Assembly (NCBI GenBank): GCA_036782995.1 | Contig: DAIPXZ010000001.1 | Span: 1-64,000, forward strand | Reading direction: 5' to 3' | Source: Bacillota bacterium | Lineage (GTDB): Bacteria; Bacillota; Clostridia; Saccharofermentanales; Saccharofermentanaceae | DNA length: 64,000 nt | Shown here: piece after piece, positions 1 through 64,000 of the stretch | How the letters are laid out: every line of letters starts with the position of its first letter | Numbering within the stretch: the first letter of the stretch is position 1 | Translations under genes and position numbers: made by a program | Notes under the pieces: model-generated | What the model was told of the DNA's origin: nothing | Databases searched by the model: none | Seen by the model: the letters and a program-made list of their open reading frames with translations, nothing else

Positions 1-899
1 TCGAGATCAACATAGATATGCTCGTTGACATTGAGTTTGGACAATAAGCATACTGTTTCGACATGTGTCTCTAAAGGTAGGGAATTTTTATCAACGCTAT
101 CTTTAGGGTTAATATCAACTGTATCATAGCGTTTACCCTCAATATTAAGTGGTATCTTGAACTGGATTCTACGAACCCAGCGACCATCTTTTTGCTTCTC
201 TGGGAACAAATCAACTCTTTCTATTATGCTATTCATAATCTCTTTTTCGACTTCATCCGACATATCATCAGCACCAATACTATCAAGGATACAATCCAAA
301 ATATCACTATAACTAGCAATAGATGCTTGCTTATTTTTCGCATTGTCAATCAGTATGGAGTTTTGTACAAGATTCTCATTTACAGCTTTAATATCAGCAT
401 ACTGTGTTTTCAAAACACTCTGCAAATCATCGTACAAATCGTCATATGCTTCATCATCAGCGTCCAATGCATTAATTTTTGATAATAATTTTTTCTTCTT
501 TGTTTCTAATTTTCGTAAATCATTTGTTAATCTGTCTTCTGTTTCCAGCAAGCCCGATAAATCAACACCTGAACCAACGCTCTTTAATACGTTTGCTCTA
601 AAGTCCGAATCCTTTAGAACCCACTTCACAATGGCTTCTACTTCTCTATCGACAATATCCTGTCTAATATGCTTTGAAAAGTTACACTCTGTACCTGTCT
701 GATTCTTACTATTCTTGCATAAATAATACCACATATCTGTGTAAAACTCACCACTACCATCTTTCTTCTCTTTGCGATTGACTACACCATACATACTACC
801 GCCACACCGCGGGCATTTCGTCAATCCAGATAAGATAGGGGGCACTAAATGCTCCTTGTGCTTTTTTCTTACATAAATTGTATTGGCATTAGGCTTCAT
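1..899 (-). pseudogene. 5'-truncated large serine recombinase remnant (zinc beta-ribbon + coiled-coil C-terminal part), runs off the window start
   Basis: Minus-strand translation from the ATG at 897-899 reads MKPNANTIYVRKKHKEHLVPPILSGLTKCPRCGGSMYG...YYLCKNS...TGTECNFSKHIRQDIV. A coiled-coil-rich region follows and stays open through position 1. This matches the recombinase zinc-ribbon and C-terminal modules of large serine recombinases. The N-terminal resolvase catalytic and recombinase domains are absent; an in-frame stop at 945-947 and the hydrolase gene lie immediately upstream. Confidence 0.5.
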
Positions 900-936
900 A
901 CATACGTTTGGAATCGCGGCAGTAGCAAATCTTTTC

Positions 937-1719
937 TTATTCGCCTACCAGCCAAGCTTTCACAATCTCGCCATCGCCGTCACCCATGAATGGGTGCTCG
1001 CTTGCCTCCGAAATCGTAAGCTGGCAACCGAATCGATTCGCAAATTCTGTAATCACCTCGCGAGACTGGAACGTATCTTTTCCACCATAAAGGATGGTAG
1101 TCGGGTGCGGCCATTTCGTGATGGGATGGGCAAGAACATACTGAAAATAGTCCCAGCGAAGCGCATCAATCGGCGTGTCAATTTCTTTTTCTTGACGGAG
1201 ACGCTCCTCGGTAACATCATTCCACATAAACATTTGCCGAATCATATACTCCATATCCACAATCGGCGACTGGAAAAAGCATTGCTCAAAAGCTCTGTCC
1301 GCATATGTATTCAGGCTGAAATAGGCACCAAGGCTACAAGCGTATAAGGACACATGCGTCCAACGCGCGAAGGCGAAATTGGCAATCACATCGAGATCTG
1401 TAATGCCATTCCACACGTCACAACGCCGCTCGTGGTCATCAGCGCGTTCGCCATGCTCCGGCAGGTCAAAGCTCAGCGTTTGATAACCCTTCTCTTCCAT
1501 TATCTCTGCGAAAAAAGCAGCATATTCTTTGCGTGACATTTTGCCATGCACATGGATAAATACCTTGTCGGACGGTGCGCCCCAGATTATGGCTGGAATT
1601 CCGGCAATCGCAATTTTTTCTTGTTTCATAAAAACACCATCTCTATTTTGATTGTTCAGCTGACACTCTGTCCCGGGGCTGTGATTCTTGATTTCAGCGT
1701 AGGGCAATGCTTTTTTCAT
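937..1719 (-). CDS. alpha/beta-fold hydrolase (esterase-like)
   Basis: 260-aa ORF with alpha/beta hydrolase architecture. It has a Ser nucleophile pentapeptide A-C-S-L-G and HG-type features, and an acidic/His C-terminal half. Its stop abuts the recombinase remnant. Confidence 0.7.
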   Translation of the reverse strand: MKKALPYAEIKNHSPGTECQLNNQNRDGVFMKQEKIAIAGIPAIIWGAPSDKVFIHVHGKMSRKEYAAFFAEIMEEKGYQTLSFDLPEHGERADDHERRCDVWNGITDLDVIANFAFARWTHVSLYACSLGAYFSLNTYADRAFEQCFFQSPIVDMEYMIRQMFMWNDVTEERLRQEKEIDTPIDALRWDYFQYVLAHPITKWPHPTTILYGGKDTFQSREVITEFANRFGCQLTISEASEHPFMGDGDGEIVKAWLVGE

Positions 1720-1889
1720 TATAGCACCATGCCGCCTCGACGCGATTATTCACACGAATCACAGTATAACAGCCGCACTTCTTCCCTGTTCTTTATTGCT
1801 TTTTCTTTGCAAAGCACCGCTTCGACTGATGCTATCTCTCAATTTCTGGGGTAAAATAGTAGCGTATTGATTTTGGGAGGTACTTAACT

Positions 1890-2327
1890 ATGAAAATGGA
1901 AGCATTAAAAAGTGAAATGATTACCGCAATGAAGGCTCATGATAAAGAACGAAAAGAATCGATTTCTTGCTTGATTGCTGCGATTAAGAAGGTCGCCATC
2001 GACGAAGGTCTTCGCGACGATATTCCGGAAGAAATGGTAGATACTGTCCTTCTTAAGGAAGTAAAACGCATGAAGGAGCAAGTAGATAGCTGCCCGGATG
2101 CGAGAACAGATTTGAAAGCGGAATATGAGGCGCGATACAAGATTTTCCTCGAGTTCGTTCCAAAGATGATGTCGCAAGATGAAATCGAGGCCTATTTAAA
2201 GGAAAACTTTGCCGAGGTAGTTGCTTCTAAAAACAAGGGTAACATCATGAAAAGTGTCATGGGCGCTTTGAAGGGCAAGGCGGACGGTAAGGACATTAAT
2301 GCTGTCGTTGCGAAGCTTTGCCAATAA
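1890..2327 (+). CDS. GatB/YqeY domain protein
   Basis: 145-aa ORF preceded by a GGGAGG RBS at 1874-1879. The whole sequence (MKMEALKSEMITAMKAHDKERKESISCLIAAIKK...KGNIMKSVMGALKGKADGKDINAVVAKLCQ) is typical of YqeY-like proteins. Confidence 0.8.
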   Translation: MKMEALKSEMITAMKAHDKERKESISCLIAAIKKVAIDEGLRDDIPEEMVDTVLLKEVKRMKEQVDSCPDARTDLKAEYEARYKIFLEFVPKMMSQDEIEAYLKENFAEVVASKNKGNIMKSVMGALKGKADGKDINAVVAKLCQ

Positions 2328-2422
2328 AAACAGTCTTTTTAAGGCGGTAAAATAGTCGAGCTCTCGCATATTTTGCCAATAAGGTCGGATACTTCGATTT
2401 CGATGGAGAGAAAGTAAATGAT

Positions 2423-3241
2423 ATGAAAAACATCATTGCCATGAATTGCATTTGCGCCGATATCTTTGTCGCGAGCGGAGAAATCCGTCCAGGCGGCGAA
2501 GCCTTGAATTTCGCGGCAAATGCCTGCCATTACCCGCATCTACATGTCGGTGTCATCAGCGCCATCGGCGACGATGACTGTGGCAAGACCATTCTCGAAT
2601 CGATGGAACACCTGCCCATTGACCGCGCAGGATTACATGTTTTCGAAGGCAAAACCACTGCGAGCAACCGCACCTATCTTACAAAAACCGGCGACCGCTA
2701 TTATCTTCCCGACTCTTGGAATGGCGGTGTTTATCAGTCCTACGCACTCTCTGACGAGGATTACGCACTTATGGCAAATGCCCATATTGTCCACGTCAAC
2801 CACCGTTCTCCGGTGCTTGAGGATATTCTTCGCGAAAAATCCCGTAGTCACTTTGGCTTATCTATCGATTGCAATACGGATCGTAATGTAACCAAGCTCT
2901 CTCGACTCGCCTCGATGGCAGATTATTTCTTCATCAGTGCCGATGACGAGTTTTTGCAAACCTTACGTAGCTGGTCTCTTCAGTATTCGGGTATTTTTGT
3001 CGGAACGCTTGCCGAGCGCGGCAGTATTGCATATAAAAATGGGCTCGTATACCGAGCCGCGGCGATTCCGGCAGAAACGATAGTGGATACAACCGGTTGC
3101 GGTGACTCCTATCAAGCAGGCTTCATCGGCGCCTACACTCGCCCGTCGTCAGAAGGCGGCGGAGATATCCTTGAGGCGATGAAAGAAGGTTCGCGAGTTG
3201 CATCGCAAACCCTGACACACTTTGGTGGTTTCAGCTGGTAA
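2423..3241 (+). CDS. PfkB-family carbohydrate kinase (ribokinase superfamily)
   Basis: 272 aa with the PfkB C-terminal signature DTTGCGDSYQAGF, an N-terminal GG-type sugar-binding region, and an upstream GGAGAG RBS. Confidence 0.8.
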   Translation: MKNIIAMNCICADIFVASGEIRPGGEALNFAANACHYPHLHVGVISAIGDDDCGKTILESMEHLPIDRAGLHVFEGKTTASNRTYLTKTGDRYYLPDSWNGGVYQSYALSDEDYALMANAHIVHVNHRSPVLEDILREKSRSHFGLSIDCNTDRNVTKLSRLASMADYFFISADDEFLQTLRSWSLQYSGIFVGTLAERGSIAYKNGLVYRAAAIPAETIVDTTGCGDSYQAGFIGAYTRPSSEGGGDILEAMKEGSRVASQTLTHFGGFSW

Positions 3242-3284
3242 TGTTTGGCAGATCAAGAACTGCAATCTGCAATCCATATGTATA

Positions 3285-3479
3285 TTAGATTTCCTGTGCC
3301 TCAAACCCTATATCTGCGAGTTCTTCAATGGCGGCCGACGCTTGTGCGGCACTTCCATTAATCGTGACCGTCGATTGCTCCAATGAGACAACATAATCCA
3401 GCCCCATGTCTGACAGACAATTCGACACTCTTTCCACGCATTTTTCACAAGTCATATTGGCTATCTTTAAATGTTTCAT
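3285..3479 (-). CDS. copZ: heavy-metal-associated (HMA) domain copper chaperone, CopZ-like
   Basis: 64 aa with an MTCEKC (MxCxxC) metal-binding motif and a ferredoxin-like fold pattern. Confidence 0.8.
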   Translation of the reverse strand: MKHLKIANMTCEKCVERVSNCLSDMGLDYVVSLEQSTVTINGSAAQASAAIEELADIGFEAQEI

Positions 3480-3552
3480 ATTGCCACCCCTTTAACAAAA
3501 TACCGCGAATTCGCAAATTATTCAATGCGATTGCGTTACTTATCAAACAGCA

Positions 3553-3596
3553 AACGGCGAGTAAGGTCTTCTCACCCGCCGTTTCTGCTGTTCTTC
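3553..3596. terminator. bidirectional intrinsic terminator candidate between the surface-protein fragment and copZ
   Basis: Hairpin with left arm aacggcgag and right arm ctcacccgccgtt (one bulge). T-rich tracts follow on both strands: tctgctgttctt on plus, tgctgtttga on minus. Confidence 0.4.
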
Positions 3597-3597
3597 G

Positions 3598-4182
3598 TTA
3601 ATTGTTTGTATACTTACTTTTTCTGCTCACTACAAGCAAAACAGCAGCACAGGTCAGCACCGAAATTGCAAGCCATGGGATGATGTTACTACTATCGCCC
3701 GTGGCAGGAATGTCCGCAGCAGCTGCTGTAACTTCAGCTGCCGTTATTGTAAATGGTGTATCAACGAAACCATCCGTGTAAAGAATGCGCAAAGTATGCG
3801 TCCCTACTGCGAGTGTATTAAGATAATCTGCATGAAGTGTAATGCTCGTGCTTCCCTCTACCTCTGTTTTGTCGAATTTATCTGCAGCAACAGCGACACC
3901 ATCAAGCATTATGCCCGTGAACTTGCTAAGCTCACCATTTACTTTAATAACCCAAGTGGTGTCTGTGTTCATCTGATGTTTGCCGTATGCACCTGCGAGA
4001 AGTAAGTAGCAATAATCCGAAAGTGTAACATCAGCATCTGTAATGTTGCTAGATGCCAAAGTGACTAAGCCGATTCCCGTATTATAGGACTCAGAGGAAA
4101 CATAGATGGTGTATTCGCCGGATTCTGTATCAAATGATGCAGGGAAGGAATAAACACCATTTGCATTCGTTTTTGTAGTCAT
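3598..4182 (-). CDS. C-terminal fragment of a sortase-anchored surface protein (IPATG sorting signal + TM + RKSK tail), no signal peptide
   Basis: The 194-aa ORF ends ...IPATGDSSNIIPWLAISVLTCAAVLLVVSRKSKYTNN. This is an LPXTG-like motif (IPATG) followed by a hydrophobic helix and a basic tail. The N-terminus (MTTKTNANGVYSF...) looks like the interior of a Cna-B/CarboxypepD_reg-type beta-sandwich. It has no secretion signal, and there is no RBS near the ATG. Confidence 0.5.
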   Translation of the reverse strand: MTTKTNANGVYSFPASFDTESGEYTIYVSSESYNTGIGLVTLASSNITDADVTLSDYCYLLLAGAYGKHQMNTDTTWVIKVNGELSKFTGIMLDGVAVAADKFDKTEVEGSTSITLHADYLNTLAVGTHTLRILYTDGFVDTPFTITAAEVTAAAADIPATGDSSNIIPWLAISVLTCAAVLLVVSRKSKYTNN

Positions 4183-4343
4183 CGCATCAATATCGATTAC
4201 ATCCAGGGCTTCCTTTACGCACGACCCATGCCGATTGAAGCTTTTGTGCTTTTCTTGAAGGAGAAGATGTAGTCCCTGGCATGAACGGCATCGCGTAAAG
4301 TGCAGTAACAGATACTCATATTGTTAATGCTATTATGACCATG

Positions 4344-4383
4344 AAAAACCCTATTCGACGCCAAATCGAATAGGGCTTTTGTT
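4344..4383 (-). terminator. Rho-independent terminator (bidirectional-capable) downstream of the eutH/small-ORF transcript
   Basis: Perfect 10-bp stem ccctattcga/tcgaataggg (4349-4358 and 4366-4375) with a 7-nt loop. It is flanked by aaaaa on the upstream side and cttttgtt on the downstream side. Confidence 0.55.
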
Positions 4384-4440
4384 ACTATGTGATGTAATAA
4401 AATTGCACTTCGCGATAGTTTTGCTGTCCACTGATGGTTA

Positions 4441-4608
4441 TCAAGATTTCTCCGGTTTCTGTTCCGCACTCTTGGCTTTCGTTTCAGATTCATCCGACTT
4501 TTTTTGAATGGCTTTGATTTTAGGTAAGATTTTCGGCGCGATAATCATCGCAGCAGCCACAGCAAAGATTCCAGCGACCAATTTTGCCACGATTACCGGA
4601 AAGACCAT
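4441..4608 (-). CDS. small (55 aa) single-pass membrane protein, hypothetical
   Basis: Unlisted ORF MVFPVIVAKLVAGIFAVAAAMIIAPKILPKIKAIQKKSDESETKAKSAEQKPEKS. It starts 4 nt after the eutH-like stop (..TAGgaaATG) and has one TM helix plus a charged tail. Codon usage is consistent with its neighbours. Confidence 0.3.
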   Translation of the reverse strand: MVFPVIVAKLVAGIFAVAAAMIIAPKILPKIKAIQKKSDESETKAKSAEQKPEKS

Positions 4609-4611
4609 TTC

Positions 4612-5721
4612 CTAACTGGTTCTGGCGACAAAGCCAAGGTGGTCTCCGAAAACAAAAGCTGCGGATACACCAAATGCGATACTGAGCAATTTACCTTTGT
4701 CAGACATTGATTTCACCATACTGAACATCGGAACGGAATTGGCTAAATTGGCTATCATTCCCGAGCAAGCGACATCGTCTACGCCAAGCTTTTTACCGGC
4801 TTTATTCAGAGGCTTCTTGAATGCCTTTGTTATCCATTTTGCCATTGGATAAGCACCCATCAAGATAATACCGATTTGACCACAAACCAATAAAGCCTCA
4901 TCCAAATTCGTCATTCCTGTACTCTCGTTGACGGTAGACATAACACCAAAAACAGGCAAGAATATTCCGGTTATCTGCTGAACCACCGCAATTGCGGTCA
5001 ACATTGTGCCGACAATGCAGACGCCGGTACCAAAAATGTTGAAGCCTTTTATCATTGCTGTTGGTATGAACCATAACCCAAGACAGAGCAAGGCAGCAAA
5101 GATTATTACCGGGATAAGATTAATCAATATTGTGACAAAACTAATCGTATACAAAGTGATATTCATGAGTAAGCCGCCTGCGATACAGCCGAAAGGAACA
5201 CCTACCAGGCCTGCCAAAACACCGGCTGCCAGATATGGCCTGTCCTTTTTCTCGAGAATGCCCAATGCGACAGGAATTGTAAAAGTGATTGTTTGCCCCA
5301 TAACCGTTCCGAGAATCAAGCCCGAAAACATGGTCATCGTTTCATTTTTCGCCATACTTTGCGCCAAAGCATATCCACCCATATCACTGGATAAAAGAGT
5401 CGTCGCAAACATGGAGGGATCGGCACCAACAAGTGTGAAAATCGGAGTAATTATTGGCCCTAACAGCATGGAAAAAATAGGTGCGGCGGCGTATATACCA
5501 ATAAGTGCAAGACCAATCGGCCCAATGGCATTAAATCCATTATCAAATTCTTGACCGTAGCCTCTCTTGTTTCCTCGTATTTTATCGATTGCACCGATAA
5601 GCAAGAAAACCATCATTATCAGCATAATAATGGAGTTGATTGAGATGTTTTCACCAAACAGCTTCAGAGAATCAATAAAATTGTTGTTTTTTATCGTGCC
5701 AACCAGTTCACTAAAATCCAT
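4612..5721 (-). CDS. EutH-family permease (ethanolamine-utilisation-protein-H-like transporter)
   Basis: Polytopic membrane protein matching EutH throughout: ...GPIGLALIGIYAAAPIFSMLLGPIITPIF...GADPSMFATTLLSSDMGGYALA... The likely start is MDFSELVG at 5721, preceded by an AGGAGTG RBS; the ORF track's longer N-terminal extension lacks an RBS. No other eut genes are nearby. Confidence 0.7.
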   Translation of the reverse strand: MDFSELVGTIKNNNFIDSLKLFGENISINSIIMLIMMVFLLIGAIDKIRGNKRGYGQEFDNGFNAIGPIGLALIGIYAAAPIFSMLLGPIITPIFTLVGADPSMFATTLLSSDMGGYALAQSMAKNETMTMFSGLILGTVMGQTITFTIPVALGILEKKDRPYLAAGVLAGLVGVPFGCIAGGLLMNITLYTISFVTILINLIPVIIFAALLCLGLWFIPTAMIKGFNIFGTGVCIVGTMLTAIAVVQQITGIFLPVFGVMSTVNESTGMTNLDEALLVCGQIGIILMGAYPMAKWITKAFKKPLNKAGKKLGVDDVACSGMIANLANSVPMFSMVKSMSDKGKLLSIAFGVSAAFVFGDHLGFVARTS

Positions 5722-6051
5722 CTTGTCACTCCTATAATGCATATATTGTGCTGTAAATCTGTTATACAGATATTTATTCATTGAATAGTGAGTTTATGTA
5801 ATGAATGATTCTGATTGTTGCAGGAGTTGCACCGAGTTTGCACACAGACAGCTTTCGTCTGTTGATGCATGTAGAAAAATACGACCTTCAATGGTTAATG
5901 AATACGGAAAATATCGCGAGCTACTTTTCGTGCTCGGCATTGAATTTGTTAAGTACTTTTAATATATCATAATATAAATTATTCTACAAGGAATTTACTT
6001 TTGCGTTCTTCGCATTACTTCTCATTTGCTAAAAGAATTCTTCAACGCAAA

Positions 6052-8217
6052 TTAACTGTGCGACACATAGCCACCATACACATCATCCATGCTCACGGGC
6101 TCTCCCGTTTTGAGCAAATCCAGTAGCCATTGGCCGTCATCGCCTTCACTTAGAAGGAATCCGTAATAGGCAATATAGGGTGCGCGATAAATCAGATATT
6201 GTCCACAAGTGCCGACAAGCTCAAATGGCTCGGCAATGTAGGTCGGAATCGTTGCGTATGCGTCTTCGGTCGTAATCATTACGACTTCGCCTTGATAATC
6301 TGATGCATTGTAGTATCGTAAGGTGTCGCCCCATAGGGGAGCACCGGCAAAGCCATCATTTACCGTCCGATATGTACGAGTTTCGTCAATCACGCGCAAG
6401 TTGCGAGCAAGCACGAGGTTTTCATCACCGACCACATAGACCATCGGGGTATCATATTGGTCAACGATGTCAGCAAGAATCTCCAGCTCCTCTACGTTGG
6501 TGTGATTGCGGCAGAGAGAATAATAGGAAATGCCGTTCGAACAAATGATACCGAGTATGACGCACAATATGATGGTTTTAGAGAAGAGGCGGTCTTTCGG
6601 CAAGTCTTCGATGTATTGTCCGACAAGCAGGAGCATGCCCATGAAGATAAAAATCACGTAACGCGTCTCGAACACTTCCGACCCATATGTTGTATACGAA
6701 AAAAGTAAGATCGCTATATTGGAGAGAATGAGAATAATCATGGAAAAGAGTGGCGTATCGACATCTTCTGCTTTAAGGTGTTTCTTTGTCGCGATGATGC
6801 TTGCAACGAGAATGAATAGACCGACGGCAAAGAAAACACAATATGCGATTCCTTTCAGTGAAATAATCGATATGTCCGTAGTACTTGGGAACATGGATGT
6901 GATGTCAAAGTATCCGAATAGCAGACCTTTAGCATTGCTTACGACTTCGGTTTTGGCTATCCATGCGATACTGGTATCGCGACTTTCGACGTGAAAAAAG
7001 CGAGCGGCTATGACTTTGCCTACTACTATCATGATACCCGTAATGGCAATGAACCATGTTTCGCGACAGAATACGGATTTGATATCATTTTTAACGAATG
7101 CACGTATTACGATATAGAGTGCAAATGGCGCGACAGTCATGATGAGCATAAATAATCCCGTGGAAAGGCCTGTCAGAAACGAAAGAACAAGACAAATAGC
7201 TGCCCATGGGAGTATTTCACGCATTTTTGCTTTGCGCGCCAGACGGGTCACGACTAAGGCGAATGCCAAAAGGAGTATGACACGATAGCTGTACGAGGCC
7301 ATGAATCCATATACCATGGCAAAATAATTCAATGCATTGTTGGTGTCGAAGGTCGTAAAATAAGGCGTTATGATGAGCGCGATTGTAAGAAGACGTGAAG
7401 ATAGCTGCCACTTCATTTCGCGTGTGAGTCCGGCAACGGCGGCAACAATAATTCCGGTCGTTAAAATGTTGCATAGACCATATGCCGTGAATACGTCACC
7501 AATCGCTCCATAGACGAGCCATGCCATAACGACAGAAGAATCCATTCCGAGGCCGGTCTGATAGGACCAATCATTCGGGAAAAGAGTCTTTTGGTTCCAT
7601 AATTCCTTAACAAAGAGATAGCATGACGATGCATCGAAGCCCAAATGGTTTCGAAGCATGGTGAGATTTACGAATACAATGAGAGCGAGTTCGATTCCGA
7701 CGACGCATAGGAGTACGATGTCGATTGGTTTTAGCTTTTGACGCAGGGTTTGTTCTGCGGCTGTCGTCGCGTTTTCTTTGCGCTTAAATGCCCAGAATTT
7801 ATTGAGCAAGAAGTTCATCGGGATGGTAATCACGAGGTTAATCAACGGCGCAATAAGGTCGGAGATATGGAGACATTCGACCCACACGAACAAAAGCACT
7901 GTGCTGAGAATGAATGTGAAGCCATAGGACGTAAATGATTTGGCATACGCCGTGATGTGTTCTTTGAAGGTTTTCTTTTGGCCGTCTGAAAAGATGAATC
8001 GGCTGTTCCAAATATAGGCATTGGTGACGCTAATCACAAAGCCTAAGATATTGCCGATTTGGTAATGCCAGCCGAATGCGAGGACGCATAAATAGTAGAT
8101 GCCTTGTGAAATCAACGTATTCGAAACACCAACCAAACCGAACTTGATGAATTGCATCAAGGGCTTGATCTTTGGGTGGTTCATAATTTGCGATAACCAG
8201 TTTGTCATTTTACTCAT
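6052..8217 (-). CDS. GtrA-like flippase module fused to a large multi-TM (GT-C-like) glycosyltransferase with a C-terminal extracytoplasmic domain
   Basis: The N-terminal ~150 aa is a GtrA-family 4-TM module (FIKFGLVGVSNTLISQGIYYLCV...NKFWAFKR). About 12 further TM helices and a ~170-aa soluble C-terminal domain follow. The start overlaps the ddhC stop (ATGA), indicating translational coupling. Confidence 0.7.
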   Translation of the reverse strand: MSKMTNWLSQIMNHPKIKPLMQFIKFGLVGVSNTLISQGIYYLCVLAFGWHYQIGNILGFVISVTNAYIWNSRFIFSDGQKKTFKEHITAYAKSFTSYGFTFILSTVLLFVWVECLHISDLIAPLINLVITIPMNFLLNKFWAFKRKENATTAAEQTLRQKLKPIDIVLLCVVGIELALIVFVNLTMLRNHLGFDASSCYLFVKELWNQKTLFPNDWSYQTGLGMDSSVVMAWLVYGAIGDVFTAYGLCNILTTGIIVAAVAGLTREMKWQLSSRLLTIALIITPYFTTFDTNNALNYFAMVYGFMASYSYRVILLLAFALVVTRLARKAKMREILPWAAICLVLSFLTGLSTGLFMLIMTVAPFALYIVIRAFVKNDIKSVFCRETWFIAITGIMIVVGKVIAARFFHVESRDTSIAWIAKTEVVSNAKGLLFGYFDITSMFPSTTDISIISLKGIAYCVFFAVGLFILVASIIATKKHLKAEDVDTPLFSMIILILSNIAILLFSYTTYGSEVFETRYVIFIFMGMLLLVGQYIEDLPKDRLFSKTIILCVILGIICSNGISYYSLCRNHTNVEELEILADIVDQYDTPMVYVVGDENLVLARNLRVIDETRTYRTVNDGFAGAPLWGDTLRYYNASDYQGEVVMITTEDAYATIPTYIAEPFELVGTCGQYLIYRAPYIAYYGFLLSEGDDGQWLLDLLKTGEPVSMDDVYGGYVSHS

Positions 8218-9551
8218 GAAATGGCCTCAATAATGGTTTGCGCCATGTAATCAATCATGGCGTCCGTCATGCCCGGATAGACTCCGACCCAGAAGGTGTC
8301 ATTCATGATTTGGTCAGTGACAGAAAGGTCGCCGACGACGCGATAGCCTTCGCCGCTCTTTCTCATCTCGTCAAAGCAAGGGTGACGGGTGAGGTTGCCG
8401 GCAAACAGCATTCTTGTCTGTACGCCCTTCTTTTCTACGTATTGGACGACTTCATTTCTCGAAACGCCCGGTTTGCAAGTAATCAGGAATCCGAACCAGC
8501 TCGGGTCGGCGTTTTCAGCAGCAACCGGCAGAATGAGCTTATCTTCGTAAGGAAGGAGCGCCGCCTTTAGGCGTTTGAAGTTCTCTTTTCTCTTCTCGAC
8601 AAAGGTCGGGAATTTCTGAAGCTGTGCGCATCCGATTGCCGCCTGCATATCAGTGGCTTTGAGGTTATATCCAAAATGAGAATAGACATACTTGTGGTCG
8701 TAACCAAGCGGCAGCTCACCGTATTGCTTGTCAAAGCGATGGCCGCAAAGATTATCCATACCAGACGGGCATACGCAATCACGGCCCCAGTCACGCATGG
8801 AGCGGGCAATCTTATTGAGAAGCGGATCATTAGTGTATACGGCACCGCCCTCACCCATAGTCATGTGATGCGGCGGGTAGAAGCTCGATGTGCCGATATC
8901 ACCGATGGTTCCTGTGAAATATTCTTTTCCGTCGAGCGTGTACTTAGAGCCTAAGGCGTCGCAGTTGTCTTCGACGAGGAAGAGGTTATGCTTTACACAG
9001 AAAGCCTTGACGGAAGCAAGGTCAAACGGATTGCCGAGTGTGTGAGCAATCATGACGGCCTTTGTTTTCGGAGAAAGGGCCTTCTCGAGCATTTCAACAT
9101 CGATATTATATTGCGGAATGGTAAGGTCAACGAATACCGGAATTGCACCATATTGAATCATTGGTGTAACGGTTGTCGGGAAGCCGGCAGCCACTGTGAT
9201 TACTTCGTCACCGCGCTTTACAGCACGTTCGCCGAGAAGCGGCGAGGTCAAGGTCATGAATGCAATAAGGTTCGCAGAGGAACCGGAATTTACCAGCGAG
9301 CAGTACTTGATGCCAAGATAGTTGGCGAGTTTCTTTTCAAATTCATCGGTATAGCGACCGGATGTGAGCCAGAATTCGAGCGAAGAATCGACAAGATTGA
9401 GCATTTCGTCGCTGTTATATACTCGGGAAGCATACGGAATGCGGTTCCCCGGAGTAAAGGGCGGTTTTTGATTGTGATAAGTATCACAGTACTCCTTCAC
9501 CATCTCGAGAATGGATTCTTTTGCTTGTTGTTCTGACATGTTTTCAAACAT
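8214..9551 (-). CDS. ddhC: CDP-6-deoxy-D-xylo-4-hexulose-3-dehydrase (E1; RfbH/DdhC), PMP-dependent with Fe-S motif
   Basis: 445-aa DegT-fold protein in which the aminotransferase Lys is replaced by His (SFYPPHHMTMGEGG). This substitution is diagnostic of E1 dehydrases. It also has the Cys cluster DWGRDCVCPSGMDNLCGH. A GGAGGAG RBS lies 7 nt upstream of the ATG. Confidence 0.9.
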   Translation of the reverse strand: MFENMSEQQAKESILEMVKEYCDTYHNQKPPFTPGNRIPYASRVYNSDEMLNLVDSSLEFWLTSGRYTDEFEKKLANYLGIKYCSLVNSGSSANLIAFMTLTSPLLGERAVKRGDEVITVAAGFPTTVTPMIQYGAIPVFVDLTIPQYNIDVEMLEKALSPKTKAVMIAHTLGNPFDLASVKAFCVKHNLFLVEDNCDALGSKYTLDGKEYFTGTIGDIGTSSFYPPHHMTMGEGGAVYTNDPLLNKIARSMRDWGRDCVCPSGMDNLCGHRFDKQYGELPLGYDHKYVYSHFGYNLKATDMQAAIGCAQLQKFPTFVEKRKENFKRLKAALLPYEDKLILPVAAENADPSWFGFLITCKPGVSRNEVVQYVEKKGVQTRMLFAGNLTRHPCFDEMRKSGEGYRVVGDLSVTDQIMNDTFWVGVYPGMTDAMIDYMAQTIIEAIS

Positions 9552-10647
9552 GGTTATTCTCCTCCCAATCGGCGGTAAATGCCGAAATTTGTTGATTCAT
9601 TATTTCATTGACGGATTGACCGTCACGATAGACCTTTGCCCATTCGACAGAAGCCGATACAGCCTCGTTAATATGCCATGTTGGCTTCCAGCCGAAAGTC
9701 TTCTTAATCTTTGAGCAATCGAGCTTCAGGAAGTTCGCCTCATGCGGGCCGCCCACAAATTGGTTCTCCCATGTCATGCCCTCGCCCCACGCGTCGCAGA
9801 ACAGATTGACCAAATCGCCGGTTGTGACACAATCGCAATCGTCTGGTCCTACATTATAGTAGTCGGCAAAAGACTTATCTTCATACTGTTTCTTTGCAAT
9901 GAGCAAATAGGTAAAAAGCGGCTCGAGGACATGCTGATATGGCCTTGTCGAATGTGGATTACGCACGACGATGGCATGCTTTGCCAAGGCAGCGCGGATA
10001 GAGTCCGGGATGATGCGGTCGACGGCAAAATCACCGCCGCCAATGACATTACCTGCACGTGCCGTCGAAATCGCAACGTCACGATCGGCAAAAAAAGACA
10101 ATTTGTAGCTATGTGTGACGAGCTCCGAACAGGATTTACTGTTCGAATACGGATCAAATCCGTCGAGCGGGTCAATTTCACGATAGCCCCATTCCCATTC
10201 GTTGTTATGGTAGACCTTATCCGTCGTAACATTCAAAAAGGACTGCACCGTATCGCTCATACGAACACATTCCAAAATATTGACCGTGCCCATGACGTTC
10301 ACTTCGTATGTATATGCGGGGCGAACGTAAGAGTCACGAACAATCGGCTGTGCCGCCATGTGAATGACGATTTCCGGTTTTGCCGCCTGAAAAGCCTTTG
10401 AAAGAGCATCTGTATCGCGGATATCTCCGATGACAGAAGTCATTTTTTCATCAAGCTCGAGCATGCTAAATAAAGACGGCTCCGTCGGCGGATTCAGTGA
10501 ATATCCGGTCAATTCGGCGCCTGCGTCGACCAATATCTTCGAGAGCCACGCGCCCTTAAATCCGGTGTGTCCAGTCAGGAACACTCTTTTCCCTCTGTAA
10601 AAATCCAGCATTACCATGTTTTCCATGGGGCATTTCCGGATGCCCAC
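9544..10647 (-). CDS. ddhB: CDP-glucose 4,6-dehydratase (RfbG/DdhB)
   Basis: The N-terminal sequence carries the GKRVFLTGHTGFKGAWL Rossmann motif, and the YxxxK SDR region is present. The true start is probably an internal ATG at ~10611-10617, where TAATG overlaps the ddhA stop; the track's N-terminal extension has no RBS. Confidence 0.9.
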   Translation of the reverse strand: MGIRKCPMENMVMLDFYRGKRVFLTGHTGFKGAWLSKILVDAGAELTGYSLNPPTEPSLFSMLELDEKMTSVIGDIRDTDALSKAFQAAKPEIVIHMAAQPIVRDSYVRPAYTYEVNVMGTVNILECVRMSDTVQSFLNVTTDKVYHNNEWEWGYREIDPLDGFDPYSNSKSCSELVTHSYKLSFFADRDVAISTARAGNVIGGGDFAVDRIIPDSIRAALAKHAIVVRNPHSTRPYQHVLEPLFTYLLIAKKQYEDKSFADYYNVGPDDCDCVTTGDLVNLFCDAWGEGMTWENQFVGGPHEANFLKLDCSKIKKTFGWKPTWHINEAVSASVEWAKVYRDGQSVNEIMNQQISAFTADWEENNHV

Positions 10648-11384
10648 ATTTCCTCCAGTTCCATTTTATCGCGCTGTGTATCCATGCACTTCCAGAAGCC
10701 TTTATGCTTAAAGGCGTCCAATTGACCTTCCTTGGCCAGCTTTTCGAGCGGAGCTTTCTCGAAAACCGTCTTGTCGCCTTCGATATAATCGAAAACCTTC
10801 GGCTCGAGAATCATGTAGCCGCCGTTGATTAAGCTGCCATCCGCTTCGGATTTCTCACGGAATGATTGAATACATGCATTGCTCGCGATATCCAAAACAC
10901 CAAAACGCTGGCCGACGCTAACCGCCGTCAACGTAGCAATATGATTGTTTTTCTTATGAAATGCGATTAATTTTTCGATATTTACATCGGAAACACCGTC
11001 ACCATATGTCAAAAGAAACGGCTCTTCGCCGATATAGCGAGAGATTCTCTTGATTCGACCGCCGGTCATAGTATTGAGGCCGGTGTCCACGACGGTTACG
11101 CGCCACGGTTCGGCAAAGTTCGAATGGATTTCCATTTTATTCTCTGCGGTAAAATCGAAAGTGATATCCGAACGGTGGAGATAATAGTCAGCGAAAAACT
11201 CCTTAATCACGTGCTGTTTGTATCCACAGCAAATGATAAATTCATTAATGCCGTAATTCGATATGGTCTTCATGACATGCCATAACATCGGCATGCCTCC
11301 GATTTCGATCATAGGCTTCGGCTTCAAGTGGCTTTCTTCGGAGATACGTGTTCCGAACCCGCCTGCTAATATGACTGCCTTCAT
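10611..11384 (-). CDS. ddhA: glucose-1-phosphate cytidylyltransferase (RfbF/DdhA)
   Basis: MKAVILAGGFGTRISEESHLKPKPMIEIGGMPMLWHVM... is the canonical G1P-cytidylyltransferase N-terminus. The start was moved to the ATG at 11384 (RBS GAGGTGAAGGA); the upstream extension in the track is non-coding-like. Confidence 0.9.
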   Translation of the reverse strand: MKAVILAGGFGTRISEESHLKPKPMIEIGGMPMLWHVMKTISNYGINEFIICCGYKQHVIKEFFADYYLHRSDITFDFTAENKMEIHSNFAEPWRVTVVDTGLNTMTGGRIKRISRYIGEEPFLLTYGDGVSDVNIEKLIAFHKKNNHIATLTAVSVGQRFGVLDIASNACIQSFREKSEADGSLINGGYMILEPKVFDYIEGDKTVFEKAPLEKLAKEGQLDAFKHKGFWKCMDTQRDKMELEEMWASGNAPWKTW

Positions 11385-11518
11385 GTCCTTCACCTCGTTC
11401 TTTTCGCACTTCACAGCTATGAAAATGCAAGTGCTTCTATTCGTAAAATCCCGAAAATCGGGCATTTACCACCAGTGTGAACCATCTCACGTATTATACG
11501 AGCATATGGTTTCGATTG

Positions 11519-12691
11519 TCAATTTTCCCCGACAGAATCTTTACTTTCCTTGCTGTCCTTGTCTTTCTTGTCGGCAGATTTTTTCGTTGTTTTCTTTGTG
11601 CTCTTTGGCTTCTCGGGTTTGGATTGCTCCTCTTCTTTATCCGTCTTCACGGCCTTGGTTTTTCTGACCTTGGTCGGTTCTTTTGCCAAAAGGTTGGTTT
11701 TCAATGGTGCCACGATTGCTTCTGCTTTCGCTTCAATCTCCGCAGACACGGTTTGCTTATCAAAGTTGATTCGTTCTTCTTCGATGACAAGCGGACGTTT
11801 CATCATACGGTTATTAATGGCAAGAATGTACTCGCCGAGGAAGCCGATGAAAAAGATTTGAACAGAGCCTAAGATAATAACGGCCAATAGAATCGGCAGG
11901 TTACCCGCCGGGAATGAATTCCACATACAAAGCTTCAAAATGAAGTATACAAGACCGGCTACGAGGCTCAAGGCGGCACATAGTGCACCGGCGATGGTCG
12001 CGATGCGAAGACCGACCTTGGTATACGATGTTATCGAGAGCATAGCCGCATCATAGAGTCGATAGAAGTTATTAGAGCTCTTTCCGCGTTCGCGTTTCGG
12101 CTGATCATAAGGAATGTCCTTGCGTTTCCAGCCCATCTCGGCAACAATACCGCGCAAGAACGGGGTTGGGTCATCGAGGCGACGCAGCACATCAATAAAC
12201 TCCTTATCGTAAAGGCCGGAGCCTGTGAAATGTTCAATTTGTTCGACGTCAGAAAGCTTCTTGATTAGCTTATAGTAGCAGGTGCGAAGGAAACGGAGAA
12301 TTTTGTTTTCGTGACTCGTCGTCTTAATTCCGATGACGATTTTATAGCCATTTTCCCACTCGCGCACGTATTTAACGATATTTTCAATCGGGTCTTGGAA
12401 ATCGCAAACCATAGTAACCGTGCAATCACCTGTCGTTTGCAAAAGGCCGTAGTATGGCGAATTGAATTGTCCGAAGTTGCGGACGTTAAAGATTGTCTTG
12501 ATATGTGGATTTTTATGGCAGATTTCACGAAGTAAAGTGCGTGAGCTATCTTTCGAATCGTTATCAATAAAGATGAGCTCCCAATCGTAGTTTGCCAGCT
12601 CGTTGGAAAAAAGATTCGTTATCGCTTCACTCATCGGAATGATATTTAATTCCTCGTTATAACACGGAATTAAAATGCTGATTTTCTTCAT
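11519..12691 (-). CDS. family-2 glycosyltransferase, GtrB/DPM1-like polyprenyl-phosphate sugar transferase with C-terminal 2 TM and Lys/Glu-rich tail
   Basis: The GT-A N-terminus ILIPCYNEE...FIDNDSKDSS carries DxD-type motifs. Two C-terminal TM helices (IAGALCAALSLVAGLVYFILKL / LPILLAVIILGSVQIFFIGFLG) are typical of GtrB/CsbB-type enzymes. It ends in a ~70-aa K/E/T-rich low-complexity tail. Confidence 0.8.
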   Translation of the reverse strand: MKKISILIPCYNEELNIIPMSEAITNLFSNELANYDWELIFIDNDSKDSSRTLLREICHKNPHIKTIFNVRNFGQFNSPYYGLLQTTGDCTVTMVCDFQDPIENIVKYVREWENGYKIVIGIKTTSHENKILRFLRTCYYKLIKKLSDVEQIEHFTGSGLYDKEFIDVLRRLDDPTPFLRGIVAEMGWKRKDIPYDQPKRERGKSSNNFYRLYDAAMLSITSYTKVGLRIATIAGALCAALSLVAGLVYFILKLCMWNSFPAGNLPILLAVIILGSVQIFFIGFLGEYILAINNRMMKRPLVIEEERINFDKQTVSAEIEAKAEAIVAPLKTNLLAKEPTKVRKTKAVKTDKEEEQSKPEKPKSTKKTTKKSADKKDKDSKESKDSVGEN

Positions 12692-12701
12692 AACTGTATC
12701 C

Positions 12702-13619
12702 TCACTTCTCTGTCTTAATCCACTCTAGCGTTTGTTTGATACCTTCTTCAAAGGATGTTTGCGGTGTGAAACCAGTATCGGCAGTCAGCGTATCAATATC
12801 GGCACACAGGTACATGACTTGTTTGTCATAATAGGGCACTTCGCCAAAACCAATGTCCGCTTGTGGTGCGGTCAAATCCCGTATTGTCGTGATATAGTCT
12901 CGAAGCGGCTGCACTCGCCCTCCACCCAATGCATAAACGGCGCCGTCCGGAGCCTTTTCGCAAGCAAGCATAAAGGCACGTGCCGCGTCATCGCAGTATA
13001 AATAGTCCCACATCTGCTCGCCCTTGGTGTATGTCGGGCGTTCCCCTGCGAGAAGCTGACGGATACCAGACATCACCATCGTATGCTCACCGTCATGTGG
13101 CCCGTATACGCTCAATATACGCATCCAGATATGACGAATATGCAAAGCATTACATTCCACTCGTGTCATCTGTCCTGCGCACAGTTTCGCAATACCATAT
13201 CCCGTCTCCGGAAAAGTCGGCGTGTCAGGGGCAAGCTTCGTGCCATCCGGTACTCGACCGTACTCCGCCTGACTTCCCGCGCCAATAAAAACTTCACATC
13301 CGATACGTGAAGCCAATCGAACCGCTTCGACTGCCGCACGCGCATTATCGAGCTGCAGGGGCATATCATTGCGTGCGTCACCATGTGTGCCGCCCCATGC
13401 CAAATGGAAGAAAGCATCGTATTTTTTGTCCGTATGAAAAGACGAAAATGCGCTCATTTCCACCGCCTCGGTGGTCACCAAGGGATGTTTCGGAATGCCG
13501 GCATTGCGGGTAGAAGATGGGTTCGTTAAAACCAATACCTCAACCTCATTTCGAATCAGTTCGCGAATAATCGCGAGCCCAATCATGCCTGTCGCTCCGG
13601 TAATAACCGCTCTTTTCAT
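12702..13619 (-). CDS. NAD(P)-dependent epimerase/dehydratase-family (SDR) sugar-nucleotide reductase, YerF/paratose-synthase-like
   Basis: It has a GATGMIGLAI Rossmann motif and YGIAK (YxxxK). Its position directly downstream of the ThDP enzyme within a CDP-dideoxyhexose cluster supports the reductase call. Confidence 0.75.
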   Translation of the reverse strand: MKRAVITGATGMIGLAIIRELIRNEVEVLVLTNPSSTRNAGIPKHPLVTTEAVEMSAFSSFHTDKKYDAFFHLAWGGTHGDARNDMPLQLDNARAAVEAVRLASRIGCEVFIGAGSQAEYGRVPDGTKLAPDTPTFPETGYGIAKLCAGQMTRVECNALHIRHIWMRILSVYGPHDGEHTMVMSGIRQLLAGERPTYTKGEQMWDYLYCDDAARAFMLACEKAPDGAVYALGGGRVQPLRDYITTIRDLTAPQADIGFGEVPYYDKQVMYLCADIDTLTADTGFTPQTSFEEGIKQTLEWIKTEK

Positions 13620-13622
13620 GAA

Positions 13623-15455
13623 TCAGTTTGTCTCCAATCGTTTTGCTGCTTCATATTCTTCTCGCTCGAGGAACGGGAACATGTCATCGAGTGATGGTGA
13701 TACGATTTTGCCGTCCGGAAGCACCTTCGAAGAGAGCTTCGGCGAGAAATTCTGCTTCGGGTCAACAACGACTTCACAGAAGATTGGGCCTTCTGTTGAC
13801 AAGAGCTTCTCGGTAATCTCCTTTACGTCGTCCAAATTGTCGAGACGGACAAACGGAATATCATAGGCCGCGGCGAGCTTTTCGGGTGACGGGAACGTAA
13901 GCCCCGAGCCCACACCAATGCCCAAAAGCGGCGGTTGGAAGAAGTTCGTCTGTGTTTGACGGATGGAATGATATCCCTCGTTATTTAAGTAGACGATTTT
14001 TATGTTCATTTTGTTGCATCCAACGGTCGCCAATTCCTGCAAATTCATTTGGAAGCTGCCGTCTCCATCGATGCAAATGACGCGCTTGCCTTTATTCGCC
14101 ACAGCGGCGCCAATGGCGGCCGGAAAACCGTAACCCATGGCGGCGCAGCCAGAGTTCGTGTAAAGGCGTTGATGTTCTTTTACTACGGCGGATTGGAAGG
14201 TCATGACGCAGGCGCTGCCATTACCGCAAATCACGGTCTCATCGTCGGACCAGAGCTTACTGAATTCCGTGACAAAAGCGTATGGATTCATCGGTTGTTT
14301 AACCGCATAGTATTCCGGCATGGTGGCAGGATATTGAAGGAAAACTTTTCTTGCGTGGTCGAGCCAAGCCTTATGATCAGCGTTCTTCGCCGCGCCGATT
14401 GCATAGGTATTCGTCGATTTTTCAAGCGCACGAAGCAGTGAAGGAATCACATCGCCGCAATTTGCATGAATCGGCATATCTGGTGTGACGGTCGGTTTCT
14501 TGAGCTCGTTCTCGTCGATATCAACGACAATTTTGAAGGCATCCTTCGCAAAATCACGATAGTTATAGCTGATGATTCGGATGTTCATACGGCATCCAAG
14601 AACAAGTAACAAATCGCAGCCCTGAACGACAAAGTTTCCACCACGAACACCAATGGTACCCGGACGGCCGCAAAAGCAAGGATTTGCATCTGCTATCAAA
14701 TCGTTGGAGTTCCATGCAGTGACAACCGGAATGCTAAGCTGCGAAACCAGTTTGCTTAATTCCTCGCGCATCCCGGAGAGGTGAACTCCCGTGCCAACGA
14801 GGATACACGGCTTCTTGGCCATAGCAATTTTGGAAAGAATCTCAGGTGTGAGGTTCTCATCATATGTTGGATTGAGTGGTGTATCCAGTTCGTCAGGAGA
14901 GAACCCTGCGAGCTCATCGGTTTCAACAATCGCCGCTTGGATATCGAGTGGGATATCCAGCCATACCGGACCCGGGCGGCCGTTTGTAGCAAGATAGAAT
15001 GCTTTTTCCAAATGATAACGAATGGACGTCGGTTCGGTAATCATAACCGCGTATTTCGTCATATTCTTTACGGAGTCGACAATATTGAATTCTTGGTCGC
15101 CGAGCTGACGAAGCGGAACCGGAGTCGACCATATTGTCGTTTCCCTTTTCACTTGGCCGGAAAGGACAAACATCGGGATAGAATCAAGCCATCCGCCCAT
15201 GACGCCCGTGATGGCGTTCGTCCCGCCGGGGCCGCTCGTTACGCAAAGCGAAGCCATTTTTCCAGTCATACGTGCATAGCTTTCCGCCGCAATGGCCGAT
15301 GCCTGCTCATGGTGGTTATAGATGGTATGAAGTCCGGGATGATGGCCAAGCGCATCGTTCAGGTGCATGGCACCGCCGCCTGTGACGGTGAAGTTGTCTT
15401 CGATTCCTTGCGCAACAAGAAAATCCGCAATGAGATGGGCAATTTTTTGTTTCAT
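13623..15455 (-). CDS. thiamine-diphosphate-dependent enzyme of the acetolactate-synthase/YerE family (putative sugar C-branching enzyme)
   Basis: 610 aa with the three ThDP-enzyme domains: N-terminal Pyr domain (...HHEQASAIAAESYARMTGKMASLCVTSGPGGTN...), a central domain, and a C-terminal PP domain (GDGSFQMNLQEL). It is embedded between the ddh genes and the SDR reductase, as YerE is in yersiniose clusters. Confidence 0.75.
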   Translation of the reverse strand: MKQKIAHLIADFLVAQGIEDNFTVTGGGAMHLNDALGHHPGLHTIYNHHEQASAIAAESYARMTGKMASLCVTSGPGGTNAITGVMGGWLDSIPMFVLSGQVKRETTIWSTPVPLRQLGDQEFNIVDSVKNMTKYAVMITEPTSIRYHLEKAFYLATNGRPGPVWLDIPLDIQAAIVETDELAGFSPDELDTPLNPTYDENLTPEILSKIAMAKKPCILVGTGVHLSGMREELSKLVSQLSIPVVTAWNSNDLIADANPCFCGRPGTIGVRGGNFVVQGCDLLLVLGCRMNIRIISYNYRDFAKDAFKIVVDIDENELKKPTVTPDMPIHANCGDVIPSLLRALEKSTNTYAIGAAKNADHKAWLDHARKVFLQYPATMPEYYAVKQPMNPYAFVTEFSKLWSDDETVICGNGSACVMTFQSAVVKEHQRLYTNSGCAAMGYGFPAAIGAAVANKGKRVICIDGDGSFQMNLQELATVGCNKMNIKIVYLNNEGYHSIRQTQTNFFQPPLLGIGVGSGLTFPSPEKLAAAYDIPFVRLDNLDDVKEITEKLLSTEGPIFCEVVVDPKQNFSPKLSSKVLPDGKIVSPSLDDMFPFLEREEYEAAKRLETN

Positions 15456-15492
15456 AAGTCTTCTCTCCAGTGTATGAAATGCGTATTGACGC

Positions 15493-17103
15493 TTATTCGA
15501 CGAGGTCTTTCTCGTAATATGATTCGGTCACAAAAGTAATGTCCAGACCGTTTCTTACTCGAGCGAGACTCTTCTTCGTATCTTCATTAATCTCGATGGC
15601 CTTCGTCTTACTGAAGCTGTGTGCCATGTTGGGATTGACATAATCTGGTGTTTCCGCCGTCGTATATCCATCAAAGCCCGCAAGTGCGATGCTGTTTACA
15701 CCGATTTTTGACGAAAGCTTCAAAAGCATAATCAGCGGATTATCTACAATCATGGCATCTTCGTCAAGAAGACTGCTGTAATTTAAGGTGTAATCGAAAT
15801 CACCAAGTGCACGTGTGACATTACTCGTCGCAATCGTGCGAATCGAATCCGGAATCATGGAGAGCTGTGATGACAATTGAACATAGCGTTTCGCATTGCT
15901 CATGACGATATAGTCGACACAATAGCTCTTCGGGAGAAAGTTCACGGCAATTACTACCGGGTGATTGGCCTCGATATAGGCATTAACCCGATCTTTATCA
16001 TCAATGACACGATTGCCCGGCCCCAAGAGCAGGATATTCTTTCCGGAAAGCTTGCGTGTCAGGCGTTCGATGGCCTTGCCGTCGTCGCATTCATTTTTTT
16101 GGTAATTAACATAAAGCTCCTCGGCGTATTTCTGATCGTAAAGAAGCTTCTTGTCAGGCGTAATGGAGTCCAGGATTGCATTGATGTCCTTCACGGATAG
16201 CTTCTTTTTGTTTGTTAAATAGGAAACGTAATTCGGGTGGCAGTCATTCGATGCCGAGAGGAAAAACTTAAAGCTGTATCCCCACGGTGTCTTCTTATAG
16301 AAATCAAGCATCGTTACGTCGATGGCCTCGAGTAACTGACTCTTCACGTATTTCTTGCCGCAATAATCATTCATGTAGGTAGCAAGGAGCTCAATTGGCG
16401 CATTGCCGGCGCTCTTGCCCATGCCATAGAGAGTGCCGTCAATTAACAGAGTACGGTCGACTTCATTTTGAAGAAGCTCAATGCAATTTGCAAAAGCGAG
16501 CTGAAAATTGTTGTGGGAGTGATATCCGATGGCTACCGACGGCTTCAATTTCGCATCTGCCATCTGGAAATAATGTTGGAGCTTCTCTTTATGGAGAAGG
16601 CCGTATGTGTCTACCAATGAAAAAGCAAATGGTTCGAGGTCATTTACGAGCCCCATCAGTTCATCAAAATCTTCATCACTATATGCCGTGATGGACACCG
16701 CTTGCGAAAAAACTTGGTATCCCAACGCCTTAAGCTGCTTACAGTATGCAATCGCATCGTGCATGATTTCTTTCTTAAAAATCACGCGAATACCATCAAG
16801 GAAGCAGTCTTTGCAAGGCATAATATTCGAAATATCACATGTGCCGTAGTCAATCATACCGACAACCATCGTGTTGCCCTTATTCAAATGACCATAGATT
16901 TTATTCACCGACAAGGTGTCCGGCATAATGCTACGGTTAATATCGAATTCACGACGGTCATCAAGGAAACCGACTTCGATGACCTCAAGATTGGCTCCAA
17001 TGATACGCTCGAAAATATTGACCATATTGTTGTTGCCAAATGCCCAATCGTTGACGTAACCGCCATCACGCAACGTGCAATCAAGAAGTATTTTATTGCC
17101 CAT
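15493..17103 (-). CDS. HMGL-like (DRE-TIM aldolase / pyruvate-carboxyltransferase-type) domain fused to a C-terminal Rossmann-like domain of unknown function
   Basis: The N-terminal LLDCTLRDGGY...GYHSHNNFQLAFAN matches the HMGL-like aldolase family (4-hydroxy-2-oxovalerate aldolase / isopropylmalate-synthase type). The C-terminal ~230 aa (KNILLLGPGNRVID...IALAGFDGY) is not recognised. This is the first gene of the sugar operon. Confidence 0.6.
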   Translation of the reverse strand: MGNKILLDCTLRDGGYVNDWAFGNNNMVNIFERIIGANLEVIEVGFLDDRREFDINRSIMPDTLSVNKIYGHLNKGNTMVVGMIDYGTCDISNIMPCKDCFLDGIRVIFKKEIMHDAIAYCKQLKALGYQVFSQAVSITAYSDEDFDELMGLVNDLEPFAFSLVDTYGLLHKEKLQHYFQMADAKLKPSVAIGYHSHNNFQLAFANCIELLQNEVDRTLLIDGTLYGMGKSAGNAPIELLATYMNDYCGKKYVKSQLLEAIDVTMLDFYKKTPWGYSFKFFLSASNDCHPNYVSYLTNKKKLSVKDINAILDSITPDKKLLYDQKYAEELYVNYQKNECDDGKAIERLTRKLSGKNILLLGPGNRVIDDKDRVNAYIEANHPVVIAVNFLPKSYCVDYIVMSNAKRYVQLSSQLSMIPDSIRTIATSNVTRALGDFDYTLNYSSLLDEDAMIVDNPLIMLLKLSSKIGVNSIALAGFDGYTTAETPDYVNPNMAHSFSKTKAIEINEDTKKSLARVRNGLDITFVTESYYEKDLVE

Positions 17104-17289
17104 ATCTACACCCCGTTATTCGGTAATTCATTCGTTACATACTGCTAAAATTGTACAACAGATTTGTATATTATCCAACACAAAAAACGAGGTGATACGT
17201 CGCATTTTGCCGTTGTATCTTTCAATAAATTTGGCACATTTCACATAGAGACACGGACAGGAAATGCTTTTCTCGCGCGGAGAATAATA

Positions 17290-18270
17290 TCACTTCTTCG
17301 TTTTCTCCTGCTTGGCTTCAGGGTTTCGTTCTCCTTGTAGGAGTTTTGTCGTTGAAAATACTCGAACCGCGTCCCAAAGCTCTCTTCGCCTTGTCGATTG
17401 TAAATGTGGGAATGCACGCAGGAAACGCTTCTGTTCTTTTCCGAGTGCGGCGTATAGTGTGCGCAACCGGCCCTCAAGGGATGCTCTCTGTTCTTCGTCG
17501 TCTGATTTATTCCGGATTTCATCAAGATACTCCTTGGCTTCTTCAATTCGAAGCTTCGCCCCATCGATTCGTTGCCTTGTTCCTTCGGAAAGAGCGTCTT
17601 TCTGATCCTTCATCGCCGCCACAAGAACATCTTGCTTCTCCTTCACGGTTTCCTTCGTCTTTTCCGCCTTGGCAAGTACGGTCAATGTGCGATCAGCAAC
17701 ACCCGCTCCGATTTTGTCGGAAACGTTGTGTAGTGCCGTCGCCACTTCCTGAATTTGCGCAATACGACGATTCATCTTGACGACTGCCAATACTGTCGCG
17801 ATGAGGTCTGCGAGGAAAACGGCACCAAAACCGCTGTTAATAATCCATAGCACGTATTCCGGAAGCGGGTTCACAGCTGCATTGATAATCGGATGTACGA
17901 CGTCGACAACGAGGACACATGCGAGACCCCAAAGAATGGAAAACGAAAGGCAAATATATCCGCCAAGATTGAACTTTTTATCGGAGTAATCCCACCATGT
18001 TTGGTGAAACAGCTTCTTCATTAGGAACCCCCCAACGAGCTCGACCGACGTGGTTAATAAACAAGATACGAGGAAAAGTAATGCCAGATTATCCTTGAAA
18101 GGATTAATTACAAGAAGAACAAGATTGACACCAAATCCGTAAATCGGGCAAACCGGTCCGAACAAGAATCCACGGTTCACGAATTTGCCTTCTTCCAAAG
18201 CCGCATAAGCAACCTCGGTGCACCAGCCGATAAAAGCGTAAACAAAAAAGAATAGTACAAACTTCGCCAT
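17290..18270 (-). CDS. DUF1113-type ('putative ABC-transporter type IV') membrane protein with long coiled-coil/charged C-terminal tail
   Basis: The N-terminal FFVYAFIGWCTEVAY motif and 4-5 TM helices are present. The C-terminal ~150 aa is K/E/R-rich and helical. Confidence 0.55.
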   Translation of the reverse strand: MAKFVLFFFVYAFIGWCTEVAYAALEEGKFVNRGFLFGPVCPIYGFGVNLVLLVINPFKDNLALLFLVSCLLTTSVELVGGFLMKKLFHQTWWDYSDKKFNLGGYICLSFSILWGLACVLVVDVVHPIINAAVNPLPEYVLWIINSGFGAVFLADLIATVLAVVKMNRRIAQIQEVATALHNVSDKIGAGVADRTLTVLAKAEKTKETVKEKQDVLVAAMKDQKDALSEGTRQRIDGAKLRIEEAKEYLDEIRNKSDDEEQRASLEGRLRTLYAALGKEQKRFLRAFPHLQSTRRRELWDAVRVFSTTKLLQGERNPEAKQEKTKK

Positions 18271-18289
18271 CGTTTCTCTCCCTAATCAT

Positions 18290-18345
18290 TATTTATTCAT
18301 TATATCGCATGATTCATGGTAAAATACACGCATGAATCAAGGAGG
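18290..18345 (+). promoter_or_regulatory. promoter with extended -10 (TGgTAAAAT) overlapped by inverted repeat CATGATTCATG...CATGAATCA, upstream of the RR/HK operon
   Basis: The sequence cgCATGATTCATGgtaaaatacacgCATGAATCAagg lies immediately upstream of RBS AAGGAGGGG and the ATG at 18354. Confidence 0.35.
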
Positions 18346-18353
18346 GGAAATTC

Positions 18354-19025
18354 ATGTATCGTATTTTTGTTGTAGAGGATGATGAAATCATCGCAAAATC
18401 ATTGGCATCTCATTTGGAGAAATGGAATTACGAAGTCATTTTAGTAAATGATTTTTCTAAAGTAGCTGAGGAATTCGTTGCCGCAGAGCCACATTTGGTG
18501 CTCCTTGATATCGTCCTTCCCTTTTTTAATGGTTTTCATTGGTGCACTCAGATACGCCAAATCTCAGATTTACCCATTCTTTTTCTCTCGTCGGCATCGG
18601 ACAACATGAACATGGTTATGTCGATGAATATGGGCGCTGACGATTTTGTTGCGAAGCCCTTTGATTTGAACGTCCTAACGGCAAAGATTCAGGCACTTTT
18701 ACGCCGCTCCTATTCGGTTACACAAACGATGAATGTCATCTCTCATGGTGGCCTTCTCCTGAATCTCTTAGACAATACGCTTGAGTCTAACGGGCAGAAA
18801 ACTGACCTTACCAAGAACGAATTTAAGATTTTGCAAACGCTTCTCGAACAAGCCGGTCGGATTGTATCTCGCGAAGTATTGATGGAGCGCCTCTGGGAAA
18901 GTGACAGCTTCGTCGACGACAATACGTTGACCGTCAATATGACACGCCTTCGCAAAAAACTACGTGAAATCGGGCTTCCCGATTTCGTCAGCACAAAGAA
19001 AGGACTCGGATATATCATTGACTGA
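18354..19025 (+). CDS. OmpR-family response regulator (BceR-like)
   Basis: A receiver domain (VVEDDEIIAKSL...LLDIVLP) is followed by a winged-helix trans_reg_C domain (...TVNMTRLRKKL...GLGYII). Confidence 0.9.
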   Translation: MYRIFVVEDDEIIAKSLASHLEKWNYEVILVNDFSKVAEEFVAAEPHLVLLDIVLPFFNGFHWCTQIRQISDLPILFLSSASDNMNMVMSMNMGADDFVAKPFDLNVLTAKIQALLRRSYSVTQTMNVISHGGLLLNLLDNTLESNGQKTDLTKNEFKILQTLLEQAGRIVSREVLMERLWESDSFVDDNTLTVNMTRLRKKLREIGLPDFVSTKKGLGYIID

Positions 19026-20058
19026 ACACGACACGAAAAAAGCAAAGAAAAGGACGATTCTCTCGTACCTTCTACGTCTGATATGGGCCGACAAGTATTC
19101 GTTGACCTGTGCTTTAATTTGTAGTGTCATCTGCATTTTCGTAATGCTCCTTTATGGTGTCTATTGGGAAGTCATCGCTTATACAATGCTCCTTTGCTTC
19201 ACTTCTGTCCTTGCATTCCTCATTCTTCGCTTTATTCGTCTATGGAATAAACATAATGATTTGCAAAGACTTCTTCTAAACATCGACGCCTTGCTCGGCG
19301 AATTACCGCGTTCTTTTTCTCCACTGGAAGATGATTATCAAGAACTACTTGTTGCGCTCAATCAAGCAAGAAGCCGTTCCGCGACTGATTTTCACACTGC
19401 ACAACAAGAGATGAGCGATTACTACTCCATGTGGGCGCATCAAATAAAGACCCCCATTGCCGCAATGTCATTGATGCTACAAGACATGGAAGACGGCACC
19501 GCCAACAAAAATGAGTTGGTAGCACAGCTCTTTTCCATCGAGCAATATGTAGATATGGTCATGCATTATGTGCGAATGGATTCGATTCATTCCGATTTAG
19601 CCTTTGCTTATTTCCCCATCGATAAAGTAATTAAAGCAGTGGTAAAGAAACATGCGAGGTCCTTTATCTATCGGAAAATCGCTCTTGATTACGAAAAGCC
19701 TGACGACCGCGTGTTATCCGACGAGAAATGGCTGGGATTCGTGATTGACCAGGTGCTTTCAAACGCGCTGAAATACACAAAAACGGGTAAAATCCGCATC
19801 TATATGAATGATTCAATGACTTTGGTGATTGAAGACACCGGCATCGGTATTCGCCCCGAAGATTTACCCCGCGTATTCGAACGTGGATATACTGGGTTTA
19901 ACGGTCGAGCGAATAGTAAATCCAGTGGCATCGGACTCTTCCTCTGCAAAGAAATCATGAAACGCTTGGGACACTCCATCACTATTGAATCAACGTTGAA
20001 CCAAGGAACAAAGGTTTTCTTGCACCTTTCCCGTAAAGAGCTAAATGTCAGTGACTAA
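19018..20058 (+). CDS. intramembrane-sensing histidine kinase (BceS-like; 2 TM, no extracellular domain)
   Basis: Features are an H-box HQIKTPIAAMSLMLQ and a HATPase_c with G-boxes (DTGIGI, GIGLFL). Two N-terminal TM helices have almost no loop between them. The start is probably TTG at 19018, overlapping the RR stop; the longest ORF in the track begins at 18964 inside the RR gene. Confidence 0.8.
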   Translation: MTEHDTKKAKKRTILSYLLRLIWADKYSLTCALICSVICIFVMLLYGVYWEVIAYTMLLCFTSVLAFLILRFIRLWNKHNDLQRLLLNIDALLGELPRSFSPLEDDYQELLVALNQARSRSATDFHTAQQEMSDYYSMWAHQIKTPIAAMSLMLQDMEDGTANKNELVAQLFSIEQYVDMVMHYVRMDSIHSDLAFAYFPIDKVIKAVVKKHARSFIYRKIALDYEKPDDRVLSDEKWLGFVIDQVLSNALKYTKTGKIRIYMNDSMTLVIEDTGIGIRPEDLPRVFERGYTGFNGRANSKSSGIGLFLCKEIMKRLGHSITIESTLNQGTKVFLHLSRKELNVSD

Positions 20059-20093
20059 ATAAAAAACACATTTGAAAAATAAGGATTGTTTTT

Positions 20094-21488
20094 ATGAAGA
20101 ACAAAGAACTATACAAAATTGCTTTGGCCCTCGCCGTGCCGATGATGATTCAAAATGCTATCACTAATATGGTTGGTATGGTCGACAGCATCATGGTCGG
20201 AAGCCTTGGCACCGAAGCCATCACCGCTGTCTCCATTATCGGACAGCTTATTTTCGTCTTTAATCTCGGCATCTTCGGTTGCCTCTCCGGCCCCGGTATT
20301 TTCGGCGCACAATACTTTGGCAAGGGCGACCTCGAAAATGTCCGCAACACTTTCCGATTGAAGCTTTGGCTCTCCACACTCGTGGTTTTACTCGGCACGC
20401 TCGTTTTTATTTTCGGTGGAGACTTTCTCATTGCCCGGTATTTGCGAGGAGAGGCCGCCGACGTCGATTTGTCACTAACCGTTTCCATGGCCAAGGATTA
20501 CCTCGCGATTATGCTCTTCTCATTTCTGCCCTTTGCGTACACACAAGTATACGCAGGTACTCTACGCGAAACAGGAAGCTCCATTCCCGCCATGGCAGCA
20601 GGAATCGTCTCTGTCGTGACAGATATTGTTCTCAATTATTTGTTCATCTTCGGAAAATTCGGATGCCCACAGCTTGGTGTCCGTGGTGCCGCACTCGCGA
20701 CGGTCATTGCTCGTGTCGTCGAGTTTGTCGTGCTCGTCTCTTGGGTGCATTGGAACAAACATCGCTATGAGGTCATTCGCGGTATCTATCGTACCGTCCT
20801 TTTGCCCATTAAGCTCGCTCTCACTATCGTAAAAAATGGCTTGCCAATATTTCTAAACGAATTTATGTGGGCGGCAGGAATCGCAGTCATGACGCAATGC
20901 TATTCCATCCGTGGCATGGATATCGTTCCGGGGCTCAATATTGCCAATGTTTTAATGAATTTGTTTAATGTCGTTTTTATCGCCATGGGAAATGCCGTCG
21001 GTATTCTTTCGGGGCAACGTCTCGGTGCCTCAGAATTCGATCGTGCGAAAAAAGATGCCTTTGCACTCGCCCGATTCACCGGCCTGCTTTGCCTCGGATT
21101 AACAGTCATCTTATTGGGTTTATCCCAGTTCTTCCCGAACCTATACCACACATCAGATCAGGTGCGTCATCACGCGACACTTTTTATCATGATTCAAGCT
21201 GCTTTTTTACCCGTTCAGGGCATACTCAACGCCCTCTATTTCACCATTCGTTCTGGCGGTAAAACCATGATTACATTCTTGTTCGACAGTGTTTATTCCT
21301 GGGTAATTACTGTGCCGATTGCATTTCTTCTTTCCAATTTTACCGGGATATCCATCTTCATCATCTTCACCATCATCCAATGCTGTGATGTGATAAAGCT
21401 CTTGGTCGGCTGGTACCTCGTAAAAAAAGGCGTTTGGATTGTAAACATCGCTAATGCAAAAGGAAGCTCGGAGTCTGCTTCTACTTAA
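20094..21488 (+). CDS. MATE-family efflux transporter
   Basis: 464 aa with 12 TM helices. The N-terminus is typical of MATE (ALAVPMMIQNAITNMVGMVDSIMVGSLG). Confidence 0.85.
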   Translation: MKNKELYKIALALAVPMMIQNAITNMVGMVDSIMVGSLGTEAITAVSIIGQLIFVFNLGIFGCLSGPGIFGAQYFGKGDLENVRNTFRLKLWLSTLVVLLGTLVFIFGGDFLIARYLRGEAADVDLSLTVSMAKDYLAIMLFSFLPFAYTQVYAGTLRETGSSIPAMAAGIVSVVTDIVLNYLFIFGKFGCPQLGVRGAALATVIARVVEFVVLVSWVHWNKHRYEVIRGIYRTVLLPIKLALTIVKNGLPIFLNEFMWAAGIAVMTQCYSIRGMDIVPGLNIANVLMNLFNVVFIAMGNAVGILSGQRLGASEFDRAKKDAFALARFTGLLCLGLTVILLGLSQFFPNLYHTSDQVRHHATLFIMIQAAFLPVQGILNALYFTIRSGGKTMITFLFDSVYSWVITVPIAFLLSNFTGISIFIIFTIIQCCDVIKLLVGWYLVKKGVWIVNIANAKGSSESAST

Positions 21489-22650
21489 CCTTCGGAGGCA
21501 ATTTCAAAGAGGGAATCTTTGGCAATGCCAGACCCTTTTTTCTGTGTTCCTTTAAATTCAGATAGACCAAAATACGAATCGTGTCGATGATGTTTTCCTT
21601 CGTTTTGGCGTCAATTGATTTTGTCGCTTCGAGGATAGAATTCGCCTTATCACGCCACGTATCAGAGATTTCAAACACATTCTCCGTTCTGCTCGCTTGG
21701 ACAATATGGTAAATCGTATCGGCCACCGCGCGGCGTTTTTCGTCAGAAAGCGTCGCCACCCATGCATTCACCGTATTTACACGAATCTCCGCCTGCGGCG
21801 ATACCTCAGACGCATAGATGAAATCCGTCGCACCAACATACCAGGTAAACGGATCGTGTTGCGAAAGCCACATCGAAGTGCTCTCTACGATTTTGTGATT
21901 CGTCGGTATCTCCAAAAGCTGGCCAACCAATGAGGCCTTCGGAATATAATGCTCCACCTTATCACGAATTGGCTCGTATTCGGGAAGCTCGTGTATCGGA
22001 ATCTTGTACCCCGGACCATCAAAAGAATAGACCTTTTCAATTCGTTTCTGCACATCAAGTGGTGCATATGTTGCTGCGTACATCGCGCAATTTCCGCCCT
22101 TTGAATGTCCACCAACGAGAAGCTTTATTTTTTTCGGAAGATGTTTTGCCGCGTCCAAAAGATATGACAGTGCGTCTGCCTGGCAACCGACAGGAAACAT
22201 CGCCGCCATGTTAAAGTCTTCCTTCCATCCAACGAAGGTTCCGTTCGTTCCGCGATACGAAATATATGCCATCTCGTCGTCGATATTGCATGTCACGGCC
22301 GCAAATTGCTCTTCTTTCCCCAGGTCTTCAATCTCATGAAACCGCGTTAATTCAATCAATGAAAACCGTTGGCTTACTCGAATCGCTTCATAAAGCAGAA
22401 AACACTCGTCCGGAGAGGCAATTCTTTCAATTAGCGGAATCGCCGCCTCTTTCGCGGGCAACTCCCTGATGAGAATCTTTGAAGGACAAGGAGACCCTTT
22501 CCTGAGATAGTCCCCAATCACGAGCTCCCAATGGAAATAGCTGATATGAGATAGAATTACAGCATCCACCGAATTAAACGGTAACTCTTCAAAGGTACGT
22601 TGTTCTTCTTCGGCATATTGGATAATACTTCGCATCGTGAATCCCTCCAC
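21481..22650 (-). CDS. DUF2974/Mbeg1-like alpha/beta-hydrolase-like protein (lipase class-3-like GHSKGG motif)
   Basis: 389 aa with a LVGGHSKGG nucleophile-elbow motif. It is convergent with, and overlaps by 8 nt, the MATE gene. Confidence 0.65.
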   Translation of the reverse strand: MEGFTMRSIIQYAEEEQRTFEELPFNSVDAVILSHISYFHWELVIGDYLRKGSPCPSKILIRELPAKEAAIPLIERIASPDECFLLYEAIRVSQRFSLIELTRFHEIEDLGKEEQFAAVTCNIDDEMAYISYRGTNGTFVGWKEDFNMAAMFPVGCQADALSYLLDAAKHLPKKIKLLVGGHSKGGNCAMYAATYAPLDVQKRIEKVYSFDGPGYKIPIHELPEYEPIRDKVEHYIPKASLVGQLLEIPTNHKIVESTSMWLSQHDPFTWYVGATDFIYASEVSPQAEIRVNTVNAWVATLSDEKRRAVADTIYHIVQASRTENVFEISDTWRDKANSILEATKSIDAKTKENIIDTIRILVYLNLKEHRKKGLALPKIPSLKLPPKVK

Positions 22651-22748
22651 ACATCATAAACACTAGAAGTGGTATTAATTTGCAAAATAATTTTACCATA
22701 TTCTCGCCATCATTTTTACGCATTCAATCATTTATCTTATGAATGGTA

Positions 22749-22794
22749 TCTCAAACAACAAATAAACAGACCCTGCCATTTCTGGCAAGGTCTG
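22749..22794 (-). terminator. Rho-independent terminator after the BceB-like permease gene
   Basis: 12-bp stem cagaccctgcca/tggcaaggtctg (one mismatch) with a tttc loop. On the minus strand it is followed by tttatttgttgttt. Confidence 0.6.
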
Positions 22795-22831
22795 TTCAGT
22801 AAAGAGAGAATCATTACGTAAATTGGTTTAG

Positions 22832-24814
22832 TTATTTTTCAACGATGCGATAGTATGTTCTCGATGTAATGGCATAAACCAAAGCATAGAGCATAGCAAA
22901 AACCACAATCGTTCCCAAAAGACAGCGAATAAATAGCGCAGTATCAGTCAGGTTTAATAAAGCCAAAAGCTTCACAATGACAGGGTAAGCAAAGGTGATA
23001 TGAACACATGCAGTTGCCAGCGGCAAGAAGAAAACAATCAAAACCTGATTAAGAATCGTCTTTTTGACTTCTCCCTTATCCATACCGACACTTTGTAAGA
23101 TGTGAAATCTTTCTTTATCTTCATAACCTTCTGACAATTGTTTATAGTAAATGATCATAACGGTTGCCATGAGGAATAAGAGTCCGAGGAAGATGCCGAT
23201 AAAGAAGAGGCTACCATATATGGCGAAAAATTCTGAACGGCTTCCCTCTCTTGAGTTAACCCAAGCTCCGGATTCTGTGACCAATAAAGCATCATCTAGC
23301 TCTTCACTGAATGCAAGCTGCTCTTCCTCTGTCAAATCCACATAATCAAAGCTAATCTCATACTGAAAAGGAGCTGTTTCTGTGGTATATGGTCCTCCCT
23401 CAAGGTCATCTAATTCGAGCATTTTGAGCAATTGCTCATCGTCTTTCACGACGCAAACATACGTATCCACCACTGTACGGTCGTCACGGAAAATGGTCAT
23501 ATAATCAACATCCCCAACAATATCGTACAGATAATCGGCGATATGTACATCGTCTTCCTTAAACGAGCCGGCAACCTGGGAAAAAAGCACTTCATCATCT
23601 GCCAATGACACATCATTGCCCGTGCAATGGTTATAGTCATCCTGCGTAAAAATGCATATGCTGCAGTAATTTGTGCTACTGTCGCCTACGGAATCCGTTG
23701 TGAATTGATTGCCGCCCATATAGCCGGTCAAAGAAACGGAAGCCAATTCGATTCTATTTTCAACAGCAACTTCCTTTTCCTCAATGAAGGAATCTACACA
23801 CTCTAGTATTCTATCTCTGGCCTCATGATCTGCCTGAAAAGTATATATCTCCATTTCATATGGATAGATTTGTTTGAGCATGCCATCCATACCGATAAAC
23901 ATAGAGACCGTCGTGGAAAGCGTAACAAGAACGGCAGTAGACAGAATGCAAATGTTGGCAAGTCCGACAGCATTTTGCTTCATACGATAAAGCATGCCGG
24001 AAACATTAGTAAAATGATTTGACTTATAGTAGAACGATTTCCAATTGCGAAGCATTTTGATAAAAGCGATTGACCCAGCGGTAAATGTCGCATAGGTACC
24101 GACCATAACAAAGAGTACAGCAACGAAGAACATCGGTAACGAATTGAGCGGCGTCTTTACGTTTAGTGAAATAAAGTAACCAATACCTAGCGAGACGACA
24201 CCGATAATGGCGAGAAGCCATTTGGTTTTCGGTTCTTTTTCACCCACATTTCCACCACGCAAAAGCTCGACCGGTGATGAGATGGAGACCGTGCGAACGG
24301 TAGTGAGGAAGCTTGCAAAGAAGATTGCTGCAAACATTGCCACGGTAATCAAAATTGATTTGAAATCGAGGGAGAAGCCAAAGTTGATTTTATACCTTAT
24401 CACTCGAAAAAGAATCAAATAAAGAAGCTTCGATAAAAGCACGCCCGCCAGAATACCGGCGCCAATATTAATTCCCGACACAATCAAAGACTCTTGGAAT
24501 ACAAGACGCAACAAATGGCGTTTCCCCATGCCCAAAATATTCAAAAGTCCGAATTCTTTCTTTCTGCGTTTCACAAGAAAACTATTTGTGTAAAACAGAA
24601 ATATGCTGCAAAATAATCCGATTACGATGGTTCCAAACATCAACATAAGCTTAACACTGCTGCCTGCTGGTGCATCCATTACATCCGGGTTCTGTGCGAG
24701 CGAAATCATGTTAAAGAACATGGCAATTGACCCAATAGATGTCAACATATAAGGAAGGTAGGTCTGACGATTGTTCTTGATATTCGTCAGTGCTAAACGC
24801 GTGTACAAGCTCAT
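22832..24814 (-). CDS. FtsX-domain ABC transporter permease, BceB-like (10 TM with large extracellular loop)
   Basis: 660 aa with the typical BceB topology: 4 TM, a ~220-aa extracellular domain, then 6 TM. It overlaps the ATPase gene by 4 nt. Confidence 0.85.
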   Translation of the reverse strand: MSLYTRLALTNIKNNRQTYLPYMLTSIGSIAMFFNMISLAQNPDVMDAPAGSSVKLMLMFGTIVIGLFCSIFLFYTNSFLVKRRKKEFGLLNILGMGKRHLLRLVFQESLIVSGINIGAGILAGVLLSKLLYLILFRVIRYKINFGFSLDFKSILITVAMFAAIFFASFLTTVRTVSISSPVELLRGGNVGEKEPKTKWLLAIIGVVSLGIGYFISLNVKTPLNSLPMFFVAVLFVMVGTYATFTAGSIAFIKMLRNWKSFYYKSNHFTNVSGMLYRMKQNAVGLANICILSTAVLVTLSTTVSMFIGMDGMLKQIYPYEMEIYTFQADHEARDRILECVDSFIEEKEVAVENRIELASVSLTGYMGGNQFTTDSVGDSSTNYCSICIFTQDDYNHCTGNDVSLADDEVLFSQVAGSFKEDDVHIADYLYDIVGDVDYMTIFRDDRTVVDTYVCVVKDDEQLLKMLELDDLEGGPYTTETAPFQYEISFDYVDLTEEEQLAFSEELDDALLVTESGAWVNSREGSRSEFFAIYGSLFFIGIFLGLLFLMATVMIIYYKQLSEGYEDKERFHILQSVGMDKGEVKKTILNQVLIVFFLPLATACVHITFAYPVIVKLLALLNLTDTALFIRCLLGTIVVFAMLYALVYAITSRTYYRIVEK

Positions 24815-25575
24815 GCTGTTTCACCCCCAGACATCATTGCCGTAAGTGTTTCAGAAATCTTAGCATAAAGCTCCGAATTGCTCATGTTACCGCGATACAA
24901 CTGATGGAAAACAGACCCGTCTTTGATGAAAAGCACGCGCTTTGCATGGCTGGCCGCCTTCGTTGAGTGTGTAACCATAAGAATGGTTTGTCCCTTGTCA
25001 TTGATTTCAGAAAATTGAGAAAGCAAGCTATCCGTCGACTTCGAGTCCAATGCACCCGTCGGCTCATCCGCCAAAATAATCCTCGGATTCGTAATCAAGG
25101 CTCTTGCCACAGCTGTTCTTTGCTTTTGACCGCCAGAAATTTCATATGGATATTTCTTTAACAGATTTTGTATTCCAAGAAGCTCCGCAATCGGCTCCAT
25201 CTTTTTCTTCATTTCAGTATGTTTTTCGCCCGAAAGTACTAAAGGCAAATAAATGTTATCGGCAATATTGAGCGTATCTAAAAGATTGAAATCCTGGAAC
25301 ACGAAGCCCAAGTTATTTCGACGGAAAGCGGCAAGTTCTTTTTCCTTAATGGAAGCAAAGCTCTTTCCCATCAACTTCACCTCACCGGTGGTCGGCTTAT
25401 CAAGAGAAGCCAGGATATTCAATAGAGTCGTTTTACCCGATCCGGATTCACCCATTATCGCTACGTATTCGCCTTCTTCTACAGAAAAAGTTACATCGCG
25501 AAGTGCCTGCACCTGGTTTGCACCAAAGCGCGTCGTATAAATTTTTGATAGTTGATTAACCTCTAAAAGTGCCAT
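24811..25575 (-). CDS. ABC transporter ATP-binding protein, BceA-like
   Basis: It has Walker A GESGSGKTT, signature LSGGQKQR and Walker B ILADEPT motifs. The start was set at MALLEVNQ (ATG ending at 25575) with an AAAGGAGGA RBS; the longer track ORF lacks an RBS. Confidence 0.9.
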   Translation of the reverse strand: MALLEVNQLSKIYTTRFGANQVQALRDVTFSVEEGEYVAIMGESGSGKTTLLNILASLDKPTTGEVKLMGKSFASIKEKELAAFRRNNLGFVFQDFNLLDTLNIADNIYLPLVLSGEKHTEMKKKMEPIAELLGIQNLLKKYPYEISGGQKQRTAVARALITNPRIILADEPTGALDSKSTDSLLSQFSEINDKGQTILMVTHSTKAASHAKRVLFIKDGSVFHQLYRGNMSNSELYAKISETLTAMMSGGETA

Positions 25576-25682
25576 GTAATGATTCCTCCTTTGGAATGTC
25601 GTATTTCTTTTCTTTACGCTACAAGAATACGATATGAGGGAGGTGGTAACCATCGCTTTACCTTACAAATCGCGCGACTAAT

Positions 25683-25698
25683 CTTACAATATTGTAAG
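25683..25698. promoter_or_regulatory. perfect 16-bp palindrome CTTACAATATTGTAAG flanked by two TCGCGCGA palindromes, ~110 bp upstream of the bceA-like start (candidate response-regulator operator)
   Basis: The palindrome is seen directly in the sequence. An additional direct copy of CTTACAA sits at 25662-25668, and TCGCGCGA occurs at ~25671 and ~25734. Confidence 0.3.
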
Positions 25699-25774
25699 GT
25701 TTCTCCTCTTACGTTTATCTACAATACGTTCGCGCGAGTTGTCTTCCTACGCATACATGGCATTCATCTAAACA

Positions 25775-25807
25775 CGCAAAAAAGCCGCACATTTCCCCTA
25801 ATGCGGC
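25775..25807 (-). terminator. Rho-independent terminator after lipoprotein gene
   Basis: Stem gccgca/tgcggc with a 12-nt loop. On the minus strand it is followed by ttttttgcg. Confidence 0.5.
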
Positions 25808-25851
25808 CTCTGCTCCATAAACACAAACTCTCCGGAGGAAGAGCGGATGGA

Positions 25852-26502
25852 CTATATTGTTCCAATGATATCTTGCATTCCCCCAACATCAATGGAAAAA
25901 GCAATAATCAAGATGTTTGTTTCGTAATCACACTCGAGAACCATGGGAAAAAGGGAATCATTCACAATTAGCTCCATGCCATTCTCATCACTATTATCCT
26001 CGATATCGCTTGCATCATAGCAGTCGAAGATAAATGACTGTGCGTGATATTCAGCGCCCACCTTGCGGTCCTCATCTGTCGGGAATCGGACAACGTAGTA
26101 GTACTGAGAAGAATCCGAGACACTGGTTGCAACAAAGCCTTCACTCATATCAAAACCTAATGTGTCAGCGGTAGTAGAATTTCCTAAATCTTCAACGATA
26201 AAGTCCTCACTTTCGAGTAAATCTTTTATCGATTCCATCTCCAATGAGTAAACCTTCTCATTCGGATCATTGGTCGGCTCTGTCTCGCTAGGATCAATCG
26301 TTTCTATCGTGAAACTCGGCTCCTCTGTTTCAGTAGCCCGTTGGCGTTTCGTCGTCTCCTCGACAGTAGTCTCTATCGTGGTTTCTCTTCTTTCTCTTCT
26401 ACTACTTGAACCTTCGTCTTCATCGTCGCGCCTTACATTACAGCCTGACAAAATCACTGACGTAATCAGTATTCCGGAAAGTAGTAGCATTTCTTTTTTC
26501 AT
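25852..26502 (-). CDS. lipoprotein with acidic low-complexity linker, unknown function
   Basis: The start was set at MKKEMLLLSGILITSVILSGC (lipobox LSGC) with an AGGGGGGA RBS. An E/T/D/R-rich linker precedes a ~130-aa C-terminal domain. Confidence 0.65.
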   Translation of the reverse strand: MKKEMLLLSGILITSVILSGCNVRRDDEDEGSSSRRERRETTIETTVEETTKRQRATETEEPSFTIETIDPSETEPTNDPNEKVYSLEMESIKDLLESEDFIVEDLGNSTTADTLGFDMSEGFVATSVSDSSQYYYVVRFPTDEDRKVGAEYHAQSFIFDCYDASDIEDNSDENGMELIVNDSLFPMVLECDYETNILIIAFSIDVGGMQDIIGTI

Positions 26503-26764
26503 TTCGTTTGTCCCCCCTGTTTCTGGATTCATGATACAAGATAGTAAATGTCAATTCTGTAAATACGAAAATAATTTCACCCGTGTCCGTTGCATTTTGT
26601 TCACAAATTCATTTCGAACATGCAAGGCCCGCTTTGACAGCTTCAATGAATCGTATCTACACACTGCAAAAAGAGGCCGCCACGATACTCGTGACAGCCC
26701 CTTAATGTTATTTATAGAAGAGTAAGGTAATGATGGTATTTGTAAGTTACATAGATGCGACGAT

Positions 26765-28240
26765 TTATGCTTTCGTAACGGTAGCTGCAGATGATGTTTC
26801 CGCAATCGCTTCGCCAGCTCCCGCCAAATCAGCGGCATCGGCAACATTTTTCGCATTTACAGCAGAAGTATCCATCTTCTTTCCTAAGTAATCAGGAAGC
26901 TGCATACCTGCCATCTCAAAGATTTCATTCATCGGAGGCACGCTCTTCATAAGTCCGGATACAAAGTTCGCTGTGGAGCTTTTGCCGTCGCCATTGCTTC
27001 CTGCGCCGCTGTCCCAAACAGTAACCTTGTCGATCTTCAAGTCGCGGATTGCTTCGACCTGAATCTTCATCAAGGCCTCCATCTTATCGGCGAGCATGAG
27101 CATCATAGCATCTTTCGCATTGCCACCAGCAGCATCGACAATTTTCTCGAAACCAGCAGCTTGCTTGGTCAAAATCTCTTGCATACCACGAGCTTCTGCT
27201 TCCATCTTTGCATAGATAGCACTTGCTTCACCAACGGCTTGACGGCGAATTCTTTCACCTTCTGCTTCAGCAGCAAGCTCGATTTCACGTTTCTGAATCT
27301 CTGCCTTTACGATAACATCAGCTTCGAGTGTTGCTTTCTCACGAGCAGAACGAGAAAGCTCAGCTTCTTTTTCTGCAAGATATGCTTCTTCGAGGGCTTT
27401 AGCGGCTTGTACCTTTTCTGCAGCGATTGCGATACGCATCGACTCAGCAGCCTTCTCACGACGAAGCGCTTCGGATTGTGCAACTTCAATCTTCGCAGTG
27501 TTTTCACCTTGGATTGCGAGAGAGTTCGCAGATGCAACCTCGATACGCTGATCCTTCTGAGCAATCGCTTCACCAATAGAACCGTCGCGCTCTTTTTCAG
27601 CAACGTTCTTCTTCGCATCGTTGATTGCTTTTGCGGCAGCTTCTTTACCAAGAGCGGAGATATATCCGGATTCATCACTGATATCAGTAACGTTAACGTT
27701 AATCAAGCGAAGACCGATTTTCTTCAATTCTGTTTCCACGTTGCGGGAAACTGCTTCGAGGAACTTATCACGGTCGGTGTTGATTTCTTCGATGTCCATC
27801 GTTGCAATAACCAAACGAAGCTGACCGAAAATAATATCCTTCGCAAGGTCCTGAATGTCAACTAAATGAAGTCCGAGAAGACGCTCAGCTGCGTTTTGCA
27901 TAACGCCTTGTTCTGTCGAAATACCGACGGTAAAAATCGAAGGTACGTCAATACGAATGTTCTGACGAGAAAGAGCGCTCTTTAAGTCAACCGAGATAGA
28001 AATTGGTGTCAAATCGAGATAAGCATAAGATTGTATAATCGGCCATACAAAAGATGCACCACCATGAATACAACGAGAAGATCTTGTCGATCCATCCGTA
28101 TTTTTACCGACTTTACCATAGATGACCATGATGCGGTCAGAAGGGCACTTTCTAAAACGAGAAAGGAAAATCAGTAAGCAGGTAAATGCCAACACAGCAA
28201 CAATGATAAGAACAACGAGTACTTCAAAATCAAATGGCAT
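26765..28240 (-). CDS. flotillin-family SPFH/band-7 protein (FloT/YuaG-like)
   Basis: It has an N-terminal TM, an SPFH domain, and long Ala/Glu-rich coiled-coil repeats (EAxxAxKxx) typical of flotillins. Confidence 0.9.
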   Translation of the reverse strand: MPFDFEVLVVLIIVAVLAFTCLLIFLSRFRKCPSDRIMVIYGKVGKNTDGSTRSSRCIHGGASFVWPIIQSYAYLDLTPISISVDLKSALSRQNIRIDVPSIFTVGISTEQGVMQNAAERLLGLHLVDIQDLAKDIIFGQLRLVIATMDIEEINTDRDKFLEAVSRNVETELKKIGLRLINVNVTDISDESGYISALGKEAAAKAINDAKKNVAEKERDGSIGEAIAQKDQRIEVASANSLAIQGENTAKIEVAQSEALRREKAAESMRIAIAAEKVQAAKALEEAYLAEKEAELSRSAREKATLEADVIVKAEIQKREIELAAEAEGERIRRQAVGEASAIYAKMEAEARGMQEILTKQAAGFEKIVDAAGGNAKDAMMLMLADKMEALMKIQVEAIRDLKIDKVTVWDSGAGSNGDGKSSTANFVSGLMKSVPPMNEIFEMAGMQLPDYLGKKMDTSAVNAKNVADAADLAGAGEAIAETSSAATVTKA

Positions 28241-28256
28241 AGTATAATCCTCCTAT

Positions 28257-29252
28257 TTATTGTTTGGTTACGATCAGAGTATTACCACGTGTAATTCCAA
28301 TTACAGTGACAGATGCTCCGGTCGGAATCAACTGTTTATCATCAGTAACCGCATCAAATTCAGTTATTTGTTCTTGAACGGTTACCATGATTTTTCCAGA
28401 ACGCTCACGTGAAGCGGGAATCGGCAGATATGTTTCTCCGCTCTTTCTGAGCGCATACCGTATGTCCATCGTTCCGTCGTCCTGAAGCTTCAGCATCCCC
28501 CACATTGCCAAAGCCATTAAAAACATTGCAGCAAATCCACATATGAAAGCGAGGAAGGATGCCACAATAATGGGCAGACCCGCATGAATAAATATTAACC
28601 CTGTCCATCCGAAGATGCAAGCAAAGGCGATAATCCCCTGCATGGTAAAAAGGCGAAGCCCTGTACCATGTGTCTTGTCTGCAAGGTCGTGATAGACATT
28701 GTCTTGCGGCAGATGCGAGTCATCGATTCCAGCATCCTGTGGAAGTGAATGTGTCATATGAATCGTATCTATATAGATATCGCCAGGTAATGCGCCGGGG
28801 TGTAAAACCTCGACTGGGATATGCCCCCCGAGATCCCCATGCAGGTCCCCTTGAATATCTCCGAAATGTCCGTCAATATTCCCTGCATGAGAATCACCGA
28901 AGTATGCGTCACCCAATTGGGTATTCCCCAAATGAGCGTCTCCCATGGGAGTGTCTCCCATGTGACTTCCGAAGTCCCCCAAATGGCCATCACTAAGGTT
29001 CGTATCCCCTAAGTGAGTCCCCCCCATATGACTCCCGAAATCACCGGAATGACCCCCACCAAAATGAGCATCACCGGCGTGACCGCCTAGGTCAACATCG
29101 TGTCCGCCAAAATCCGGACCCGAATGTGCCGCACCTAAAATGAGTAGAATAGTTTCAAAAAACAGTAGCACTGCACCGACTATACCGATGCACGCATAGA
29201 TTTGTTCTACCAGCTCCATGCTTTCGAACCAATTAATGAACCATGCAAACAT
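28257..29252 (-). CDS. NfeD-like membrane protein (flotillin partner) with inserted His/Gly/Asp-rich repeat region
   Basis: The C-terminal OB-fold-like sequence GKIMVTVQEQITEFDAVTDDKQLIPTGASVTVIGITRGNTLIV is typical of NfeD/YuaF. It has TM helices, plus ~100 aa of GHxGD-type degenerate repeats (GHDVDLGGHAGDAHFGGGHSGDFGSHMGGTHLGD...). Confidence 0.7.
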   Translation of the reverse strand: MFAWFINWFESMELVEQIYACIGIVGAVLLFFETILLILGAAHSGPDFGGHDVDLGGHAGDAHFGGGHSGDFGSHMGGTHLGDTNLSDGHLGDFGSHMGDTPMGDAHLGNTQLGDAYFGDSHAGNIDGHFGDIQGDLHGDLGGHIPVEVLHPGALPGDIYIDTIHMTHSLPQDAGIDDSHLPQDNVYHDLADKTHGTGLRLFTMQGIIAFACIFGWTGLIFIHAGLPIIVASFLAFICGFAAMFLMALAMWGMLKLQDDGTMDIRYALRKSGETYLPIPASRERSGKIMVTVQEQITEFDAVTDDKQLIPTGASVTVIGITRGNTLIVTKQ

Positions 29253-29275
29253 AACTTTATCCTCCCCTTGCGAGA

Positions 29276-29797
29276 TCAGCTTAATAATAGCTTCTCAGCT
29301 TCATGCTTTAAAACAATAGATAAGTGAGCGACATAAAGAATGGTGAGAAGCTTTTCTGCCTGCACTTTGCTGGTTCTTGTGTAATCCAACGGTACAAAAT
29401 CGATGGACTCTTCTACGAACTCCGCAAGCTTTGTCTCACTTCGAATTGGATCCGATGGTGTAAGAGAAAGCAAATGGCAAAAGGCTTTGTATACGAGATC
29501 ATCTTGTCCCACATACCTCAAAAGCTCGAGGATTTGTTCCAATGCAAACACATCCTTGAAGTAATTGAGGAGGGCGAGTCGCACAAACCGACTTCGGTCA
29601 TATAGCTTCTTGACCGGAGAAGGAATGAATCCGCGTTTTACCCAATTCTGTACGGTGTGTGGTTCAACACCGATGAGCTGTGTAATCTGTCTTAACTGCA
29701 TCCCCTCTGATAAAAACATCGGCCCATAGATTAAATCAACATCAGCTAAGTGCGACTGATTGACTTCTATCGTGGTACCGGGTAATCGAAAGGTCAT
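29276..29797 (-). CDS. MerR-like HTH / DUF1836-type protein, first gene of the nfeD-flotillin operon
   Basis: A candidate HTH is present (MQLRQITQLIGVEPHTVQNWVKRGFIP). The gene sits 23 nt upstream of the NfeD gene. Confidence 0.45.
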   Translation of the reverse strand: MTFRLPGTTIEVNQSHLADVDLIYGPMFLSEGMQLRQITQLIGVEPHTVQNWVKRGFIPSPVKKLYDRSRFVRLALLNYFKDVFALEQILELLRYVGQDDLVYKAFCHLLSLTPSDPIRSETKLAEFVEESIDFVPLDYTRTSKVQAEKLLTILYVAHLSIVLKHEAEKLLLS

Positions 29798-29997
29798 ATT
29801 GTGCGCCTCCTTTCCGTTCGATGGTTGAATTATATCAGACGGTCACTTGACTGTCAACAACGTTCGCGCGATTTTTTGGCATTGTTTTCTGTTCGGAATT
29901 GTGAATGCCTTTTCATCTATTTCCTGCCGCAAAAGAAAACAAATATGTATTAATGCATGGTAAAATGAATTCAACCTATGAATCGGAGGACACGATA

Positions 29998-30948
29998 ATG
30001 ACATGTACTTCATATTCATTTACTAGCGCTGATGGCGCTACTTCTATTCAATACTTTGTTTGGCCGCCAAAGTCTGCTGCGCGCGGTGTAATGCAAATCT
30101 CGCACGGTATGTGTGAATACATGGGACGATATGACGAGATGGCGGAATTTTTAAAACGAAAAGGTTTTGTTGTTTGCGGACTCGATCATTTGGGACATGG
30201 CGAATCGGTTGGTGAAAAGGATACATTCGGCTATTTTGGAAAGAAATATGGGCCGGATTTTCTCGTAGAGGATCAGGAAAAGCTACATCGTATTATGACT
30301 GACCTATACCCTGATGCGCCCTATATTATGTACGGACATTCGATGGGTTCATTTATCGCGCGACTTTGGTATGAAAAGTACGGTAACGATATTTCAGCCG
30401 TGATTTTCTCAGGCACAGCGACAGCTAATCCACTGGCAACGCCGCTTAAAGGCTTGGCACATCTTTCGATTCTTTTGCGTGGTGACAGAAAGCCAGCCGA
30501 CTTCATCGGGCGCACGATGTCGAAGGTATATACATCAAAGATTGAAAAGGTGCAAACCAACTCAGACTGGATTTCGCATGATTCGGACATAGTAAAGAAG
30601 TATGTGAATGATCCGTTTTGTAACTATACGTTTACGGATCGCGGGTATATTGACCTTTTCACAATGTTAGCGCGATGTAATCGCAAGAAGTGGTTTGCGA
30701 AGATTCCGAAGGATAAGCCGATGCTATTATTGTCGGGCACAGAAGATCCGGTCGGTGACTATGGCAAGGGCGTGATGATAGTAACGAAGAAGCTGCAAGA
30801 ATCAGGACAGAACCGCCTCATCATCGATCTTCGCTCGGGTATGCGTCACGAGCCACATAACGAGATAAATCGCAAGGTGATTTATCAACGACTTGAGGCT
30901 TTTCTGGTTGAAGTCGTGGAAAAGAACGGAAAAAAATCTGAAGTCTAA
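29998..30948 (+). CDS. alpha/beta hydrolase, lysophospholipase/monoacylglycerol-lipase-like
   Basis: It has an HGMCEY (HG) motif and a GHSMGS nucleophile elbow. The start was set at the ATG at 29998, 7 nt after a GGAGGA RBS. Confidence 0.8.
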   Translation: MTCTSYSFTSADGATSIQYFVWPPKSAARGVMQISHGMCEYMGRYDEMAEFLKRKGFVVCGLDHLGHGESVGEKDTFGYFGKKYGPDFLVEDQEKLHRIMTDLYPDAPYIMYGHSMGSFIARLWYEKYGNDISAVIFSGTATANPLATPLKGLAHLSILLRGDRKPADFIGRTMSKVYTSKIEKVQTNSDWISHDSDIVKKYVNDPFCNYTFTDRGYIDLFTMLARCNRKKWFAKIPKDKPMLLLSGTEDPVGDYGKGVMIVTKKLQESGQNRLIIDLRSGMRHEPHNEINRKVIYQRLEAFLVEVVEKNGKKSEV

Positions 30949-30980
30949 GTATAACGAAAAGCACCGCAGCGTCGGTGCTT

Positions 30981-32531
30981 TTACAGTATCGGAGCAAACA
31001 GGCGGAGAATTTGGCGTGCGACACTCCACGTTGGGTTATAACGTAATTCTTCAGGAAGAAGCTCATCAGAGACATCAAGGATTTGCATGAAATCTTCTTT
31101 GACGGACGCAATAGAGGGCGTATCGAGAAGCCAGACACCACATTCAAAATGAAGATAGAGGCTGCGATAATCGAGGTTGACTGTACCTACTGTTGCGCAA
31201 CGATCATCAACGATGAAGGCTTTGCTGTGGATGAAGCCAGGTGTGTAGGTGTATATTTTGACCCCTGCGGTAACGAGATCACGGAAAGAGGAGCGCGAGG
31301 CCTGGTATATTATCCATTTGTCCCATTTTCCCGGTGTAACAATACGCACGTCTATCCCGCTTTTGGCGGCGAGACAAAGGGCTGAAATCATGGAGTCGTC
31401 GATAATGAGATATGGCGTACTAATGTAGATGTATTTTTGAGCGGTTGTAATCATATGCATGTAGACGTGTTCAGATACATGCTCTGAATCAATCGGGGAA
31501 TCACAATAGGGTTGCACGTAGCCTTGAGTAGCTGAAAGTGTCGGCGGAGCTTCGTTCTTCCACGGATAAAAATCATAATAGTTATCTGGCGCTTTCTGCG
31601 CGATTTGCCATATTTCAAGGAAAAAGAGTGTGAGCGACCAAGCCGCCTCACCACGAACCATAATGGCAGAATCCTTCCAGTAGCCATGCTTTTGTATGAC
31701 GTTGATATATTCGTCAGAGAGATTGATACCGCCCGTGAACGCGCATTTCCCGTCGATTGCCGTGATTTTTCGGTGGTCACGGTTGTTTTGAATGGTCGTC
31801 ACAAAGGGCGAAAACGGGTTGAAGATGATACACTTTATTCCTTTGTCCTGCATATTCTGACGAAAGTGTTTTGGCAAGGTTAAAAAACAGCCAACATCGT
31901 CATATATGATACGAACTTCGATGCCCTGCGCGGCTTTGCGTTCGAGAATATCAATAATCGCATCCCACATAACGCCATTTTCGATGATAAAGTATTCCAT
32001 GAAAATGTATTTCTCCGCTTTTTCGAGTTCCTCCAAGAGGCGCGGAAAGAAGACTTCTCCCGGAGTAAGAAATTCGGTCTCTGTATTGGAATATACGGGA
32101 AAGCCCTCCTGCATGTCGAGATAGCGCATGTTGACCGTATAGGAAGGAGCATCATGTCGTGCACGAAGATGAGCGGTTTTTACCGATGGTGGCAATCGAA
32201 AGAGAGGGCGTACCTCTGCTTCGACACGTGCCGATGCGCGCACATATGATTTTGTCGTTCGTTGGTTGTTAAAGAAGATGTACATGACACCGCCGATTGT
32301 CGGCATAAGCAAAACAAGAAAAACCCAAATGAGCTTATACCCGCCCTTGTCTTTTTTACTGACAACATAGAGCGCGACGAGCAAGCTTAAGAGACGAAAC
32401 AGCAATGAGATGATACCGGAATAGCTGCCACCAATTAAAATGAGAACCACAAGAACCCCGATTTCCAATAGAATCAGAAAGCAGAAAAATATGCGACGTA
32501 AGATAAATGAAGGAAACAAGTGATTTCTCAT
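30981..32531 (-). CDS. cls: cardiolipin synthase (phospholipase D superfamily, two HKD motifs)
   Basis: It has 2 N-terminal TM helices and two HxKxxxxD motifs (one is IHSKAFIVDDRCATVGTVNLDYRS). Confidence 0.9.
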   Translation of the reverse strand: MRNHLFPSFILRRIFFCFLILLEIGVLVVLILIGGSYSGIISLLFRLLSLLVALYVVSKKDKGGYKLIWVFLVLLMPTIGGVMYIFFNNQRTTKSYVRASARVEAEVRPLFRLPPSVKTAHLRARHDAPSYTVNMRYLDMQEGFPVYSNTETEFLTPGEVFFPRLLEELEKAEKYIFMEYFIIENGVMWDAIIDILERKAAQGIEVRIIYDDVGCFLTLPKHFRQNMQDKGIKCIIFNPFSPFVTTIQNNRDHRKITAIDGKCAFTGGINLSDEYINVIQKHGYWKDSAIMVRGEAAWSLTLFFLEIWQIAQKAPDNYYDFYPWKNEAPPTLSATQGYVQPYCDSPIDSEHVSEHVYMHMITTAQKYIYISTPYLIIDDSMISALCLAAKSGIDVRIVTPGKWDKWIIYQASRSSFRDLVTAGVKIYTYTPGFIHSKAFIVDDRCATVGTVNLDYRSLYLHFECGVWLLDTPSIASVKEDFMQILDVSDELLPEELRYNPTWSVARQILRLFAPIL

Positions 32532-32539
32532 TTTAAATG

Positions 32540-34159
32540 CTATTCATTATCCTCCGAATCGTCGCCTTCATCCTCAAAGGTATCACAAAGGAGCGACGGC
32601 GTGCTGAAGTAGTATCCTTGGAGATAGTCCGCACCTAAGCTGGTGCAAATCTCGGCAAGCTTGCGATTCTCGATGCCTTCCGCAACGACTTCAATCGCGG
32701 AGCTCTTCGCAAAATCGATGATGCTCTTCACGAGAGCGAGACCGCTTTCTGTTGTGACTTTACTAATCAGCGAGCGATCAATCTTGATTATATCAATTGG
32801 GAGATCCGTTACTAATCCATAGTTTGCCATGCCAGCTCCGAAACCGTCGATAACAATGGAAACACCGTGGTTACGAAGAAATTGTAGGTTTTCACGGGTT
32901 TGGTGTAAATCCGAAGCGAAGTTGCCGCGCAATTCGACCAAGACCTTCGCCGGGTCAACATTAGCTTCTTTGAGCGTCCGAATAAACTCCATGATGTTTT
33001 TTTCGTTAATGTCTTCTGCCGTCAGATTGATTGAAATCGGAAGGTCTTTGTATTGTGGTAGCTTCGAATACTCGATAAGACGCTTGGTCATGAAAATAGT
33101 AAGGTCGTGAATAACGGCAGTTTGTTCGATGACAGGAACGAATTCATCTGCCATCATACGAGTACCGTCTTTTCGTACCCATTTCGCTAACAATTCGATG
33201 CCGCCAACTTCATATGTGCCGCCGCGATGAACGGTCTGGTAAGCAGCTTGAATCGAGTTATTGCTCAATGCGTTCGGAAATTCGGATGCGATGCTGACGA
33301 TACCGCGATAGTAATCTTCCATACCAGGAGAGAAGCGGCAAATTCTTAATTCCTTCATAAAGGAATATCGCATAGCGACGTTGGAACGACTCATCAGTCT
33401 TTCCATGGTCTCCCCTTTTTCATGTGTTGCGAAGCCGCCGCGGAATGCGATGAACACCGGTACATTTTCGACATTAAGTGTCGTTTCATTTAGCTTTGAA
33501 AGTGTCACAATCAGGTCTTCGAGATTGTCTTTCTCGTTCGGATGACGTACAAGAACAGAAAATTCGAGTCCCGAATCATGGAAAATTTGCGCATGTGGAT
33601 ATGCTGTTAATGCCTTTTGTATTTCATTTGAAAAAGAAGCGATGATCTTATTATAGAATGTATATCCGAAAAATCCCTGTAGATCATTACCATCAACAAC
33701 GGACAATGTCACAAGAGAGACGGAACGGTCATCAAAGAGGATTTCTTGTTGTAATGCCTCATAATTTTTCAATCCAGTGAAACGATCAGTAGTTGCAAGA
33801 TTCATCATTTCGGCACTTCTTTTCCGGTTGTCGGTCGAGAAGGCAGATACGAGTAATGCAATAGCAATATAGATAAATACTCGAACACCCCACGCAAGAG
33901 AAAAGCTCCAAGAGGTCTGTTCGAGAACAATGGCCTCAATCGGTCCGACACCAACGCCGCAAATCAATGCAAATATGATACTGTTCGGTACAGAATACAG
34001 GCAGGACACAATCGCGATTAGAAGATACATAATATTGGCATATGCATTCGGTGTTCCGCCCGTCCGATATACGAGATAAACGACGGCCGCAGCCCCGATA
34101 TATGAAATCAGTATTGGAATGACCTTCATTAAACCATTTGTTGACTCATTCTTGCTCAT
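32540..34159 (-). CDS. membrane-anchored degenerate-GGDEF / EAL domain protein (putative c-di-GMP phosphodiesterase)
   Basis: After an N-terminal 4-TM region comes a GGDEF-like fold in which the signature is degenerate (HDSGLEF). The EAL domain has ELLAKW, NLTAEDI, EGIEN, KIDRSL and QGYYFS motifs. Confidence 0.8.
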   Translation of the reverse strand: MSKNESTNGLMKVIPILISYIGAAAVVYLVYRTGGTPNAYANIMYLLIAIVSCLYSVPNSIIFALICGVGVGPIEAIVLEQTSWSFSLAWGVRVFIYIAIALLVSAFSTDNRKRSAEMMNLATTDRFTGLKNYEALQQEILFDDRSVSLVTLSVVDGNDLQGFFGYTFYNKIIASFSNEIQKALTAYPHAQIFHDSGLEFSVLVRHPNEKDNLEDLIVTLSKLNETTLNVENVPVFIAFRGGFATHEKGETMERLMSRSNVAMRYSFMKELRICRFSPGMEDYYRGIVSIASEFPNALSNNSIQAAYQTVHRGGTYEVGGIELLAKWVRKDGTRMMADEFVPVIEQTAVIHDLTIFMTKRLIEYSKLPQYKDLPISINLTAEDINEKNIMEFIRTLKEANVDPAKVLVELRGNFASDLHQTRENLQFLRNHGVSIVIDGFGAGMANYGLVTDLPIDIIKIDRSLISKVTTESGLALVKSIIDFAKSSAIEVVAEGIENRKLAEICTSLGADYLQGYYFSTPSLLCDTFEDEGDDSEDNE

Positions 34160-34537
34160 GTCCGCCTCTTTTCTGAATCAATTATCGATTCGTGAAATAA
34201 AGAACTGGTTTAATATGTGTAACCTTTTTGAAAAAAGAAAACTTACTTTAATGACCTCTCCATCTTATCAAAAATAATTTGTAAAGTCATCACGGTTTTG
34301 TGAACTGTCCATACTATTTTTGTTTCCTTGCCATGCGAATCAAGAGAATCATTACAACAAGTAGTCCGATTGCCGCCAAACAAACACCGACGATCATGGG
34401 TAGATTTGAACCACGATCGCCGGTTATTGGTAGAAAATGTAGATTTATCATAATATCACCTGCTTTGCATTCTGTGAATAATACTATCCTCATTTCTATT
34501 ATGCACTGAATTGCAGGTTTGTCACAGACACAATAGC

Positions 34538-35722
34538 TTATGCGTTAATGCGTTTCTGCTTTGTGATAACCAGAGATAATGTGAAGAGGACTACAGCGAA
34601 TCCAAGCTGAATGCCGATGCATAGGATAATTTTTGATAGAGCATCACCGGAGAGGCTCGTAGCTTCTTTTACTAGGTTAATGGCACGTACATACCAATAC
34701 ACAGGCATGAAACTCGCTATGGTTTTGACCGAAGTTGCTAAGTATGTCTGATCAACGAAAACACCACTTATAAAGCAGAGGCCGAGGGAAGCAGCGTTTG
34801 ACACAAAGGTCATAAGGTTCTCATTACGAATTAATGCACTGATAAGCAAACCGAGTGAGAGGCAAACAATATAGAATACCAATGCATTGATGATCAACAT
34901 CCAAATACGAGGATTACTCATGTCGTCAAACATTGAGCTGGCACATATCGCGATTAATCCGAGGAAGATAAGGCCCAAGAAGGTCAGGCTGCCGACGAAA
35001 ATAAGGAAAGTCATCTTCGCGTTCTTGATGGGAGCGCAACGGATACGAGCTGCAGTCATTTGCGAGCGGAAAGCTTTGAAGATGGTATAGGTTCCGAGGA
35101 TGCAAATGCCGAGTGCAGCATAGGCAAAGAACGTAAAATGTCGAGATGCGTTTTCAAACGAAACACTTACATCAGATCCCTTCCAACTCGTTTCTACCGA
35201 TGATGAGATATCATTCTTTACATTTTCGGCGATGGCGCGGATTTGTTCATCACTTTGTACGCCATCTTCGCCCGTCGTTCCAATATAGATTCGGCTGATT
35301 TCGAAATACTTGTTGAGCTGCATTTCGATTTGCTGTTCGATGGAAGCCTGTTTGCTGCAGACACGTTTGATGGTTAATTCATGAGTATTACTTACAAAGT
35401 CGTCACCGAAGCCTTCCGGAATCACCAAAAGTAGATACTGTTCCCCCGAGCTTACAGCGTCCTCGGCAATTTCTTCGTCAGCATAATCCGTATTCACATT
35501 ATGAATCGTTTTCAAGTAGTCCAGAAAAGAGTCAGAGAATGCGTTACCCTCATCTTGATTGATGACTATAATGTCTTGTCTAATACTCATGAACTCTTTC
35601 GTCATGGTTTGTGATTCCTTTTGCGCCATAGAAAAGAAGAAAAACATAAACACTCCGATATATATGGCAAGAACCGGCCAATTACGAGCAATGACTTTGC
35701 AGACGTTTTTTATGATATGCAT
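34538..35722 (-). CDS. ABC-2 family transporter permease
   Basis: Topology is an N-terminal TM, a large extracytoplasmic loop, then 5 C-terminal TM helices. It sits in an operon with the ATPase. Confidence 0.7.
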   Translation of the reverse strand: MHIIKNVCKVIARNWPVLAIYIGVFMFFFFSMAQKESQTMTKEFMSIRQDIIVINQDEGNAFSDSFLDYLKTIHNVNTDYADEEIAEDAVSSGEQYLLLVIPEGFGDDFVSNTHELTIKRVCSKQASIEQQIEMQLNKYFEISRIYIGTTGEDGVQSDEQIRAIAENVKNDISSSVETSWKGSDVSVSFENASRHFTFFAYAALGICILGTYTIFKAFRSQMTAARIRCAPIKNAKMTFLIFVGSLTFLGLIFLGLIAICASSMFDDMSNPRIWMLIINALVFYIVCLSLGLLISALIRNENLMTFVSNAASLGLCFISGVFVDQTYLATSVKTIASFMPVYWYVRAINLVKEATSLSGDALSKIILCIGIQLGFAVVLFTLSLVITKQKRINA

Positions 35723-35733
35723 AATTATCCTCC

Positions 35734-36885
35734 TTAAATCGCAAGCGAGCGGTAGCTTTGCTTACGAAGAATCAATGTGACAACGAGAAGCATGGCAATA
35801 ATACCGGCACTGAGAATCCCTATGTTCATCCAGTAACGAGTCATATCCCTCACGTAGTAGAGTGAATAGAAAGCATCTGCAATCAAATTGCCTGGGTTAA
35901 TGTATTGCATAATCGGGGCCTTTTGAATGACTTTGGTTTTCACTGCAGAATCCATAAGACCCGCCAAATAACTGCAAATCATAGAGAAGGCGAGAACCAC
36001 TGCAATTTTTCCGCTTAGATTTGTTTTCAAAATCACTCCGATAAAGGCGCCGAGCAGGACACCGAAAACAACCGACAAAAACGAGGCCAGAATTAATAGT
36101 GCGATGTTGCTTCCAAAGCTCACACCAAGCCCAAATTTTAAATATGCAATCAAGAGAAGAATCGTGATGAATTGTACAAGAACCGTAGAGGAAAGTGTCA
36201 CAACGACGAGCTTCCATTTGTTTACAGGAGCCATGGATTGGCGCGCTGCCAAAGTCGATTGATTTGCCTGCAATATGGCTATATCGCGCAAGCCGGCAAA
36301 GGAAGCATAGAGGCAGGACATCGCAAGAAGTGCATAATAGAAAACCACCACAATATCGGCAATAGGGCCATCAGGAGCCTTCGAATAAGTATACTCCTGC
36401 GAAGTTAATTCGCTGATTTTGGCCAAGCTTGCAGGATTTGTTGTTGCGATGTTTGTAATCGTCTTGTTCATTTGGTTATACCAATCAAAGAATTCACGAA
36501 TCATCGTTTGCGATACTCCGGCTTTGGTAAACTGCAATGTGATTTCACCCTTTTCATTGAGCATCATCAAACCTTCAATTTCTTCGTTGGCGAGTGCTTT
36601 TTCTGCATCTTCTTGCGCGTCAAAATATGTGGTTTCAAACATCGCGTCTTCGTTGTCCTCTTTCGATTGTTCTTCGATTTGCGATTTGAGGGTCGTGTTC
36701 TGTTCGTACTGCGCATTGTTCACCACACCGAGCTTCGCGCGCTCAAATCCATTCGAAACATTCGAAAGCGCAAGCGAAAAGAATGTCGCGAGCAAAAACG
36801 GGAAAGCTATAGTCCAGAAAATGACACCCTTGTCGCGTAATTGCCCTTTGAGTCGGTAACCAAAAATACGGATTGCGGTATTCAT
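35734..36885 (-). CDS. ABC-2 family transporter permease
   Basis: Same architecture as its neighbour (paralogous permease pair). Confidence 0.7.
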   Translation of the reverse strand: MNTAIRIFGYRLKGQLRDKGVIFWTIAFPFLLATFFSLALSNVSNGFERAKLGVVNNAQYEQNTTLKSQIEEQSKEDNEDAMFETTYFDAQEDAEKALANEEIEGLMMLNEKGEITLQFTKAGVSQTMIREFFDWYNQMNKTITNIATTNPASLAKISELTSQEYTYSKAPDGPIADIVVVFYYALLAMSCLYASFAGLRDIAILQANQSTLAARQSMAPVNKWKLVVVTLSSTVLVQFITILLLIAYLKFGLGVSFGSNIALLILASFLSVVFGVLLGAFIGVILKTNLSGKIAVVLAFSMICSYLAGLMDSAVKTKVIQKAPIMQYINPGNLIADAFYSLYYVRDMTRYWMNIGILSAGIIAMLLVVTLILRKQSYRSLAI

Positions 36886-36900
36886 ATTATTGTCCTCCTC

Positions 36901-37839
36901 TTATGCGTCACGAAGTTCTTTTCCGGTTATCTCTAGGAACACGTCATTTAACGAAGGGCGCTCACCGAAAATGCGGCCCGTCTTTATATCCCGTTTGCCC
37001 AGCTCATCCAAAAGTTTCGACATCGCATTGGTTTCTTGCTTCGCTTTTACTACGAGCATGCCCTCTTTGATTTTTGCCGAAGAAACAAATTCCATCTCCT
37101 TGACCCACGGAAGAACATCCTCCGGATTCGAGAGAAGAAGCTCTATCGATATTTTTTCTCCGATTCTTACCATATCGATTAGCTCTTGCTTGGTGCCCTG
37201 CGCGATGATCTGACCGTTATCCATGATGGCAATTCGATTACAAAGGTGTTCTACTTCTTCCATGTAATGCGAAGTATAGATAATCGTCGCTCCACTCTTA
37301 TTTAAATTCTTAATTCCTTCTAGAATGTTATTTCGACTCTGCGGGTCAACGGCCACAGTTGGCTCATCAAAGAAGATAAGCTTCGGCTTATGGGCAATGC
37401 CGCATGCGATATTCAATCTGCGAAGAAGTCCACCGGAGAGCTTCTTCGGATAGAATTTGCGAAAATCATTGAGACCAACCATCTCAATTGCCTCGTCAAC
37501 CAGTGCTTTGCGTTCCTTATTGTCTTTGATATACAGTCCGCAGAAGAAATCGACATTTTCAAGCACGGTCAATTCATCAATAACGGCAACATTTTGCATC
37601 ACGACACCGATATCTCGTTTCGATGCATAGCTCGATGGAGTCATCGGTTTCCCAAAAATCTCAATTTCACCTTTATCGTACGCAAGAAGAGAAAGCATAC
37701 AATTAATCGCTGTCGTTTTTCCGGAGCCGTTCGGTCCTAATAGTCCGAATACTTCGCCTTCCTGAATGTCGAGGCTTAAGTGGTCCAATGCGATTAAGTC
37801 GCCATATCTTTTTACTAAATCTTTTACATGAATAATCAT
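36901..37839 (-). CDS. ABC transporter ATP-binding protein (ABC-2/DrrA-like)
   Basis: It has Walker A GLLGPNGSGKTT, signature LSGGLLRRL and Walker B IFFDEPT motifs. Confidence 0.9.
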   Translation of the reverse strand: MIIHVKDLVKRYGDLIALDHLSLDIQEGEVFGLLGPNGSGKTTAINCMLSLLAYDKGEIEIFGKPMTPSSYASKRDIGVVMQNVAVIDELTVLENVDFFCGLYIKDNKERKALVDEAIEMVGLNDFRKFYPKKLSGGLLRRLNIACGIAHKPKLIFFDEPTVAVDPQSRNNILEGIKNLNKSGATIIYTSHYMEEVEHLCNRIAIMDNGQIIAQGTKQELIDMVRIGEKISIELLLSNPEDVLPWVKEMEFVSSAKIKEGMLVVKAKQETNAMSKLLDELGKRDIKTGRIFGERPSLNDVFLEITGKELRDA

Positions 37840-38093
37840 AATGTTGCCCTGCCCTTCCTTTTTCTATGGTGTCATTCTACCGAATGACCGAATACGACAA
37901 TAGTGATATTCTTCCTCTTCGATTGTGAGAAATGTCATGGTTTTCATTTTTTCCGTTGCATGACACTTTCCACATAACGTGGCTCTAAACGCATAAAACA
38001 AGTTAGGTGCGAAGGATGGGCTTTGCTTTTTGGGAGAAAGGCCAGTAAACTATGGCGTGGAAAGAAAATGCTCGTTGGTAAGGAGTTTCGGAA

Positions 38094-38828
38094 ATGAAAC
38101 ATGGGAAATCCAGTCTTATACGATTAGTAAGCATCGTGGTCGCCACGTTGGTGCTGGTTACCACTATTCTTGCTATTGGGAGACATTGCATTGAATCATA
38201 TGCAAATCGTGTACCCGCCCTCACCGATGAAGCATTAGCAACAATTGATTTTTTAAAAGCCAAGAACCTCATGATTGTCGCACATCCGGATGACGAAACG
38301 CTCTGGGGTGGCGCACATCTCTATTCTCATGATTATTTGGTCGTTTGCCTGACTGGCGGACGAAACTCCGAGCGCGCAAAAGAATTTGCTTCAGTGATGG
38401 AGGCCGCAGATTGCCAATTCTTGCAATTGTCTTACCCCGATAAAGTATGCGGCTTACGAAGTAATTGGAAAGCCGTTAGGGAGCAAATGGAAGCGGATAT
38501 CCAGAAAATCGTTGAAGCCAATGATTGGGCACTCATCGTGACGCATAATGCGAAGGGTGAATATGGCCACCAGCACCACATCATGACCCACGATTCTGTA
38601 TGCAAAGTGTATTACGCGTCCGATTCGATGGCAGATCTTTATGTTTTCGGTGATTATTATTCGGCAAAAAAACTGGAAACGGCCGATAATCTGCCACAAG
38701 AAATCGATGATAGTCGTCTGTGTTTTAAGGAAGACCTTCTTTCCCATTACAGCTCGCAGGACAATACCGTGAAAAAGCTTTCGCATATGAATGTGTATGA
38801 GGATTGGACACTCATCGAGGACAGATAG
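38094..38828 (+). CDS. PIG-L/LmbE-family N-acetylglucosaminyl deacetylase with N-terminal membrane anchor
   Basis: After a TM helix (LIRLVSIVVATLVLVTTILAI) come the AHPDDE zinc-binding motif and a downstream HxxH (GHQHH). An AAGGAG RBS is present. Confidence 0.8.
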   Translation: MKHGKSSLIRLVSIVVATLVLVTTILAIGRHCIESYANRVPALTDEALATIDFLKAKNLMIVAHPDDETLWGGAHLYSHDYLVVCLTGGRNSERAKEFASVMEAADCQFLQLSYPDKVCGLRSNWKAVREQMEADIQKIVEANDWALIVTHNAKGEYGHQHHIMTHDSVCKVYYASDSMADLYVFGDYYSAKKLETADNLPQEIDDSRLCFKEDLLSHYSSQDNTVKKLSHMNVYEDWTLIEDR

Positions 38829-38831
38829 TTT

Positions 38832-41426
38832 ATGATAAATAACCGTGTTTTACACAAGAAAGACTACTTCTATATACTCATCATCGAATTGATTTTATGT
38901 ATGTTCCTTTTGACGTTGGCATGTCTGGGATACAAATTTGGCTCAACCATAGATTGGAATAACCAGCATTGGGCTATCCCCGATTATTTCCGAATGCTTT
39001 TTTACGATACACACGACCTTTTTCCGGATTTCGCCGCAAATCTCGGCGCCGGGCAAAATATATACTATCTATCCTATTATGGACTTTTTAGTCCGATCAT
39101 TCTGGTATCGTTTCTGTTCCCCAATGTGCCGATGGTCTTGTATATAATCGTTGTTAGCATTCTCTCTCTTTACGTCGATGTTGCTTTATTCTACTATTGG
39201 GTCAAGCCAAAATTTGGAGCGGATAATGCGTTTCTAGTAACATTTCTCTTCATCTTTTCGACGTCCCTGATTTTTCACAGCCACCGACATATCATGTTCG
39301 TCAATTACATGCCGTTTTTGCTTCTCGCCCTCATCGGTGTAGAACGCTTTCGAGCAACAAAGAGTCGGGTGCTCCTGATTATTTCTTCCCTATGTATCAT
39401 TCTCTCGAGCTACTTTTTCTCTGTCGGCGCGCTTATCGCTATAGTGCTCTATTTTTGGTATCTCGAAATCCGGGAATCGGATCGTTTCATGACGAAAGAA
39501 ATGATAAAGAAGCTTCTTTCATTCCTGATTGCGCCGATTATTGCGATATTTATGGCTGGCATCCTATTGTTACCGACAGCGTTCGTCTTACTGAACGGTC
39601 GCGATCCGAGTGCCGGCGGCAGCACGACCGCATGGCTCCCCCTTCTTTTCAAACCAATTCTGGGAAATATCGTATATAACCCTTATTCAATCGGAACAAT
39701 GGGATTTGGCGTCATCGCTGTCATCATCGGTCTCCTTTCAAGGAAAAAGCACGTCTTTATGTTATCCGTATGCTTTTCACTCTTCTTCTGCTGTCCGATA
39801 TTCATTTACCTGTTGAACGGTACACTCTATCTCGATGCAAAAGTGTTGATTCCGTTTCTACCGATATTTATGTTGATTGTTGGTAACGCAATCGATAGCA
39901 TATTCCAAAAGAAAGTGTCACGTCTTTCTTTATTAATTGCCAGTCTCGCTTGCACTTGCTTATTCGGAACGTCCTGTCTTTTCGGCCAAGACATGAATTA
40001 TTACACCATCATCATGGTTTCTTTTCCAATCGATGTAATCATGATTCTCGCAGGTATTGCATTATATAACCGTATTGGAAAACGTCGGACACTCGTCATT
40101 CCATTGATTTCCTTTTGCTTGATTGCTTGTATATCCATCAATGCAAAAGAAAAATACGTACCAATGGTCTCGGAATATACTGATTATGATTCAACCATCA
40201 ATGATTATATCAATCAAACACTGAAAGACGATTCTTCTTTCTATCGCTTCGGCTCTATTATTAAGACACACGACACCGTAAATTTCGCCTATAACACCGA
40301 GATGTATCGTACGACCATCTATTCGTCGCTTCACAACCGTTATTTAAGCGACTTCTATTTCGATGAGCTCTATAACGAAAACCAATATCGGAATGCCGCC
40401 CTGATGACTGAATCACGTAATTATCTTTATAACATGTATATGGGGCAAAAATACTTGGTCGGGGTCGCAGGAAAGAAGATACCCGGGTACTCCGCCGTGA
40501 CAACTATTGGTTCGACAAGCCTTTTCATGACCAACTACGCCTTTCCTGTCGGATATGCCAGCGATAAAATCATGAGTGAAGCCGAGTTCAACACTCTAGA
40601 ATACCCTTATGACATCGAGGCATTGATGGAATACACCATTGTCGACACGCCCTATTTTGACAGCGGATTCTCATCGGAAATCACTGCAATGACACTGTCT
40701 TCGGTCCCGGAATTAGTCGAACAATTACCTGTTAAGAAGCTGTCAGAAGATGATTATGTTGTCTCATCTGAAACAAGTATCCGCTTTAATTATGACTTGC
40801 CGGAGCCGTTGACTCAAAGCGTCGTGCTCCTTCGTTTCAACGTAAACAACGTCATCAACGAAGGAAAATCACCGACCGTCAAGATTTCCATCAATGGCAC
40901 CACCAACAAATTAACAAACGCCGACGGAAAATATTTCAACGGAAACAACAGCTTCGAGTACGTCTTTATTGCCGGTAAAACACCTATGAAGAACTTCCGA
41001 ATTCGCGTATCCGAAGGTGCCTACCAAATTTCCGATATTCAAGTTTATGTCATGCCACTTGCAAATATTCGGGAAATATCAAACGACCTGGATGCCTATA
41101 ACATCGACCGCGAGACCACACAAGGCAACATTTATTCCGGCACGATTGATGTTACGAAGGATGGATATTTCGTCATGTCTGTCCCCTATGACGAGGGATT
41201 CGATATCATCATTGACGGTCAATCCGTCCCTGTCGAAAGAGTCGATAAAGATTTCATCGGCGCAAAAATCGAGGCAGGACACCACACCATACGTATCGAA
41301 TTCCATGCGCCTCTCAAACGGGAAGGCACCATCCTTTCCGCCATCGGGACGTCCATGTTTCTCGTAGTGATTGGATGTGAAATTGCTCGCTCCCTACGTC
41401 GGGAACGAGCAATCAAAAAGAAATAA
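38832..41426 (+). CDS. YfhO-family polytopic membrane glycosyltransferase (GT-C-like) with large C-terminal extracytoplasmic domain
   Basis: 864 aa. The N-terminal ~480 aa has >12 TM helices with YfhO-like features, followed by a ~380-aa soluble domain. The start is 4 nt after the PIG-L stop. Confidence 0.8.
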   Translation: MINNRVLHKKDYFYILIIELILCMFLLTLACLGYKFGSTIDWNNQHWAIPDYFRMLFYDTHDLFPDFAANLGAGQNIYYLSYYGLFSPIILVSFLFPNVPMVLYIIVVSILSLYVDVALFYYWVKPKFGADNAFLVTFLFIFSTSLIFHSHRHIMFVNYMPFLLLALIGVERFRATKSRVLLIISSLCIILSSYFFSVGALIAIVLYFWYLEIRESDRFMTKEMIKKLLSFLIAPIIAIFMAGILLLPTAFVLLNGRDPSAGGSTTAWLPLLFKPILGNIVYNPYSIGTMGFGVIAVIIGLLSRKKHVFMLSVCFSLFFCCPIFIYLLNGTLYLDAKVLIPFLPIFMLIVGNAIDSIFQKKVSRLSLLIASLACTCLFGTSCLFGQDMNYYTIIMVSFPIDVIMILAGIALYNRIGKRRTLVIPLISFCLIACISINAKEKYVPMVSEYTDYDSTINDYINQTLKDDSSFYRFGSIIKTHDTVNFAYNTEMYRTTIYSSLHNRYLSDFYFDELYNENQYRNAALMTESRNYLYNMYMGQKYLVGVAGKKIPGYSAVTTIGSTSLFMTNYAFPVGYASDKIMSEAEFNTLEYPYDIEALMEYTIVDTPYFDSGFSSEITAMTLSSVPELVEQLPVKKLSEDDYVVSSETSIRFNYDLPEPLTQSVVLLRFNVNNVINEGKSPTVKISINGTTNKLTNADGKYFNGNNSFEYVFIAGKTPMKNFRIRVSEGAYQISDIQVYVMPLANIREISNDLDAYNIDRETTQGNIYSGTIDVTKDGYFVMSVPYDEGFDIIIDGQSVPVERVDKDFIGAKIEAGHHTIRIEFHAPLKREGTILSAIGTSMFLVVIGCEIARSLRRERAIKKK

Positions 41427-41450
41427 AACCAAATTTTTGTTTTTTCAGAA

Positions 41451-42509
41451 TCAGGCAACCTGATGTACATATTCCTCACTGGTTGCGATGACCTCACAAT
41501 TGTTCACGTAATCCAATATCTCAATGCTAAAAGATATGGTTTCCAGATCTTCCTGTTCAATCCCGAGAGCTTCCAGACTGTCCGCCATGACAAACAAGTA
41601 CGTGTAGCCATTTGTACCACCCAAAATCGTTTGCGCGTAGACGCTAAAATCATCATTTCCGTTTATTTTGACACTGTCACAATATGTCATGAAAATATCA
41701 TCACTATCGTTCATGCAGTAAATTTCGATACAATATAGATCCTGACTCCATTCGCCTTCACCAACAATTACTGAGAATCCATTTTCATCGTAGATTGTAG
41801 TTCCAATGGCCGAAAAACTATAATCCTTATCATCATAACCATCTGTAATAACGGAAGCTGTCTCATTCCCAATCAAGCCGTATGAATACGCATCTAAGAC
41901 TTCGATATACAACAATACTTCTCCGACTGTATTAATACTTGTGATGTCATTATCCTCTATTGATAAGTAAACATAATCCTGTACGGTTTCACCCGCAGGA
42001 ACCGTAACGTTGGATTCGTTCGTCGTCATTATGCCGTTTGCTGCGACGCCTGCTATATCGAAGACGATATCAGTATCACTTTGATTCGTTACTTCATAAT
42101 CAAGAACATCCATCCCATATGCCGATTCTGCTGTTGTATAGGAAAGAGCCGTGGCTGTCACTCCATCTGCGTCATAAATCACTTGTTCTTCGATATTCAC
42201 AGGTGTGCGTGGTTCACGCATTACAAATTCATCATCTTCACGCGGAATCGATGTCGTCGGGTCATCCGTCTCTTCCGGTACTATTGATTTTTCCGGTGTT
42301 TCTGGTTCTGTTGGTTCTTGATTTCTGTTCTCTTCGGACTCTTCGTCCTCGTCGTCTTCGTCATCTTCCTCAGCGTTGTCACGATCACTGGTTTTCTCGT
42401 CAGAATCCTCATCCTTGGAATAACTATTCGATTTACAGGCAACACTCATTGCTGCAATCATGGATATGCAAATTACTACACATAATCCCTTTAAAAGATA
42501 CTTTTTCAT
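41451..42509 (-). CDS. lipoprotein with acidic linker, unknown function
   Basis: Signal peptide plus lipobox (MSVAC). A D/E-rich linker (EEDDEDDEDEESEE) precedes a ~250-aa beta-rich domain. Confidence 0.7.
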   Translation of the reverse strand: MKKYLLKGLCVVICISMIAAMSVACKSNSYSKDEDSDEKTSDRDNAEEDDEDDEDEESEENRNQEPTEPETPEKSIVPEETDDPTTSIPREDDEFVMREPRTPVNIEEQVIYDADGVTATALSYTTAESAYGMDVLDYEVTNQSDTDIVFDIAGVAANGIMTTNESNVTVPAGETVQDYVYLSIEDNDITSINTVGEVLLYIEVLDAYSYGLIGNETASVITDGYDDKDYSFSAIGTTIYDENGFSVIVGEGEWSQDLYCIEIYCMNDSDDIFMTYCDSVKINGNDDFSVYAQTILGGTNGYTYLFVMADSLEALGIEQEDLETISFSIEILDYVNNCEVIATSEEYVHQVA

Positions 42510-42684
42510 TTTTGTTTCCTCCGTTCAGGTATACATTTATTTCGTAACCCCATACGCATCATAGCAAAAGATTTATGAATGCTCTGTAAACGCCACATAT
42601 GCGAGGTATTTCATTTGTGAACAAATAATAAAGGCATCGGTACACTTCGTACCGATGCCCTTCACAACCAAGGAAAAAATATCA

Positions 42685-43665
42685 TTAATTTTTCACGGTC
42701 ATATATTCTGCGCAAAAATTAGCGATTTCAATAACCACAGATTCCATGTAGGTGCGGTTGAGAGGATAATCCTCAGGCAAATTACTCGCATAAGACAAAA
42801 TCACCAATGTCACTGTATAGATTCCGACTGAAGAAAAATGCGTTCCACCACGCCTAAAGTACGGGCTGGCCGAGAGAAGAGCTTCCGTCTCTGCGCACTT
42901 ATCGATAATCGCTTCCGGCGTATCTGGCAGTAATGTCATGAACGCAAGTAAGTAATTCATATAGCTAAAGGATTTCACGCAATTCTTCTTTTGCATTTCT
43001 GAAATGAGTGCGAGGTAGAAATCACAAGCCTCCTGCGGTGTGCGATTTGGTAAAAGCGACAGCATGCAGCATGTCTCCTTCAATGAAATAGAAGGCATGA
43101 ATCGCGTTTTCAAAATCTCATAGCACATATCCATACGGTCCGCACATTGATTTGTTATAGACATATCAGAAAAGTAAAGCATTGCTGCTAAAAACGGATC
43201 TTCAAGATAGGCTAGGAAGCGGTGGTTCTTATTTATGGTGGAAATCATCTTAATAATCTCTTTCGCCGTCGCTTCATATTGGTTCTGCTCAGTAAAAATT
43301 GTCATCAAACGTGCTGCTCTTGCATTACGCATTTTCTTTCCCAGTGCATCAGAAAGATATGTTTCCGCTAAAAACATCAACGCCAGCTGCTCAACTGGTT
43401 CCGACGATTGTGCCGCCAAAGCTATCGTCGACAGACCTGAATACTGTCTGAAAGGTGAGCCCCACGTAGAGCGACGCTTTAATTCCTTCTTTAACATCTT
43501 CAGACGTTCTGTATCGATATGACCACGTCCACCTAAAAACTGCAGAGCACACACTGGAATAGCGTAATCTTTCTTTTTAGCAATACCGTATAATTCCGGA
43601 ATGCGAGTGATGAATTCTTCGACCTTATTCTCAATTTCTGTTCTCATTTGAATGCCCTTTTTCAC
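42685..43665 (-). CDS. hypothetical cytoplasmic protein (DUF-type, helical)
   Basis: 326-aa ORF with no recognisable catalytic motifs. The start is ambiguous (GTG at 43665 or ATG MRTEIENK). Confidence 0.5.
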   Translation of the reverse strand: MKKGIQMRTEIENKVEEFITRIPELYGIAKKKDYAIPVCALQFLGGRGHIDTERLKMLKKELKRRSTWGSPFRQYSGLSTIALAAQSSEPVEQLALMFLAETYLSDALGKKMRNARAARLMTIFTEQNQYEATAKEIIKMISTINKNHRFLAYLEDPFLAAMLYFSDMSITNQCADRMDMCYEILKTRFMPSISLKETCCMLSLLPNRTPQEACDFYLALISEMQKKNCVKSFSYMNYLLAFMTLLPDTPEAIIDKCAETEALLSASPYFRRGGTHFSSVGIYTVTLVILSYASNLPEDYPLNRTYMESVVIEIANFCAEYMTVKN

Positions 43666-43912
43666 CTATATTCTGTATTACTATTCTTAATTCCGTGGTT
43701 TCTTTCGCCTTGGGTTTTGCGCAGGCTGTAAAAGCACAGTCAGCAATTATCACACCAAAAGCAAAGTTACTATTCTTTTCAAGATTGCACCTTCATAATT
43801 CGAAATGACTATACATGTTGTAAAAGATTTTTGCAAGATGATAGCCATATCCTATTTTGTGAATTTAGTTTACAATCTAACTTAAGCTATACCAAAGGAG
43901 GATTACGTCGTC

Positions 43913-45094
43913 ATGTCTGTTTTGATTGATAAGGGCATGCTCGTCATATGTTGCGTCGCGGTTCTTTTCTCCAGCGACATAAATCCTTACTGCGTGATTT
44001 ATTTATTGATCGCATTTGCGCTTTCTTTAGCAGTTACATATATATCCTCGCGGACATTCACAGTTGCCGTATCTATTGCTTACGGCATTCTCTCTCTCTT
44101 CTTTCCGCCGCTTTGCTGTTTTTTCCCTCTATTCCTATATGATTTGATTGTCGTGAAATCGCCGTGGCCGAGTTTGCTTTTTCTTTTTTCGCTGGTCAAT
44201 GCAACTTGGTTAATAGACGACTTGTCTTTACTTCATTTATTCCTCGTGTGCGGATTATGTGGTGTGGCTGGTCTTTTGTCCGTTCGCACTACGGAGGCTC
44301 GCCGAAAAACCACAGAATTGAATTCTTTGCGTGATGGCCTCACATCCGAGCAACGAACGCTAAAAAAAGCGAATCACGAACTTATGGATAAGCAAGATTA
44401 CGAAGTGCATGTCGCCATATTAGGCGAGCGCAATCGTATTTCCCGTGAGTTACATGACAGTATCGGTCACGTGCTTACTCGTTCAATTCTCCAAGCCGGA
44501 GCACTCTCTGCTGTGGCAAACCGTCTTTCTCACGAAGAGAGTTCAGAAAAAGAGACCGCAAACAATACCGAAGAGCTTTCCGAGAAAGCCCAGAATGTGC
44601 AAGCCTTGCAGGATGGCATCACCGCCTTACAAGCATCTCTTTCAGACGGTATGACACAGATTCGAGAGAGCATACACAATTTACATGAGGACTCCATGGA
44701 TATGAAAACCGAGCTTGAAGCCGTCCTTCGTGGATTTACGCAATGTCCGGTCGAGCTCACTGTCGCCACAACGACTTTGCCGCCGAAAAATATTCGTTTC
44801 GCCATGATATCCATTGTTAAAGAATGCATGTCCAATGTAACCAAACATGCCCCCGACGCGACACAGGTCACAGTCACTTTACGTGAGCATCCGGTTATGT
44901 GGCAATTGATTATTGAAGATAATGGAGAAGCCGTACGCGGTAAAGATCTCCAATCGTTACTAATTTCGCAATCTGCCGGTATCGGAATCACGAGTATTCG
45001 TGCGCGTGTGGAAGAATTACATGGTCGTTCTGCCATCTCGACAGAAGACGGCTTCTGTCTTCACATCACTTTCCCCAAGGAGGACAACAAATGA
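43913..45094 (+). CDS. sensor histidine kinase, HisKA_3 type (LiaS/DesK-like) with ~6-TM sensing domain
   Basis: It has an AAAGGAGGA RBS, N-terminal polytopic membrane region, the H-box LGERNRISRELHDSIGHVLT, and a HATPase_c domain (GIGITSI). Confidence 0.85.
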   Translation: MSVLIDKGMLVICCVAVLFSSDINPYCVIYLLIAFALSLAVTYISSRTFTVAVSIAYGILSLFFPPLCCFFPLFLYDLIVVKSPWPSLLFLFSLVNATWLIDDLSLLHLFLVCGLCGVAGLLSVRTTEARRKTTELNSLRDGLTSEQRTLKKANHELMDKQDYEVHVAILGERNRISRELHDSIGHVLTRSILQAGALSAVANRLSHEESSEKETANNTEELSEKAQNVQALQDGITALQASLSDGMTQIRESIHNLHEDSMDMKTELEAVLRGFTQCPVELTVATTTLPPKNIRFAMISIVKECMSNVTKHAPDATQVTVTLREHPVMWQLIIEDNGEAVRGKDLQSLLISQSAGIGITSIRARVEELHGRSAISTEDGFCLHITFPKEDNK

Positions 45095-45774
45095 AAACAC
45101 GCTTAATCATTATCGATGATGATCGTTTTATCGTATCCGCACTTACGACCATACTCTCCGCCGACACGGCCATCGAGGTCGTTGCAACCGGCAATGATGG
45201 AAGCGAGGCGTTAACGCTCTGGCGGGCTCATCAACCAGACGTATTACTCATGGATATCCGTATGCCGGGAACAGATGGATTACAAGGCGCAGCCGAGGTG
45301 ATTACAGCATTTCCGGAAGCGAAAATTCTTTTCCTCACGACCTTCTCAGACGATGAATATATCGTTAAAGCATTACGCATCGGTGCACGTGGCTATTTAC
45401 TCAAAGAGAAGTTCGAATCCATTGCCCCCGCGATTTCCGCGGTGCGTGCGGGACAAAGCGTTTTCGGCGAAGAGATTATCTCCCGTATCACCTTCCCTGT
45501 CACCTCACTTTACGATGATCAGCCGGAAAAAGGCGGTGACGTCGCCACAGTTGGATCAAAATCCATTCCGACTGATGACCCTCTTTATGCATGTCTCACG
45601 CCGAGAGAAGTGAACATTTTGGAAGCAATCAGCGCCGGATTAAGCAATAAAGAGATTGCCGAGCAACTGTTCTTAAGTGAAGGAACCGTACGTAACAGTA
45701 TCACATCCATGCTCGACAAACTCGAGCTCAAAAGCCGAACGCAGCTTGCCATTTACTATCTGAAACGACAATAA
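45091..45774 (+). CDS. NarL/LuxR-family response regulator
   Basis: The receiver domain is IIDDDRFIVSAL...LLMDIRMPGTDG. The C-terminal LuxR HTH is LTPREVNILEAISAGLSNKEIAEQLFLSEGTVRNSI. The start overlaps the HK stop (ATGA). Confidence 0.9.
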   Translation: MKTRLIIIDDDRFIVSALTTILSADTAIEVVATGNDGSEALTLWRAHQPDVLLMDIRMPGTDGLQGAAEVITAFPEAKILFLTTFSDDEYIVKALRIGARGYLLKEKFESIAPAISAVRAGQSVFGEEIISRITFPVTSLYDDQPEKGGDVATVGSKSIPTDDPLYACLTPREVNILEAISAGLSNKEIAEQLFLSEGTVRNSITSMLDKLELKSRTQLAIYYLKRQ

Positions 45775-45825
45775 GGCTTTCCAGATTAGTTGTGTTACGG
45801 CACACTGAACAAGCGAAAATATTCG

Positions 45826-47289
45826 TTAATCCATTACGGAATCAATGGCTTTTTTTATCTTCTTTATCTGTCTGCGGCCGAAAAACTTCATGTAATTGTA
45901 CGCTTTTCGTGTCCTGCCCTTCACATCGTTACGGAGCTCCGCCCCTTTAGAACGTAAATTAAGAACGTCGATGGCATCGAAAATATCTTCCGTCTCCGGT
46001 GAAATAAAGGCGTTATCCGATTCCGGACGACGCATGACCAATTTCGTGTAGCGTAATTTTCGTGGCTTAGGAATCTGACGCAAAGTGACTTTTCTCGATT
46101 CTTTTTCCAGAATATACCGGTCAATTGCACTCTTGTATGCATCTTCAACGCGCGATGCAAAGGTTTCCGACGAGAATGTTGCAACCGATTCCTTAGCATG
46201 TTCGCGATATCGCTTCAATGCATCTTCGTCGCTGAATAATTCTTCCATAATGGATGGAATGTCAGCTTCGTCGTCGAATAATCGCGAATTCTCTCCGTCA
46301 TGGAAAAGGACGTTTCCTGCGTCGTCGCGGCGAGCAACTACAGGTAGTCCCGCTGCCATTGCTTCATAATATGTGAGCCCCTGAGTCTCTGATGTGGAGC
46401 AAGAGATAAAAACATCTCCGAGCTGATAGTACTTACCTATCTCGGAATAAGGCGCCGAGCCCGCGAAAATGACATACGGAGTCGCATGCACGCTTGCAGC
46501 CAATTCTTTCAGTTCTTGAAGAGCCGGGCCATCACCAATGATGAGGAGGCGAGCTTCCGGAATCTTCTCCACAACAAACGGCATCTCTTCGACGATCATG
46601 TCTATGCTTTTCTCTTTCGCTATACGACCTAGGCTCAAGATGACCTTGTGCGAAGGTAACAGTCCATACTTACTTCGAAGAGTCGTAATCTCCGCATCTG
46701 CATACTTTTCACGTCGGAATGGCGAAAGATCTATTCCTGAAGGAATGACAAAAATCGGCTTCTGAACGCCATACGATTCGAGTGAATTCTTGACCTTTTC
46801 AGTCGGTACAATCAGCGCCGTAGGCAAATTACAGAATCGGCGGCTATACCACTCCGCCATTTCCGGTGTAATAATCTTCGTTACCTTGCCATTAAGAATG
46901 TAATGCGTATAATCAGCAAGCATCGTGTGATAGGTGTGAATAATCGGGAGATGCAATGTCGTCGCCGAAGAAAGTCCGACGAAGCCCATGGAAAACTCCG
47001 TCTGCGTGTGAATAATATCAATTCTCAATCGCTTTAATATCTGCATTAAACGTACCGAATATGGCATTGTCGTTCGATAAGGGCGAACCAATACCATCGG
47101 AATTGACGGAATGCGATAGACTGCCGGATTCTTGTTAACTTTCCGAATCGCGGTAGAAGATTTTTCCGATGTTGCAAAAATATAGACGCGGTGACCGCGT
47201 TTTTGCAAGGCCATCGCCAAAGTGTAAATCGATGATGTGACACCATTAATATCGGGGAAATAAGTATCTGTGATGATTGCGATATTCAT
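45826..47289 (-). CDS. GT4-family glycosyltransferase (glycolipid-synthase-like) with ~100-aa basic C-terminal extension
   Basis: The N-terminal sequence IAIITDTYFPDINGVTSSI and the EX7E-type C-terminal Rossmann domain are present. The extra C-terminal tail is rich in R/K. Confidence 0.8.
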   Translation of the reverse strand: MNIAIITDTYFPDINGVTSSIYTLAMALQKRGHRVYIFATSEKSSTAIRKVNKNPAVYRIPSIPMVLVRPYRTTMPYSVRLMQILKRLRIDIIHTQTEFSMGFVGLSSATTLHLPIIHTYHTMLADYTHYILNGKVTKIITPEMAEWYSRRFCNLPTALIVPTEKVKNSLESYGVQKPIFVIPSGIDLSPFRREKYADAEITTLRSKYGLLPSHKVILSLGRIAKEKSIDMIVEEMPFVVEKIPEARLLIIGDGPALQELKELAASVHATPYVIFAGSAPYSEIGKYYQLGDVFISCSTSETQGLTYYEAMAAGLPVVARRDDAGNVLFHDGENSRLFDDEADIPSIMEELFSDEDALKRYREHAKESVATFSSETFASRVEDAYKSAIDRYILEKESRKVTLRQIPKPRKLRYTKLVMRRPESDNAFISPETEDIFDAIDVLNLRSKGAELRNDVKGRTRKAYNYMKFFGRRQIKKIKKAIDSVMD

Positions 47290-47467
47290 TCGCTAAACCT
47301 CCTTCAATTCATCCCCTTTCCAAGCTTCCTGTATTATACCATGATGCTCCAATAAAAAGTGATTATCCTGTCACTTTGTTATTCTTGCCTATGATTGTAT
47401 GGCAAATAAAAGAACGACTTAAATCTGATAGAAAAGACAGTTTTCTGCTATTCGCTATTTTTATCAT

Positions 47468-47495
47468 TTGTTATACTGCTTGTATAAGATACAAT
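47468..47495 (+). promoter_or_regulatory. sigma-A-type promoter for GH1 gene (-35 TTGTTA, 16-nt spacer, -10 TACAAT)
   Basis: Seen at 47468-47473 and 47490-47495. An AGGAGGA RBS lies at 47511-47517 and the ATG at 47525. Confidence 0.4.
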
Positions 47496-47524
47496 CTATT
47501 TCTCATTGTTAGGAGGATAAGCGA

Positions 47525-48889
47525 ATGCCTTTTTCAAAGAATTTTATGTGGGGCGTTGCCTCTGCCGCATTTCAGCTCGAGGGAGCCTGGAATGAAGATG
47601 GTAAGGGGGCTTCGATCTGGGACACCTATCCACATGGCTATGACAACGTCGTAAAGTATAACGAGACAGCCGATGTCGCATGTGACCACTATCATCACAT
47701 GAAAGAAGATGTCGCCTTGTTGAAAGAAATGGGCGTGAAGAATTATCGATTCTCCATTTCCTGGCCGAGAATTTTGCCAAACGGCACAGGCGAGGTGAAT
47801 CCGAAGGGAATCGCATTCTACTCCGACTTAATTGACGAATTACTGAAAAACGACATTCAGCCGCTTGTTACGATTTTTCATTGGGATTTTCCACAAGCAC
47901 TTTACGATCGCGGTGGCTGGCTGAATCCCGATGTCGCAGAATGGTTTTCCGAATACACACGTGTTCTGGTTGATGCATTTTCCGATCGAGTCACTTATTG
48001 GATGACGATTAACGAACCGCAAATATTTGTCGGATCGGGTTACAAGATGGGGATGCATGCCCCATTCCTAAAGCTTCACGATCGAGATGTCGGAATCATT
48101 TCCAAAAACGTTTTGTTGGCACACGGTCGAGCTGTCCAAACGATTCGCGCATTTGCAAAGAAGAAACCGATGGTTTCTTTCGCGATAACCGGTCCGACAT
48201 TCGAACCGCTTTCCAATTCTCCCGAAGATATCGAGAGTGCACGCGAAATGTCTTTTGCGCTTCGTAAAGAGAATTACACTTTATCGAATTCATGGTGGGC
48301 CGATCCGATGATCCTCGGACATTTCCCACAGCAAGCATATGATGAGCTCGGCGATGCTATGCCGGTCATCTCCGCCGACGAATGGAAGATAATTACGGCT
48401 CCATTGGATTTTTACGGCACAAATATCTATAACCGCATCCCCCGTTTCGATAATGCCGGTTTTCATAACAAAGGCTTCGAGGGATTTGCGCGCACGGCAA
48501 ACCGTTGGGAAGTCACCCCGGATGTTCTCTATTGGTCGCCGAAGTTCCTTTATGAGCGCTATCACCTACCGATAATGATTACTGAGAACGGAATGGCAAA
48601 TTGCGATTGGGTACACTTGGACGGTACGGTCCCGGATGATGCAAGAATCGATTATACCACTCGTTATCTTCGTTCCTTTCATCGTGCTGAAGAAGAGGGA
48701 ATTCCACTTGTCGGATATATGCACTGGTCCTTTATGGATAATTTTGAATGGGCAGAGGGATACGATATGCGTTTCGGTCTTGTCCATGTTGATTATCAAA
48801 CACAAAAGCGCACGCTGAAAAAATCTGCCTATTGGTATAAGGATGTCATGGCGACGAACGGCGATCGTGCATTACTACATGATAACTAA
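47525..48889 (+). CDS. GH1 beta-glucosidase / 6-phospho-beta-glucosidase
   Basis: It has the GH1 N-terminal signature FMWGVASAAFQLEGAW, the acid/base motif TINEP, and the nucleophile motif ITENGMA. Confidence 0.9.
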   Translation: MPFSKNFMWGVASAAFQLEGAWNEDGKGASIWDTYPHGYDNVVKYNETADVACDHYHHMKEDVALLKEMGVKNYRFSISWPRILPNGTGEVNPKGIAFYSDLIDELLKNDIQPLVTIFHWDFPQALYDRGGWLNPDVAEWFSEYTRVLVDAFSDRVTYWMTINEPQIFVGSGYKMGMHAPFLKLHDRDVGIISKNVLLAHGRAVQTIRAFAKKKPMVSFAITGPTFEPLSNSPEDIESAREMSFALRKENYTLSNSWWADPMILGHFPQQAYDELGDAMPVISADEWKIITAPLDFYGTNIYNRIPRFDNAGFHNKGFEGFARTANRWEVTPDVLYWSPKFLYERYHLPIMITENGMANCDWVHLDGTVPDDARIDYTTRYLRSFHRAEEEGIPLVGYMHWSFMDNFEWAEGYDMRFGLVHVDYQTQKRTLKKSAYWYKDVMATNGDRALLHDN

Positions 48890-48965
48890 GTTCTTCCATT
48901 CATACTGGCTATCGTTTACGTGACATTCTAGGACGATTATGTTGCCTATAATGCAGTAAATAAAG

Positions 48966-49058
48966 AGCAAAAGCATGAGAACCTTAGGTTAGCTTCTCCT
49001 CCAAGAGAATCGCCTGCTTCCTGGGTTCACGTGCTTTTGCTTTATTCTTTGCTTTTTT
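48966..49058 (+). terminator. candidate terminator (long imperfect stem, T-rich tail) between convergent GH1 and PPK2 genes
   Basis: agcaaaagcatgagaacc pairs with ggttcacgtgcttttgct (16 of 18 positions) across a 39-nt loop, followed by ttattctttgctttttta. Confidence 0.3.
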
Positions 49059-49067
49059 ATGTAAATG

Positions 49068-50534
49068 TTACAACACCGGCTTTTCGAGTGCATTCTCCAA
49101 TGCATCGATGATGATCTCGATGGTTTTTACGCGGGCATAAAGCTTATCATTGCCTTCAATAATATGCCAGGGCGCATATTCCGTCGATGTTTTCTGTAGC
49201 ATATCATTGACGGCCTCTTCGTATGCATCCCATTTCTCGCGGTTACGCCAATCTTCGTCTGTGATCTTCCATTGCTTTTCAGGTGTTTCTTGGCGTTCGT
49301 TGAAACGAGCAAGCTGGACGTCTTTATCAATTTGAAGCCAAAATTTTATCACGATTGTGCCTTCCGATGCCAACTGATATTCAAATTCATTCATTTCACG
49401 GTAGGCGCGTTTCCATTCCTTTTGATCGCAAAAGCCTTCTATGCGTTCTACCATAACACGCCCGTACCACGTACGGTCAAAAAGTGCTATATGCCCGGTT
49501 TTCGGCATTTTCTCCCAGAAACGCCATAAATAATGGCGATTCTTTTCTGGTGGGGTCGGCGATGCAACAGGATTTACTTCATATCCGCGTGCATCGAGTG
49601 CTTGCGTCACGCGTTTTATGGCACCACCCTTCCCTGCTGCGTCCCATCCTTCAAAAAGCAAGACGACGGGGATGTGGCGGGCGTAGATGTGATTATGAAG
49701 CTCACGCAGACGTTTCTGATCCTTTTTCAGACGCTCCTCGTAGTCTTCGCGGGGTAGCGCAAGAGATAGGTCAACCTCGTGTAGAAGCGGCATAGATATC
49801 GGCTTCGGGAGTTTCGGTACATATTTTGCAACCGCTTTCTTGTCGATTCCGTTGTGCAAACGATCGGAGATGGCGTCGATTAAATAGCGAAGTGCGTAGA
49901 ATTCACTGATAAGTGGTTTTTTCGCTTCGATAACATGCCATGGAGCAAAAGGCGAATCCGTCTTTTCCATTATTTCTTGGTAAGCCGCCTTAACTTCGCA
50001 ATAGTTCTTCGCTTCCCATGCATCATGCTCTGAAACCCGCCATGCGGTTGCTTGGTCAGCGAGCAGGCGATTGAGTCTGCATTTCTGTTCATCTTCATCG
50101 ATATTCAGGAAGATTTTCACTAAAAGATATCCGTTTTCAGTCAATGACCGCTCAAATTGCTTAACAAATTCGATACGACGCTTATATGTATCTGACGTGA
50201 TGCTTCGTTCCAAATTTGAAGTAGCTAGAATTGACGGCCATCCGCTATCTAGGAACGTGAACTTTCCTTGTTCAGGAATGGTTCGAAAATAGCGATAAAG
50301 AAAGTGTCTTCTCGTTTCTTCCGGACTCGGACGATCCATAGAACAGACGCGATAAAAGCGCGGATCGATACAAGTAATTAAGCGATTAATCAATGAACCC
50401 TTGCCCGATGCGGCAAAGCCTTCCACGAGAACAAATACTGAAATCCCCGCCTTTTTGATTTCCTGTTGTAGAGTAAGGAGTTCTCCTTGCATTTCTGAAA
50501 TTTCTGCCTTCATCTGCTTTTTTTCTTCACGCAT
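49068..50534 (-). CDS. two-domain polyphosphate kinase 2 (class II PPK2 / polyphosphate:AMP phosphotransferase-like)
   Basis: It has two tandem PPK2 domains, each with a Walker-A-like motif (EGFAASGKGS and EGWDAAGKGG). The start was set at MREEKKQ (ATG at 50534; RBS AAGGAGGT 8 nt upstream), which overlaps the upstream gene's stop by 8 nt. Confidence 0.85.
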   Translation of the reverse strand: MREEKKQMKAEISEMQGELLTLQQEIKKAGISVFVLVEGFAASGKGSLINRLITCIDPRFYRVCSMDRPSPEETRRHFLYRYFRTIPEQGKFTFLDSGWPSILATSNLERSITSDTYKRRIEFVKQFERSLTENGYLLVKIFLNIDEDEQKCRLNRLLADQATAWRVSEHDAWEAKNYCEVKAAYQEIMEKTDSPFAPWHVIEAKKPLISEFYALRYLIDAISDRLHNGIDKKAVAKYVPKLPKPISMPLLHEVDLSLALPREDYEERLKKDQKRLRELHNHIYARHIPVVLLFEGWDAAGKGGAIKRVTQALDARGYEVNPVASPTPPEKNRHYLWRFWEKMPKTGHIALFDRTWYGRVMVERIEGFCDQKEWKRAYREMNEFEYQLASEGTIVIKFWLQIDKDVQLARFNERQETPEKQWKITDEDWRNREKWDAYEEAVNDMLQKTSTEYAPWHIIEGNDKLYARVKTIEIIIDALENALEKPVL

Positions 50535-51678
50535 ACGATTGTACCTCCTTGTACTTCTCATCGACTCGATTCATTAATTCGAGTTCATCAAGGATTTCCC
50601 CTTGATATGGGTACGTATTCCTCATGCTCTCGAATTGTTCACGTATGTTTTGGGCGTCATTCGTATTATTGTCCTCGAGTAACGCCTTCGCATATTGATA
50701 GCGCAAAACGGTAGGATTTTCCTTCATCTTCTGAATGAAGTCCATTGTTGTTTTTGATAAAAAAGAGTTCCGTTCATCTTTGGGCTGTTCGGTAAGCAAT
50801 GAAAGGTAGGTTAACTCCATATCGATAAAGGCACCTATTATTCCGCTTCTTGGTATCTCCGTATGATTATGAAGCCACTTTAGTTTTTCATAAGCTTCAT
50901 CTAATCGACCATTGATGATGTAATAGCAACAACTGTTTACGTATTGCGTGGTAATTATTGCTGTCGTCATCTCTTTTTCCGTAGGAAAAAAGTAATTGGC
51001 TTCGTCTATATCTTTCATGCGAGCATCTTCAGCGTATTCCGCAAGTGTAATCATCTGTGTGTAGAATACACGAATCATCAATGGGTTACGTTTACAGGCC
51101 AAGATATTCGCTCCGTCGTTATTCAACATTTTGCCGGAAAACGGAATGCCATTTATTACGGCAGGAATCAACGCCATTGCCGCAGCAGTGATAAAAAACG
51201 CACGGCTAATCGGTGCAATCGGCAAGAGACAGAGTCCGCCAAATATACCGGCACACAACATGTTCATGAGCACTCCGCCGAGTTGATAAAGATTAATCGG
51301 ATTTTTTCCGTTCTCTTGATATAGCGGTGGTTTCATTAAGCATTGACCCGCCGTTCCGGTAAGCTTATATTTCTTGATCGCGAGCTTTCCATTCTTCTTT
51401 ATCCAAACAGTATTGTATACTCGGAAGCTTATAAAAGAATATCCGGAAATCAAGCCCGCAAACAAGTGTCCTAGTTCATGGAGAACAAGTTGAATATTAT
51501 ACAAAACAATGCTGACCATACAAAAGACAAGCGTAACCAAGAAACCATGTGTTCCAATAGAATTCGGATATGCCCCCTTTATGATCGCATTGATTATCAT
51601 CATCGAGCCAAAGTAGATGATTACCAATATTGTGCATATAAGAAAACAATTCACTGCATTGATTTTCTTTGATTCCAT
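50527..51678 (-). CDS. membrane-embedded HExxH zincin-like protein (DUF3267/S2P-like N-terminal half) with cytoplasmic helical C-terminal domain
   Basis: HELGH lies inside a predicted TM helix (LVLHELGHLFAGLISGY). There are 4-5 TM helices in the first ~190 aa, then a ~190-aa soluble helical domain. An AAGGAG RBS is present. Confidence 0.55.
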   Translation of the reverse strand: MESKKINAVNCFLICTILVIIYFGSMMIINAIIKGAYPNSIGTHGFLVTLVFCMVSIVLYNIQLVLHELGHLFAGLISGYSFISFRVYNTVWIKKNGKLAIKKYKLTGTAGQCLMKPPLYQENGKNPINLYQLGGVLMNMLCAGIFGGLCLLPIAPISRAFFITAAAMALIPAVINGIPFSGKMLNNDGANILACKRNPLMIRVFYTQMITLAEYAEDARMKDIDEANYFFPTEKEMTTAIITTQYVNSCCYYIINGRLDEAYEKLKWLHNHTEIPRSGIIGAFIDMELTYLSLLTEQPKDERNSFLSKTTMDFIQKMKENPTVLRYQYAKALLEDNNTNDAQNIREQFESMRNTYPYQGEILDELELMNRVDEKYKEVQSYA

Positions 51679-51714
51679 AAATACTCCTTATTGCACAAGT
51701 CTCGAACTTGTAGC

Positions 51715-53187
51715 TTATTCGGAAGACGCATCGGAGGTCGTTTTTTTGAACGGGGAGGGTCCTTCACTGTCAAATTCGGGAATATCCTCCAATCCGATTT
51801 CCAACGCAACGTCCATCGCCGATTTTGCCGGAGCTTTAGGGATATTGCTTCCAAGACTACGATCCGTTGCCGGGAAGAAGCCGGAGCCTCTTCCGAGCTG
51901 TTGACTACGTGCTTGATCAATGGATAGATAGATTTCCGAATGCTTTTCGGGGAGAGGTACAGGGGCACTCGGAATGTTGACTTGCCTTTCCAAGGCAAAT
52001 TTATCACTGTCAACACCATGATACGCTTCTTCAACATTTTTTTGATTTACAACAACCTTGGCTGGCGCAACACGTACATTTCTTTCCATGCGAATCAGAA
52101 CCTTGTCCACAGCATTTTCATTCATCGCTATATCGATTAATGCAGACGAGTTCGGAATGTCGAGGTATGCACGGCATTCCGAAGGACGATAGATGGGGCG
52201 TGAAGACGCAATCCTTCCGTTAACCGCATTCATCAGCCAATGGAATGGCTTTCCCTTCACAGTAGTTTTTATCTGCCAATAAGGGAAGTAGGTTAAGATG
52301 CCAAGGCTTTCCTCGTATTTCGACTGGTCGACATAGGACACAACCGCCGATTCTTTTTCTTCCTCACTAACCCAGATGCCGCGCACCCACAGCTTGATAT
52401 GGGCAATTAAATCATCCATGATTTCCTGACCCGACCGGTTAGGCATGACGAAAATAGCGTTATTCTTATCGACCGAATCAAAGTCTTTGCTCATCGAAAA
52501 GGAATATGGGCCAATATCATCAAACGAATCGTTACTGATATAGTCCGAAGCAGGGATTGGGATGTCGTTAAAGCGGAATTGTCCTCCGACATTTCGATCG
52601 ACATAATAACCATCTGTCGAAGACATCGGACGCATAATAGCCGTGTTCTCGACTCTCTTTTGGTTATCATTTTTGTACGTTGTAGGTACTTTTTCAGCCA
52701 AATTCTTGGTGACAATCGCACTGGTAAATGCTTCATAATCAAAGATATAAACAGGCAAGTACGTTTTCACCATCATTTCAGCGAGCTTGGTGTATTTTCC
52801 GGAAAGAAAGAACTTTTCCTTCATGGATTTTTCAAAAGCTTCCTTCGCTTCGTTCGCATCGACGTAAAATGGTACGATTTGTTGAGCCTTGGGAAAAGGG
52901 TGTTGTTTATTGTCGACCTTCGGCACTCTTTCTTTTCCGCAAACAATACAGGTCGAACGGGCGGAAGATAAATCCGTTTCCGAAAACATTATCGTCTTAC
53001 ATTGAGGACACTCATAAGAATAATAATCTCGCAACGCGCTGTATTCCGGGAAATAAAAACCACCGTCTACCTTTTCCACTTGATTCTCTGGCAAAAGCGG
53101 CGTATGACAAAACACGCATTCGTATTTATCGTGCGTGTTTGTAATAACATTAGCATGACATTTGGGGCATGCAAACGCAATATCCAT
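51715..53187 (-). CDS. cytoplasmic tandem-zinc-ribbon protein, paralog A (unknown family)
   Basis: 490 aa. The N-terminal sequence MDIAFACPKCHANV...YECVFCHT...YECPQCKT...CIVCG has four CxxC pairs (two zinc ribbons). A ~350-aa domain follows that is conserved with the 1337-aa neighbour, then the C-terminal motif DIPEFDSEGPSPFKK. An AGGAGTG RBS is present. No TM helix or signal peptide. Confidence 0.7.
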   Translation of the reverse strand: MDIAFACPKCHANVITNTHDKYECVFCHTPLLPENQVEKVDGGFYFPEYSALRDYYSYECPQCKTIMFSETDLSSARSTCIVCGKERVPKVDNKQHPFPKAQQIVPFYVDANEAKEAFEKSMKEKFFLSGKYTKLAEMMVKTYLPVYIFDYEAFTSAIVTKNLAEKVPTTYKNDNQKRVENTAIMRPMSSTDGYYVDRNVGGQFRFNDIPIPASDYISNDSFDDIGPYSFSMSKDFDSVDKNNAIFVMPNRSGQEIMDDLIAHIKLWVRGIWVSEEEKESAVVSYVDQSKYEESLGILTYFPYWQIKTTVKGKPFHWLMNAVNGRIASSRPIYRPSECRAYLDIPNSSALIDIAMNENAVDKVLIRMERNVRVAPAKVVVNQKNVEEAYHGVDSDKFALERQVNIPSAPVPLPEKHSEIYLSIDQARSQQLGRGSGFFPATDRSLGSNIPKAPAKSAMDVALEIGLEDIPEFDSEGPSPFKKTTSDASSE

Positions 53188-53256
53188 AACAATTCACTCC
53201 TATCATTCAGACGGTAAGGATGAAAAGTCTTCGTTTGAGAATGCTCGAAAGAATGA

Positions 53257-56200
53257 TTATCTTTCCCGTCTTATCGGTTTCTTGGCAAATGGGCTTGGTC
53301 CATTCGGATCAAACTTCGGAATATCGCTTAACGAACGACGAGCCGCCGCTTCCTCTTCAACGATTCCTTTGCGAATTGGATCCATTCCGCCATATGCTAG
53401 CGATGGGATCGGTCGTTCGCCGCCGTATCTTGGTAATCCTTCATCCTCAGGCGGTCGTGTACCCGTGGCGACCGGTTGTGCTGTTTCTTGCAAAGTTGTT
53501 CCTGTCGGATGTTCTGTCAAATTGCTCTCTTCTACTGTTCTGCTACCAGGACGCAGCATCACCGCAGCCATGTTTGTATTCTCCACATTGATGGTCGATT
53601 CTTTTACCGAAAATGCCGGCAGAACTTCTTCGTCCTGTTCGCGATTGCTTTCTTCGACGTCAGCCGTATGAATGGTCATCGGTACCGAGCGTGTATACTC
53701 AACCGGTTCTTCAACGGGCTGTTCCGCCTTTGGAGCAAATACGGGCGCATCCTCACTTGATGCTTTGAAAGCCGCTTGGACATTGGCCTGACGTGCCGCT
53801 TCTTCTAATGCGCGTCTCTCGCGATATGTGCGTGGACGATCGCTCGAGAATGTAATTGGAGAAGATTCATCCTCGGTGCCACGAACAGAAGTATTTACTG
53901 TTTCATCGAGCGTCGTATTCGGACGTAATGCTGAACCCGGACGTGTTGCGGCCGGTTCATTTGCGGAGGACGAAGAAGTCGATGGCTGTTTATCTTCGTC
54001 AATCGTTAACTCTTCCTTCTGATGTAATGGCATTTCTCCACCGCGGCTTGTTGCTGAATGATCGGCAGCAGCAAGAACACTATTGTTTCTCGGTTTTTCA
54101 ACATTAATTACGATATCTTGTGGCTTTGCAAAACGAGGTTTCGTATCTTCTGGTTCAGGCAATCCCGTTGATGGTGATGCCCATGTCGGAATCGGTCGAT
54201 CACTACGAATTGAACGCTCCCAAATCGGTACGGACTTCGAAGAATTCTCTTCTTGGCTTCTATGTCCACGCATGGCAGGACCACTAGTTGCTTGTGCCGC
54301 CGTCGTTGACGCTTGCGTTTCTTCCTGTGATACGCTTCTGCGCGATGCAAAAGGAGAAATCGAATCTTCCGGTCTTCCCCATGTCGGAGGCGGCGTAATT
54401 GCAGATGAAAGAGGACTACGGCTTACGGAAGACGTATCCGTTTTTGGAGTCGAAGGTGCATTGGTTGCTACCGTCGGACGGCTCGTCGTGGAATCACTAC
54501 GCGTTGACGTTCCAGGACGAGAAGCTGCCCCCGGTCGCGTCGCAGCAACGGATTCACGTGATGTCGTCGGTTCTGATGCCGAAGTCGCTTGCACTGGAGC
54601 TTTATGTTGTAATGTCGAATCTTGTGATGCCGGCACAGACATATTCGGGCGTGGCGGACGCTTTATCTGTCCGTTTTGACCAACAGTTGTAGCGGACGCA
54701 CTTGTTTTTTTTGCCCAGTCGGGTGTCTCTCCCGCTGGCATTTCACCCCAAATTGGTTTGCGTGGCATATGAATTGAATCATCTTCTGATGGTGTTGAAA
54801 CAGAACGAGCCATTTGCGCAAGCGGAGATGGTTCACGCGGAGCAAGAGGCTTCGAAACAGGCTTCGGTGTTGGCAAGACATCTTCGTCTTTCTCAACCAT
54901 AGGAAGTGGCATGTGCTTTTCTTCTTCGATAATCGGAGCCTTCTTCTCCATGAAAGAAAGAGAAAGGTGTTGCTCTTCCTTTTCAAACGTATCAGCGCCG
55001 ACAGGTGTCACTTCTTCCTTCATCGGGAGTGGTTGTGATGTTGTTTTCGGTGTCGTGGCTTTCTTGGCCTGCAAAACGATATCATCCGCTTTCTCAACCG
55101 CCGATTTAGTCTTACGTGACTTATCGGGTACGATATCATCCGCAGATTCAACGATGCCCTTCTTGGTAGTCGACTTTAATGAATCATCGGTATCATTGTC
55201 TGCACGTGATACAGTAGTCGTCGCGTTTTTCTCTTCCGTACTCGGTTGTTCCATCGCGGCTTCACGACGCTTCAGCTCTCTAAGTGCGCTGAGTGGCAAG
55301 GAATTGATTGTCTCGGCATCCAAATCAGCAAGAGTCAAGCCATCCAGATTCATCAATGGAGATGCTATTTGCGTAGACTGTACATCCGACATATTCGAAA
55401 TATATGCGGACTCCCACGCTGGATGGTTTTGTTCCATAGTCTTCGACGAGGAAAGAGTCGATGCCGGAGCTTGAACGGCTTCGATTGGTTGCTCTTCTTC
55501 ACCATTCACCTTCGCCTTCATGCTGGATACTTTCTTTTCCGGAACATGTGCACCAAATGCGTTCACGCTTGCGTCTTGCGGGCGATCCCATACCGGTACC
55601 TGTGTTTCTTTTTTCTCGATGGCAGGCTTCTTTGTTCGAACGGTACGATTGCTGTTTGGAACAGCGACCTCCGTCGGCTTCGAGTTCTTCGCCCACGCCG
55701 GTGCTTCCACTGCAGCTTTCATCTCGCCCGGATTTTCCTTGGCTGCTGCTTTAATGGCAGCTGGTCGAGTAATCGGTTCCAGTTTCTTTTTCTGAGGCAT
55801 CTTCGTTAAATCGCTAATATTGGTCACAATCGGAATATCAAGAAGTGGCGCACCCTCTGGGCGATTTGCCGCTTCAGCACGACGTTTTTCCATTGCCTCA
55901 GCGCGTTTCTTCGCCTCTTCATCTGCCTTAATGTCTGCCTCCGTTGCGGTGTGAACCATCAACTGCGCATCAAAATCATCCGGCTTCTTTGGTTTTCTTG
56001 TTTTCGGCTTCTCAAAGAAGGAGTAATCAAGAATTTCGTGCGCTGGATTATATAGATCGAACTCAAAGTGTGTGTCCTTCAATGCCGTACAGCGGTCCAT
56101 ATTGGCATATTCGTGATATCCGGTCTTGTCATTTTGTGATGCGACCTTCGCCATCGGAATATTTGCCTCGACGACACCGTTTTGAGCATTCATGGCATAG

Positions 56201-57183
56201 TGGAACTCTCTTCCTAAGTATTCGCCTCGCATAGCCCAAATCGGTAAGAGGACAAGTTCTCCGATACCAAGTGGATAATCGGTCTTATCAGAATAGAAGG
56301 AAATATCGTATTGCACAGAATGTGCGTCATATATCATTTGACGGGTCCATTTCTTGATGCGCCCCATGAACTCTTGCATCATTGAAATCGCATCTTTATA
56401 TGTCGCTACGACCGGAACATCACCCAATGCCGTTGTCGTAACCGGGACCATCTTAGAAAAATCATATGGTTGAATGTTGCGAACCGTATTGTCAGGTAAA
56501 CATCCAGTCGCGTCAAAAGGTACGCCCATCCATGATAAAACACCACCTGTGATTCTTTCGGTCGGTAGTTCCTGCGTCTCTTTGACACCGCGAAGGCTAT
56601 TATTAATCTTTTTAAAAGAAGAACGAAGCGGCATCATCAGCTCTTTTAATTGTTCCGGAGCCGCCGTGTCCAAGATTGATTGCGTAGGAATATGCTTCAA
56701 CATTGCGGTGAGTCGCACGTTCGCTAATACTTCGTAGTTAAATATCCAACACGGAACATAGACCTTCTTTAGAAGGGCCTTGTTCTCATCAGTTACCAGT
56801 GCACGTCCGACAGCCGAGTTATTTCGACAGTATTCTTCAAAAACGCTTTCCGCTTTTTGTCGATTGTAGGAAAACAGAATCATTCGACGTGGCATCGCCC
56901 CTAGCGCCGGGCCCTTATCCGTAAGCTTCGAAACACCACAAAGTGGGCAATCCATCTTTTGACCATCTGCTACTCTTGCGAATACCTGACCACCGCATTC
57001 TTCACAGGTAAATGAATGATAAGCCTTTTCGTCCCATGCTTCACTAACGTAATATCCGCCTTCCAATTCAAGAACTTCATCTGCCGGTGTTAAATCGGTA
57101 TGGCAAAAACAGCAACGATATTTCTTCGACTCATCAAAAATCAAATCCGCCGAGCAATTCGGACAATGAAATGCTATATCCAT
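53257..57183 (-). CDS. cytoplasmic tandem-zinc-ribbon protein, paralog B, with ~820-aa intrinsically disordered P/S/T/A/E-rich region
   Basis: The start was set at MDIAFHCPNCSADL (ATG at 57183, AGGAGGG RBS). Two zinc ribbons (CPNC..CCFCHT..CEECGG..CPLCG) are followed by a domain homologous to paralog A (e.g. VYVPCWIFNYEV matching YLPVYIFDYEA). A long low-complexity region follows, with repeated hydrophobic-Pro-x-Trp and ATRPGxxxRP motifs. The C-terminus is DIPKFDPNGPSPFAKK. Confidence 0.7.
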   Translation of the reverse strand: MDIAFHCPNCSADLIFDESKKYRCCFCHTDLTPADEVLELEGGYYVSEAWDEKAYHSFTCEECGGQVFARVADGQKMDCPLCGVSKLTDKGPALGAMPRRMILFSYNRQKAESVFEEYCRNNSAVGRALVTDENKALLKKVYVPCWIFNYEVLANVRLTAMLKHIPTQSILDTAAPEQLKELMMPLRSSFKKINNSLRGVKETQELPTERITGGVLSWMGVPFDATGCLPDNTVRNIQPYDFSKMVPVTTTALGDVPVVATYKDAISMMQEFMGRIKKWTRQMIYDAHSVQYDISFYSDKTDYPLGIGELVLLPIWAMRGEYLGREFHYAMNAQNGVVEANIPMAKVASQNDKTGYHEYANMDRCTALKDTHFEFDLYNPAHEILDYSFFEKPKTRKPKKPDDFDAQLMVHTATEADIKADEEAKKRAEAMEKRRAEAANRPEGAPLLDIPIVTNISDLTKMPQKKKLEPITRPAAIKAAAKENPGEMKAAVEAPAWAKNSKPTEVAVPNSNRTVRTKKPAIEKKETQVPVWDRPQDASVNAFGAHVPEKKVSSMKAKVNGEEEQPIEAVQAPASTLSSSKTMEQNHPAWESAYISNMSDVQSTQIASPLMNLDGLTLADLDAETINSLPLSALRELKRREAAMEQPSTEEKNATTTVSRADNDTDDSLKSTTKKGIVESADDIVPDKSRKTKSAVEKADDIVLQAKKATTPKTTSQPLPMKEEVTPVGADTFEKEEQHLSLSFMEKKAPIIEEEKHMPLPMVEKDEDVLPTPKPVSKPLAPREPSPLAQMARSVSTPSEDDSIHMPRKPIWGEMPAGETPDWAKKTSASATTVGQNGQIKRPPRPNMSVPASQDSTLQHKAPVQATSASEPTTSRESVAATRPGAASRPGTSTRSDSTTSRPTVATNAPSTPKTDTSSVSRSPLSSAITPPPTWGRPEDSISPFASRRSVSQEETQASTTAAQATSGPAMRGHRSQEENSSKSVPIWERSIRSDRPIPTWASPSTGLPEPEDTKPRFAKPQDIVINVEKPRNNSVLAAADHSATSRGGEMPLHQKEELTIDEDKQPSTSSSSANEPAATRPGSALRPNTTLDETVNTSVRGTEDESSPITFSSDRPRTYRERRALEEAARQANVQAAFKASSEDAPVFAPKAEQPVEEPVEYTRSVPMTIHTADVEESNREQDEEVLPAFSVKESTINVENTNMAAVMLRPGSRTVEESNLTEHPTGTTLQETAQPVATGTRPPEDEGLPRYGGERPIPSLAYGGMDPIRKGIVEEEAAARRSLSDIPKFDPNGPSPFAKKPIRRER

Positions 57184-57340
57184 GTTGGGTTTATCCCTCC
57201 TGTCGCGAAAGCGTGATCGCCTTACTGAGGCCTTCGCTAACGATATCTCTACTAGAGCAATTATAGTCAAACTATAATATAAAGGGTGAACGGATTATTG
57301 TCAATTATTTTTTGTTATTTACGAGTGCTGTAAAGTGTCA

Positions 57341-58270
57341 TTAAACAAAAATAATCGAACAAAAGAATATCATTATTGGCAACGTTATCACCATCAAAAG
57401 CATGCTTTGCACGACCGAGCGCGCCGCGAATTTCGGTGCGCAATTGTATTTTTCGGAAAAGATAACGTTCATCGAGCCACATGGCAAAGCACACATCAAC
57501 ACAATGACAGCGGCTGTAGTTGGCATAATCGGAACAAGGCGATACAGAATAAACATGGCAAGAAGAGCTAGTCCCGGAATGATAACCAATCGCATTAACG
57601 AAGTCACGTATGCTTTCACGTCACTTATCACCTTGAGAAATGGCAAGGTCGCGATAGACGAGCCGATGATAATCATGGAAAGCGGAATTGTCATTGCCCC
57701 AATATCGGCAACTGGGTCGACAATGATTTCCGGCAAACGGAAAGGCGAGATGAATAGTGCAATCGCCGCGACCGATGCAATCGTCACCGGGTTTAGAATC
57801 AATTGACGAAGCTCGCCCTTCTTCCCACTGACAAGATGAATACCATAGGTGTACATAAATAAGTTATATACCATATTAAATATTACGGCGAGTAATAAGC
57901 CTCTTTCTCCGTAAAGTGCATACATCAAAGGAAATCCGACAAATCCTGTGTTCGCAAAAACCGTCATCGTCACAAAGATGCGCTTCTCGTCGTCTTCAAG
58001 CGGGAGCTTCTTGCTTAATTTCCGCATGAGTACCAATGTCACGGCGTAATAACACATTGCAGCCGCACCCGTCGCCAGCATAGCCTTGACGAGCTCAATA
58101 GAATAATCATAATTTGCAGAAGAAATAATGCTGAATGGCAAGATTGCCTTTAAAAGCAATTCGGAAAGACCTTTTTGAATTCTCTCGTCAATCACGCGAA
58201 ATTTGCGAAGACAAATACCAAGTGACACCATGATAGCAAGTTTAACAATCACATATAGCAAAGCGGTCAT
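57341..58270 (-). CDS. AEC-family (auxin efflux carrier / malate-permease-like) transporter
   Basis: 309 aa with 10 TM helices and a typical AEC N-terminus. Confidence 0.8.
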   Translation of the reverse strand: MTALLYVIVKLAIMVSLGICLRKFRVIDERIQKGLSELLLKAILPFSIISSANYDYSIELVKAMLATGAAAMCYYAVTLVLMRKLSKKLPLEDDEKRIFVTMTVFANTGFVGFPLMYALYGERGLLLAVIFNMVYNLFMYTYGIHLVSGKKGELRQLILNPVTIASVAAIALFISPFRLPEIIVDPVADIGAMTIPLSMIIIGSSIATLPFLKVISDVKAYVTSLMRLVIIPGLALLAMFILYRLVPIMPTTAAVIVLMCALPCGSMNVIFSEKYNCAPKFAARSVVQSMLLMVITLPIMIFFCSIIFV

Positions 58271-58345
58271 GAAAAAACTCCTTTTTCGGCTTCATTCGTC
58301 TCGGCACATACAGTCGATTATTTCGGTCGTTCCTGCCAATCGTTC

Positions 58346-59857
58346 TTATTGATCGGCCCACTTACCAGAACGTGCCACCGCGCGATTCCAAAGGTCGATG
58401 AGACGATTTTTCTCGGTCGCCTTCATATTCGGCACGAAAAGCTTATCACATGTCCTCAAGTGCCGCAATTCATCTGTCCCTTGCCAATATCCACAAGAAA
58501 TTCCGGCCATATAGGCAGCTCCTTGAGCAGTTGTTTCACGCTCACGAGGACGATCTACGGGCACATCTAGAATATCCGCCTGAAATTGCATCAAAAACGC
58601 ACTGACACTCGCGCCACCATCCACACGAAGTGAAGTAACGGCGAAGCCGGAATCTTTTTTCATAAGCTCGATGAGATCATACACTTGGTACGCAATCGCT
58701 TCAAGGCATGCACGTGCAATATGCGCTTTTCCTGTACCGCGTGTTAATCCGACAATCGTTCCGCGTGCATACATATCCCAATAAGGTGCACCAAGGCCGG
58801 AAAAGGCCGGTACCAGATACACACCAGCATTATCTTCGACCGATTCGGCAAGCGTATCACATTCCGAAGCACGCGAAATCATCTGCATTTCGTCTCTTAG
58901 CCATTGAATTGTGGAGCCACCATTAAAAACACTGCCTTCAAGAGCGTAGGTGGTTTTCCCGTTTAGTGTCCAAGCGGCTGACGTAAGAAGGCCGTTTTCG
59001 GAGGAAACGATATTCTCACCTGTATTCATGAGGCAAAAGCAACCCGTTCCATACGTGTTTTTCAGATCGCCGGGGTCAAGTGCCATTTGCCCGAAAAGCG
59101 CGGCAGGCTGATCGCCAATAACCGCACAAATACCAACACCGGCAAGACTTTCAATGCCAATAATGCCTTCCGTTACTGTGCCAAAATCAGAAGCCGACGG
59201 CTGCGCCTCCGGAAGCAGGTTCATCGGGATACCAAAAAGCGCACATAGCTCCGCATCCCACGATAATGTATGTATATTAAAGAGCATTGTACGAGAAGCA
59301 TTGGAATAATCGGTTGCATGTGATTTGCCACCGGTTAATCGATATATGAGCCAGGCGTCCACGTTACCGAACATTAACTCCCCTGCATCGGCCATGAGCC
59401 GTGCCCCTGGCACTTCATCGAGAATCCATTTTATCTTTGAAGCAGAAAAATAAGCGTCCATAACCAGGCCGGTCTTGGCCTTAACCTCTGCCTCTCGCCC
59501 TTCTTTTTTGAGCGTTTCGCATAGCGATGCCGTACGACGGCACTGCCAAACAATCGCGGGATAAATTGGTTTCCCGGTTTTCGCAGACCACACAATAGTC
59601 GTTTCTCTTTGGTTTGTTATGCCAATGCCAGCCACGTCGTGTCCCGTAATTCCGGCGGCGCCAAGTGCGCGATCGATAGCGGTGATGGTCGTGACCCACA
59701 AATCGTCGGGATCATGCTCGACCCAGCCCGGCTTCGGATAATGCTGGGCAAATGACTCCTGCCCGACACCGACAGCCTCGCCTTGGTGATTGAAAATGAT
59801 GCATCGTGAGCTTGTTGTTCCCTGATCAATGGCCAAAATAAACTTTTCCATGGTCAC
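58346..59857 (-). CDS. glpK: glycerol kinase
   Basis: The N-terminal FILAIDQGTTSSRCIIFNHQGE is the canonical FGGY/GlpK start. The precise start codon is GTG at 59857 or ATG at 59851. Confidence 0.9.
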   Translation of the reverse strand: MTMEKFILAIDQGTTSSRCIIFNHQGEAVGVGQESFAQHYPKPGWVEHDPDDLWVTTITAIDRALGAAGITGHDVAGIGITNQRETTIVWSAKTGKPIYPAIVWQCRRTASLCETLKKEGREAEVKAKTGLVMDAYFSASKIKWILDEVPGARLMADAGELMFGNVDAWLIYRLTGGKSHATDYSNASRTMLFNIHTLSWDAELCALFGIPMNLLPEAQPSASDFGTVTEGIIGIESLAGVGICAVIGDQPAALFGQMALDPGDLKNTYGTGCFCLMNTGENIVSSENGLLTSAAWTLNGKTTYALEGSVFNGGSTIQWLRDEMQMISRASECDTLAESVEDNAGVYLVPAFSGLGAPYWDMYARGTIVGLTRGTGKAHIARACLEAIAYQVYDLIELMKKDSGFAVTSLRVDGGASVSAFLMQFQADILDVPVDRPRERETTAQGAAYMAGISCGYWQGTDELRHLRTCDKLFVPNMKATEKNRLIDLWNRAVARSGKWADQ

Positions 59858-59895
59858 CTCGTCTCTGCTTCCGCGTCCGGATTCTTCGAGATTGT

Positions 59896-61404
59896 TTACT
59901 GCTGACAGCGCTTATAAATCGTATTCAATTCTTTTAACCATGCAATATTGATTTGTTTGAGTCCTTCCGTTCCAAAACGCACTCGCCAGTTACCTGTTGG
60001 TGTACCCGGTGTATTCATGCGCGTATCCGCACCGTACCCAAGTAAATCCTGCACCGGTACTACGGCAAGTGACGCGGCACTACTCCACACCGATGTAATC
60101 AACGCATGCAGGCTCAATCCTGAAGGTCCACCCTCGCCCCAATTTTTTCCGTCGAATCGGCAATATTTCAAAGCAAAGTTTCGGTCTGTTTCGGACGCTT
60201 CCCAAAGCCATCCCAGAATGGTGTTGTTATCGTGTGTCCCCGTGTAGGCCACGCAATTTTTCGGATAGTTATGTGGTAGATGTTTACTATCATCATATGG
60301 ATTGAATCCAAATTGCAAGACTCGCATGGTCGCAAATCCGGTCTCTTCGAGAAAGGCTTCCAGTTCCGGTGTCATTTCACCTAAGTCTTCGGCAAAAATC
60401 GGCGCGTCCTTGAAAACTTCACCAATTTTGTTGAAAAGCTTCATACCCGGGCCTTGCTTCCATTCGCCTTCTCGTGCTGTTTTTGCATCGGCAGGAATCG
60501 AATAGTAGGATGAAAATGCGCGGAAATGATCAATTCGGAGAAGGTCGTAATGTAGGAAGTTTTGTTTCAAACGTGCAATCCACCATGAATAGCCCGTTCT
60601 CTCATGTTCATCCCAGTCATAAATCGGATTGCCCCAGAGCTGACCATCTTTGGCAAAATAATCCGGCGGTACACCGGCAACTTGCGAGAAACGACCCTTT
60701 TCGTCCGTCAGGAAAAGGGAACGATTCGCCCATACATCGCTGCTGTCTGCCGACACATATATCGGGATGTCACCGATGATTTTGATACCTATATCGTTGA
60801 TTTCGCGTTTCAGCTCCGTCCATTGCGTATAAAAGACGTATTGAATGAAGCAATAGAACCAAAATAGGTCACGGTGGCGCTCTTCAAAAATTGCGAGAGC
60901 ATCTTCATCGTGTGCGGAAAGAAAAGAATCGGACCAATCCCACCATGCCTTGTCACCCTCTGTGGACTTTATGGCTTGATAGAGTGCGACATCCTTTAGC
61001 CATGGATTAGCTCCGGCAAATTCGTAAACACAGATGAATTTCTTTTCATCGAGTCGAGAGTATGCCTGACGTAGCATGGTCATTCGATTTTCGCGAACAA
61101 ATGCGTAATCGACCGCGTACGGCGAACCGGAATAGCGGCACGCATCCTTTTCCTCACAGGAAAGAAGACCCGCTTCGAAAAGCTGTCTCGGATCAATAAG
61201 TAAGGGGCTGCCTGCAAATGCCGAATCACTCTGATAAGGTGAATCTCCCGAGCCTGGGTTGGTGAAAGGCAATACCTGCCAGTATGTAAATCCCGCTTCT
61301 TTCAGTATTTTTGCAAATCCGACAGCTTCGTCTCCGAATCCGCCAATACCGTATTCACCAGGCAATGATGTAATGTGCATTAGGCATCCTGAACTTCTTT
61401 TCAT
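59896..61404 (-). CDS. malQ: 4-alpha-glucanotransferase (amylomaltase, GH77)
   Basis: The start was set at MKRSSGCLMHITSLPG (GGGAGGAA RBS); this is the typical MalQ N-terminus. GH77 motifs are present throughout. Confidence 0.9.
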   Translation of the reverse strand: MKRSSGCLMHITSLPGEYGIGGFGDEAVGFAKILKEAGFTYWQVLPFTNPGSGDSPYQSDSAFAGSPLLIDPRQLFEAGLLSCEEKDACRYSGSPYAVDYAFVRENRMTMLRQAYSRLDEKKFICVYEFAGANPWLKDVALYQAIKSTEGDKAWWDWSDSFLSAHDEDALAIFEERHRDLFWFYCFIQYVFYTQWTELKREINDIGIKIIGDIPIYVSADSSDVWANRSLFLTDEKGRFSQVAGVPPDYFAKDGQLWGNPIYDWDEHERTGYSWWIARLKQNFLHYDLLRIDHFRAFSSYYSIPADAKTAREGEWKQGPGMKLFNKIGEVFKDAPIFAEDLGEMTPELEAFLEETGFATMRVLQFGFNPYDDSKHLPHNYPKNCVAYTGTHDNNTILGWLWEASETDRNFALKYCRFDGKNWGEGGPSGLSLHALITSVWSSAASLAVVPVQDLLGYGADTRMNTPGTPTGNWRVRFGTEGLKQINIAWLKELNTIYKRCQQ

Positions 61405-61411
61405 GAAATTA

Positions 61412-62383
61412 TTATTCCTCCCGATTTCGAACATAGACTAGTTTGATTTGTGGATTTTTATCATTTGTACGGTGCTCATATTCGACCCAGTCGAGAGATT
61501 GTACCATTTTGGACATTTTTGCGAACCCGTAGTTTCTGGAATCAAATGACGGGCTCTTCTTATTGATGAGGTTACCGACATCTCCCAAGAAGGCCCAGCC
61601 CTCTTCATCTGCCAGATCAGCGATTGAAGAAGCAATCAATTCAATCGTCGCTTCGTCAATTTTGAGAATGGAACGTTCCTCATCTTTGACGATAAAGCCT
61701 GTCGAGGATTCTCTTTCGGCGATATCGGATGTATTCTCTTTATCGTCTTTGTCCTTTTTCGTCTTGCGTGACGTCTTTAATGAGCGTTTGGTCGCTTTTA
61801 CGGCATTCTTTCCCACTGTAGCTTCTGATTTAGCAGAAACAGAATCGTTCGTGGATTGCTTCACTTCAGTTTTATCAACGTCTTTGCTCTTCACGGTCTT
61901 CATCAACAGACCGAGACGTCCCGGCACAGGGCTTTTGCGCGTGTGCGTTTCCAGAATCTCAAGGAAAATGAAGCGATCACAAGCGGCAACGAAAGCCGTC
62001 GGCGTTTTCTTTTCACCAATACCATATACTATTTTTCCTGCTTCACGAAGGCGTGTCGCGAGTCGCGTGAAGTCGCTGTCGCTCGAAACAAGGCAGAAGC
62101 CATCGACCTTTTCCGTATACAATATATCCATTGCATCAATGATGAGTGTCGAGTCCGTCGCATTCTTTCCCGTCGTATAACCAAATTGCTGTACAGGCGA
62201 AATAGCGTGATCCAAAAGGACCGTTTTCCATGGGCCAAGCTGGGGTTTTGTCCAGTCTCCGTATATTCTTTTGATTGTAGGATTGCCATATCGAGCGATT
62301 TCAAGCATCATGGGTTTGATGTAATTCGCGGAGATATTGTCCGCGTCAATCAAAACTGCCAGACGCACGTCTTTTCCGGCCAT
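61412..62383 (-). CDS. NYN-domain (LabA/limkain-type) protein with C-terminal OST-HTH/LOTUS domain
   Basis: The start was set at MAGKDVRLAVLIDADN (RBS GAGGAAGGA). The NYN core is VLIDADNISANYI...GKNATDSTLIIDAMD...DSDFTRL. A K/D-rich linker leads to the C-terminal OST-HTH-like domain (...GFAKMSKMVQSLDWVEY). Confidence 0.8.
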   Translation of the reverse strand: MAGKDVRLAVLIDADNISANYIKPMMLEIARYGNPTIKRIYGDWTKPQLGPWKTVLLDHAISPVQQFGYTTGKNATDSTLIIDAMDILYTEKVDGFCLVSSDSDFTRLATRLREAGKIVYGIGEKKTPTAFVAACDRFIFLEILETHTRKSPVPGRLGLLMKTVKSKDVDKTEVKQSTNDSVSAKSEATVGKNAVKATKRSLKTSRKTKKDKDDKENTSDIAERESSTGFIVKDEERSILKIDEATIELIASSIADLADEEGWAFLGDVGNLINKKSPSFDSRNYGFAKMSKMVQSLDWVEYEHRTNDKNPQIKLVYVRNREE

Positions 62384-62521
62384 AATTCCTTCCTCTCTTC
62401 TTGCCATAATCAATACTAGGCTGATATAATAGGCAAGTTGCGCGAGTATTGTTTTGCGCCACATTTAATTATAACGTAATTTAGTTTTCTTGCCCACACC
62501 GATAACGAAAGAGGCCTGACT

Positions 62522-64000
62522 CATGAGTGAACAAATCCATTCCGAAATCAACCGTCGCCGCACCTTTGCCATTATTTCACACCCGGATGCCGGTAAAACA
62601 ACTATGACGGAGAAGCTTCTTCTCTACGGTGGTGCGATTCATATGGCCGGCTCAGTTAAGGCCCGTAAGGCCTCGAAACACGCCACATCAGACTGGATGG
62701 AGATTGAAAAGCAACGTGGTATTTCTGTGACCTCGTCGGTTATGCAATTTAACTATGACGGATATTGCATCAACATTTTGGATACACCCGGTCACCAAGA
62801 TTTCTCTGAGGATACGTATCGTACGCTTTGCGCCGCCGATGCGGCCGTCATGCTTCTCGATGGCGCGAAGGGTGTCGAAGCACAAACCATTAAGCTCTTT
62901 ACGGTATGCCGCAAGCGTGGCATCCCGATTTTCACCTTTATCAATAAGATGGACCGTGCTGCAAAGAATCCTTTCGATCTCATCGACGAACTCGAGAAGG
63001 TGTTAGGTATCCGTTCCACTCCGATTAACTGGCCGATTGGCACAGATGGTGATTTTCAAGGCGTCTACATGCGCGAGACTCAAGAAGTCGAACTTTTCGA
63101 CAGCGAGACAAAGGATCACGGCGCATCGATGGTTAAGGCAATCAACGCCGGTGTAAATGACGAGGCCGCACTCCGAAAGATTTTGAGTGCTTCTCATTAC
63201 GAAACACTGAAAAACGATATTGAATTGCTCGACATGGCAGGCGATCCTTTCGATCTGGAAAAGATTTTGCGAGGCGAATTAACCCCTGTGTTTTTTGGGT
63301 CCGCCATCACGAACTTCGGCGTGGAGCCTTTTCTCAAGAAATTCCTCGCCATTGCTCCTGCCCCACAGCCGCATAATACGACAATTGGAAATATTGAGCC
63401 GACGGAAAACTTTTTCTCCGGTTTTATCTTCAAGGTGCAAGCCAATATGGACCCGAATCATCGTGACCGTATGTCATTCCTTCGCATTTGCTCAGGCAAA
63501 TTCGAAAAAGGGATGACCGTGAAGCAGGTTCGTACCGGGAAAAAGGTCACTCTTGCTCAGCCACAGCAATTTATGGCACAGGATCGTACAATTGTCGACG
63601 ATGCATATGCCGGTGACATTATTGGTCTATTCGACCCAGGCATTTTCCGTCTTGGCGACACGCTTTCCGCTGGGCCGAAGGATTTCACCTTTGATCCAAT
63701 ACCAGTCTTCCCTCCGGAAAATTTTGCGCGTGTACAGCCGAAGGATTCCATGAAGCGCAAGCAGTTCCTGAAGGGCATTGAACAGCTCTCCGAAGAAGGT
63801 GCGGTACAGCTCTATAAGCAACCAGATATTGGTACAGAAACCTATATCATGGGTGTCGTCGGTGTTCTTCAATTTGAAGTATTGGAACACCGACTGAAAT
63901 CAGAATATGGTGTCGACATCATTCGCACCAATCTGAATTATCGTCATGCACGCTGGTGTAAGGCAGAAAGTCCCGACATTTCTATTGATTTTTCGAAGCT
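62522..64000 (+). CDS. prfC: peptide chain release factor 3 (partial; 3' end beyond window)
   Basis: MSEQIHSEINRRRTFAIISHPDAGKTTMTEKLL... is a GTPase matching RF3 across the G1-G4 motifs. The frame is open to the end of the window. Confidence 0.9.

Follow-up and report, generated by a model that had tools for sequence, protein, structure and literature searches.

A candidate pathway joining a CDP-activated branched 3,6-dideoxy sugar to a Gtr-type lipid-carrier system in a gut-type Bacillota

Introduction

A 'unifying scheme' for acyl-branched sugars has been put forward by Steitz et al. 2022 (PMC9306805). In the erwiniose cluster of Pectobacterium atrosepticum, an aldolase (ErwI), a ThDP enzyme (ErwE) and a reductase (ErwF) are encoded together with ddh genes; this combination makes long acyl-branched sugars, and ErwE rejects pyruvate (PMC9306805). 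The yersiniose A pathway of Yersinia pseudotuberculosis is encoded as ddhDABC-yerE-yerF, followed by wzx and a glycosyltransferase gene (PMC5399914). The initial annotation of the DNA described here took yersiniose-type sugars to be known essentially only from Gram-negative O-antigens, which is too narrow since acyl-branched sugars have also been described from mycobacterial lipooligosaccharides and Streptomyces antibiotics (PMC9306805, PMC4753412).

Like the erwiniose cluster, the locus sets genes for a pyruvate aldolase of the DRE-TIM type and a YerE-like ThDP carboligase beside one for an NAD(P)H reductase and those needed to make CDP-4-keto-3,6-dideoxyglucose. It differs in having neither an ErwJ acetaldehyde dehydrogenase partner nor ddhD/E3, in an aldolase from a different subfamily of ~535 aa with an extra C-terminal domain, in a Bacillota rather than a Gram-negative host, and in the predicted delivery of the sugar to a Gtr-type lipid-carrier system where erwiniose is placed on the O-unit by a Leloir glycosyltransferase. 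With yersiniose A it shares ddhA/ddhB/ddhC orthologues, an E1 that has the His and the Cys of the Fe-S cluster, and a reductase coming directly after the ThDP enzyme. However, Yersinia has ddhD and no aldolase while the locus has an aldolase and no ddhD, Yersinia puts its sugar on the O-unit through Wzx and a soluble glycosyltransferase, and at the locus ThDP-SDR-GT2 lie ahead of ddhABC.

Gtr-type systems (GtrA/GtrB/GtrX of Shigella and Salmonella phages; CsbB/GtcA/YfhO; GacI/J/K/L; ArnC/ArnE-F/ArnT; PgfS/PgfM) are three-component systems, and they share with the locus a GT2 bearing a pair of C-terminal TM helices, as well as a GtrA-family module and a terminal transferase of GT-C fold. Unlike in those systems, GtrA is here covalently fused to the GT-C domain, whose family has no Pfam model, the GT2 bears a long charged tail, and the predicted donor is a CDP-sugar rather than a UDP- or GDP-sugar. 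We think it reasonably probable that the products of this locus synthesize a CDP-activated C-branched 3,6-dideoxy sugar and use a lipid carrier to link it to a surface polymer.

Results

Organization of the locus

The source is an uncultured MAG of a gut-type Bacillota. In the window, the whole 64-kb stretch of DNA that was analysed, eight ORFs fill positions 6052-17103 exactly, all on the minus strand as the initial annotation had described. That annotation named seven of its eight genes, omitting the first, a 536-aa HMGL-like aldolase, and its gene order was wrong: the aldolase, ThDP, SDR and GT2 genes stand before ddhABC and gtrA::GT-C. The features in order of transcription are:

15493..17103, minus strand: two-domain DRE-TIM (HMGL-like) pyruvate aldolase, 536 aa, the cluster's first gene (PF00682)
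13623..15455, minus strand: ThDP-dependent carboligase, YerE/ErwE/JanthE-like, 610 aa (three TPP domains)
12702..13619, minus strand: extended SDR, 305 aa (PF01370, 125 bits)
11519..12691, minus strand: GT2 polyprenyl-phosphate glycosyltransferase, GtrB/ArnC/PgfS-like, 390 aa (alignment to GtrB/ArnC)
11493..11522, minus strand: sigma-70-type promoter-like site between GT2 and ddhA (TTGACA-18-TATAAT, 12/12)
10611..11384, minus strand: DdhA, glucose-1-phosphate cytidylyltransferase, 257 aa from ATG 11384 (TIGR02623)
9544..10611, minus strand: DdhB, CDP-glucose 4,6-dehydratase (TIGR02622)
8214..9551, minus strand: DdhC/E1, PMP- and [2Fe-2S]-dependent CDP-6-deoxy-L-threo-D-glycero-4-hexulose 3-dehydrase (NF011936 RfbH)
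7771..8217, minus strand: GtrA domain, residues 1-149 of the 721-aa fusion (PF04138)
6052..7770, minus strand: GT-C-fold membrane glycosyltransferase domain, residues 150-721 of the fusion (structure prediction)

The gaps between genes measure 37, 3, 10 and 134 nt. An ATGA overlap is present at the ddhC/gtrA junction as claimed, and the TAATG overlap claimed for ddhA/ddhB holds only if ddhB begins at ATG 10611, probably its true start (the longest ORF runs from GTG 10647). A single 11-kb operon is uncertain because of the perfect promoter match ahead of ddhA. This site (11522-11493) is the sole perfect match within 5700-17500, and 3' of it, ahead of ddhA, lies a structured leader of ~105 nt (fold z = -2.3) for which no match was found in Rfam. 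The promoter suggests two transcription units, and so strong an internal promoter may mean separate regulation of the sugar-synthesis and membrane modules, which counts against our reading.

Synthesis of the dideoxy sugar

The family calls for DdhA, DdhB and DdhC were all borne out, each protein scoring above its curated cutoff: 397 bits for DdhA (cutoff 300; the match begins at residue 28 of a longer ORF, and gene callers also give 257 aa), 440 bits for DdhB (cutoff 278) and 719 bits for DdhC (cutoff 423). DdhC aligns with the Yersinia E1 (3BCX, E 2.8e-158), keeping the equivalent of His220 ('YPPHH') and having a Cys opposite each of C193, C251, C253 and C261, in agreement with its earlier description as an E1 dehydrase with the His and Fe-S Cys residues. 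A further structure, 3BB8, is the H220K mutant of the Yersinia enzyme. Acting in turn, DdhA would form CDP-glucose, DdhB CDP-4-keto-6-deoxyglucose and DdhC, by taking off the 3-OH, CDP-4-keto-3,6-dideoxy-D-glucose.

Neither the 64-kb window nor any of the related loci yielded an E3/DdhD. In Yersinia, where ddhD is always present (PMC5399914), and in Salmonella, E1 is always accompanied by this reductase. Because E3 is not encoded here, ferredoxin, flavodoxin or another donor encoded elsewhere would have to supply E1 with electrons; this reliance of 3-deoxygenation on reductant from elsewhere also counts against our reading.

A recurrent cassette

Related loci were collected through GtrA homology, 61 in all. 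They include a ThDP gene (32 loci), ddhA and ddhB (35), ddhC (30) and GT2 (29), and the cassette genes are co-directional throughout, in the order ddhABC-gtrA-(aldolase)-ThDP-SDR-GT2 with the aldolase variably present. This cassette recurs in about 30 species, most of them gut Clostridia. Its GT-C partners vary (GT87, GtrII, PMT_2, YfhO), and its recurrence alongside such different partners speaks for a three-component system of Gtr type that receives a CDP-sugar.

The sugar branch

All three TPP domains are present in the ThDP enzyme, whose closest solved relative is JanthE, a YerE-like ThDP enzyme of Janthinobacterium (8RPH, E 1.6e-108, residues 2-604), ahead of plant AHAS (E 1e-70) and PpYerE (5AHK, E 5e-63). 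Every acetolactate synthase equivalog score is far under its cutoff. The ThDP motif of JanthE is an unusual CDG (PMC12247030), in contrast to the canonical GDG...NN of the locus enzyme, which is predicted to branch the CDP-4-keto sugar by adding an acyl group at C-4. The SDR gene lies directly downstream, a pairing conserved in 32 of the 61 loci, and SDR homologues at least 40% identical follow the ThDP gene in each of the 24 loci that have them. At only 22% identity to Salmonella abequose synthase, the SDR is predicted, by analogy with YerF/ErwF, to be a side-chain ketoreductase. This adjacency is the Yersinia/Pectobacterium pattern and is the part of the proposed Yersinia-like order that survives; the remaining order does not.

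The N-terminal domain of the aldolase matches PF00682 at 77 bits. Its DCTLRDGG motif and H-x-H metal ligands align with those of DmpG, leaving the DRE-TIM catalytic residues intact, and with its AlphaFold model (pLDDT 87) the top Foldseek matches were 3DXI and the 4-hydroxy-2-oxovalerate aldolases DmpG, HsaF and AmnG (E 1e-10 to 5e-13). Counting against our reading, the protein is far under the 4-hydroxy-2-oxovalerate aldolase equivalog cutoff (64 vs 286 bits), and the locus lacks an acetaldehyde dehydrogenase (ErwJ/BphJ analogue). Family members sampled by aldolase homology alone adjoin ThDP/SDR/ddh genes in Desulfosporosinus and Lachnospiraceae, and one member is fused to GtrA. The aldolase would join pyruvate to a small aldehyde, giving a 4-hydroxy-2-oxo acid that the ThDP enzyme would decarboxylate, placing the acyl unit on C-4 of the keto-sugar, and the SDR would then reduce the side-chain carbonyl. 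Since the aldolase gene lies beside the ThDP gene, the published scheme predicts a branch longer than C2 (PMC9306805). By analogy with erwiniose, the branch is probably longer than the C2 of yersiniose, and the end product would be a CDP-4-C-(hydroxyalkyl)-3,6-dideoxyhexose, nearer erwiniose than yersiniose.

The yersiniose-type sugar first proposed, when the aldolase had been missed, seems to us unlikely, if worth keeping in mind. Here the ThDP enzyme alone would build a C2 branch from pyruvate, which is then reduced, and the aldolase would be accessory or unrelated. Indeed, 23 of the 32 cassettes with a ThDP gene have no aldolase and keep ThDP and SDR, which argues that the pair is self-sufficient for branching, and JanthE accepts pyruvate (PMC12247030). 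However, the cluster opens with the aldolase gene, only 37 nt separating it from the ThDP gene downstream, aldolases of this family adjoin ThDP/ddh genes even in independent sampling, the locus ThDP enzyme groups with the aldolase-linked homologues L018 and L030, and the erwiniose system pairs an adjacent aldolase with a pyruvate-rejecting ThDP enzyme. Against our own reading, aldolase-linked ThDP enzymes are not a single clade, so donor specificity is not readable from phylogeny.

The longer, erwiniose-type branch leaves unaccounted for the C-terminal domain of the aldolase (~215 aa, Rossmann-like), and this too counts against it. The domain is strongly conserved, with invariant GPG..., SN... 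and AGFDG motifs, and it gave only weak matches to SteA/TPK-like (thiamin-pyrophosphokinase-type) nucleotide-binding folds. Both properties would fit an aldolase that acts on the nucleotide sugar itself, the Rossmann-like domain binding CDP and the DRE-TIM domain adding pyruvate enolate, with the ThDP enzyme processing the product. A shewanellose-like CH2-CO-COOH branch on the sugar carbonyl would be an alpha-keto acid for the ThDP enzyme. The motif layout may resemble that of CMP-sugar-binding GT42/MAF (DUF115) domains, but no significant sequence match of the domain to nucleotide-sugar-binding families was found. Moreover, ThDP and SDR are retained in aldolase-free cassettes, and an 'aldolase after branching' order was tested and rejected for ErwE (Steitz et al., PMC9306805), so we regard this route as improbable.

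Lipid loading, flipping and transfer

Residues 3-304 of the GT2 align with GtrB of Synechocystis (5EKE, E 3e-37) and with ArnC (E 1e-27); the alignment is full-length and takes in both TM helices (233-251 and 267-285), confirming the GtrB-like GT2 with C-terminal helices noted earlier. The GT2 scores 170 bits against PgfS NF047588, under the cutoff of 500, and ends in an 85-aa Lys/Glu-rich cytoplasmic tail. The GtrA domain matches PF04138 at 82 bits over the whole model (residues 25-144) and is followed by a ~570-aa multi-TM region, so the fusion stands as first described. We predict that the GtrA domain is a lipid-linked-sugar flippase module. For the C-terminal part, the structure prediction gives ~13 TM helices and a C-terminal extracytoplasmic alpha/beta domain, and a GT-C fold is well supported by this model. 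The 721-aa fusion is no assembly artefact, since it occurs on at least 5 contigs and three of its occurrences come from three different samples. Where members of the GT-C family stand alone, they adjoin a ~315-aa GT2 in 4 of the 5 contexts that were informative, and 2 of these 4 have a GtrA gene close by as well.

We infer that the GT2 takes the CDP-sugar as donor. To our knowledge, the characterised GtrB/ArnC/DPMS relatives all use UDP- or GDP-sugars and no GtrB-family enzyme uses a CDP-sugar, which counts against our reading. The three membrane components could instead be an ordinary UDP-Glc/UDP-GlcNAc side-chain system, in which case the CDP-sugar would serve a Leloir glycosyltransferase encoded elsewhere or a LicD-type phosphotransferase. 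The internal promoter that parts GT2 from the ddh genes would fit such a separation, as would a variant (L073/L074) that has the pathway with LicD and GtrA and without GT2. Yet at least 24 species have kept the GT2 gene together with ThDP-SDR and in the same orientation, the cassette-linked homologues being 49-72% identical vs 25-29% for GT2s of loci without the cassette. The GtrA sequences nearest to that of the locus, stand-alone proteins of 129-214 aa, lie almost all inside ddh/ThDP cassettes, and the operon encodes no other glycosyltransferase able to consume a CDP-sugar. An unconnected UDP-sugar system thus appears quite doubtful.

Discussion

The logic of the initial annotation, in which a CDP-branched sugar is made, loaded onto a lipid, flipped and transferred outside, is upheld by the protein families, the GT-C model and synteny in about 30 species, while its details are revised. 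In the pathway we favour, cytoplasmic sugar synthesis would feed a membrane module: the GtrB-like GT2 would load the CDP-bound sugar onto undecaprenyl phosphate, the GtrA domain would flip the resulting lipid-linked sugar, and the fused GT-C domain would transfer it to a cell-wall glycopolymer or surface protein. An extracytoplasmic polymer would thereby be decorated with a rare branched dideoxy sugar, and no sugar of this type has been reported from the gut Clostridia that bear this cassette.

Organization of the gene cluster

The region 6052-17103 is tiled by eight minus-strand ORFs, listed here in the order of transcription.

Genes of the cluster (window coordinates, strand, product)
15493-17103, minus strand: first gene, HMGL-like protein (the aldolase), 536 aa
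13623-15455, minus strand: second gene, ThDP enzyme, 610 aa
12702-13619, minus strand: third gene, extended SDR, 305 aa
11519-12691, minus strand: fourth gene, GT2, 390 aa
10611-11384, minus strand: fifth gene, DdhA
9544-10611, minus strand: sixth gene, DdhB
8214-9551, minus strand: seventh gene, DdhC
6052-8217, minus strand: eighth gene, GtrA fusion, 721 aa

The ORF listing gives intergenic gaps of 37, 3, 10 and 134 nt, an ATGA overlap that joins ddhC to gtrA and, provided that ddhB begins at the in-frame ATG 10611, where the TIGR02622 match also begins, a TAATG overlap at ddhA/ddhB. Non-coding flanks extend for ~185 nt before the first gene and ~270 nt after the last. The coordinates of the initial annotation and its description of eight co-directional, tightly packed genes are therefore correct. 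Its count of eight stands but only seven genes were named, the HMGL-like first gene being left undescribed, and the order it gave, with ddhABC leading, is contradicted by the transcription order aldolase-ThDP-SDR-GT2-ddhA-ddhB-ddhC-gtrA fusion.

Between GT2 and ddhA we found a TTGACA-18-TATAAT site (12/12 sigma-70 consensus; 11522-11493, minus strand) which overlaps the GT2 stop codon and is the sole perfect match in the cluster region. A moderately structured leader of ~105 nt (fold z = -2.3), containing a CCCGA/TCGGG hairpin, separates it from ddhA (window 11380-11522, minus strand); an Rfam search for regulatory RNA in the cluster gave no match at E <= 1. The single operon originally proposed may therefore be two units, and the site with its leader could be an internal promoter or attenuator placing the ddh/GT-C half under separate control.

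Directly downstream of the cluster lies a gene for the ethanolamine permease EutH (window 4612-5781, minus strand), with no other eut gene among the neighboring ORFs. A related contig (L065, 9127-15731) carries extra GGDEF/EAL, LRR_5 surface protein and HMA genes that are absent from the window, so the downstream flank varies between related assemblies. The upstream flank (window 17290-22650) encodes a CmpB-like type IV ABC-transporter component, a histidine kinase with an OmpR-type response regulator, a MATE transporter and an Mbeg1-like protein. Another locus, L079, places an Mbeg1-like gene next to a stand-alone relative of the GT-C domain, which may be coincidence.

The deoxysugar core

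All three ddh products exceed the curated NCBIfam equivalog cutoffs: DdhA (TIGR02623, 397.5 bits vs 300.25), DdhB (TIGR02622, 440.2 bits vs 278.45) and DdhC (NF011936, RfbH, 718.6 bits vs 423). DdhC matches the Yersinia pseudotuberculosis 3-dehydrase E1 (3BCX) along its entire length (E 2.8e-158). By setting the wild-type E1 entry (3BCX) against the H220K entry (3BB8), we could verify that His220, which replaces the aminotransferase Schiff-base Lys, is kept: DdhC reads 'SFYPPHHMTMGEGG', the wild type 'SFYPAHHITMGEGG' and the H220K mutant 'SFYPAKHITMGEGG'. DdhC has Cys at all four [2Fe-2S] ligand positions, which we take to be C193, C251, C253 and C261 in E1 numbering, and its 'EDNCDALG' and 'RDCVCPSGMDNLCGHRF' align with 'EDCCDALG' and 'RDCYCAPGCDNTCKKRF' of E1. 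The score, His220 and the four Cys thus all uphold the earlier assignment of DdhC as an E1 3-dehydrase with His for Lys and a Cys Fe-S motif.

In Yersinia and Salmonella the module invariably includes ddhD, the gene for the E1 reductase partner E3 (PMC5399914). With an annotated Salmonella CDP-6-deoxy-delta-3,4-glucoseen reductase, taken from a Salmonella record in a plasmid collection, as the tblastn query (E <= 1e-3), we found no match in the 64-kb window or in ~75 fetched loci. Further, no E3-like reductase emerged when the ~330-aa ORFs of the window were scanned against Pfam, no ferredoxin-reductase-type ORF was seen among the scanned neighbor ORFs, and a look for conserved extra families across the related loci yielded no E3 candidate. 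No cognate E3 (DdhD/AscD) therefore lies beside DdhC, and E1 must take its electrons from a non-orthologous donor; given the anaerobic host, a general ferredoxin or flavodoxin is a plausible source. The E1 homolog SpnQ is a precedent for running with a non-orthologous electron donor. The reductant aside, it is very likely that the cluster synthesizes CDP-4-keto-3,6-dideoxyglucose.

Proposed branching of the sugar

The ThDP enzyme carries PF02776, PF00205 and PF02775 and a canonical ThDP-binding motif (GDG-X24-NN). Among solved structures JanthE (8RPH; E 1.6e-108) is by a wide margin the closest; it scores 367 bits vs 242 bits for the best AHAS and has been called YerE-like (PMC12188165, PMC12247030). 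The three domains, the motif and this proximity to JanthE agree with the YerE-like label of the initial annotation. An ordinary acetolactate synthase was considered and ruled out: all acetolactate synthase equivalogs score well below their cutoffs (best 331 bits vs 538), a small-subunit gene is absent and the gene is kept in sugar cassettes, co-occurring with ddhABC in 26 loci. This gene context predicts that the enzyme attaches an acyl anion at the C-4 carbonyl of the CDP-3,6-dideoxy-4-keto sugar. Because C-4 becomes a tertiary alcohol after the addition, the SDR, which is only 22% identical to abequose synthase, can only reduce the side-chain carbonyl in the manner of YerF/ErwF or act elsewhere on the ring. 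ThDP-dependent branching at C-4 and subsequent side-chain reduction are likely.

The gene directly upstream of the ThDP gene encodes a DRE-TIM metallolyase whose DCTLRDGG motif and H-x-H metal site ('YHSHNN') align with DmpG, and Foldseek matches its AlphaFold model (pLDDT 87) to DmpG, HsaF and AmnG (E ~1e-10). It scores 64 bits against TIGR03217, below the equivalog cutoff of 286, and no gene for a partner acylating aldehyde dehydrogenase occurs in the cluster. The DmpG-type communication domain is replaced by a different, strongly conserved C-terminal domain of ~215 aa (residues ~320-536; window 15493-16150, minus strand) with a Rossmann-like predicted fold and the invariant motifs LLLGPG, SN.KRY, ATSN, DN and AGFDGY. 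Neither Pfam at E <= 1 nor a profile search of the PDB gave anything significant for this domain; it has a weak SteA/thiamin-pyrophosphokinase-like similarity, the SteA match being low-ranked in Foldseek. The protein would work like members of the DmpG/BphI/ErwI family, yet is not an orthologue of BphI or ErwI. One alternative is that the aldolase acts on the nucleotide sugar itself; the motif layout of the C-terminal domain recalls CMP-sugar-binding GT42/MAF (DUF115) domains.

Aldolase relatives sampled by aldolase homology alone also adjoin ThDP, SDR and ddh genes (in Desulfosporosinus metallidurans, in a Lachnospiraceae MAG and in a GtrA::aldolase fusion). Clusters that combine a pyruvate aldolase, the YerE-like ErwE, the reductase ErwF and a ddh set produce long acyl-branched sugars, for instance erwiniose, caryophyllose and 'gastriose', and ErwE takes 4-hydroxy-2-oxo acids and refuses pyruvate (Steitz et al. 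2022, PMC9306805). The window holds the same combination, and by this reasoning yersiniose is a less likely product here than a 4-C-(hydroxyalkyl) sugar whose branch exceeds C2. The rival is a plain yersiniose pathway, and the ThDP phylogeny is uninformative on the donor because the aldolase-linked enzymes are spread over several clades. By analogy with the erwiniose-type clusters, the chances that the aldolase would supply a branch longer than C2 are about even.

The GT2 and the GtrA::GT-C fusion

In the GT2, a GT-A catalytic domain precedes two TM helices (233-251 and 267-285), both of which fall inside its alignments with Synechocystis GtrB (5EKE; residues 3-304, E 3e-37) and ArnC (residues 1-306, E 1e-27). 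Its equivalog scores are below cutoff for PgfS (170 vs 500) and ArnC (112 vs 529). Residues 305-390 form a low-complexity, Lys/Glu/Ser-rich tail of 85 aa (window 11519-11777, minus strand); the cassette-linked GT2 homologs (310-350 aa) lack it. We infer CDP as the nature of the GT2 donor from synteny only. The GT2 subfamily follows the pathway across genomes (see below) and the cluster holds no other transferase, which makes it likely, if unproven, that the GT2 loads the CDP-sugar onto undecaprenyl phosphate; the rival is that a UDP-sugar Gtr system sits next to a CDP-sugar pathway by coincidence.

The fusion protein comprises a complete GtrA domain (residues 25-144; PF04138, 82.4 bits vs a gathering threshold of 26.1, model positions 1-117 of 117), a basic linker and a ~570-aa multi-TM domain. 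An identical 721-aa protein is encoded on contigs from at least 3 different samples, and its presence in independent assemblies rules out an assembly artefact, so the fusion is real. A word-indexed search and a genome scan with the fusion gave matches to the GtrA domain only. An exhaustive search found 532 cluster representatives related to the C-terminal domain, mostly stand-alone proteins of 530-690 aa; the ~570 aa are therefore a real family and not an orphan. The domain has the GT-C membrane fold, and an AlphaFold model built on 40 family members reached a pLDDT of 90 and a pTM of 0.89. It falls in none of the described GT-C families (PMT_2, YfhO, GT87, GtrII and others): Pfam gave no match for the query and a weak DUF6541 match in 2 of 40 family members, and a profile of the family found no sequence in the PDB. 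In GT-C enzymes the catalytic acid lies after TM1, in the first extracytoplasmic loop. D195 ('GFDAS'), directly after the predicted TM1, is invariant in the family, followed by the near-invariant D226; D195 is a candidate counterpart of D55 in ArnT.

Stand-alone family members adjoin a ~315-aa GT2 in 4 of 5 informative contexts, with a GtrA gene close by in 2 and an NDP-hexose 2,3-dehydratase pathway in 2. In L063 and L078, the neighbors of the stand-alone members P0015 and P0024 include an NDP-hexose 2,3-dehydratase, a GFO-type ketoreductase, an SDR and a GT2 of GtrB size, which suggests lipid-carrier transfer of 2,6-dideoxy sugars too. Other fusion partners of GtrA are GT87, DUF6044 and the aldolase. 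For the present cluster, it is likely that GtrA assists the flipping and that the GT-C domain passes the sugar to an extracytoplasmic acceptor.

The cassette in other genomes

With the fusion protein as query, a search of species-representative genomes gave 62 loci in which only the GtrA domain was matched; none holds a homolog of the fusion's GT-C family, and other GT-C families are used instead. The cassette was counted by tblastn with all eight proteins, which matched 61 of the 62 loci.

Occurrence of cassette genes in the related loci
ddhA and ddhB: 35/61
YerE-like ThDP enzyme: 32/61
ddhC: 30/61
Close GT2 homolog, 49-72% identical: 29/61
Aldolase: 9/61

Where the cassette is missing, GT2 identity drops to 25-29%. 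Cassette loci are all co-directional, usually in the order ddhA-ddhB-ddhC-gtrA-[aldolase]-ThDP-SDR-GT2, of which the window layout is a cyclic permutation with GtrA joined to the terminal transferase. The carriers are mostly gut and rumen Clostridia (Oscillospiraceae, Lachnospiraceae, Acutalibacteraceae, Solibaculum intestinale, Butyrivibrio crossotus, Cellulosilyticum), joined by single MAGs of Akkermansia, Eggerthellaceae and Spirochaetia. Cultured carriers include Solibaculum intestinale CLA-JM-H44 (L006), whose cassette has no aldolase, and Lachnospiraceae bacterium HCP1S3_C2 (L039), whose cassette has one; the Butyrivibrio crossotus locus (L025) comes from a metagenome bin. The GT-C partner is GT87 in 8 loci, GtrII in 7, PMT_2 in 6 and YfhO in 6. 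Such variation between genomes is expected of Gtr-type systems, which share the lipid-sugar synthase and flippase and have an acceptor-specific terminal transferase, and the cassette fits this pairing.

Several loci depart from this layout. Seven (L010, L022, L027, L028, L039, L047 and L056) lack ddhC, for which a 6-deoxy product is predicted in place of a 3,6-dideoxy one. Close to the ThDP gene, five of these loci (L010, L022, L027, L047 and L056) carry a classical SDR (~220 aa) together with a 3-dehydroquinate-synthase-like gene, and YfhO is often present as well. This pair may make a different side-chain donor; it also occurs in the ddhC-bearing L072 and L077 and is therefore not specific to the ddhC-less form. 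L077 further carries a natural GtrA::aldolase fusion (P0273, 698 aa; 10001-12097) within a full ddhABC-ThDP-SDR-DHQS-GT2-YfhO cluster, which adds to the case for the aldolase being part of the membrane-linked pathway. In two Lachnospiraceae MAGs (L073 and L074, 3700-17730), aldolase-HAD-ThDP-SDR-DdhB-DdhC occur with GtrA, a 650-750-aa LicD-family protein and a PAP2/GDPD protein; a GtrB-like GT2 is absent, and LicD may transfer the CDP-sugar as a sugar-phosphate. Finally, L054 (4100-8211) has ddhABC and an SDR resembling abequose synthase (32% identity to that of Salmonella) beside GtrA, with no ThDP enzyme, and would feed an unbranched 3,6-dideoxyhexose into a Gtr-type system.

Novelty and implications

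The sugar-synthesis and membrane modules are each of known kind. There appears to be no earlier description of their coupling, of a GtrB-type enzyme with a CDP donor as implied here, of an E1 that has no E3 beside it, of the GT-C family that lacks a Pfam model or its joining to GtrA, or of a cassette this widespread in gut Clostridia. Our literature search found no paper joining CDP-glucose with GtrA, none on a dideoxyhexose/YerE pathway combined with GtrA/undecaprenyl in Lachnospiraceae and, among the matches listed, none on branched dideoxy sugars in Clostridia. The earlier view had such sugars known essentially from Gram-negative O-antigens alone. This is too narrow, as they also occur in mycobacterial LOS and Streptomyces antibiotics (PMC9306805, PMC4753412), but as far as we found it holds for Bacillota surface glycans.

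Taken jointly, these elements lead to a reading that we consider somewhat less probable than an even chance: many gut Clostridia would put acyl-branched (di)deoxyhexoses made from CDP-glucose on a surface polymer, using a dedicated GtrB-type subfamily that would be the first with a CDP-sugar donor for undecaprenyl phosphate, an E1 that runs without the canonical E3, a flippase fused in this lineage to a GT-C of an undescribed family, and an aldolase giving a branch longer than any reported for Bacillota. If true, this would add CDP-sugars to the donor range of GtrB-type polyprenyl-phosphate glycosyltransferases and reveal an E3-independent route for E1 3-deoxygenation in anaerobes. It would also give a function to two large families that lack annotation, the ~535-aa 'aldolase catalytic domain-containing protein' and the Pfam-less GT-C family with its 532 cluster representatives. 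Biocatalysts for making tertiary alcohols are sought among YerE-like enzymes and the aldolases that partner them. In Salmonella, Yersinia and mycobacteria, 3,6-dideoxyhexoses and the branched sugars derived from them act as immunodominant epitopes, and if abundant gut commensal Clostridia show related sugars, this would bear on cross-reactive antibodies, phage receptors and host recognition.

Follow-up and report, generated by a model that had tools for sequence, protein, structure and literature searches.

In Bacillus subtilis, the gene for the NfeD2 protein YuaF lies directly upstream of the gene for the SPFH2-class flotillin FloT/YuaG (PMC2636767). In Staphylococcus aureus, the OB domain of NfeD reportedly lies in the cytosol and binds the flotillin FloA, with NfeD stabilizing the flotillin oligomers (PMC11222466), and 26 QmcA-YbbJ heterodimers assemble into a cage on the cytoplasmic face of the membrane (Tan et al. 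2024, as cited in PMC13086221). The role of NfeD proteins is still considered unclear (PMC13086221; PMC11222466), and interest has centered on their TM region and OB domain. As far as we are aware, neither source mentions a long acidic or His-rich loop for NfeD-FloA or YbbJ-QmcA. In the library that we searched, there was no report on His-rich or disordered NfeD loops and none that paired NfeD with "histidine-rich."

Here, we describe a locus where the putative NfeD-type partner of a flotillin carries a long Gly/His/Asp-rich repeat tract between its first two TM helices. The locus lies within a 64-kb stretch of Bacillota DNA, which we refer to as the window. Like S. aureus NfeD-FloA and E. coli YbbJ-QmcA, the window pair consists of an SPFH protein and its operon partner. 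The window protein resembles YuaF in that its OB domain comes after a hydrophobic N-terminal region, and the soluble-domain structure of YuaF (PDB 2K14) is the best fold match to its predicted barrel (Foldseek E 7.4e-5) alongside a weak profile match; the similarity is nevertheless marginal (22% identity over the barrel), and the 157-residue loop between TM1 and TM2 sets the window protein apart from YuaF. E. coli YqiJ (DUF1449), also of the NfeD2 type, shares the architecture, the gene order (yqiJ, then the flotillin gene yqiK), and even a His/Asp-rich stretch after its first hydrophobic helix, but that loop is only ~30 amino acids (aa) long and nonrepetitive, and a sequence relationship is undetectable (hhalign probability 0.2). 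True orthologs are found in uncultured rumen and gut Clostridia (e.g., MBP5493416.1 and MBQ4185405.1; loci L002-L025), with a core identity of ~69%, the same three-gene operon, the same divergent alpha/beta hydrolase neighbor, and a His/Asp/Gly-rich loop of 159 to 221 aa at the same position.

Results

The protein is encoded by the second of three genes on the minus strand. The first gene (29276..29797) encodes a 173-aa DUF1836/MerR-type HTH protein (Pfam DUF1836, 2.1e-10; MerR_1, 4.9e-5); the second (28257..29252, stop codon included) encodes the 331-aa NfeD2-type membrane protein, assigned from the open reading frame (ORF) list, the AlphaFold2 model, and the Foldseek matches, and identical to a public-database entry for a hypothetical protein of a Bacillota MAG; and the third (26765..28240) encodes a 491-aa flotillin (SPFH/Band 7; Pfam Band_7, 5.1e-27) that starts 16 nt past the NfeD stop and matches the NCBIfam FloT model at 2.7e-44, far under the cut-off of that model. 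A flotillin homolog (60 to 89% identity) directly follows the NfeD gene in 81 of 81 related loci, which bears out the original assignment of the gene to a flotillin operon, and a DUF1836/MerR homolog lies upstream in most of these loci. About 30 nt ahead of the first gene, at 29829..29857 on the minus strand, a promoter-like site matches the consensus at 12 of 12 positions (TTGACA, a 17-nt spacer, and TATAAT, with a TG preceding the -10 hexamer). This is solely a pattern match, and the region as a whole has no more such sites than shuffled sequence would give. Two plus-strand ORFs (28670..28996 and 28821..29012) were rejected as shadows of the conserved minus-strand gene.

The surroundings of the operon comprise an alpha/beta hydrolase, a PLD-type gene, an EAL-domain protein, and ABC transporters. 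Within ~8 kb on either side, we found no metal transporter, metallochaperone, metalloregulator, or other metal-homeostasis gene, and the neighboring genes include nothing suggestive of pH or metal stress. By inspection, the upstream MerR/DUF1836 protein has a single Cys and none of the Cys/His clusters typical of metal-sensing MerR proteins. A search for a co-evolving feature in the flotillins yielded C-terminal tails that are rich in Ala, Pro, Glu, and Lys, variable in length, and free of His, with nothing that tracks the loop length.

Hydropathy and AlphaFold2 agree on three hydrophobic helices. With hydropathy putting TM1 at aa ~17-42 and TM2/TM3 at aa ~203-253, the repeat tract falls between the first TM helix and the rest of the protein, just as had been proposed. 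In the order of the protein, and with all coordinates on the minus strand, a short Lys/Arg-free N-tail and TM1 occupy aa 1-42 (29127..29252; predicted helices 2-10 and 14-38, pLDDT above 87). The tract (aa 50-144) is followed by the His/Asp/Pro-rich second half of the loop (aa 145-200; 28653..28820; pLDDT mostly below 55), which, in an alignment of 14 sequences, holds the sole alignable loop motifs (..H-x-G-D-I-Y.. and D-K-x-H-G-x-G-L-R-L-F), with G157, D158, Y160, and G198 invariant. A TM2-turn-TM3 hairpin with a conserved FGWTG motif then spans aa 203-260 (28473..28646; predicted helices 204-223 and 228-260, pLDDT 89 to 98), where F210, W216, and G239 are invariant across 50 relatives. At the C terminus (aa 264-331; 28260..28463), AlphaFold2 and Foldseek point to a five-stranded OB-like barrel, the NfeD partner-binding domain, with strands at 271-276, 286-292, 295-303, 314-320, and 325-330 (pLDDT 85 to 97).

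It is this predicted barrel that identifies the host protein as an NfeD-type flotillin partner, in agreement with the original prediction. The best four Foldseek matches in the PDB are all NfeD domains, namely 2K14 (YuaF, 7.4e-5), 3CP0 (1.2e-4), 8Z5G (YbbJ, 1.3e-4), and 3WWV (PH1510-C, 6.1e-4). Sequence profiles capture the family less well: the PDB profile search reached YuaF at only E 0.71, so that the OB domain was settled by fold comparison; the Pfam NfeD match (PF01957) is subthreshold for the window protein (E 0.016; 15.8 bits versus a cut-off of 29.1) and weak in 39 of 50 relatives (best E 2.8e-4); and NCBIfam gave no match for the 331-aa protein. Several orthologs are named "NfeD family protein" by NCBI. 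Designed beta-propeller "Bagel" proteins, which also came up in the PDB profile search, were discarded as spurious matches via one short motif. Membership in the YqiJ family was rejected as well: neither PF21001 (YqiJ_N) nor PF07290 (YqiJ_OB) matched at E <= 0.1, and the hhalign comparison of our family profile was made against E. coli YqiJ, which itself matches both models (1e-15 and 2e-14). Homology and gene order suggest that the OB domain of the window protein would bind its flotillin and support oligomer formation.

The distribution of charges bears on which side of the membrane the loop faces. Averaged over 147 relatives, the N-tail contains 0.29 Lys plus Arg residues versus 3.87 in the 30 aa after TM3; Lys and Arg concentrate in the flanks before TM2 and after TM3, are almost lacking in the N-tail, and are missing from the residues directly after TM1. 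Taken together with the homologous systems, we infer from this bias a topology with the N-tail outside and both the loop and the OB domain inside, which would therefore place the loop on the cytoplasmic membrane face, beside the flotillin-binding OB domain. In the flotillin, an SRFRK motif after the N-terminal TM helix, noted by inspection, likewise places the SPFH domain inside. The whole loop has 157 residues with ~19 His, and its calculated charge falls from -21.6 at pH 7.5 to -9.2 at pH 6.0 and -5.5 at pH 5.5.

The tract itself, aa 50-144, lies at 28821..29105 on the minus strand. Its residues match the originally quoted string letter for letter; the location given for it (28830-29120) was off by ~10 to 15 nt. 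Its 95 residues include 27 Gly, 15 Asp, and 13 His, corresponding to 28% G, 16% D, and 14% H, versus 9%, 6%, and 3% in the remainder of the protein. The order of these residues is nonrandom. The H-x-G-[DN] pattern (H-phi-G-[DN]) occurs 8 times versus a mean of 0.70 in shuffles, with none of 20,000 shuffles of the tract reaching 8, and phi-G-[DN] occurs 10 times versus 1.3. The residue autocorrelation peaks at lags of 5, 10, and 15, with further peaks at 7 and 12, and a strict period of 5 is limited to about six central units (HMGDT PMGDA HLGNT QLGDA YFGDS HAGN). A degenerate repeat is thus present as had been noticed, but not as ~18 pentapeptides each presenting a His: we count 13 G[DN] units and 13 His, and some units have none. 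A His-Asp spacing of three residues recurs in 7 of 13 cases, the His themselves lie 5 to 15 residues from each other, and the tract contains no HH or HxH cluster. Although it has the highest His density among the ORFs of the 64-kb window, this amounts to only 8 His per 50 aa.

AlphaFold2 gives the tract a pLDDT of 36 to 46 and no secondary structure, and pLDDT stays below 50 over aa 43-99, 103-154, 156-168, and 187-196. The tract is probably unstructured according to this model, a call that is weak evidence because the alignment is poor in the low-complexity segment.

In the DNA, very little of the repeat survives: TRF reports only 15 nt x 2 copies, and a repeat search recovered only weak families of 13 to 18 nt. 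The Gly, His, and Asp codons are fully mixed, and the tract has therefore long been kept in frame and at length. Strain-level variation in repeat length, which the original prediction had proposed to look for, is essentially absent both from the cluster of the window protein and from that of a relative. Three full-length strain variants all measure 331 aa, and over aa 76-144, where all four sequences overlap, the tract shows no change; in the 68-member cluster of the relative, the tract varies by no more than a 1-aa indel. On these grounds, together with the nearly erased DNA repeat, a contingency locus that varies in length between strains by slippage was rejected.

A comparison with relatives changed the picture of the insert. 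We examined 249 of them, and in 249 of 249 a net-acidic, Asp/Gly-rich, nearly Lys/Arg-free low-complexity loop occupies the position of the tract. For the subfamily of the window protein, this contradicts the initial view that NfeD proteins normally have no such insert, and it answers the proposed ortholog comparison with presence in every relative rather than absence. The insert is not foreign; it enlarges an acidic loop that all of the examined relatives share. The initial view does hold for short NfeD proteins of the YbbJ type, which are not known to carry such an insert. The subfamily comprises 2,236 clusters at 50% identity, mostly from Clostridia among the genomes sampled. Loop length ranges from ~25 to over 200 aa, with frequent indels even between close relatives, and one relative retains a tandem array of 12 nt x 9.7 copies in its DNA. 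The 205 shorter loops (median ~54 aa) have a pooled composition of 23.5% D, 16.5% G, 0.3% K, and 1.3% R.

Most family members combine the Asp-rich loop with 0 to 2 His. His-rich versions are scattered: they account for 35 of the 205 short loops, several of them with nearest neighbors (by core identity) of 0 to 1 His, such as P0159 with 20 His and P0150 with 14 His. Cultured relatives whose loop contains His include Christensenella spp. and Fumia xinanensis (loci L026, L028, and L039). Long and more His-rich loops (159 to 221 aa, 22 to 30 His) characterize ~24 species-level lineages of rumen and gut Clostridia. Across these long-loop relatives (24 clusters at 90% identity), the composition is kept at 11 to 17% H, 15 to 21% D, and 16 to 24% G despite indels and an unalignable tract. 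Their unit is G-H-D-phi with a period of 4, as seen from 549 HD dipeptides versus 214 +/- 12 in shuffles, whereas the unit of the window protein is H-phi-G-D with a period of 5 to 7; two different units thus give one composition. With its 19 His, the window protein has the shortest loop and the lowest His density of this long-loop clade. Because an alignment of 50 family sequences contained no conserved stretch usable as a query for a genome scan, the 14-sequence alignment, which worked, was used. A tract-only search of 5.8 billion proteins returned 9 word-sharing candidates, none at E <= 0.01, so that no outside family with the tract repeat was found; the way HMMER treats biased composition limits this search, which did not return even the source protein.

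Discussion

The explanation that we tentatively prefer, and that we regard as a real possibility though short of probable, is a disordered polyanionic loop beside the flotillin assembly, with protons or metal ions tuning the charge of the loop. The tract would then be the first two-thirds of a 157-residue, disordered, and strongly acidic TM1-TM2 loop of an NfeD2-type flotillin partner, and it would have originated when one lineage expanded a loop that is acidic and of low complexity throughout the relatives examined. Such a loop could form a flexible, polyanionic tether or brush where flotillin and NfeD assemble, with its charge and compaction set by the ~19 His. Protonation of these His, or the coordination of a divalent metal by His/Asp pairs, would remove most of the charge (from about -22 at pH 7.5 to about -5 at pH 5.5), upon which the regularly spaced hydrophobic residues may collapse together or against the membrane, and this collapse may in turn change the packing of NfeD and flotillin. 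We infer both the switch and any effect on the flotillin from composition and position. The proton-switch and metal-switch versions are inseparable from sequence data. Points against a charge-tuned loop are that repeated slippage of a few founder units, of the kind still visible as a tandem array in one relative, could conserve composition without selection, and that the neighboring genes give no hint of pH or metal stress.

A more specific role as a dedicated metal site is plausible from the sequence, if on balance rather doubtful. Here the array would bind Zn, Ni, Co, Cu, or Fe specifically and serve as a metal store or buffer or in metal-dependent flotillin-NfeD scaffolding. Metals are bound by the His-rich cytoplasmic loops of CDF/ZIP transporters and by His-rich proteins such as Hpn, which are disordered, cytoplasmic, rich in His and Asp/Glu, and located on or near membrane proteins. 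Those hosts have demonstrated metal functions and usually HH/HxH clusters, whereas the window tract sits in a scaffold partner with no metal context and with its His 5 to 15 residues apart. The 13 His and 15 Asp in 95 residues, their frequent spacing by three, the excess of HD dipeptides and the 11 to 17% His of the long loops in relatives, the scattering of His-rich loops among His-poor relatives, and the link of some SPFH proteins to ion or metal metabolism (PMC13086221) all speak for metal, and the composition makes binding in vitro very likely; binding in vitro is insufficient by itself as a sign of a physiological role. The gene neighborhood and the Cys-poor upstream regulator argue against this reading, as do the lack of His clusters in the window tract, its His density at the bottom of the long clade, and the lack of a metal-binding repeat recognized by Pfam in the tract. 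Most family loops, moreover, have so few His that His must be optional for the function of the family. We find it about equally doubtful that the tract is a tolerated low-complexity expansion, a functionless spacer grown by replication slippage and blurred by point mutation. The wide length range and many indels, a tract that resists alignment and whose unit the nearest relatives of the window protein do not share, the tandem array retained in one relative, the predicted disorder, and the empty tract-only search would all fit a spacer. Against it, all 249 loops are net acidic and almost without Lys/Arg, unlike what unconstrained drift would give; the His/Asp/Gly composition is kept in the long-loop relatives though the unit changed; and the stable length among strains and the fully mixed codons speak of long maintenance.

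Two further alternatives fare considerably worse. An extracytoplasmic loop that faces the cell wall side and binds Ca2+/Mg2+ or wall components seems improbable to us. It would accommodate the DLDGDG[VI]PD units of some relatives, which resemble Ca-binding DxDxDG or thrombospondin type 3 repeats, and the lack of positive charge right after TM1; but the Pfam models TSP_3 and TSP3_bac reach no significance in them (E ~0.5), and with no match of either model to the window tract we rejected the TSP3 Ca-repeat reading. Furthermore, between the loop and the OB domain lie two TM helices, and this domain is cytosolic in the studied systems (PMC11222466; Tan et al. 2024, as cited in PMC13086221), and both the Lys/Arg distribution and the flotillin SRFRK motif oppose this orientation. 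Still less credible is a folded repeat domain, with the period-5 units (phi-G-D-small-x) forming a pentapeptide-repeat-like beta-helix or another solenoid. The autocorrelation at 5, 10, and 15 invites this idea, as does, in about six units, the recurrence of a hydrophobic residue at intervals of five, preceded two positions earlier by a small one, but the periodicity is irregular (5, 7, 10, and 12), pLDDT is ~40 without strands, and the closest relatives use a period-4 unit, so that no common fold is conserved. The pentapeptide beta-helix was rejected on the limited extent of period 5, the lack of predicted strands, and the lack of a family-model match: PF00805 did not match, and only GETHR appeared, at E 0.053, under the cut-off.

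Returning to the charge-tuned loop, a broader version of it, which we consider unlikely but worth stating, would hold for the NfeD2-type flotillin partners of Clostridia at large: a cytoplasmic, disordered polyanionic loop as a family trait, with His gained in several lineages, above all in rumen and gut Clostridia and in the organism of the window among them, to yield a proton- or metal-titratable brush, so that microdomain scaffolding would respond to cytoplasmic pH or metal load. One copy of the loop would be present per subunit of the flotillin assembly, amounting to tens of copies if the stoichiometry is 1:1 as reported for QmcA-YbbJ. If true, such a brush would be a previously undescribed regulatory input to bacterial flotillins, and if loop charge controls NfeD-flotillin packing, it would offer a simple route for pH or metal ions to act on bacterial membrane microdomains; if the loop is a tolerated spacer only, it is an ordinary low-complexity expansion. 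On either reading, the idea of a foreign insert in a family that otherwise lacks inserts has to be corrected. Among the relatives examined, the acidic low-complexity TM1-TM2 loop is a constant trait of one large NfeD subfamily with His-rich versions scattered through it, and the window protein carries a long version with a repeat unit of its own.

A degenerate Gly/His/Asp repeat in a predicted NfeD2-type protein

Translation of a 331-codon open reading frame on the minus strand (28257..29252) yielded a protein with a 95-residue tract rich in Gly, His, and Asp (aa 50-144; 28821..29105, minus strand). The residue string quoted in the original prediction matched this segment exactly and its coordinates pointed to the right place, with an immaterial offset of 10-15 nt. 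Gly, Asp, and His account for 28, 16, and 14% of the tract, versus 9, 6, and 3% of the remaining protein. The residue order within the tract is non-random: H-x-G-[DN] occurs 8 times, compared to a shuffle mean of 0.70 (0 of 20,000 tract shuffles reached 8), phi-G-[DN] (phi, a hydrophobic residue) occurs 10 times versus 1.3 in shuffles, and the residue autocorrelation peaks at lags of 5, 10, and 15 and, as another series, at 7 and 12. The tract is thus a genuine degenerate repeat, albeit looser than first proposed: instead of ~18 units that each carry a His, we counted 13 G[DN] units and 13 His, and a clean period of 5 is limited to the tract center (HMGDT-PMGDA-HLGNT-QLGDA-YFGDS-HAGN). Little of the repeat survives in the DNA itself, as TRF reported a single 15-nt unit of ~2 copies, a repeat search found weak 13-18-nt families only, and the codons for Gly, His, and Asp are mixed. 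Accordingly, the repeat is old and was kept in frame.

Hydropathy and an AlphaFold2 model built from 50 homologs agreed on the architecture of the protein, with a short N-terminal tail and a first transmembrane helix (TM1, aa 14-38), a TM2-turn-TM3 hairpin (aa 204-223 and 228-260), and, in the model, a five-stranded C-terminal barrel (aa 271-330; pLDDT 85-97). The intervening long loop (aa 43-200) was modeled at a pLDDT mostly below 50 and almost without secondary structure, its sole helix being a short one at aa 178-180. Automated extraction placed the loop length at 156-159 aa, and we adopted aa 44-200 (157 aa), of which the tract forms the first two-thirds. The top four Foldseek matches of the model in the PDB were NfeD OB domains (B. 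subtilis YuaF, 2K14; 3CP0; E. coli YbbJ from the QmcA-YbbJ complex, 8Z5G; and Pyrococcus PH1510-C, 3WWV) at E values of 7e-5 to 6e-4, while the fifth was ~35x weaker (E = 2.2e-2). On sequence grounds, the assignment to NfeD is weak: the protein scored 15.8 bits against Pfam PF01957, short of the 29.1 cut-off, with similarly weak matches in 39 of 50 relatives, and an NCBIfam search with the protein returned no match. We file the protein as a putative NfeD2-type flotillin partner, a class whose definition agrees with its predicted fold, membrane anchor, and gene order. Public databases hold an identical protein from a Bacillota MAG, annotated as a hypothetical protein.

An acidic loop in all relatives examined

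HMMER, run exhaustively against 1.84 billion cluster representatives, recovered 2,236 relatives at E <= 1e-3, of which 997 reached E <= 1e-10; the best 150 were nearly all 190-280 aa long. We extracted TM1-TM2 loops from 249 relatives (protein hits plus 80 species-representative genome loci), and these loops, with a median length of ~54 aa, were net acidic in every case. The 205 shorter ones pooled contained 23.5% D, 16.5% G, 5.6% H, 0.3% K, and 1.3% R. An acidic, Asp/Gly-rich, and nearly Lys/Arg-free loop at the equivalent position is hence a mark of every relative examined, and no foreign insert.

Long loops (159-221 aa, 22-30 His) characterize a clade of 24 or more clusters (90% identity), all from uncultured rumen or gut Clostridia (hosts: buffalo, sheep, yak, goat, reindeer, and horse; labeled, among others, 'Mageeibacillus sp. 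UBA' and 'Candidatus Scatonaster'). Within this clade, the window protein diverges most and has the shortest loop, with 19 His. Its core, from TM2 to the OB domain, is ~69% identical to that of its long-clade relatives. The tract cannot be aligned and shows many indels. Alignable loop motifs were confined to the C-terminal third (aa 145-200; 28653..28820, minus strand), namely ..H-x-G-D-I-Y.. and D-K-x-H-G-x-G-L-R-L-F, with G157, D158, Y160, and G198 invariant in a 14-sequence alignment; these may be functional anchor points of an otherwise freely evolving loop. Versions of them (..D-V-H-x-G-D-[IW]-Y.., and, directly ahead of TM2, G-L-R-L-F-T) are kept in the long clade and in short-loop relatives.

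Within the long clade, loop composition is kept (H 11-17%, D 15-21%, G 16-24%) but sequence is not. The clade's repeat unit is G-H-D-phi, where Asp follows half of all His (549 HD dipeptides versus 214 ± 12 in shuffles); that of the window protein is H-phi-G-D, with Gly at +2 of 77% of its His, Asp at +3 of 54%, and 2 HD dipeptides. A locus from a Candidatus Scatonaster coprocaballi MAG (L012, 4189..4304) still contains a recognizable 12-nt x 9.7 tandem array (72% matches) that encodes GHD-phi, which points to slippage as the maker of the tracts, more recently there than in the window. Repeated slippage of similar founder units is a possible source of the kept composition. His enrichment is scattered among the short loops: 35 of 205 were His-rich (>=5 His and >=10% His), and several of these, such as P0159 (HMDHGADL repeats, 20 His), P0150 (GDHFD repeats, 14 His), and P0099, have nearest neighbors by core identity with 0-1 His. 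Other relatives (L043, L044, L068, L080, P0074, and P0148) carry a loop of DLDGDG[VI]PD units that resemble Ca-binding DxDxDG or thrombospondin type 3 repeats, although Pfam TSP_3 and TSP3_bac matches were not significant (E about 0.5).

Length variation between strains, a check raised by the original prediction, was nearly nil. In the cluster of the window protein, the three full-length sequences are each 331 aa long, no change was seen in the tract over aa 76-144 (the section covered by all four cluster sequences), and a relative's 68-member cluster displayed a single 1-aa indel in the tract. This stability opposes a phase-variable contingency tract, a candidate that we rejected.

Gene neighborhood

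The NfeD gene has close neighbors on both sides: a gap of 16 nt separates it from the downstream gene for a 491-aa SPFH/Band 7 flotillin (26765..28240, minus strand), and one of 23 nt from the upstream gene for a 173-aa DUF1836/MerR-type HTH protein (29276..29797, minus strand), the first of the three. Some 30 nt upstream of the latter is a candidate sigma-70-like promoter (29829..29857, minus strand) with a 12/12 match (TTGACA, 17 nt, TATAAT, and an extended -10 TG), and no terminator-like sites were found between the ends of the three genes. The perfect promoter match suggests a three-gene operon of regulator, NfeD, and flotillin. The order of the NfeD and flotillin genes is that reported for NfeD2-type partners of SPFH2 flotillins, among them yuaF-yuaG and yqiJ-yqiK (PMC2636767).

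In most of the 81 related loci, an HTH gene of this type (29-65% identity) lies ahead of NfeD and flotillin, and the pairing of this uncharacterised regulator family with flotillin operons is conserved in Clostridia. Over the related loci (L002-L081), flotillin identity was 83-89% within the long clade and 60-85% in the rest, and whole-length NfeD identity was 35-49%, with ~69% for the core in the long clade. Judged by these identities, conservation is far stronger in flotillin than in NfeD, and the two operon partners differ strongly in evolutionary rate. The flotillin C-terminal tail (26765..26980, minus strand) is a variable, low-complexity Ala/Pro/Glu/Lys-rich segment without His; total flotillin length ranges over ~465-557 aa among relatives (L001-L070), and tail length shows no obvious relation to the length of the NfeD loop.

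Two lipid-related genes adjoin the operon: a divergent alpha/beta hydrolase (29905..30948, plus strand; Hydrolase_4, 1e-40), whose homologs lie near the operon, on the other strand, in every complete long-loop locus, and a PLD-type, cardiolipin-synthase-like gene (30981..32531, minus strand). Directly downstream of flotillin, a 226-aa ORF (25852..26532, minus strand) matched no Pfam family; it has a lipoprotein-like N-terminus, with weak matches to NCBIfam lipoprotein models, and a Glu/Thr/Arg-rich low-complexity stretch.

Membrane side and possible role of the loop

Over 147 relatives, Lys+Arg averaged 0.29 in the N-terminal tail (~14 aa), 3.9 in the 30 residues after TM3, and 1.4 in the 12 residues around the pre-TM2 motif. 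Inspection of the flotillin sequence revealed an SRFRK motif after its N-terminal TM helix. For S. aureus NfeD, a cytosolic OB domain that binds flotillin is reported (PMC11222466), and QmcA-YbbJ is reported to form a cage of 26 heterodimers on the cytoplasmic side (Tan et al. 2024, as cited in PMC13086221). With two predicted TM helices between it and the OB domain, the loop should be cytoplasmic, on the same side as the flotillin assembly.

The loop contains 25 Asp+Glu, 2 Lys+Arg, and 19 His, and its calculated charge changes from about -22 at pH 7.5 to -9 at pH 6.0 and -5.5 at pH 5.5; divalent metal coordination by His/Asp pairs would neutralize it likewise. We tentatively favor a disordered polyanionic tether or brush beside the flotillin-NfeD assembly, where protons or metal ions would tune loop extension, repulsion from anionic lipids, and self-association, and where regularly spaced hydrophobic residues could drive collapse upon charge removal. 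A brush titratable by pH or metal that makes flotillin scaffolding responsive to cytoplasmic conditions is rather unlikely, but would be moderately important if true.

The dedicated metal site originally proposed appears doubtful. While retention of such a peptide on IMAC resin is almost certain, no metal genes were found over ~8 kb on either side, the upstream regulator displays no Cys/His cluster upon inspection, His residues are few or absent in most family members, and HH and HxH clusters are absent from the window tract. We hold a tolerated low-complexity expansion to be equally doubtful: the kept composition, the change of unit, the scattered His, and the stability among strains argue against pure drift. 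An extracytoplasmic Ca-binding loop is very improbable, as the TSP3-like units of some relatives fall short of Pfam significance, and a folded pentapeptide-like solenoid still more so, given that no family model matches, that AlphaFold2 predicts no strands in the loop, and that relatives have a period of 4.

Our literature search yielded no paper joining NfeD with 'histidine-rich' and no description of a disordered or acidic NfeD loop, so that the acidic loop found across the family and the expansions of it that are rich in His appear undescribed; as compositional features, both belong to a known protein class. In E. coli, YqiJ, which partners flotillin YqiK (L082, the K-12 locus, 2209..2838), shares the architecture of the window protein and carries a short (22-residue) His/Asp-rich segment immediately following the first hydrophobic helix. 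No sequence relationship to the window family was detectable, and membership of the window protein in the YqiJ family was rejected by sequence. The His/Asp-rich segment of YqiJ may reflect convergence in NfeD2-type proteins.

Follow-up and report, generated by a model that had tools for sequence, protein, structure and literature searches.

The deacetylase–YfhO gene pair described here probably puts cationic glucosamine on cell-surface polymers, as judged from sequence. The first gene encodes a putative membrane-anchored de-N-acetylase of the PIG-L/LmbE (CE14) family and the second a YfhO-family GT-C glycosyltransferase; the two genes form one operon. In the reading that we favor, to which we give a probability of roughly 0.45, the PIG-L enzyme would de-N-acetylate GlcNAc that YfhO has placed on a teichoic-acid-like polymer. 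No published description of a PIG-L–YfhO pair was found.

Organization of the PIG-L–YfhO operon

The window, which is the whole 64-kb stretch of DNA analysed, contains the following features of the pair.

38080..38085, + strand: AAGGAG Shine-Dalgarno sequence of the PIG-L gene, 8 nt 5' of the ATG (read from the sequence)
38094..38828, + strand: putative PIG-L/LmbE (CE14) de-N-acetylase gene, 244 aa, membrane-anchored (ORF with ATG, translation, PF02585)
38124..38180, + strand: N-terminal transmembrane anchor of the PIG-L protein, residues 11–29, predicted N-in/C-out (hydropathy, positive-inside statistics)
38280..38297, + strand: AHPDDE motif, PIG-L protein residues 63–68 (alignment to MshB)
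38556..38579, + strand: GEYGHQHH motif, PIG-L protein residues 155–162 (alignment to MshB)
38817..38821, + strand: GAGGA Shine-Dalgarno sequence of YfhO, within the 3' end of the PIG-L gene, 10 nt 5' of the ATG
38832..41426, + strand: YfhO-family GT-C glycosyltransferase gene, 864 aa (ORF with ATG, PF09586, AF2)
38940..38969, + strand: motif G37-S-x-x-D41-W42-x-x-Q45-H46 in the first extracytoplasmic loop of YfhO (homolog conservation, after TM1)
40230..41315, + strand: β-rich extracytoplasmic C-terminal domain of YfhO, residues ~467–828 (AF2, Foldseek)

Both open reading frames proposed in the first-pass annotation, 38094..38828 (244 aa) and 38832..41426 (864 aa) on the + strand, were recovered at exactly these coordinates, and given their length and profile scores a chance origin was discounted for both. 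The PIG-L stop codon TAG occupies 38826–38828 and is followed by a three-base spacer (ttt) and the YfhO ATG at 38832, so that YfhO starts 4 nt past the final stop base, which is the gap of 4 nt that had been claimed. The 244-aa translation also contains the AHPDDE motif, the GHQHH motif (residues 158–162) and the membrane anchor reported earlier.

Fold and active site of the PIG-L protein

The protein matches the Pfam family PIG-L (PF02585) over residues 59–170 (E 4.7e-11, 43.7 bits against a cut-off of 28.2). Its AF2 model has a pLDDT of 93.8 and a helix at residues 4–38, and was matched by Foldseek to MshB (2e-8), BC1534 (3e-7) and Dbv21 (4e-6); as modelled, the fold is of the LmbE-type α/β class. 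H64, D67 and H162 align with MshB H13, D16 and H147, which we take to be the zinc ligands of that enzyme, while D66 aligns with MshB D15, the general base, Y157 with Y142, and H159 with the catalytic His H144. All of these residues (H64, D66, D67, Y157, H159, and H162) are invariant in homologs, in alignment A1 and likewise among the fused A2 homologs, supporting the view that the domain is likely to be catalytically competent. The position of MshB D146 is taken by H161, a His that is invariant across the PIG-L clade. To our knowledge, the characterised PIG-L-family enzymes all act on 2-acylamino-glucosides.

An identity as MshB or Mca was rejected on the NCBIfam scores, which are 26.6 bits against a cut-off of 224 for MshB and 25.7 against 277 for Mca; for BshB, NCBIfam returned no match to the PIG-L protein. 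Identity to MshB and BC1534 in the structure matches is 16–18%. Kinship with the BshB/MshB thiol enzymes had been named beforehand as an argument against an envelope role. The scores some 200 bits under the cut-offs, the low identity and the outward membrane anchor described below all speak against such kinship. No CE4 match was found for the PIG-L protein in Pfam, and PplD was not recovered by sequence or profile search with it.

Membrane orientation of the PIG-L domain

An N-terminal transmembrane helix is present in 120 of 120 PIG-L homologs. In these proteins, the K+R content flanking the helix is 3.5 on the N side versus 2.0 on the C side, the net charge is +3.1 versus +0.2 (p = 4e-18), and the helix is separated from the HPDD motif by a median of 32 residues. 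The short tether is compatible with lipid-linked donors as much as with polymers. Among 68 longer members, the modules located N-terminal of the PIG-L domain are Big_2 (44), choline-binding repeats (11), ricin lectin (8), and CWB2 (3); the PIG-L domains behind wall-binding or lectin modules belong to paralogs that are ~40–50% identical. P0253 is arranged as a cytoplasmic GT2, a single transmembrane helix and the PIG-L domain, and the outgroup in the PIG-L tree consists of the clearly cytoplasmic PIG-L fusions (to GT4 or a kinase).

By these sequence criteria, namely the positive-inside anchors and the fusions behind secreted modules, the domain of the PIG-L clade faces outward. The wall-binding modules of the fused paralogs may aim the catalytic domain at wall polymers and not at membrane lipid. 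Action at the cytoplasmic face, as for ArnD and eukaryotic PIG-L, was rejected in view of the anchor bias, the secreted-module fusions and the domain order of P0253.

The YfhO glycosyltransferase

The downstream protein matches PF09586 (YfhO) over positions 7–835 of the 835-position profile (Pfam; E 4.6e-60, 204 bits). Its AF2 model (pLDDT 85.4) has ~14 transmembrane helices, the last of which spans residues 829–863, and a β-rich ectodomain. Foldseek matched the model to the GT-C proteins AftD, AglB, EmbB, ArnT, PglB, and STT3, and the ectodomain gave partial matches to carbohydrate-binding modules. The full-length profile match and the GT-C fold of the model are in line with the earlier assignment of this 864-aa protein to the YfhO-family GT-C enzymes.

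The motif in the first extracytoplasmic loop shows little or no variation among 36 locus-encoded and 31 database homologs, D41 and W42 being invariant, and is a candidate for the catalytic Asp loop typical of GT-C enzymes. The C-terminus is weakly similar to PgfM1 (1e-10) and PgfM2 (2e-9) in NCBIfam, the match reaching 40 bits against an equivalog cut-off of 1400. The acceptor could be a protein, as it is for PgfM1.

Conservation and genomic context of the pair

Of 80 species-level genomes, 37 have a YfhO gene no more than 400 bp from PIG-L: in 26 it follows PIG-L on the same strand, in 7 the two genes are divergent, and in 4 it precedes PIG-L on the same strand. In 2 further genomes of this set the distance is up to 3 kb. 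When single-anchor PIG-L members with full flanks are considered, YfhO is nearby in 39 and absent in 12. About one quarter of the standalone members have no nearby YfhO and show inconsistent neighbours, indicating that the enzyme can function without an adjacent YfhO. The YfhO-linked members are spread over at least four separate clades of the PIG-L tree. Sampling from the YfhO side gave a PIG-L gene directly upstream in six of six homologs, and in five of these six pairs the stop and start codons overlap or are at most 17 nt apart. The linkage occurs in many gut Firmicutes and is seen across Ruminococcus, Lachnospiraceae, Oscillospiraceae, Eubacterium, and Erysipelotrichales. The outward PIG-L clade comprises 253 clusters at 50% identity (below E 1e-30), and the YfhO cluster of one Ruminococcus species holds 8022 database sequences. 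Two-component systems and ABC transporters often adjoin the PIG-L loci, a hint of envelope-stress regulons.

No GT2 or GtrA gene adjoins the pair in the 64-kb window. The sole GtrB/CsbB-type GT2 of the window (11519–12691) belongs to a separate rare-sugar operon; the GT2 and a GtrA domain lie at 6–13 kb, in that one other operon. To judge from locus tags, the GT2 is unlinked from YfhO in L. monocytogenes and S. aureus as well (PMC8035078). Loci of the Erysipelotrichales type hold GT2, GtrA, YfhO, and PIG-L together, and the pair is accompanied by both GT2 and GtrA in the related loci L025, L028, L031, L036, L038, L042, L045, L047, L050, and L058. With 323 bits to PgfS (cut-off 500) and 162 bits to ArnC, the GT2 of the related loci is assigned to the polyprenyl-phosphate sugar synthases. 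L014 and L029 encode a fusion of YfhO with GtrA, and L068 and L070 a fusion of PIG-L with the polytopic DUF6056, the latter two within TagF/ABC (TagGH-type) clusters of the teichoic acid type.

These data bear on two points of the first-pass annotation. A pairing unique to this strain would have counted against its proposal, and the pairing proved to be conserved in related genomes (37 of 80 species genomes; six of six YfhO homologs). The claim that the deacetylase pairs with YfhO instead of a CsbB-type GT2 had to be abandoned, because related loci carry GT2, GtrA, YfhO, and PIG-L together; such loci indicate that the deacetylase is an added fourth component and no substitute for the GT2.

A model for glucosamine addition and its alternatives

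In the proposed mechanism, a CsbB/PgfS-type polyprenyl-phosphate GT2 encoded elsewhere in the genome would make C55-P-GlcNAc in the cytoplasm and a GtrA-type flippase would bring it to the outer leaflet. There, the YfhO GT-C enzyme would pass the GlcNAc on to an envelope polymer close to the membrane, with lipoteichoic or wall teichoic acid as the likeliest acceptor. Finally, the PIG-L/LmbE zinc amidase, held at the outer face by its single N-terminal anchor, would take the N-acetyl group off the transferred sugar and leave cationic glucosamine. We infer the sugar (GlcNAc), the teichoic-acid-like acceptor, the deacetylation after transfer, the effect on surface charge and the antimicrobial-peptide phenotype that the first-pass annotation had proposed. 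The action of PIG-L-family enzymes on 2-acylamino-glucosides is one reason to expect GlcNAc as the sugar. The other is that GlcNAc is the sugar attached to LTA or WTA by all characterised YfhO enzymes, which come from B. subtilis, S. aureus, and L. monocytogenes (PMC8035078).

The main rival to deacetylation on the polymer is deacetylation of the donor, by which the outward PIG-L enzyme would turn flipped C55-P-GlcNAc into C55-P-GlcN and this YfhO subfamily would be a GlcN transferase. We consider this conceivable but unlikely. PIG-L, from which the family takes its name, acts on lipid-linked GlcNAc, and this activity of the eukaryotic enzyme lends weight to a lipid-linked substrate. The coupling to PIG-L is near-obligate in this YfhO subfamily (six of six sampled), the gene overlap suggests stoichiometric co-production and possibly a complex, the short tether would keep the PIG-L domain near the membrane, and the domain is also fused to the polytopic DUF6056; all of these agree with donor-level action. 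So does the physiological sensitivity of UndP-linked GlcNAc pools (PMC11898649). However, the paralogs whose ~40–50% identical domain follows wall-binding or lectin modules would sit away from lipid donors, standalone PIG-L members exist without a nearby YfhO, and the characterised YfhO enzymes use C55-P-GlcNAc itself (PMC8035078).

It is improbable that the two enzymes have independent substrates, the deacetylase acting on another envelope glycan (peptidoglycan GlcNAc, a wall-polysaccharide backbone or a linkage unit) and its link to YfhO reflecting co-regulation only. That GlcNAc in peptidoglycan and in linkage units is deacetylated outside the cytoplasm is well documented (PMC8807736), the CE4 enzymes PplD and PgdA being precedents, and orphan and wall-targeted PIG-L members as well as frequent two-component/ABC neighbours fit such a role. 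Nevertheless, an adjacency maintained across three arrangements and at least four clades, overlapping stop/start codons, PIG-L genes within GT2–GtrA–YfhO clusters and PIG-L fusions to DUF6056 and to GT2 are together more than co-regulation usually yields.

Still less probable is that YfhO is a Pgf-like O-glycosyltransferase of surface proteins and that the deacetylase edits protein-bound HexNAc. The weak similarity of the YfhO C-terminus to PgfM1 and PgfM2 (1e-10 and 2e-9) and the ranking of PgfS as nearest to the related-locus GT2 (323 bits) would agree with it, but both matches are far under the equivalog cut-offs (40 vs 1400 and 323 vs 500 bits), and the loci examined contain no Pgf-type epimerase or second GT-C gene. 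Moreover, related fused members are found in TagF/TagGH-type teichoic acid clusters and the YfhO ectodomain resembles carbohydrate-binding modules. A cytoplasmic role, as a BshB/MshB-like thiol enzyme or a PIG-L/ArnD-like cytoplasmic-face deacylase, is scarcely credible: MshB and BC1534 are the nearest solved structures and MshB and Mca the only NCBIfam matches, but these reach 26 bits against cut-offs of 224–277 at 16–18% identity, the anchor is universal with a positive-inside bias (120 homologs), dozens of paralogs carry the domain C-terminal to signal peptides or secreted modules, and the cytoplasmic GT4/kinase fusions branch as the outgroup in the PIG-L tree.

The GT2/GtrA/GT-C systems that glycosylate teichoic acids and wall polysaccharides outside the cytoplasm are well studied. 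The PIG-L–YfhO pair probably represents a variant of multi-component transmembrane glycosylation with a deacetylase, which no described system includes, and within the PIG-L/LmbE (CE14) fold the analysis delimits a clade that faces outward and is tied genetically to YfhO. Bacterial extracellular GlcNAc deacetylation has been attributed to CE4 enzymes (PMC8807736). If the favored polymer-level mechanism is true, free-amine glucosamine is predicted on surface polymers of major gut commensals, a charge-modifying mechanism would exist besides D-alanylation, and many proteins now labelled just 'PIG-L family deacetylase' would gain a function; several carriers of the pair are cultured species, and Ruminococcus callidus, Eubacterium ruminantium, and Absicoccus intestinalis are examples of carriers that can be cultivated. 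C55-P-GlcN made at the donor level, together with a dedicated glucosamine-transferring YfhO, would instead constitute an Arn-like lipid-carrier route to cationic teichoic acids in abundant gut Clostridia and Erysipelotrichia, a Gram-positive equivalent of ArnC/ArnD/ArnT with the deacylation moved to the outside. We regard this route as rather doubtful; if true, it would be an alternative or complement to D-alanylation and would shape host cationic peptide resistance and immune recognition.

Comparison with known systems

MshB, BshB (BC1534), Mca, and Dbv21 have the same fold as the PIG-L protein and the same His-Asp-His metal site, Asp base, Tyr, and His. They are soluble, work in the cytoplasm and serve the biosynthesis of thiols or antibiotics. 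In the PIG-L clade, by contrast, an invariant His stands in place of MshB D146 and the equivalog cut-offs are missed by ~200 bits.

Eukaryotic PIG-A/PIG-L of the GPI pathway offers an N-terminally anchored enzyme of the same superfamily (PF02585) that works on GlcNAc, as is proposed here. Eukaryotic PIG-L acts on GlcNAc-PI at the cytoplasmic face of the ER, whereas the domain is predicted to be extracytoplasmic here, and the similarity is confined to the family motifs. The GPI analogy drawn in the first-pass annotation thus survives for the chemistry and fails for the side of the membrane.

The Pgf system of S. mutans (PgfS, PgfM1, PgfE, and PgfM2) has in common with the related loci the combination of a YfhO-like GT-C and a PgfS-like GT2, and Pgf models rank nearest in NCBIfam, for the YfhO C-terminus as well as for the GT2 found in those loci. 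It has no deacetylase and targets proteins, while the PIG-L–YfhO loci have no epimerase or second GT-C gene.

The ArnC/ArnD/ArnT system follows a shared logic of a polyprenyl-phosphate GT2, an amine-unmasking deacylase and GT-C transfer of a cationic sugar to an anionic envelope polymer. The likeness extends to the proteins, the related-locus GT2 scoring 162 bits to ArnC and ArnT matching the YfhO model. ArnD differs in fold and works at the cytoplasmic side, ahead of flipping. The deacetylase studied here would face outward, and the sugars and acceptors differ.

A close functional parallel is provided by PplD, the streptococcal de-N-acetylase of rhamnopolysaccharide linkage GlcNAc, which is reported to protect against cationic antimicrobial proteins (PMC8807736). 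As predicted for the PIG-L protein, PplD combines an N-terminal transmembrane helix with an extracellular zinc deacetylase domain (PMC8807736), and the result, a wall polymer that carries GlcN and positive charge, would be the same. However, PplD is a CE4 (β/α)7 barrel (PMC8807736) and the PIG-L protein has the Rossmann-like LmbE/PIG-L fold; this difference and the lack of a search match mark the resemblance as analogy and not homology. The target of PplD is the linkage unit, and a GT-C pairing is not reported for this enzyme.

The CsbB/GtcA/YfhO systems, which act on LTA in B. subtilis and S. aureus and on WTA in L. monocytogenes, have a glycosyltransferase of the same GT-C family, as indicated by the full-length Pfam match and the fold, and the same GT2 class and GtrA flippase occur in loci related to the PIG-L–YfhO pair. 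The described systems have no deacetylase (PMC8035078), whereas members of the present YfhO subfamily nearly always come with a PIG-L gene.

A translationally coupled PIG-L–YfhO gene pair

The putative deacetylase and the GT-C enzyme are encoded by adjacent forward-strand open reading frames, and sequence, Pfam and structure models agree with the first-pass annotation on their positions, AHPDDE and GHQHH motifs and families.

38094–38828, plus strand: PIG-L gene, ORF of 244 aa
38817–38821: GAGGA ribosome-binding site for YfhO, within the 3′ end of the PIG-L gene
38832–41426, plus strand: YfhO gene, ORF of 864 aa

The junction reads TAG (38826–38828), ttt, ATG (38832), and an AAGGAG lies 8 nt 5′ of the ATG of the PIG-L gene. 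The 244-aa protein begins with a hydrophobic helix, carries AHPDDE at residues 63–68 and GHQHH at residues 158–162, and matches Pfam PIG-L (PF02585, 4.7e-11); its predicted structure (pLDDT 93.8) matches MshB, BC1534 and Dbv21 at 16–18% identity. Residues H64, D66, D67, Y157, H159 and H162, all invariant in the family, align with MshB H13, D15, D16, Y142, H144 and H147, which we take to be metal ligands, the general base and transition-state residues; an invariant histidine (H161) stands in place of MshB D146. The protein falls outside the BshB/MshB group: it scores 26 bits to the NCBIfam MshB and Mca models, against cut-offs of 224–277, and gives no match to the NCBIfam BshB model. Clustering with these enzymes, which the first-pass annotation had named as evidence against its reading, is thus not borne out.

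The 864-aa protein matches YfhO over its full length (PF09586, 4.6e-60). Its structure model (pLDDT 85.4) contains about 14 transmembrane helices, a β-rich ectodomain and a last transmembrane helix. The model matches the GT-C enzymes AftD, AglB, EmbB, ArnT, PglB and STT3, with partial matches of the ectodomain to carbohydrate-binding modules.

The pair is isolated in the window. Two-component system and/or ABC-2 transporter genes lie on its flanks.

34538–37839, minus strand, and 43913–45774, plus strand: these flanks
36901–37839: ATPase of the ABC-2 transporter (ATPase and two permeases), upstream and divergent from the pair

Beyond the transporter are an EAL/GGDEF protein and then a cardiolipin-synthase-like PLD. 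Downstream, an unannotated 352-aa ORF and a DUF4003 protein are convergent with the pair, followed farther on by a HisKA_3/LuxR two-component system, a GT4 and a GH1. Similar flanks occur at related loci of the genome scan (L004, L031, L036, L038, L042, L047, L050, L086 and L087), and in Erysipelotrichales an OmpR-type regulator and a kinase lie directly 3′ of the PIG-L gene, in the same orientation. These neighbours hint at envelope-stress control, though the regulator families vary among lineages. Promoter and terminator counts across 37600–41800 were not above those of shuffled sequence and an Rfam scan covering the entire window was empty, so no regulatory element is claimed. Elsewhere, the minus strand of 50527–57270 holds three large ORFs (383, 490 and 1337 aa) with no confident family; the 1337-aa ORF has a TTG start and only a borderline RNHCP match (24.1 bits, cut-off 24).

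The pairing is conserved from both sides

Database relatives of the PIG-L protein number 666; none is named beyond 'PIG-L family deacetylase', and the protein's top non-self match is just 51% identical. A profile run against 1.84 billion cluster representatives recovered 253 clusters at E-values under 1e-30 and 987 under 1e-10. A scan of species-representative genomes, followed by ORF and clustering analysis, yielded 80 loci, 14 of them cut by contig ends. At 37 of the 80 loci YfhO is no more than 400 bp from the PIG-L gene: co-directional and directly downstream at 26, co-directional and upstream at 4, and divergent at 7. At 2 more it lies within 3 kb. YfhO is missing from 27 loci with full flanks, 15 of which have fused or distant architectures; where a single-anchor architecture is combined with full flanks, YfhO is present at 39 and absent from 12. 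Carriers include Ruminococcus species (among them R. callidus and R. flavefaciens), Eubacterium ruminantium, Oscillospiraceae, Lachnospiraceae, Marvinbryantia, Faecalimonas and the Erysipelotrichales Holdemanella, Absicoccus and Erysipelatoclostridium, and YfhO-linked members occupy at least four separate clades of a neighbour-joining tree of PIG-L domains.

Approached from the YfhO side, six homologs 35–39% identical to the window protein were looked up, and a PIG-L gene is immediately upstream of all six. Four of these gene pairs overlap, by 14, 4, 11 and 10 nt, and the other two are separated by 17 and 166 nt. One of the six, a cluster from a Ruminococcus sp., comprises 8022 database sequences. 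The pairing is therefore not unique to this strain, a finding that would have counted against the first-pass interpretation. Around the standalone 'orphan' PIG-L genes no alternative GT-C partner was found, the neighbours being unrelated housekeeping genes such as those for glycogen phosphorylase, PolC and a P-type ATPase.

At Ruminococcus-type loci (L081, L082, L084, L085, and also L015, L020 and L033) a galactose-1-phosphate uridylyltransferase gene (PF01087, ∼500–535 aa) lies directly upstream of the pair in the same orientation, and leuA is divergent. It may reflect lineage synteny or a link to UDP-sugar supply.

The deacetylase clade is predicted to be extracytoplasmic

Each of the 120 retrieved PIG-L homologs has a single hydrophobic helix at its N-terminal end. 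Mean K+R content is 3.5 in the 15 residues preceding the helix (net charge +3.1) and 2.0 in the 15 that follow (net +0.2), an asymmetry (Wilcoxon p = 4e-18) that indicates an N-in/C-out orientation. Longer members make up about half of the top 150 representatives and carry the PIG-L domain C-terminally, after signal peptides and extracellular modules; those found in the 68 scanned were Big_2 (44), choline-binding repeats (11), ricin-type lectin (8), CWB2 (3) and fn3 (3). One 750-aa homolog (P0253) consists of a cytoplasmic GT2, one transmembrane helix (447–465), wall-binding-type repeats and then an ecto-PIG-L domain, thus uniting glycosyltransferase and deacetylase across the membrane in a single chain. 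The tree's outgroup is formed by clearly cytoplasmic fusions, to a GT4 and a kinase. Together, the charge bias, the secreted-module fusions and the cytoplasmic outgroup place the clade of the window protein outside the cytoplasm, as judged from sequence. This predicted placement sets it apart from MshB, BshB, Mca and Dbv21, and also from the deacylases PIG-L and ArnD, which act at the cytoplasmic face.

A polytopic membrane family, DUF6056, is likewise fused to an ecto-PIG-L domain or encoded beside an ecto-PIG-L gene.

L065: 7353–9068
L066: 290–1759
L068: 8462–10579
L070: 8462–10576 and 17669–19648

At L068 and L070 the two are fused, in clusters with TagF-like and ABC-transporter genes; L065 also has TagF-like genes. 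DUF6056 contains a conserved 'PYS-x-DDW-x-WGS' loop and may be another GT-C-like transferase that partners this deacetylase clade. A DUF6056 profile found no match in the window, and the only paper listed for the family name deals with antiphage defence and not with its function.

At related loci the deacetylase is added to a GT2/GtrA/YfhO system

The first-pass annotation had proposed that the deacetylase replaces the CsbB-type GT2 as the partner of YfhO. Related loci contradict this. All four components are clustered at Erysipelotrichales-type and some other loci (L025, L028, L031, L036, L038, L042, L045, L047, L050 and L058), in the order GT2, a 133–140-aa ORF of the GtrA family, YfhO and PIG-L. 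Genes for a response regulator and a histidine kinase often come next. The deacetylase is therefore an addition to a GT-A/GtrA/GT-C system and not a substitute for the GT2. This GT2 (Pfam Glycos_transf_2 with C-terminal transmembrane helices) scores 323 bits to NCBIfam PgfS and 162 bits to ArnC, which assigns it to the polyprenyl-phosphate sugar synthases. Elsewhere GtrA is fused to the C-terminus of YfhO (L014 1865–4813, L029 6521–9505, and the proteins P0197 and P0217; ∼980–994 aa), giving GT-C enzyme and flippase in one chain.

A GT2 is adjacent at the four-component loci, but none adjoins the window's pair. In characterised systems, too, the GT2 can be unlinked (Lmo2550 and Lmo1079; SAOUHSC_00713 and SAOUHSC_01213) (PMC8035078). 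The GT2 profile from related loci has a sole window match at 11519–12691 and the GtrA profile one at 6052–8217; both belong to a separate rare-sugar operon and are not counted as partners.

6052–17103, minus strand: eight-gene operon of NDP-sugar-modifying enzymes

Besides the membrane GT2 of the PgfS/ArnC class (11519–12691), its products are HMGL-like and TPP-dependent acetolactate-synthase-like enzymes, an NAD epimerase, a nucleotidyltransferase, an NDP-hexose 4,6-dehydratase, a DegT-type PLP enzyme and a 721-aa polytopic protein with an N-terminal GtrA domain, whose other ∼570 residues match no family. The operon resembles a second system for lipid-carrier-based glycosylation of the surface, one that would handle a rare sugar, perhaps a branched or dideoxy one.

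A model for the pair and its relation to known systems

Beyond family, fold, topology and genetic linkage, we infer function throughout. To our knowledge, every characterised enzyme of the PIG-L fold removes an N-acyl group from a glucosaminide. All characterised YfhO enzymes move GlcNAc from C55-P-GlcNAc to LTA or WTA (PMC8035078). In the simplest model, YfhO would put GlcNAc onto an anionic polymer close to the membrane, and the polymer-borne GlcNAc would be turned into GlcN by the tethered ecto-deacetylase. Deacetylation after transfer is favoured, at a probability of roughly 45%, because wall-binding and lectin modules recur in fusions with this catalytic domain, which would accordingly sit in the wall, not at the lipid donor. 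Lipoteichoic acid of Clostridium innocuum bears GlcN/GlcNAc substituents, a point on which the model does not draw.

The same fusions weigh against the main rival, in which flipped C55-P-GlcNAc would become C55-P-GlcN before transfer; the short tether of the PIG-L domain speaks for it, as does the fact that pairing in this YfhO subfamily is almost obligate and translationally coupled, and we regard it as rather unlikely. That the deacetylase acts on a separate substrate, for example peptidoglycan or, like PplD, a linkage unit, is less probable again, and a Pgf-like role in protein glycans is less probable still. A cytoplasmic role is scarcely credible for a clade with this predicted topology.

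Searches of full-text literature on YfhO, LmbE, PIG-L, deacetylases and teichoic acid found the PIG-L–YfhO pair described nowhere. Deacetylases go unmentioned in a 2021 review of multi-component glycosylation systems (PMC8035078), and the PplD paper ascribes extracellular GlcNAc deacetylation in bacteria to CE4 enzymes (PMC8807736). The sole lead comes from a study of WalRK expression in C. difficile, whose gene table includes, between cwp2 and cwp66, gene 27900 for an uncharacterised 'LmbE-like deacetylase' (PMC9210968).

The system of the pair would work like CsbB/GtcA/YfhO with a built-in amine-unmasking step, and is analogous in logic to ArnC/ArnD/ArnT. PplD has an equal anchor-plus-ectodomain layout on a CE4 fold (PMC8807736) and is matched by neither phmmer nor the family profile; it is hence kept as a functional analogue only, one by whose analogy the pair might affect surface charge or cationic-peptide resistance (PMC8807736).
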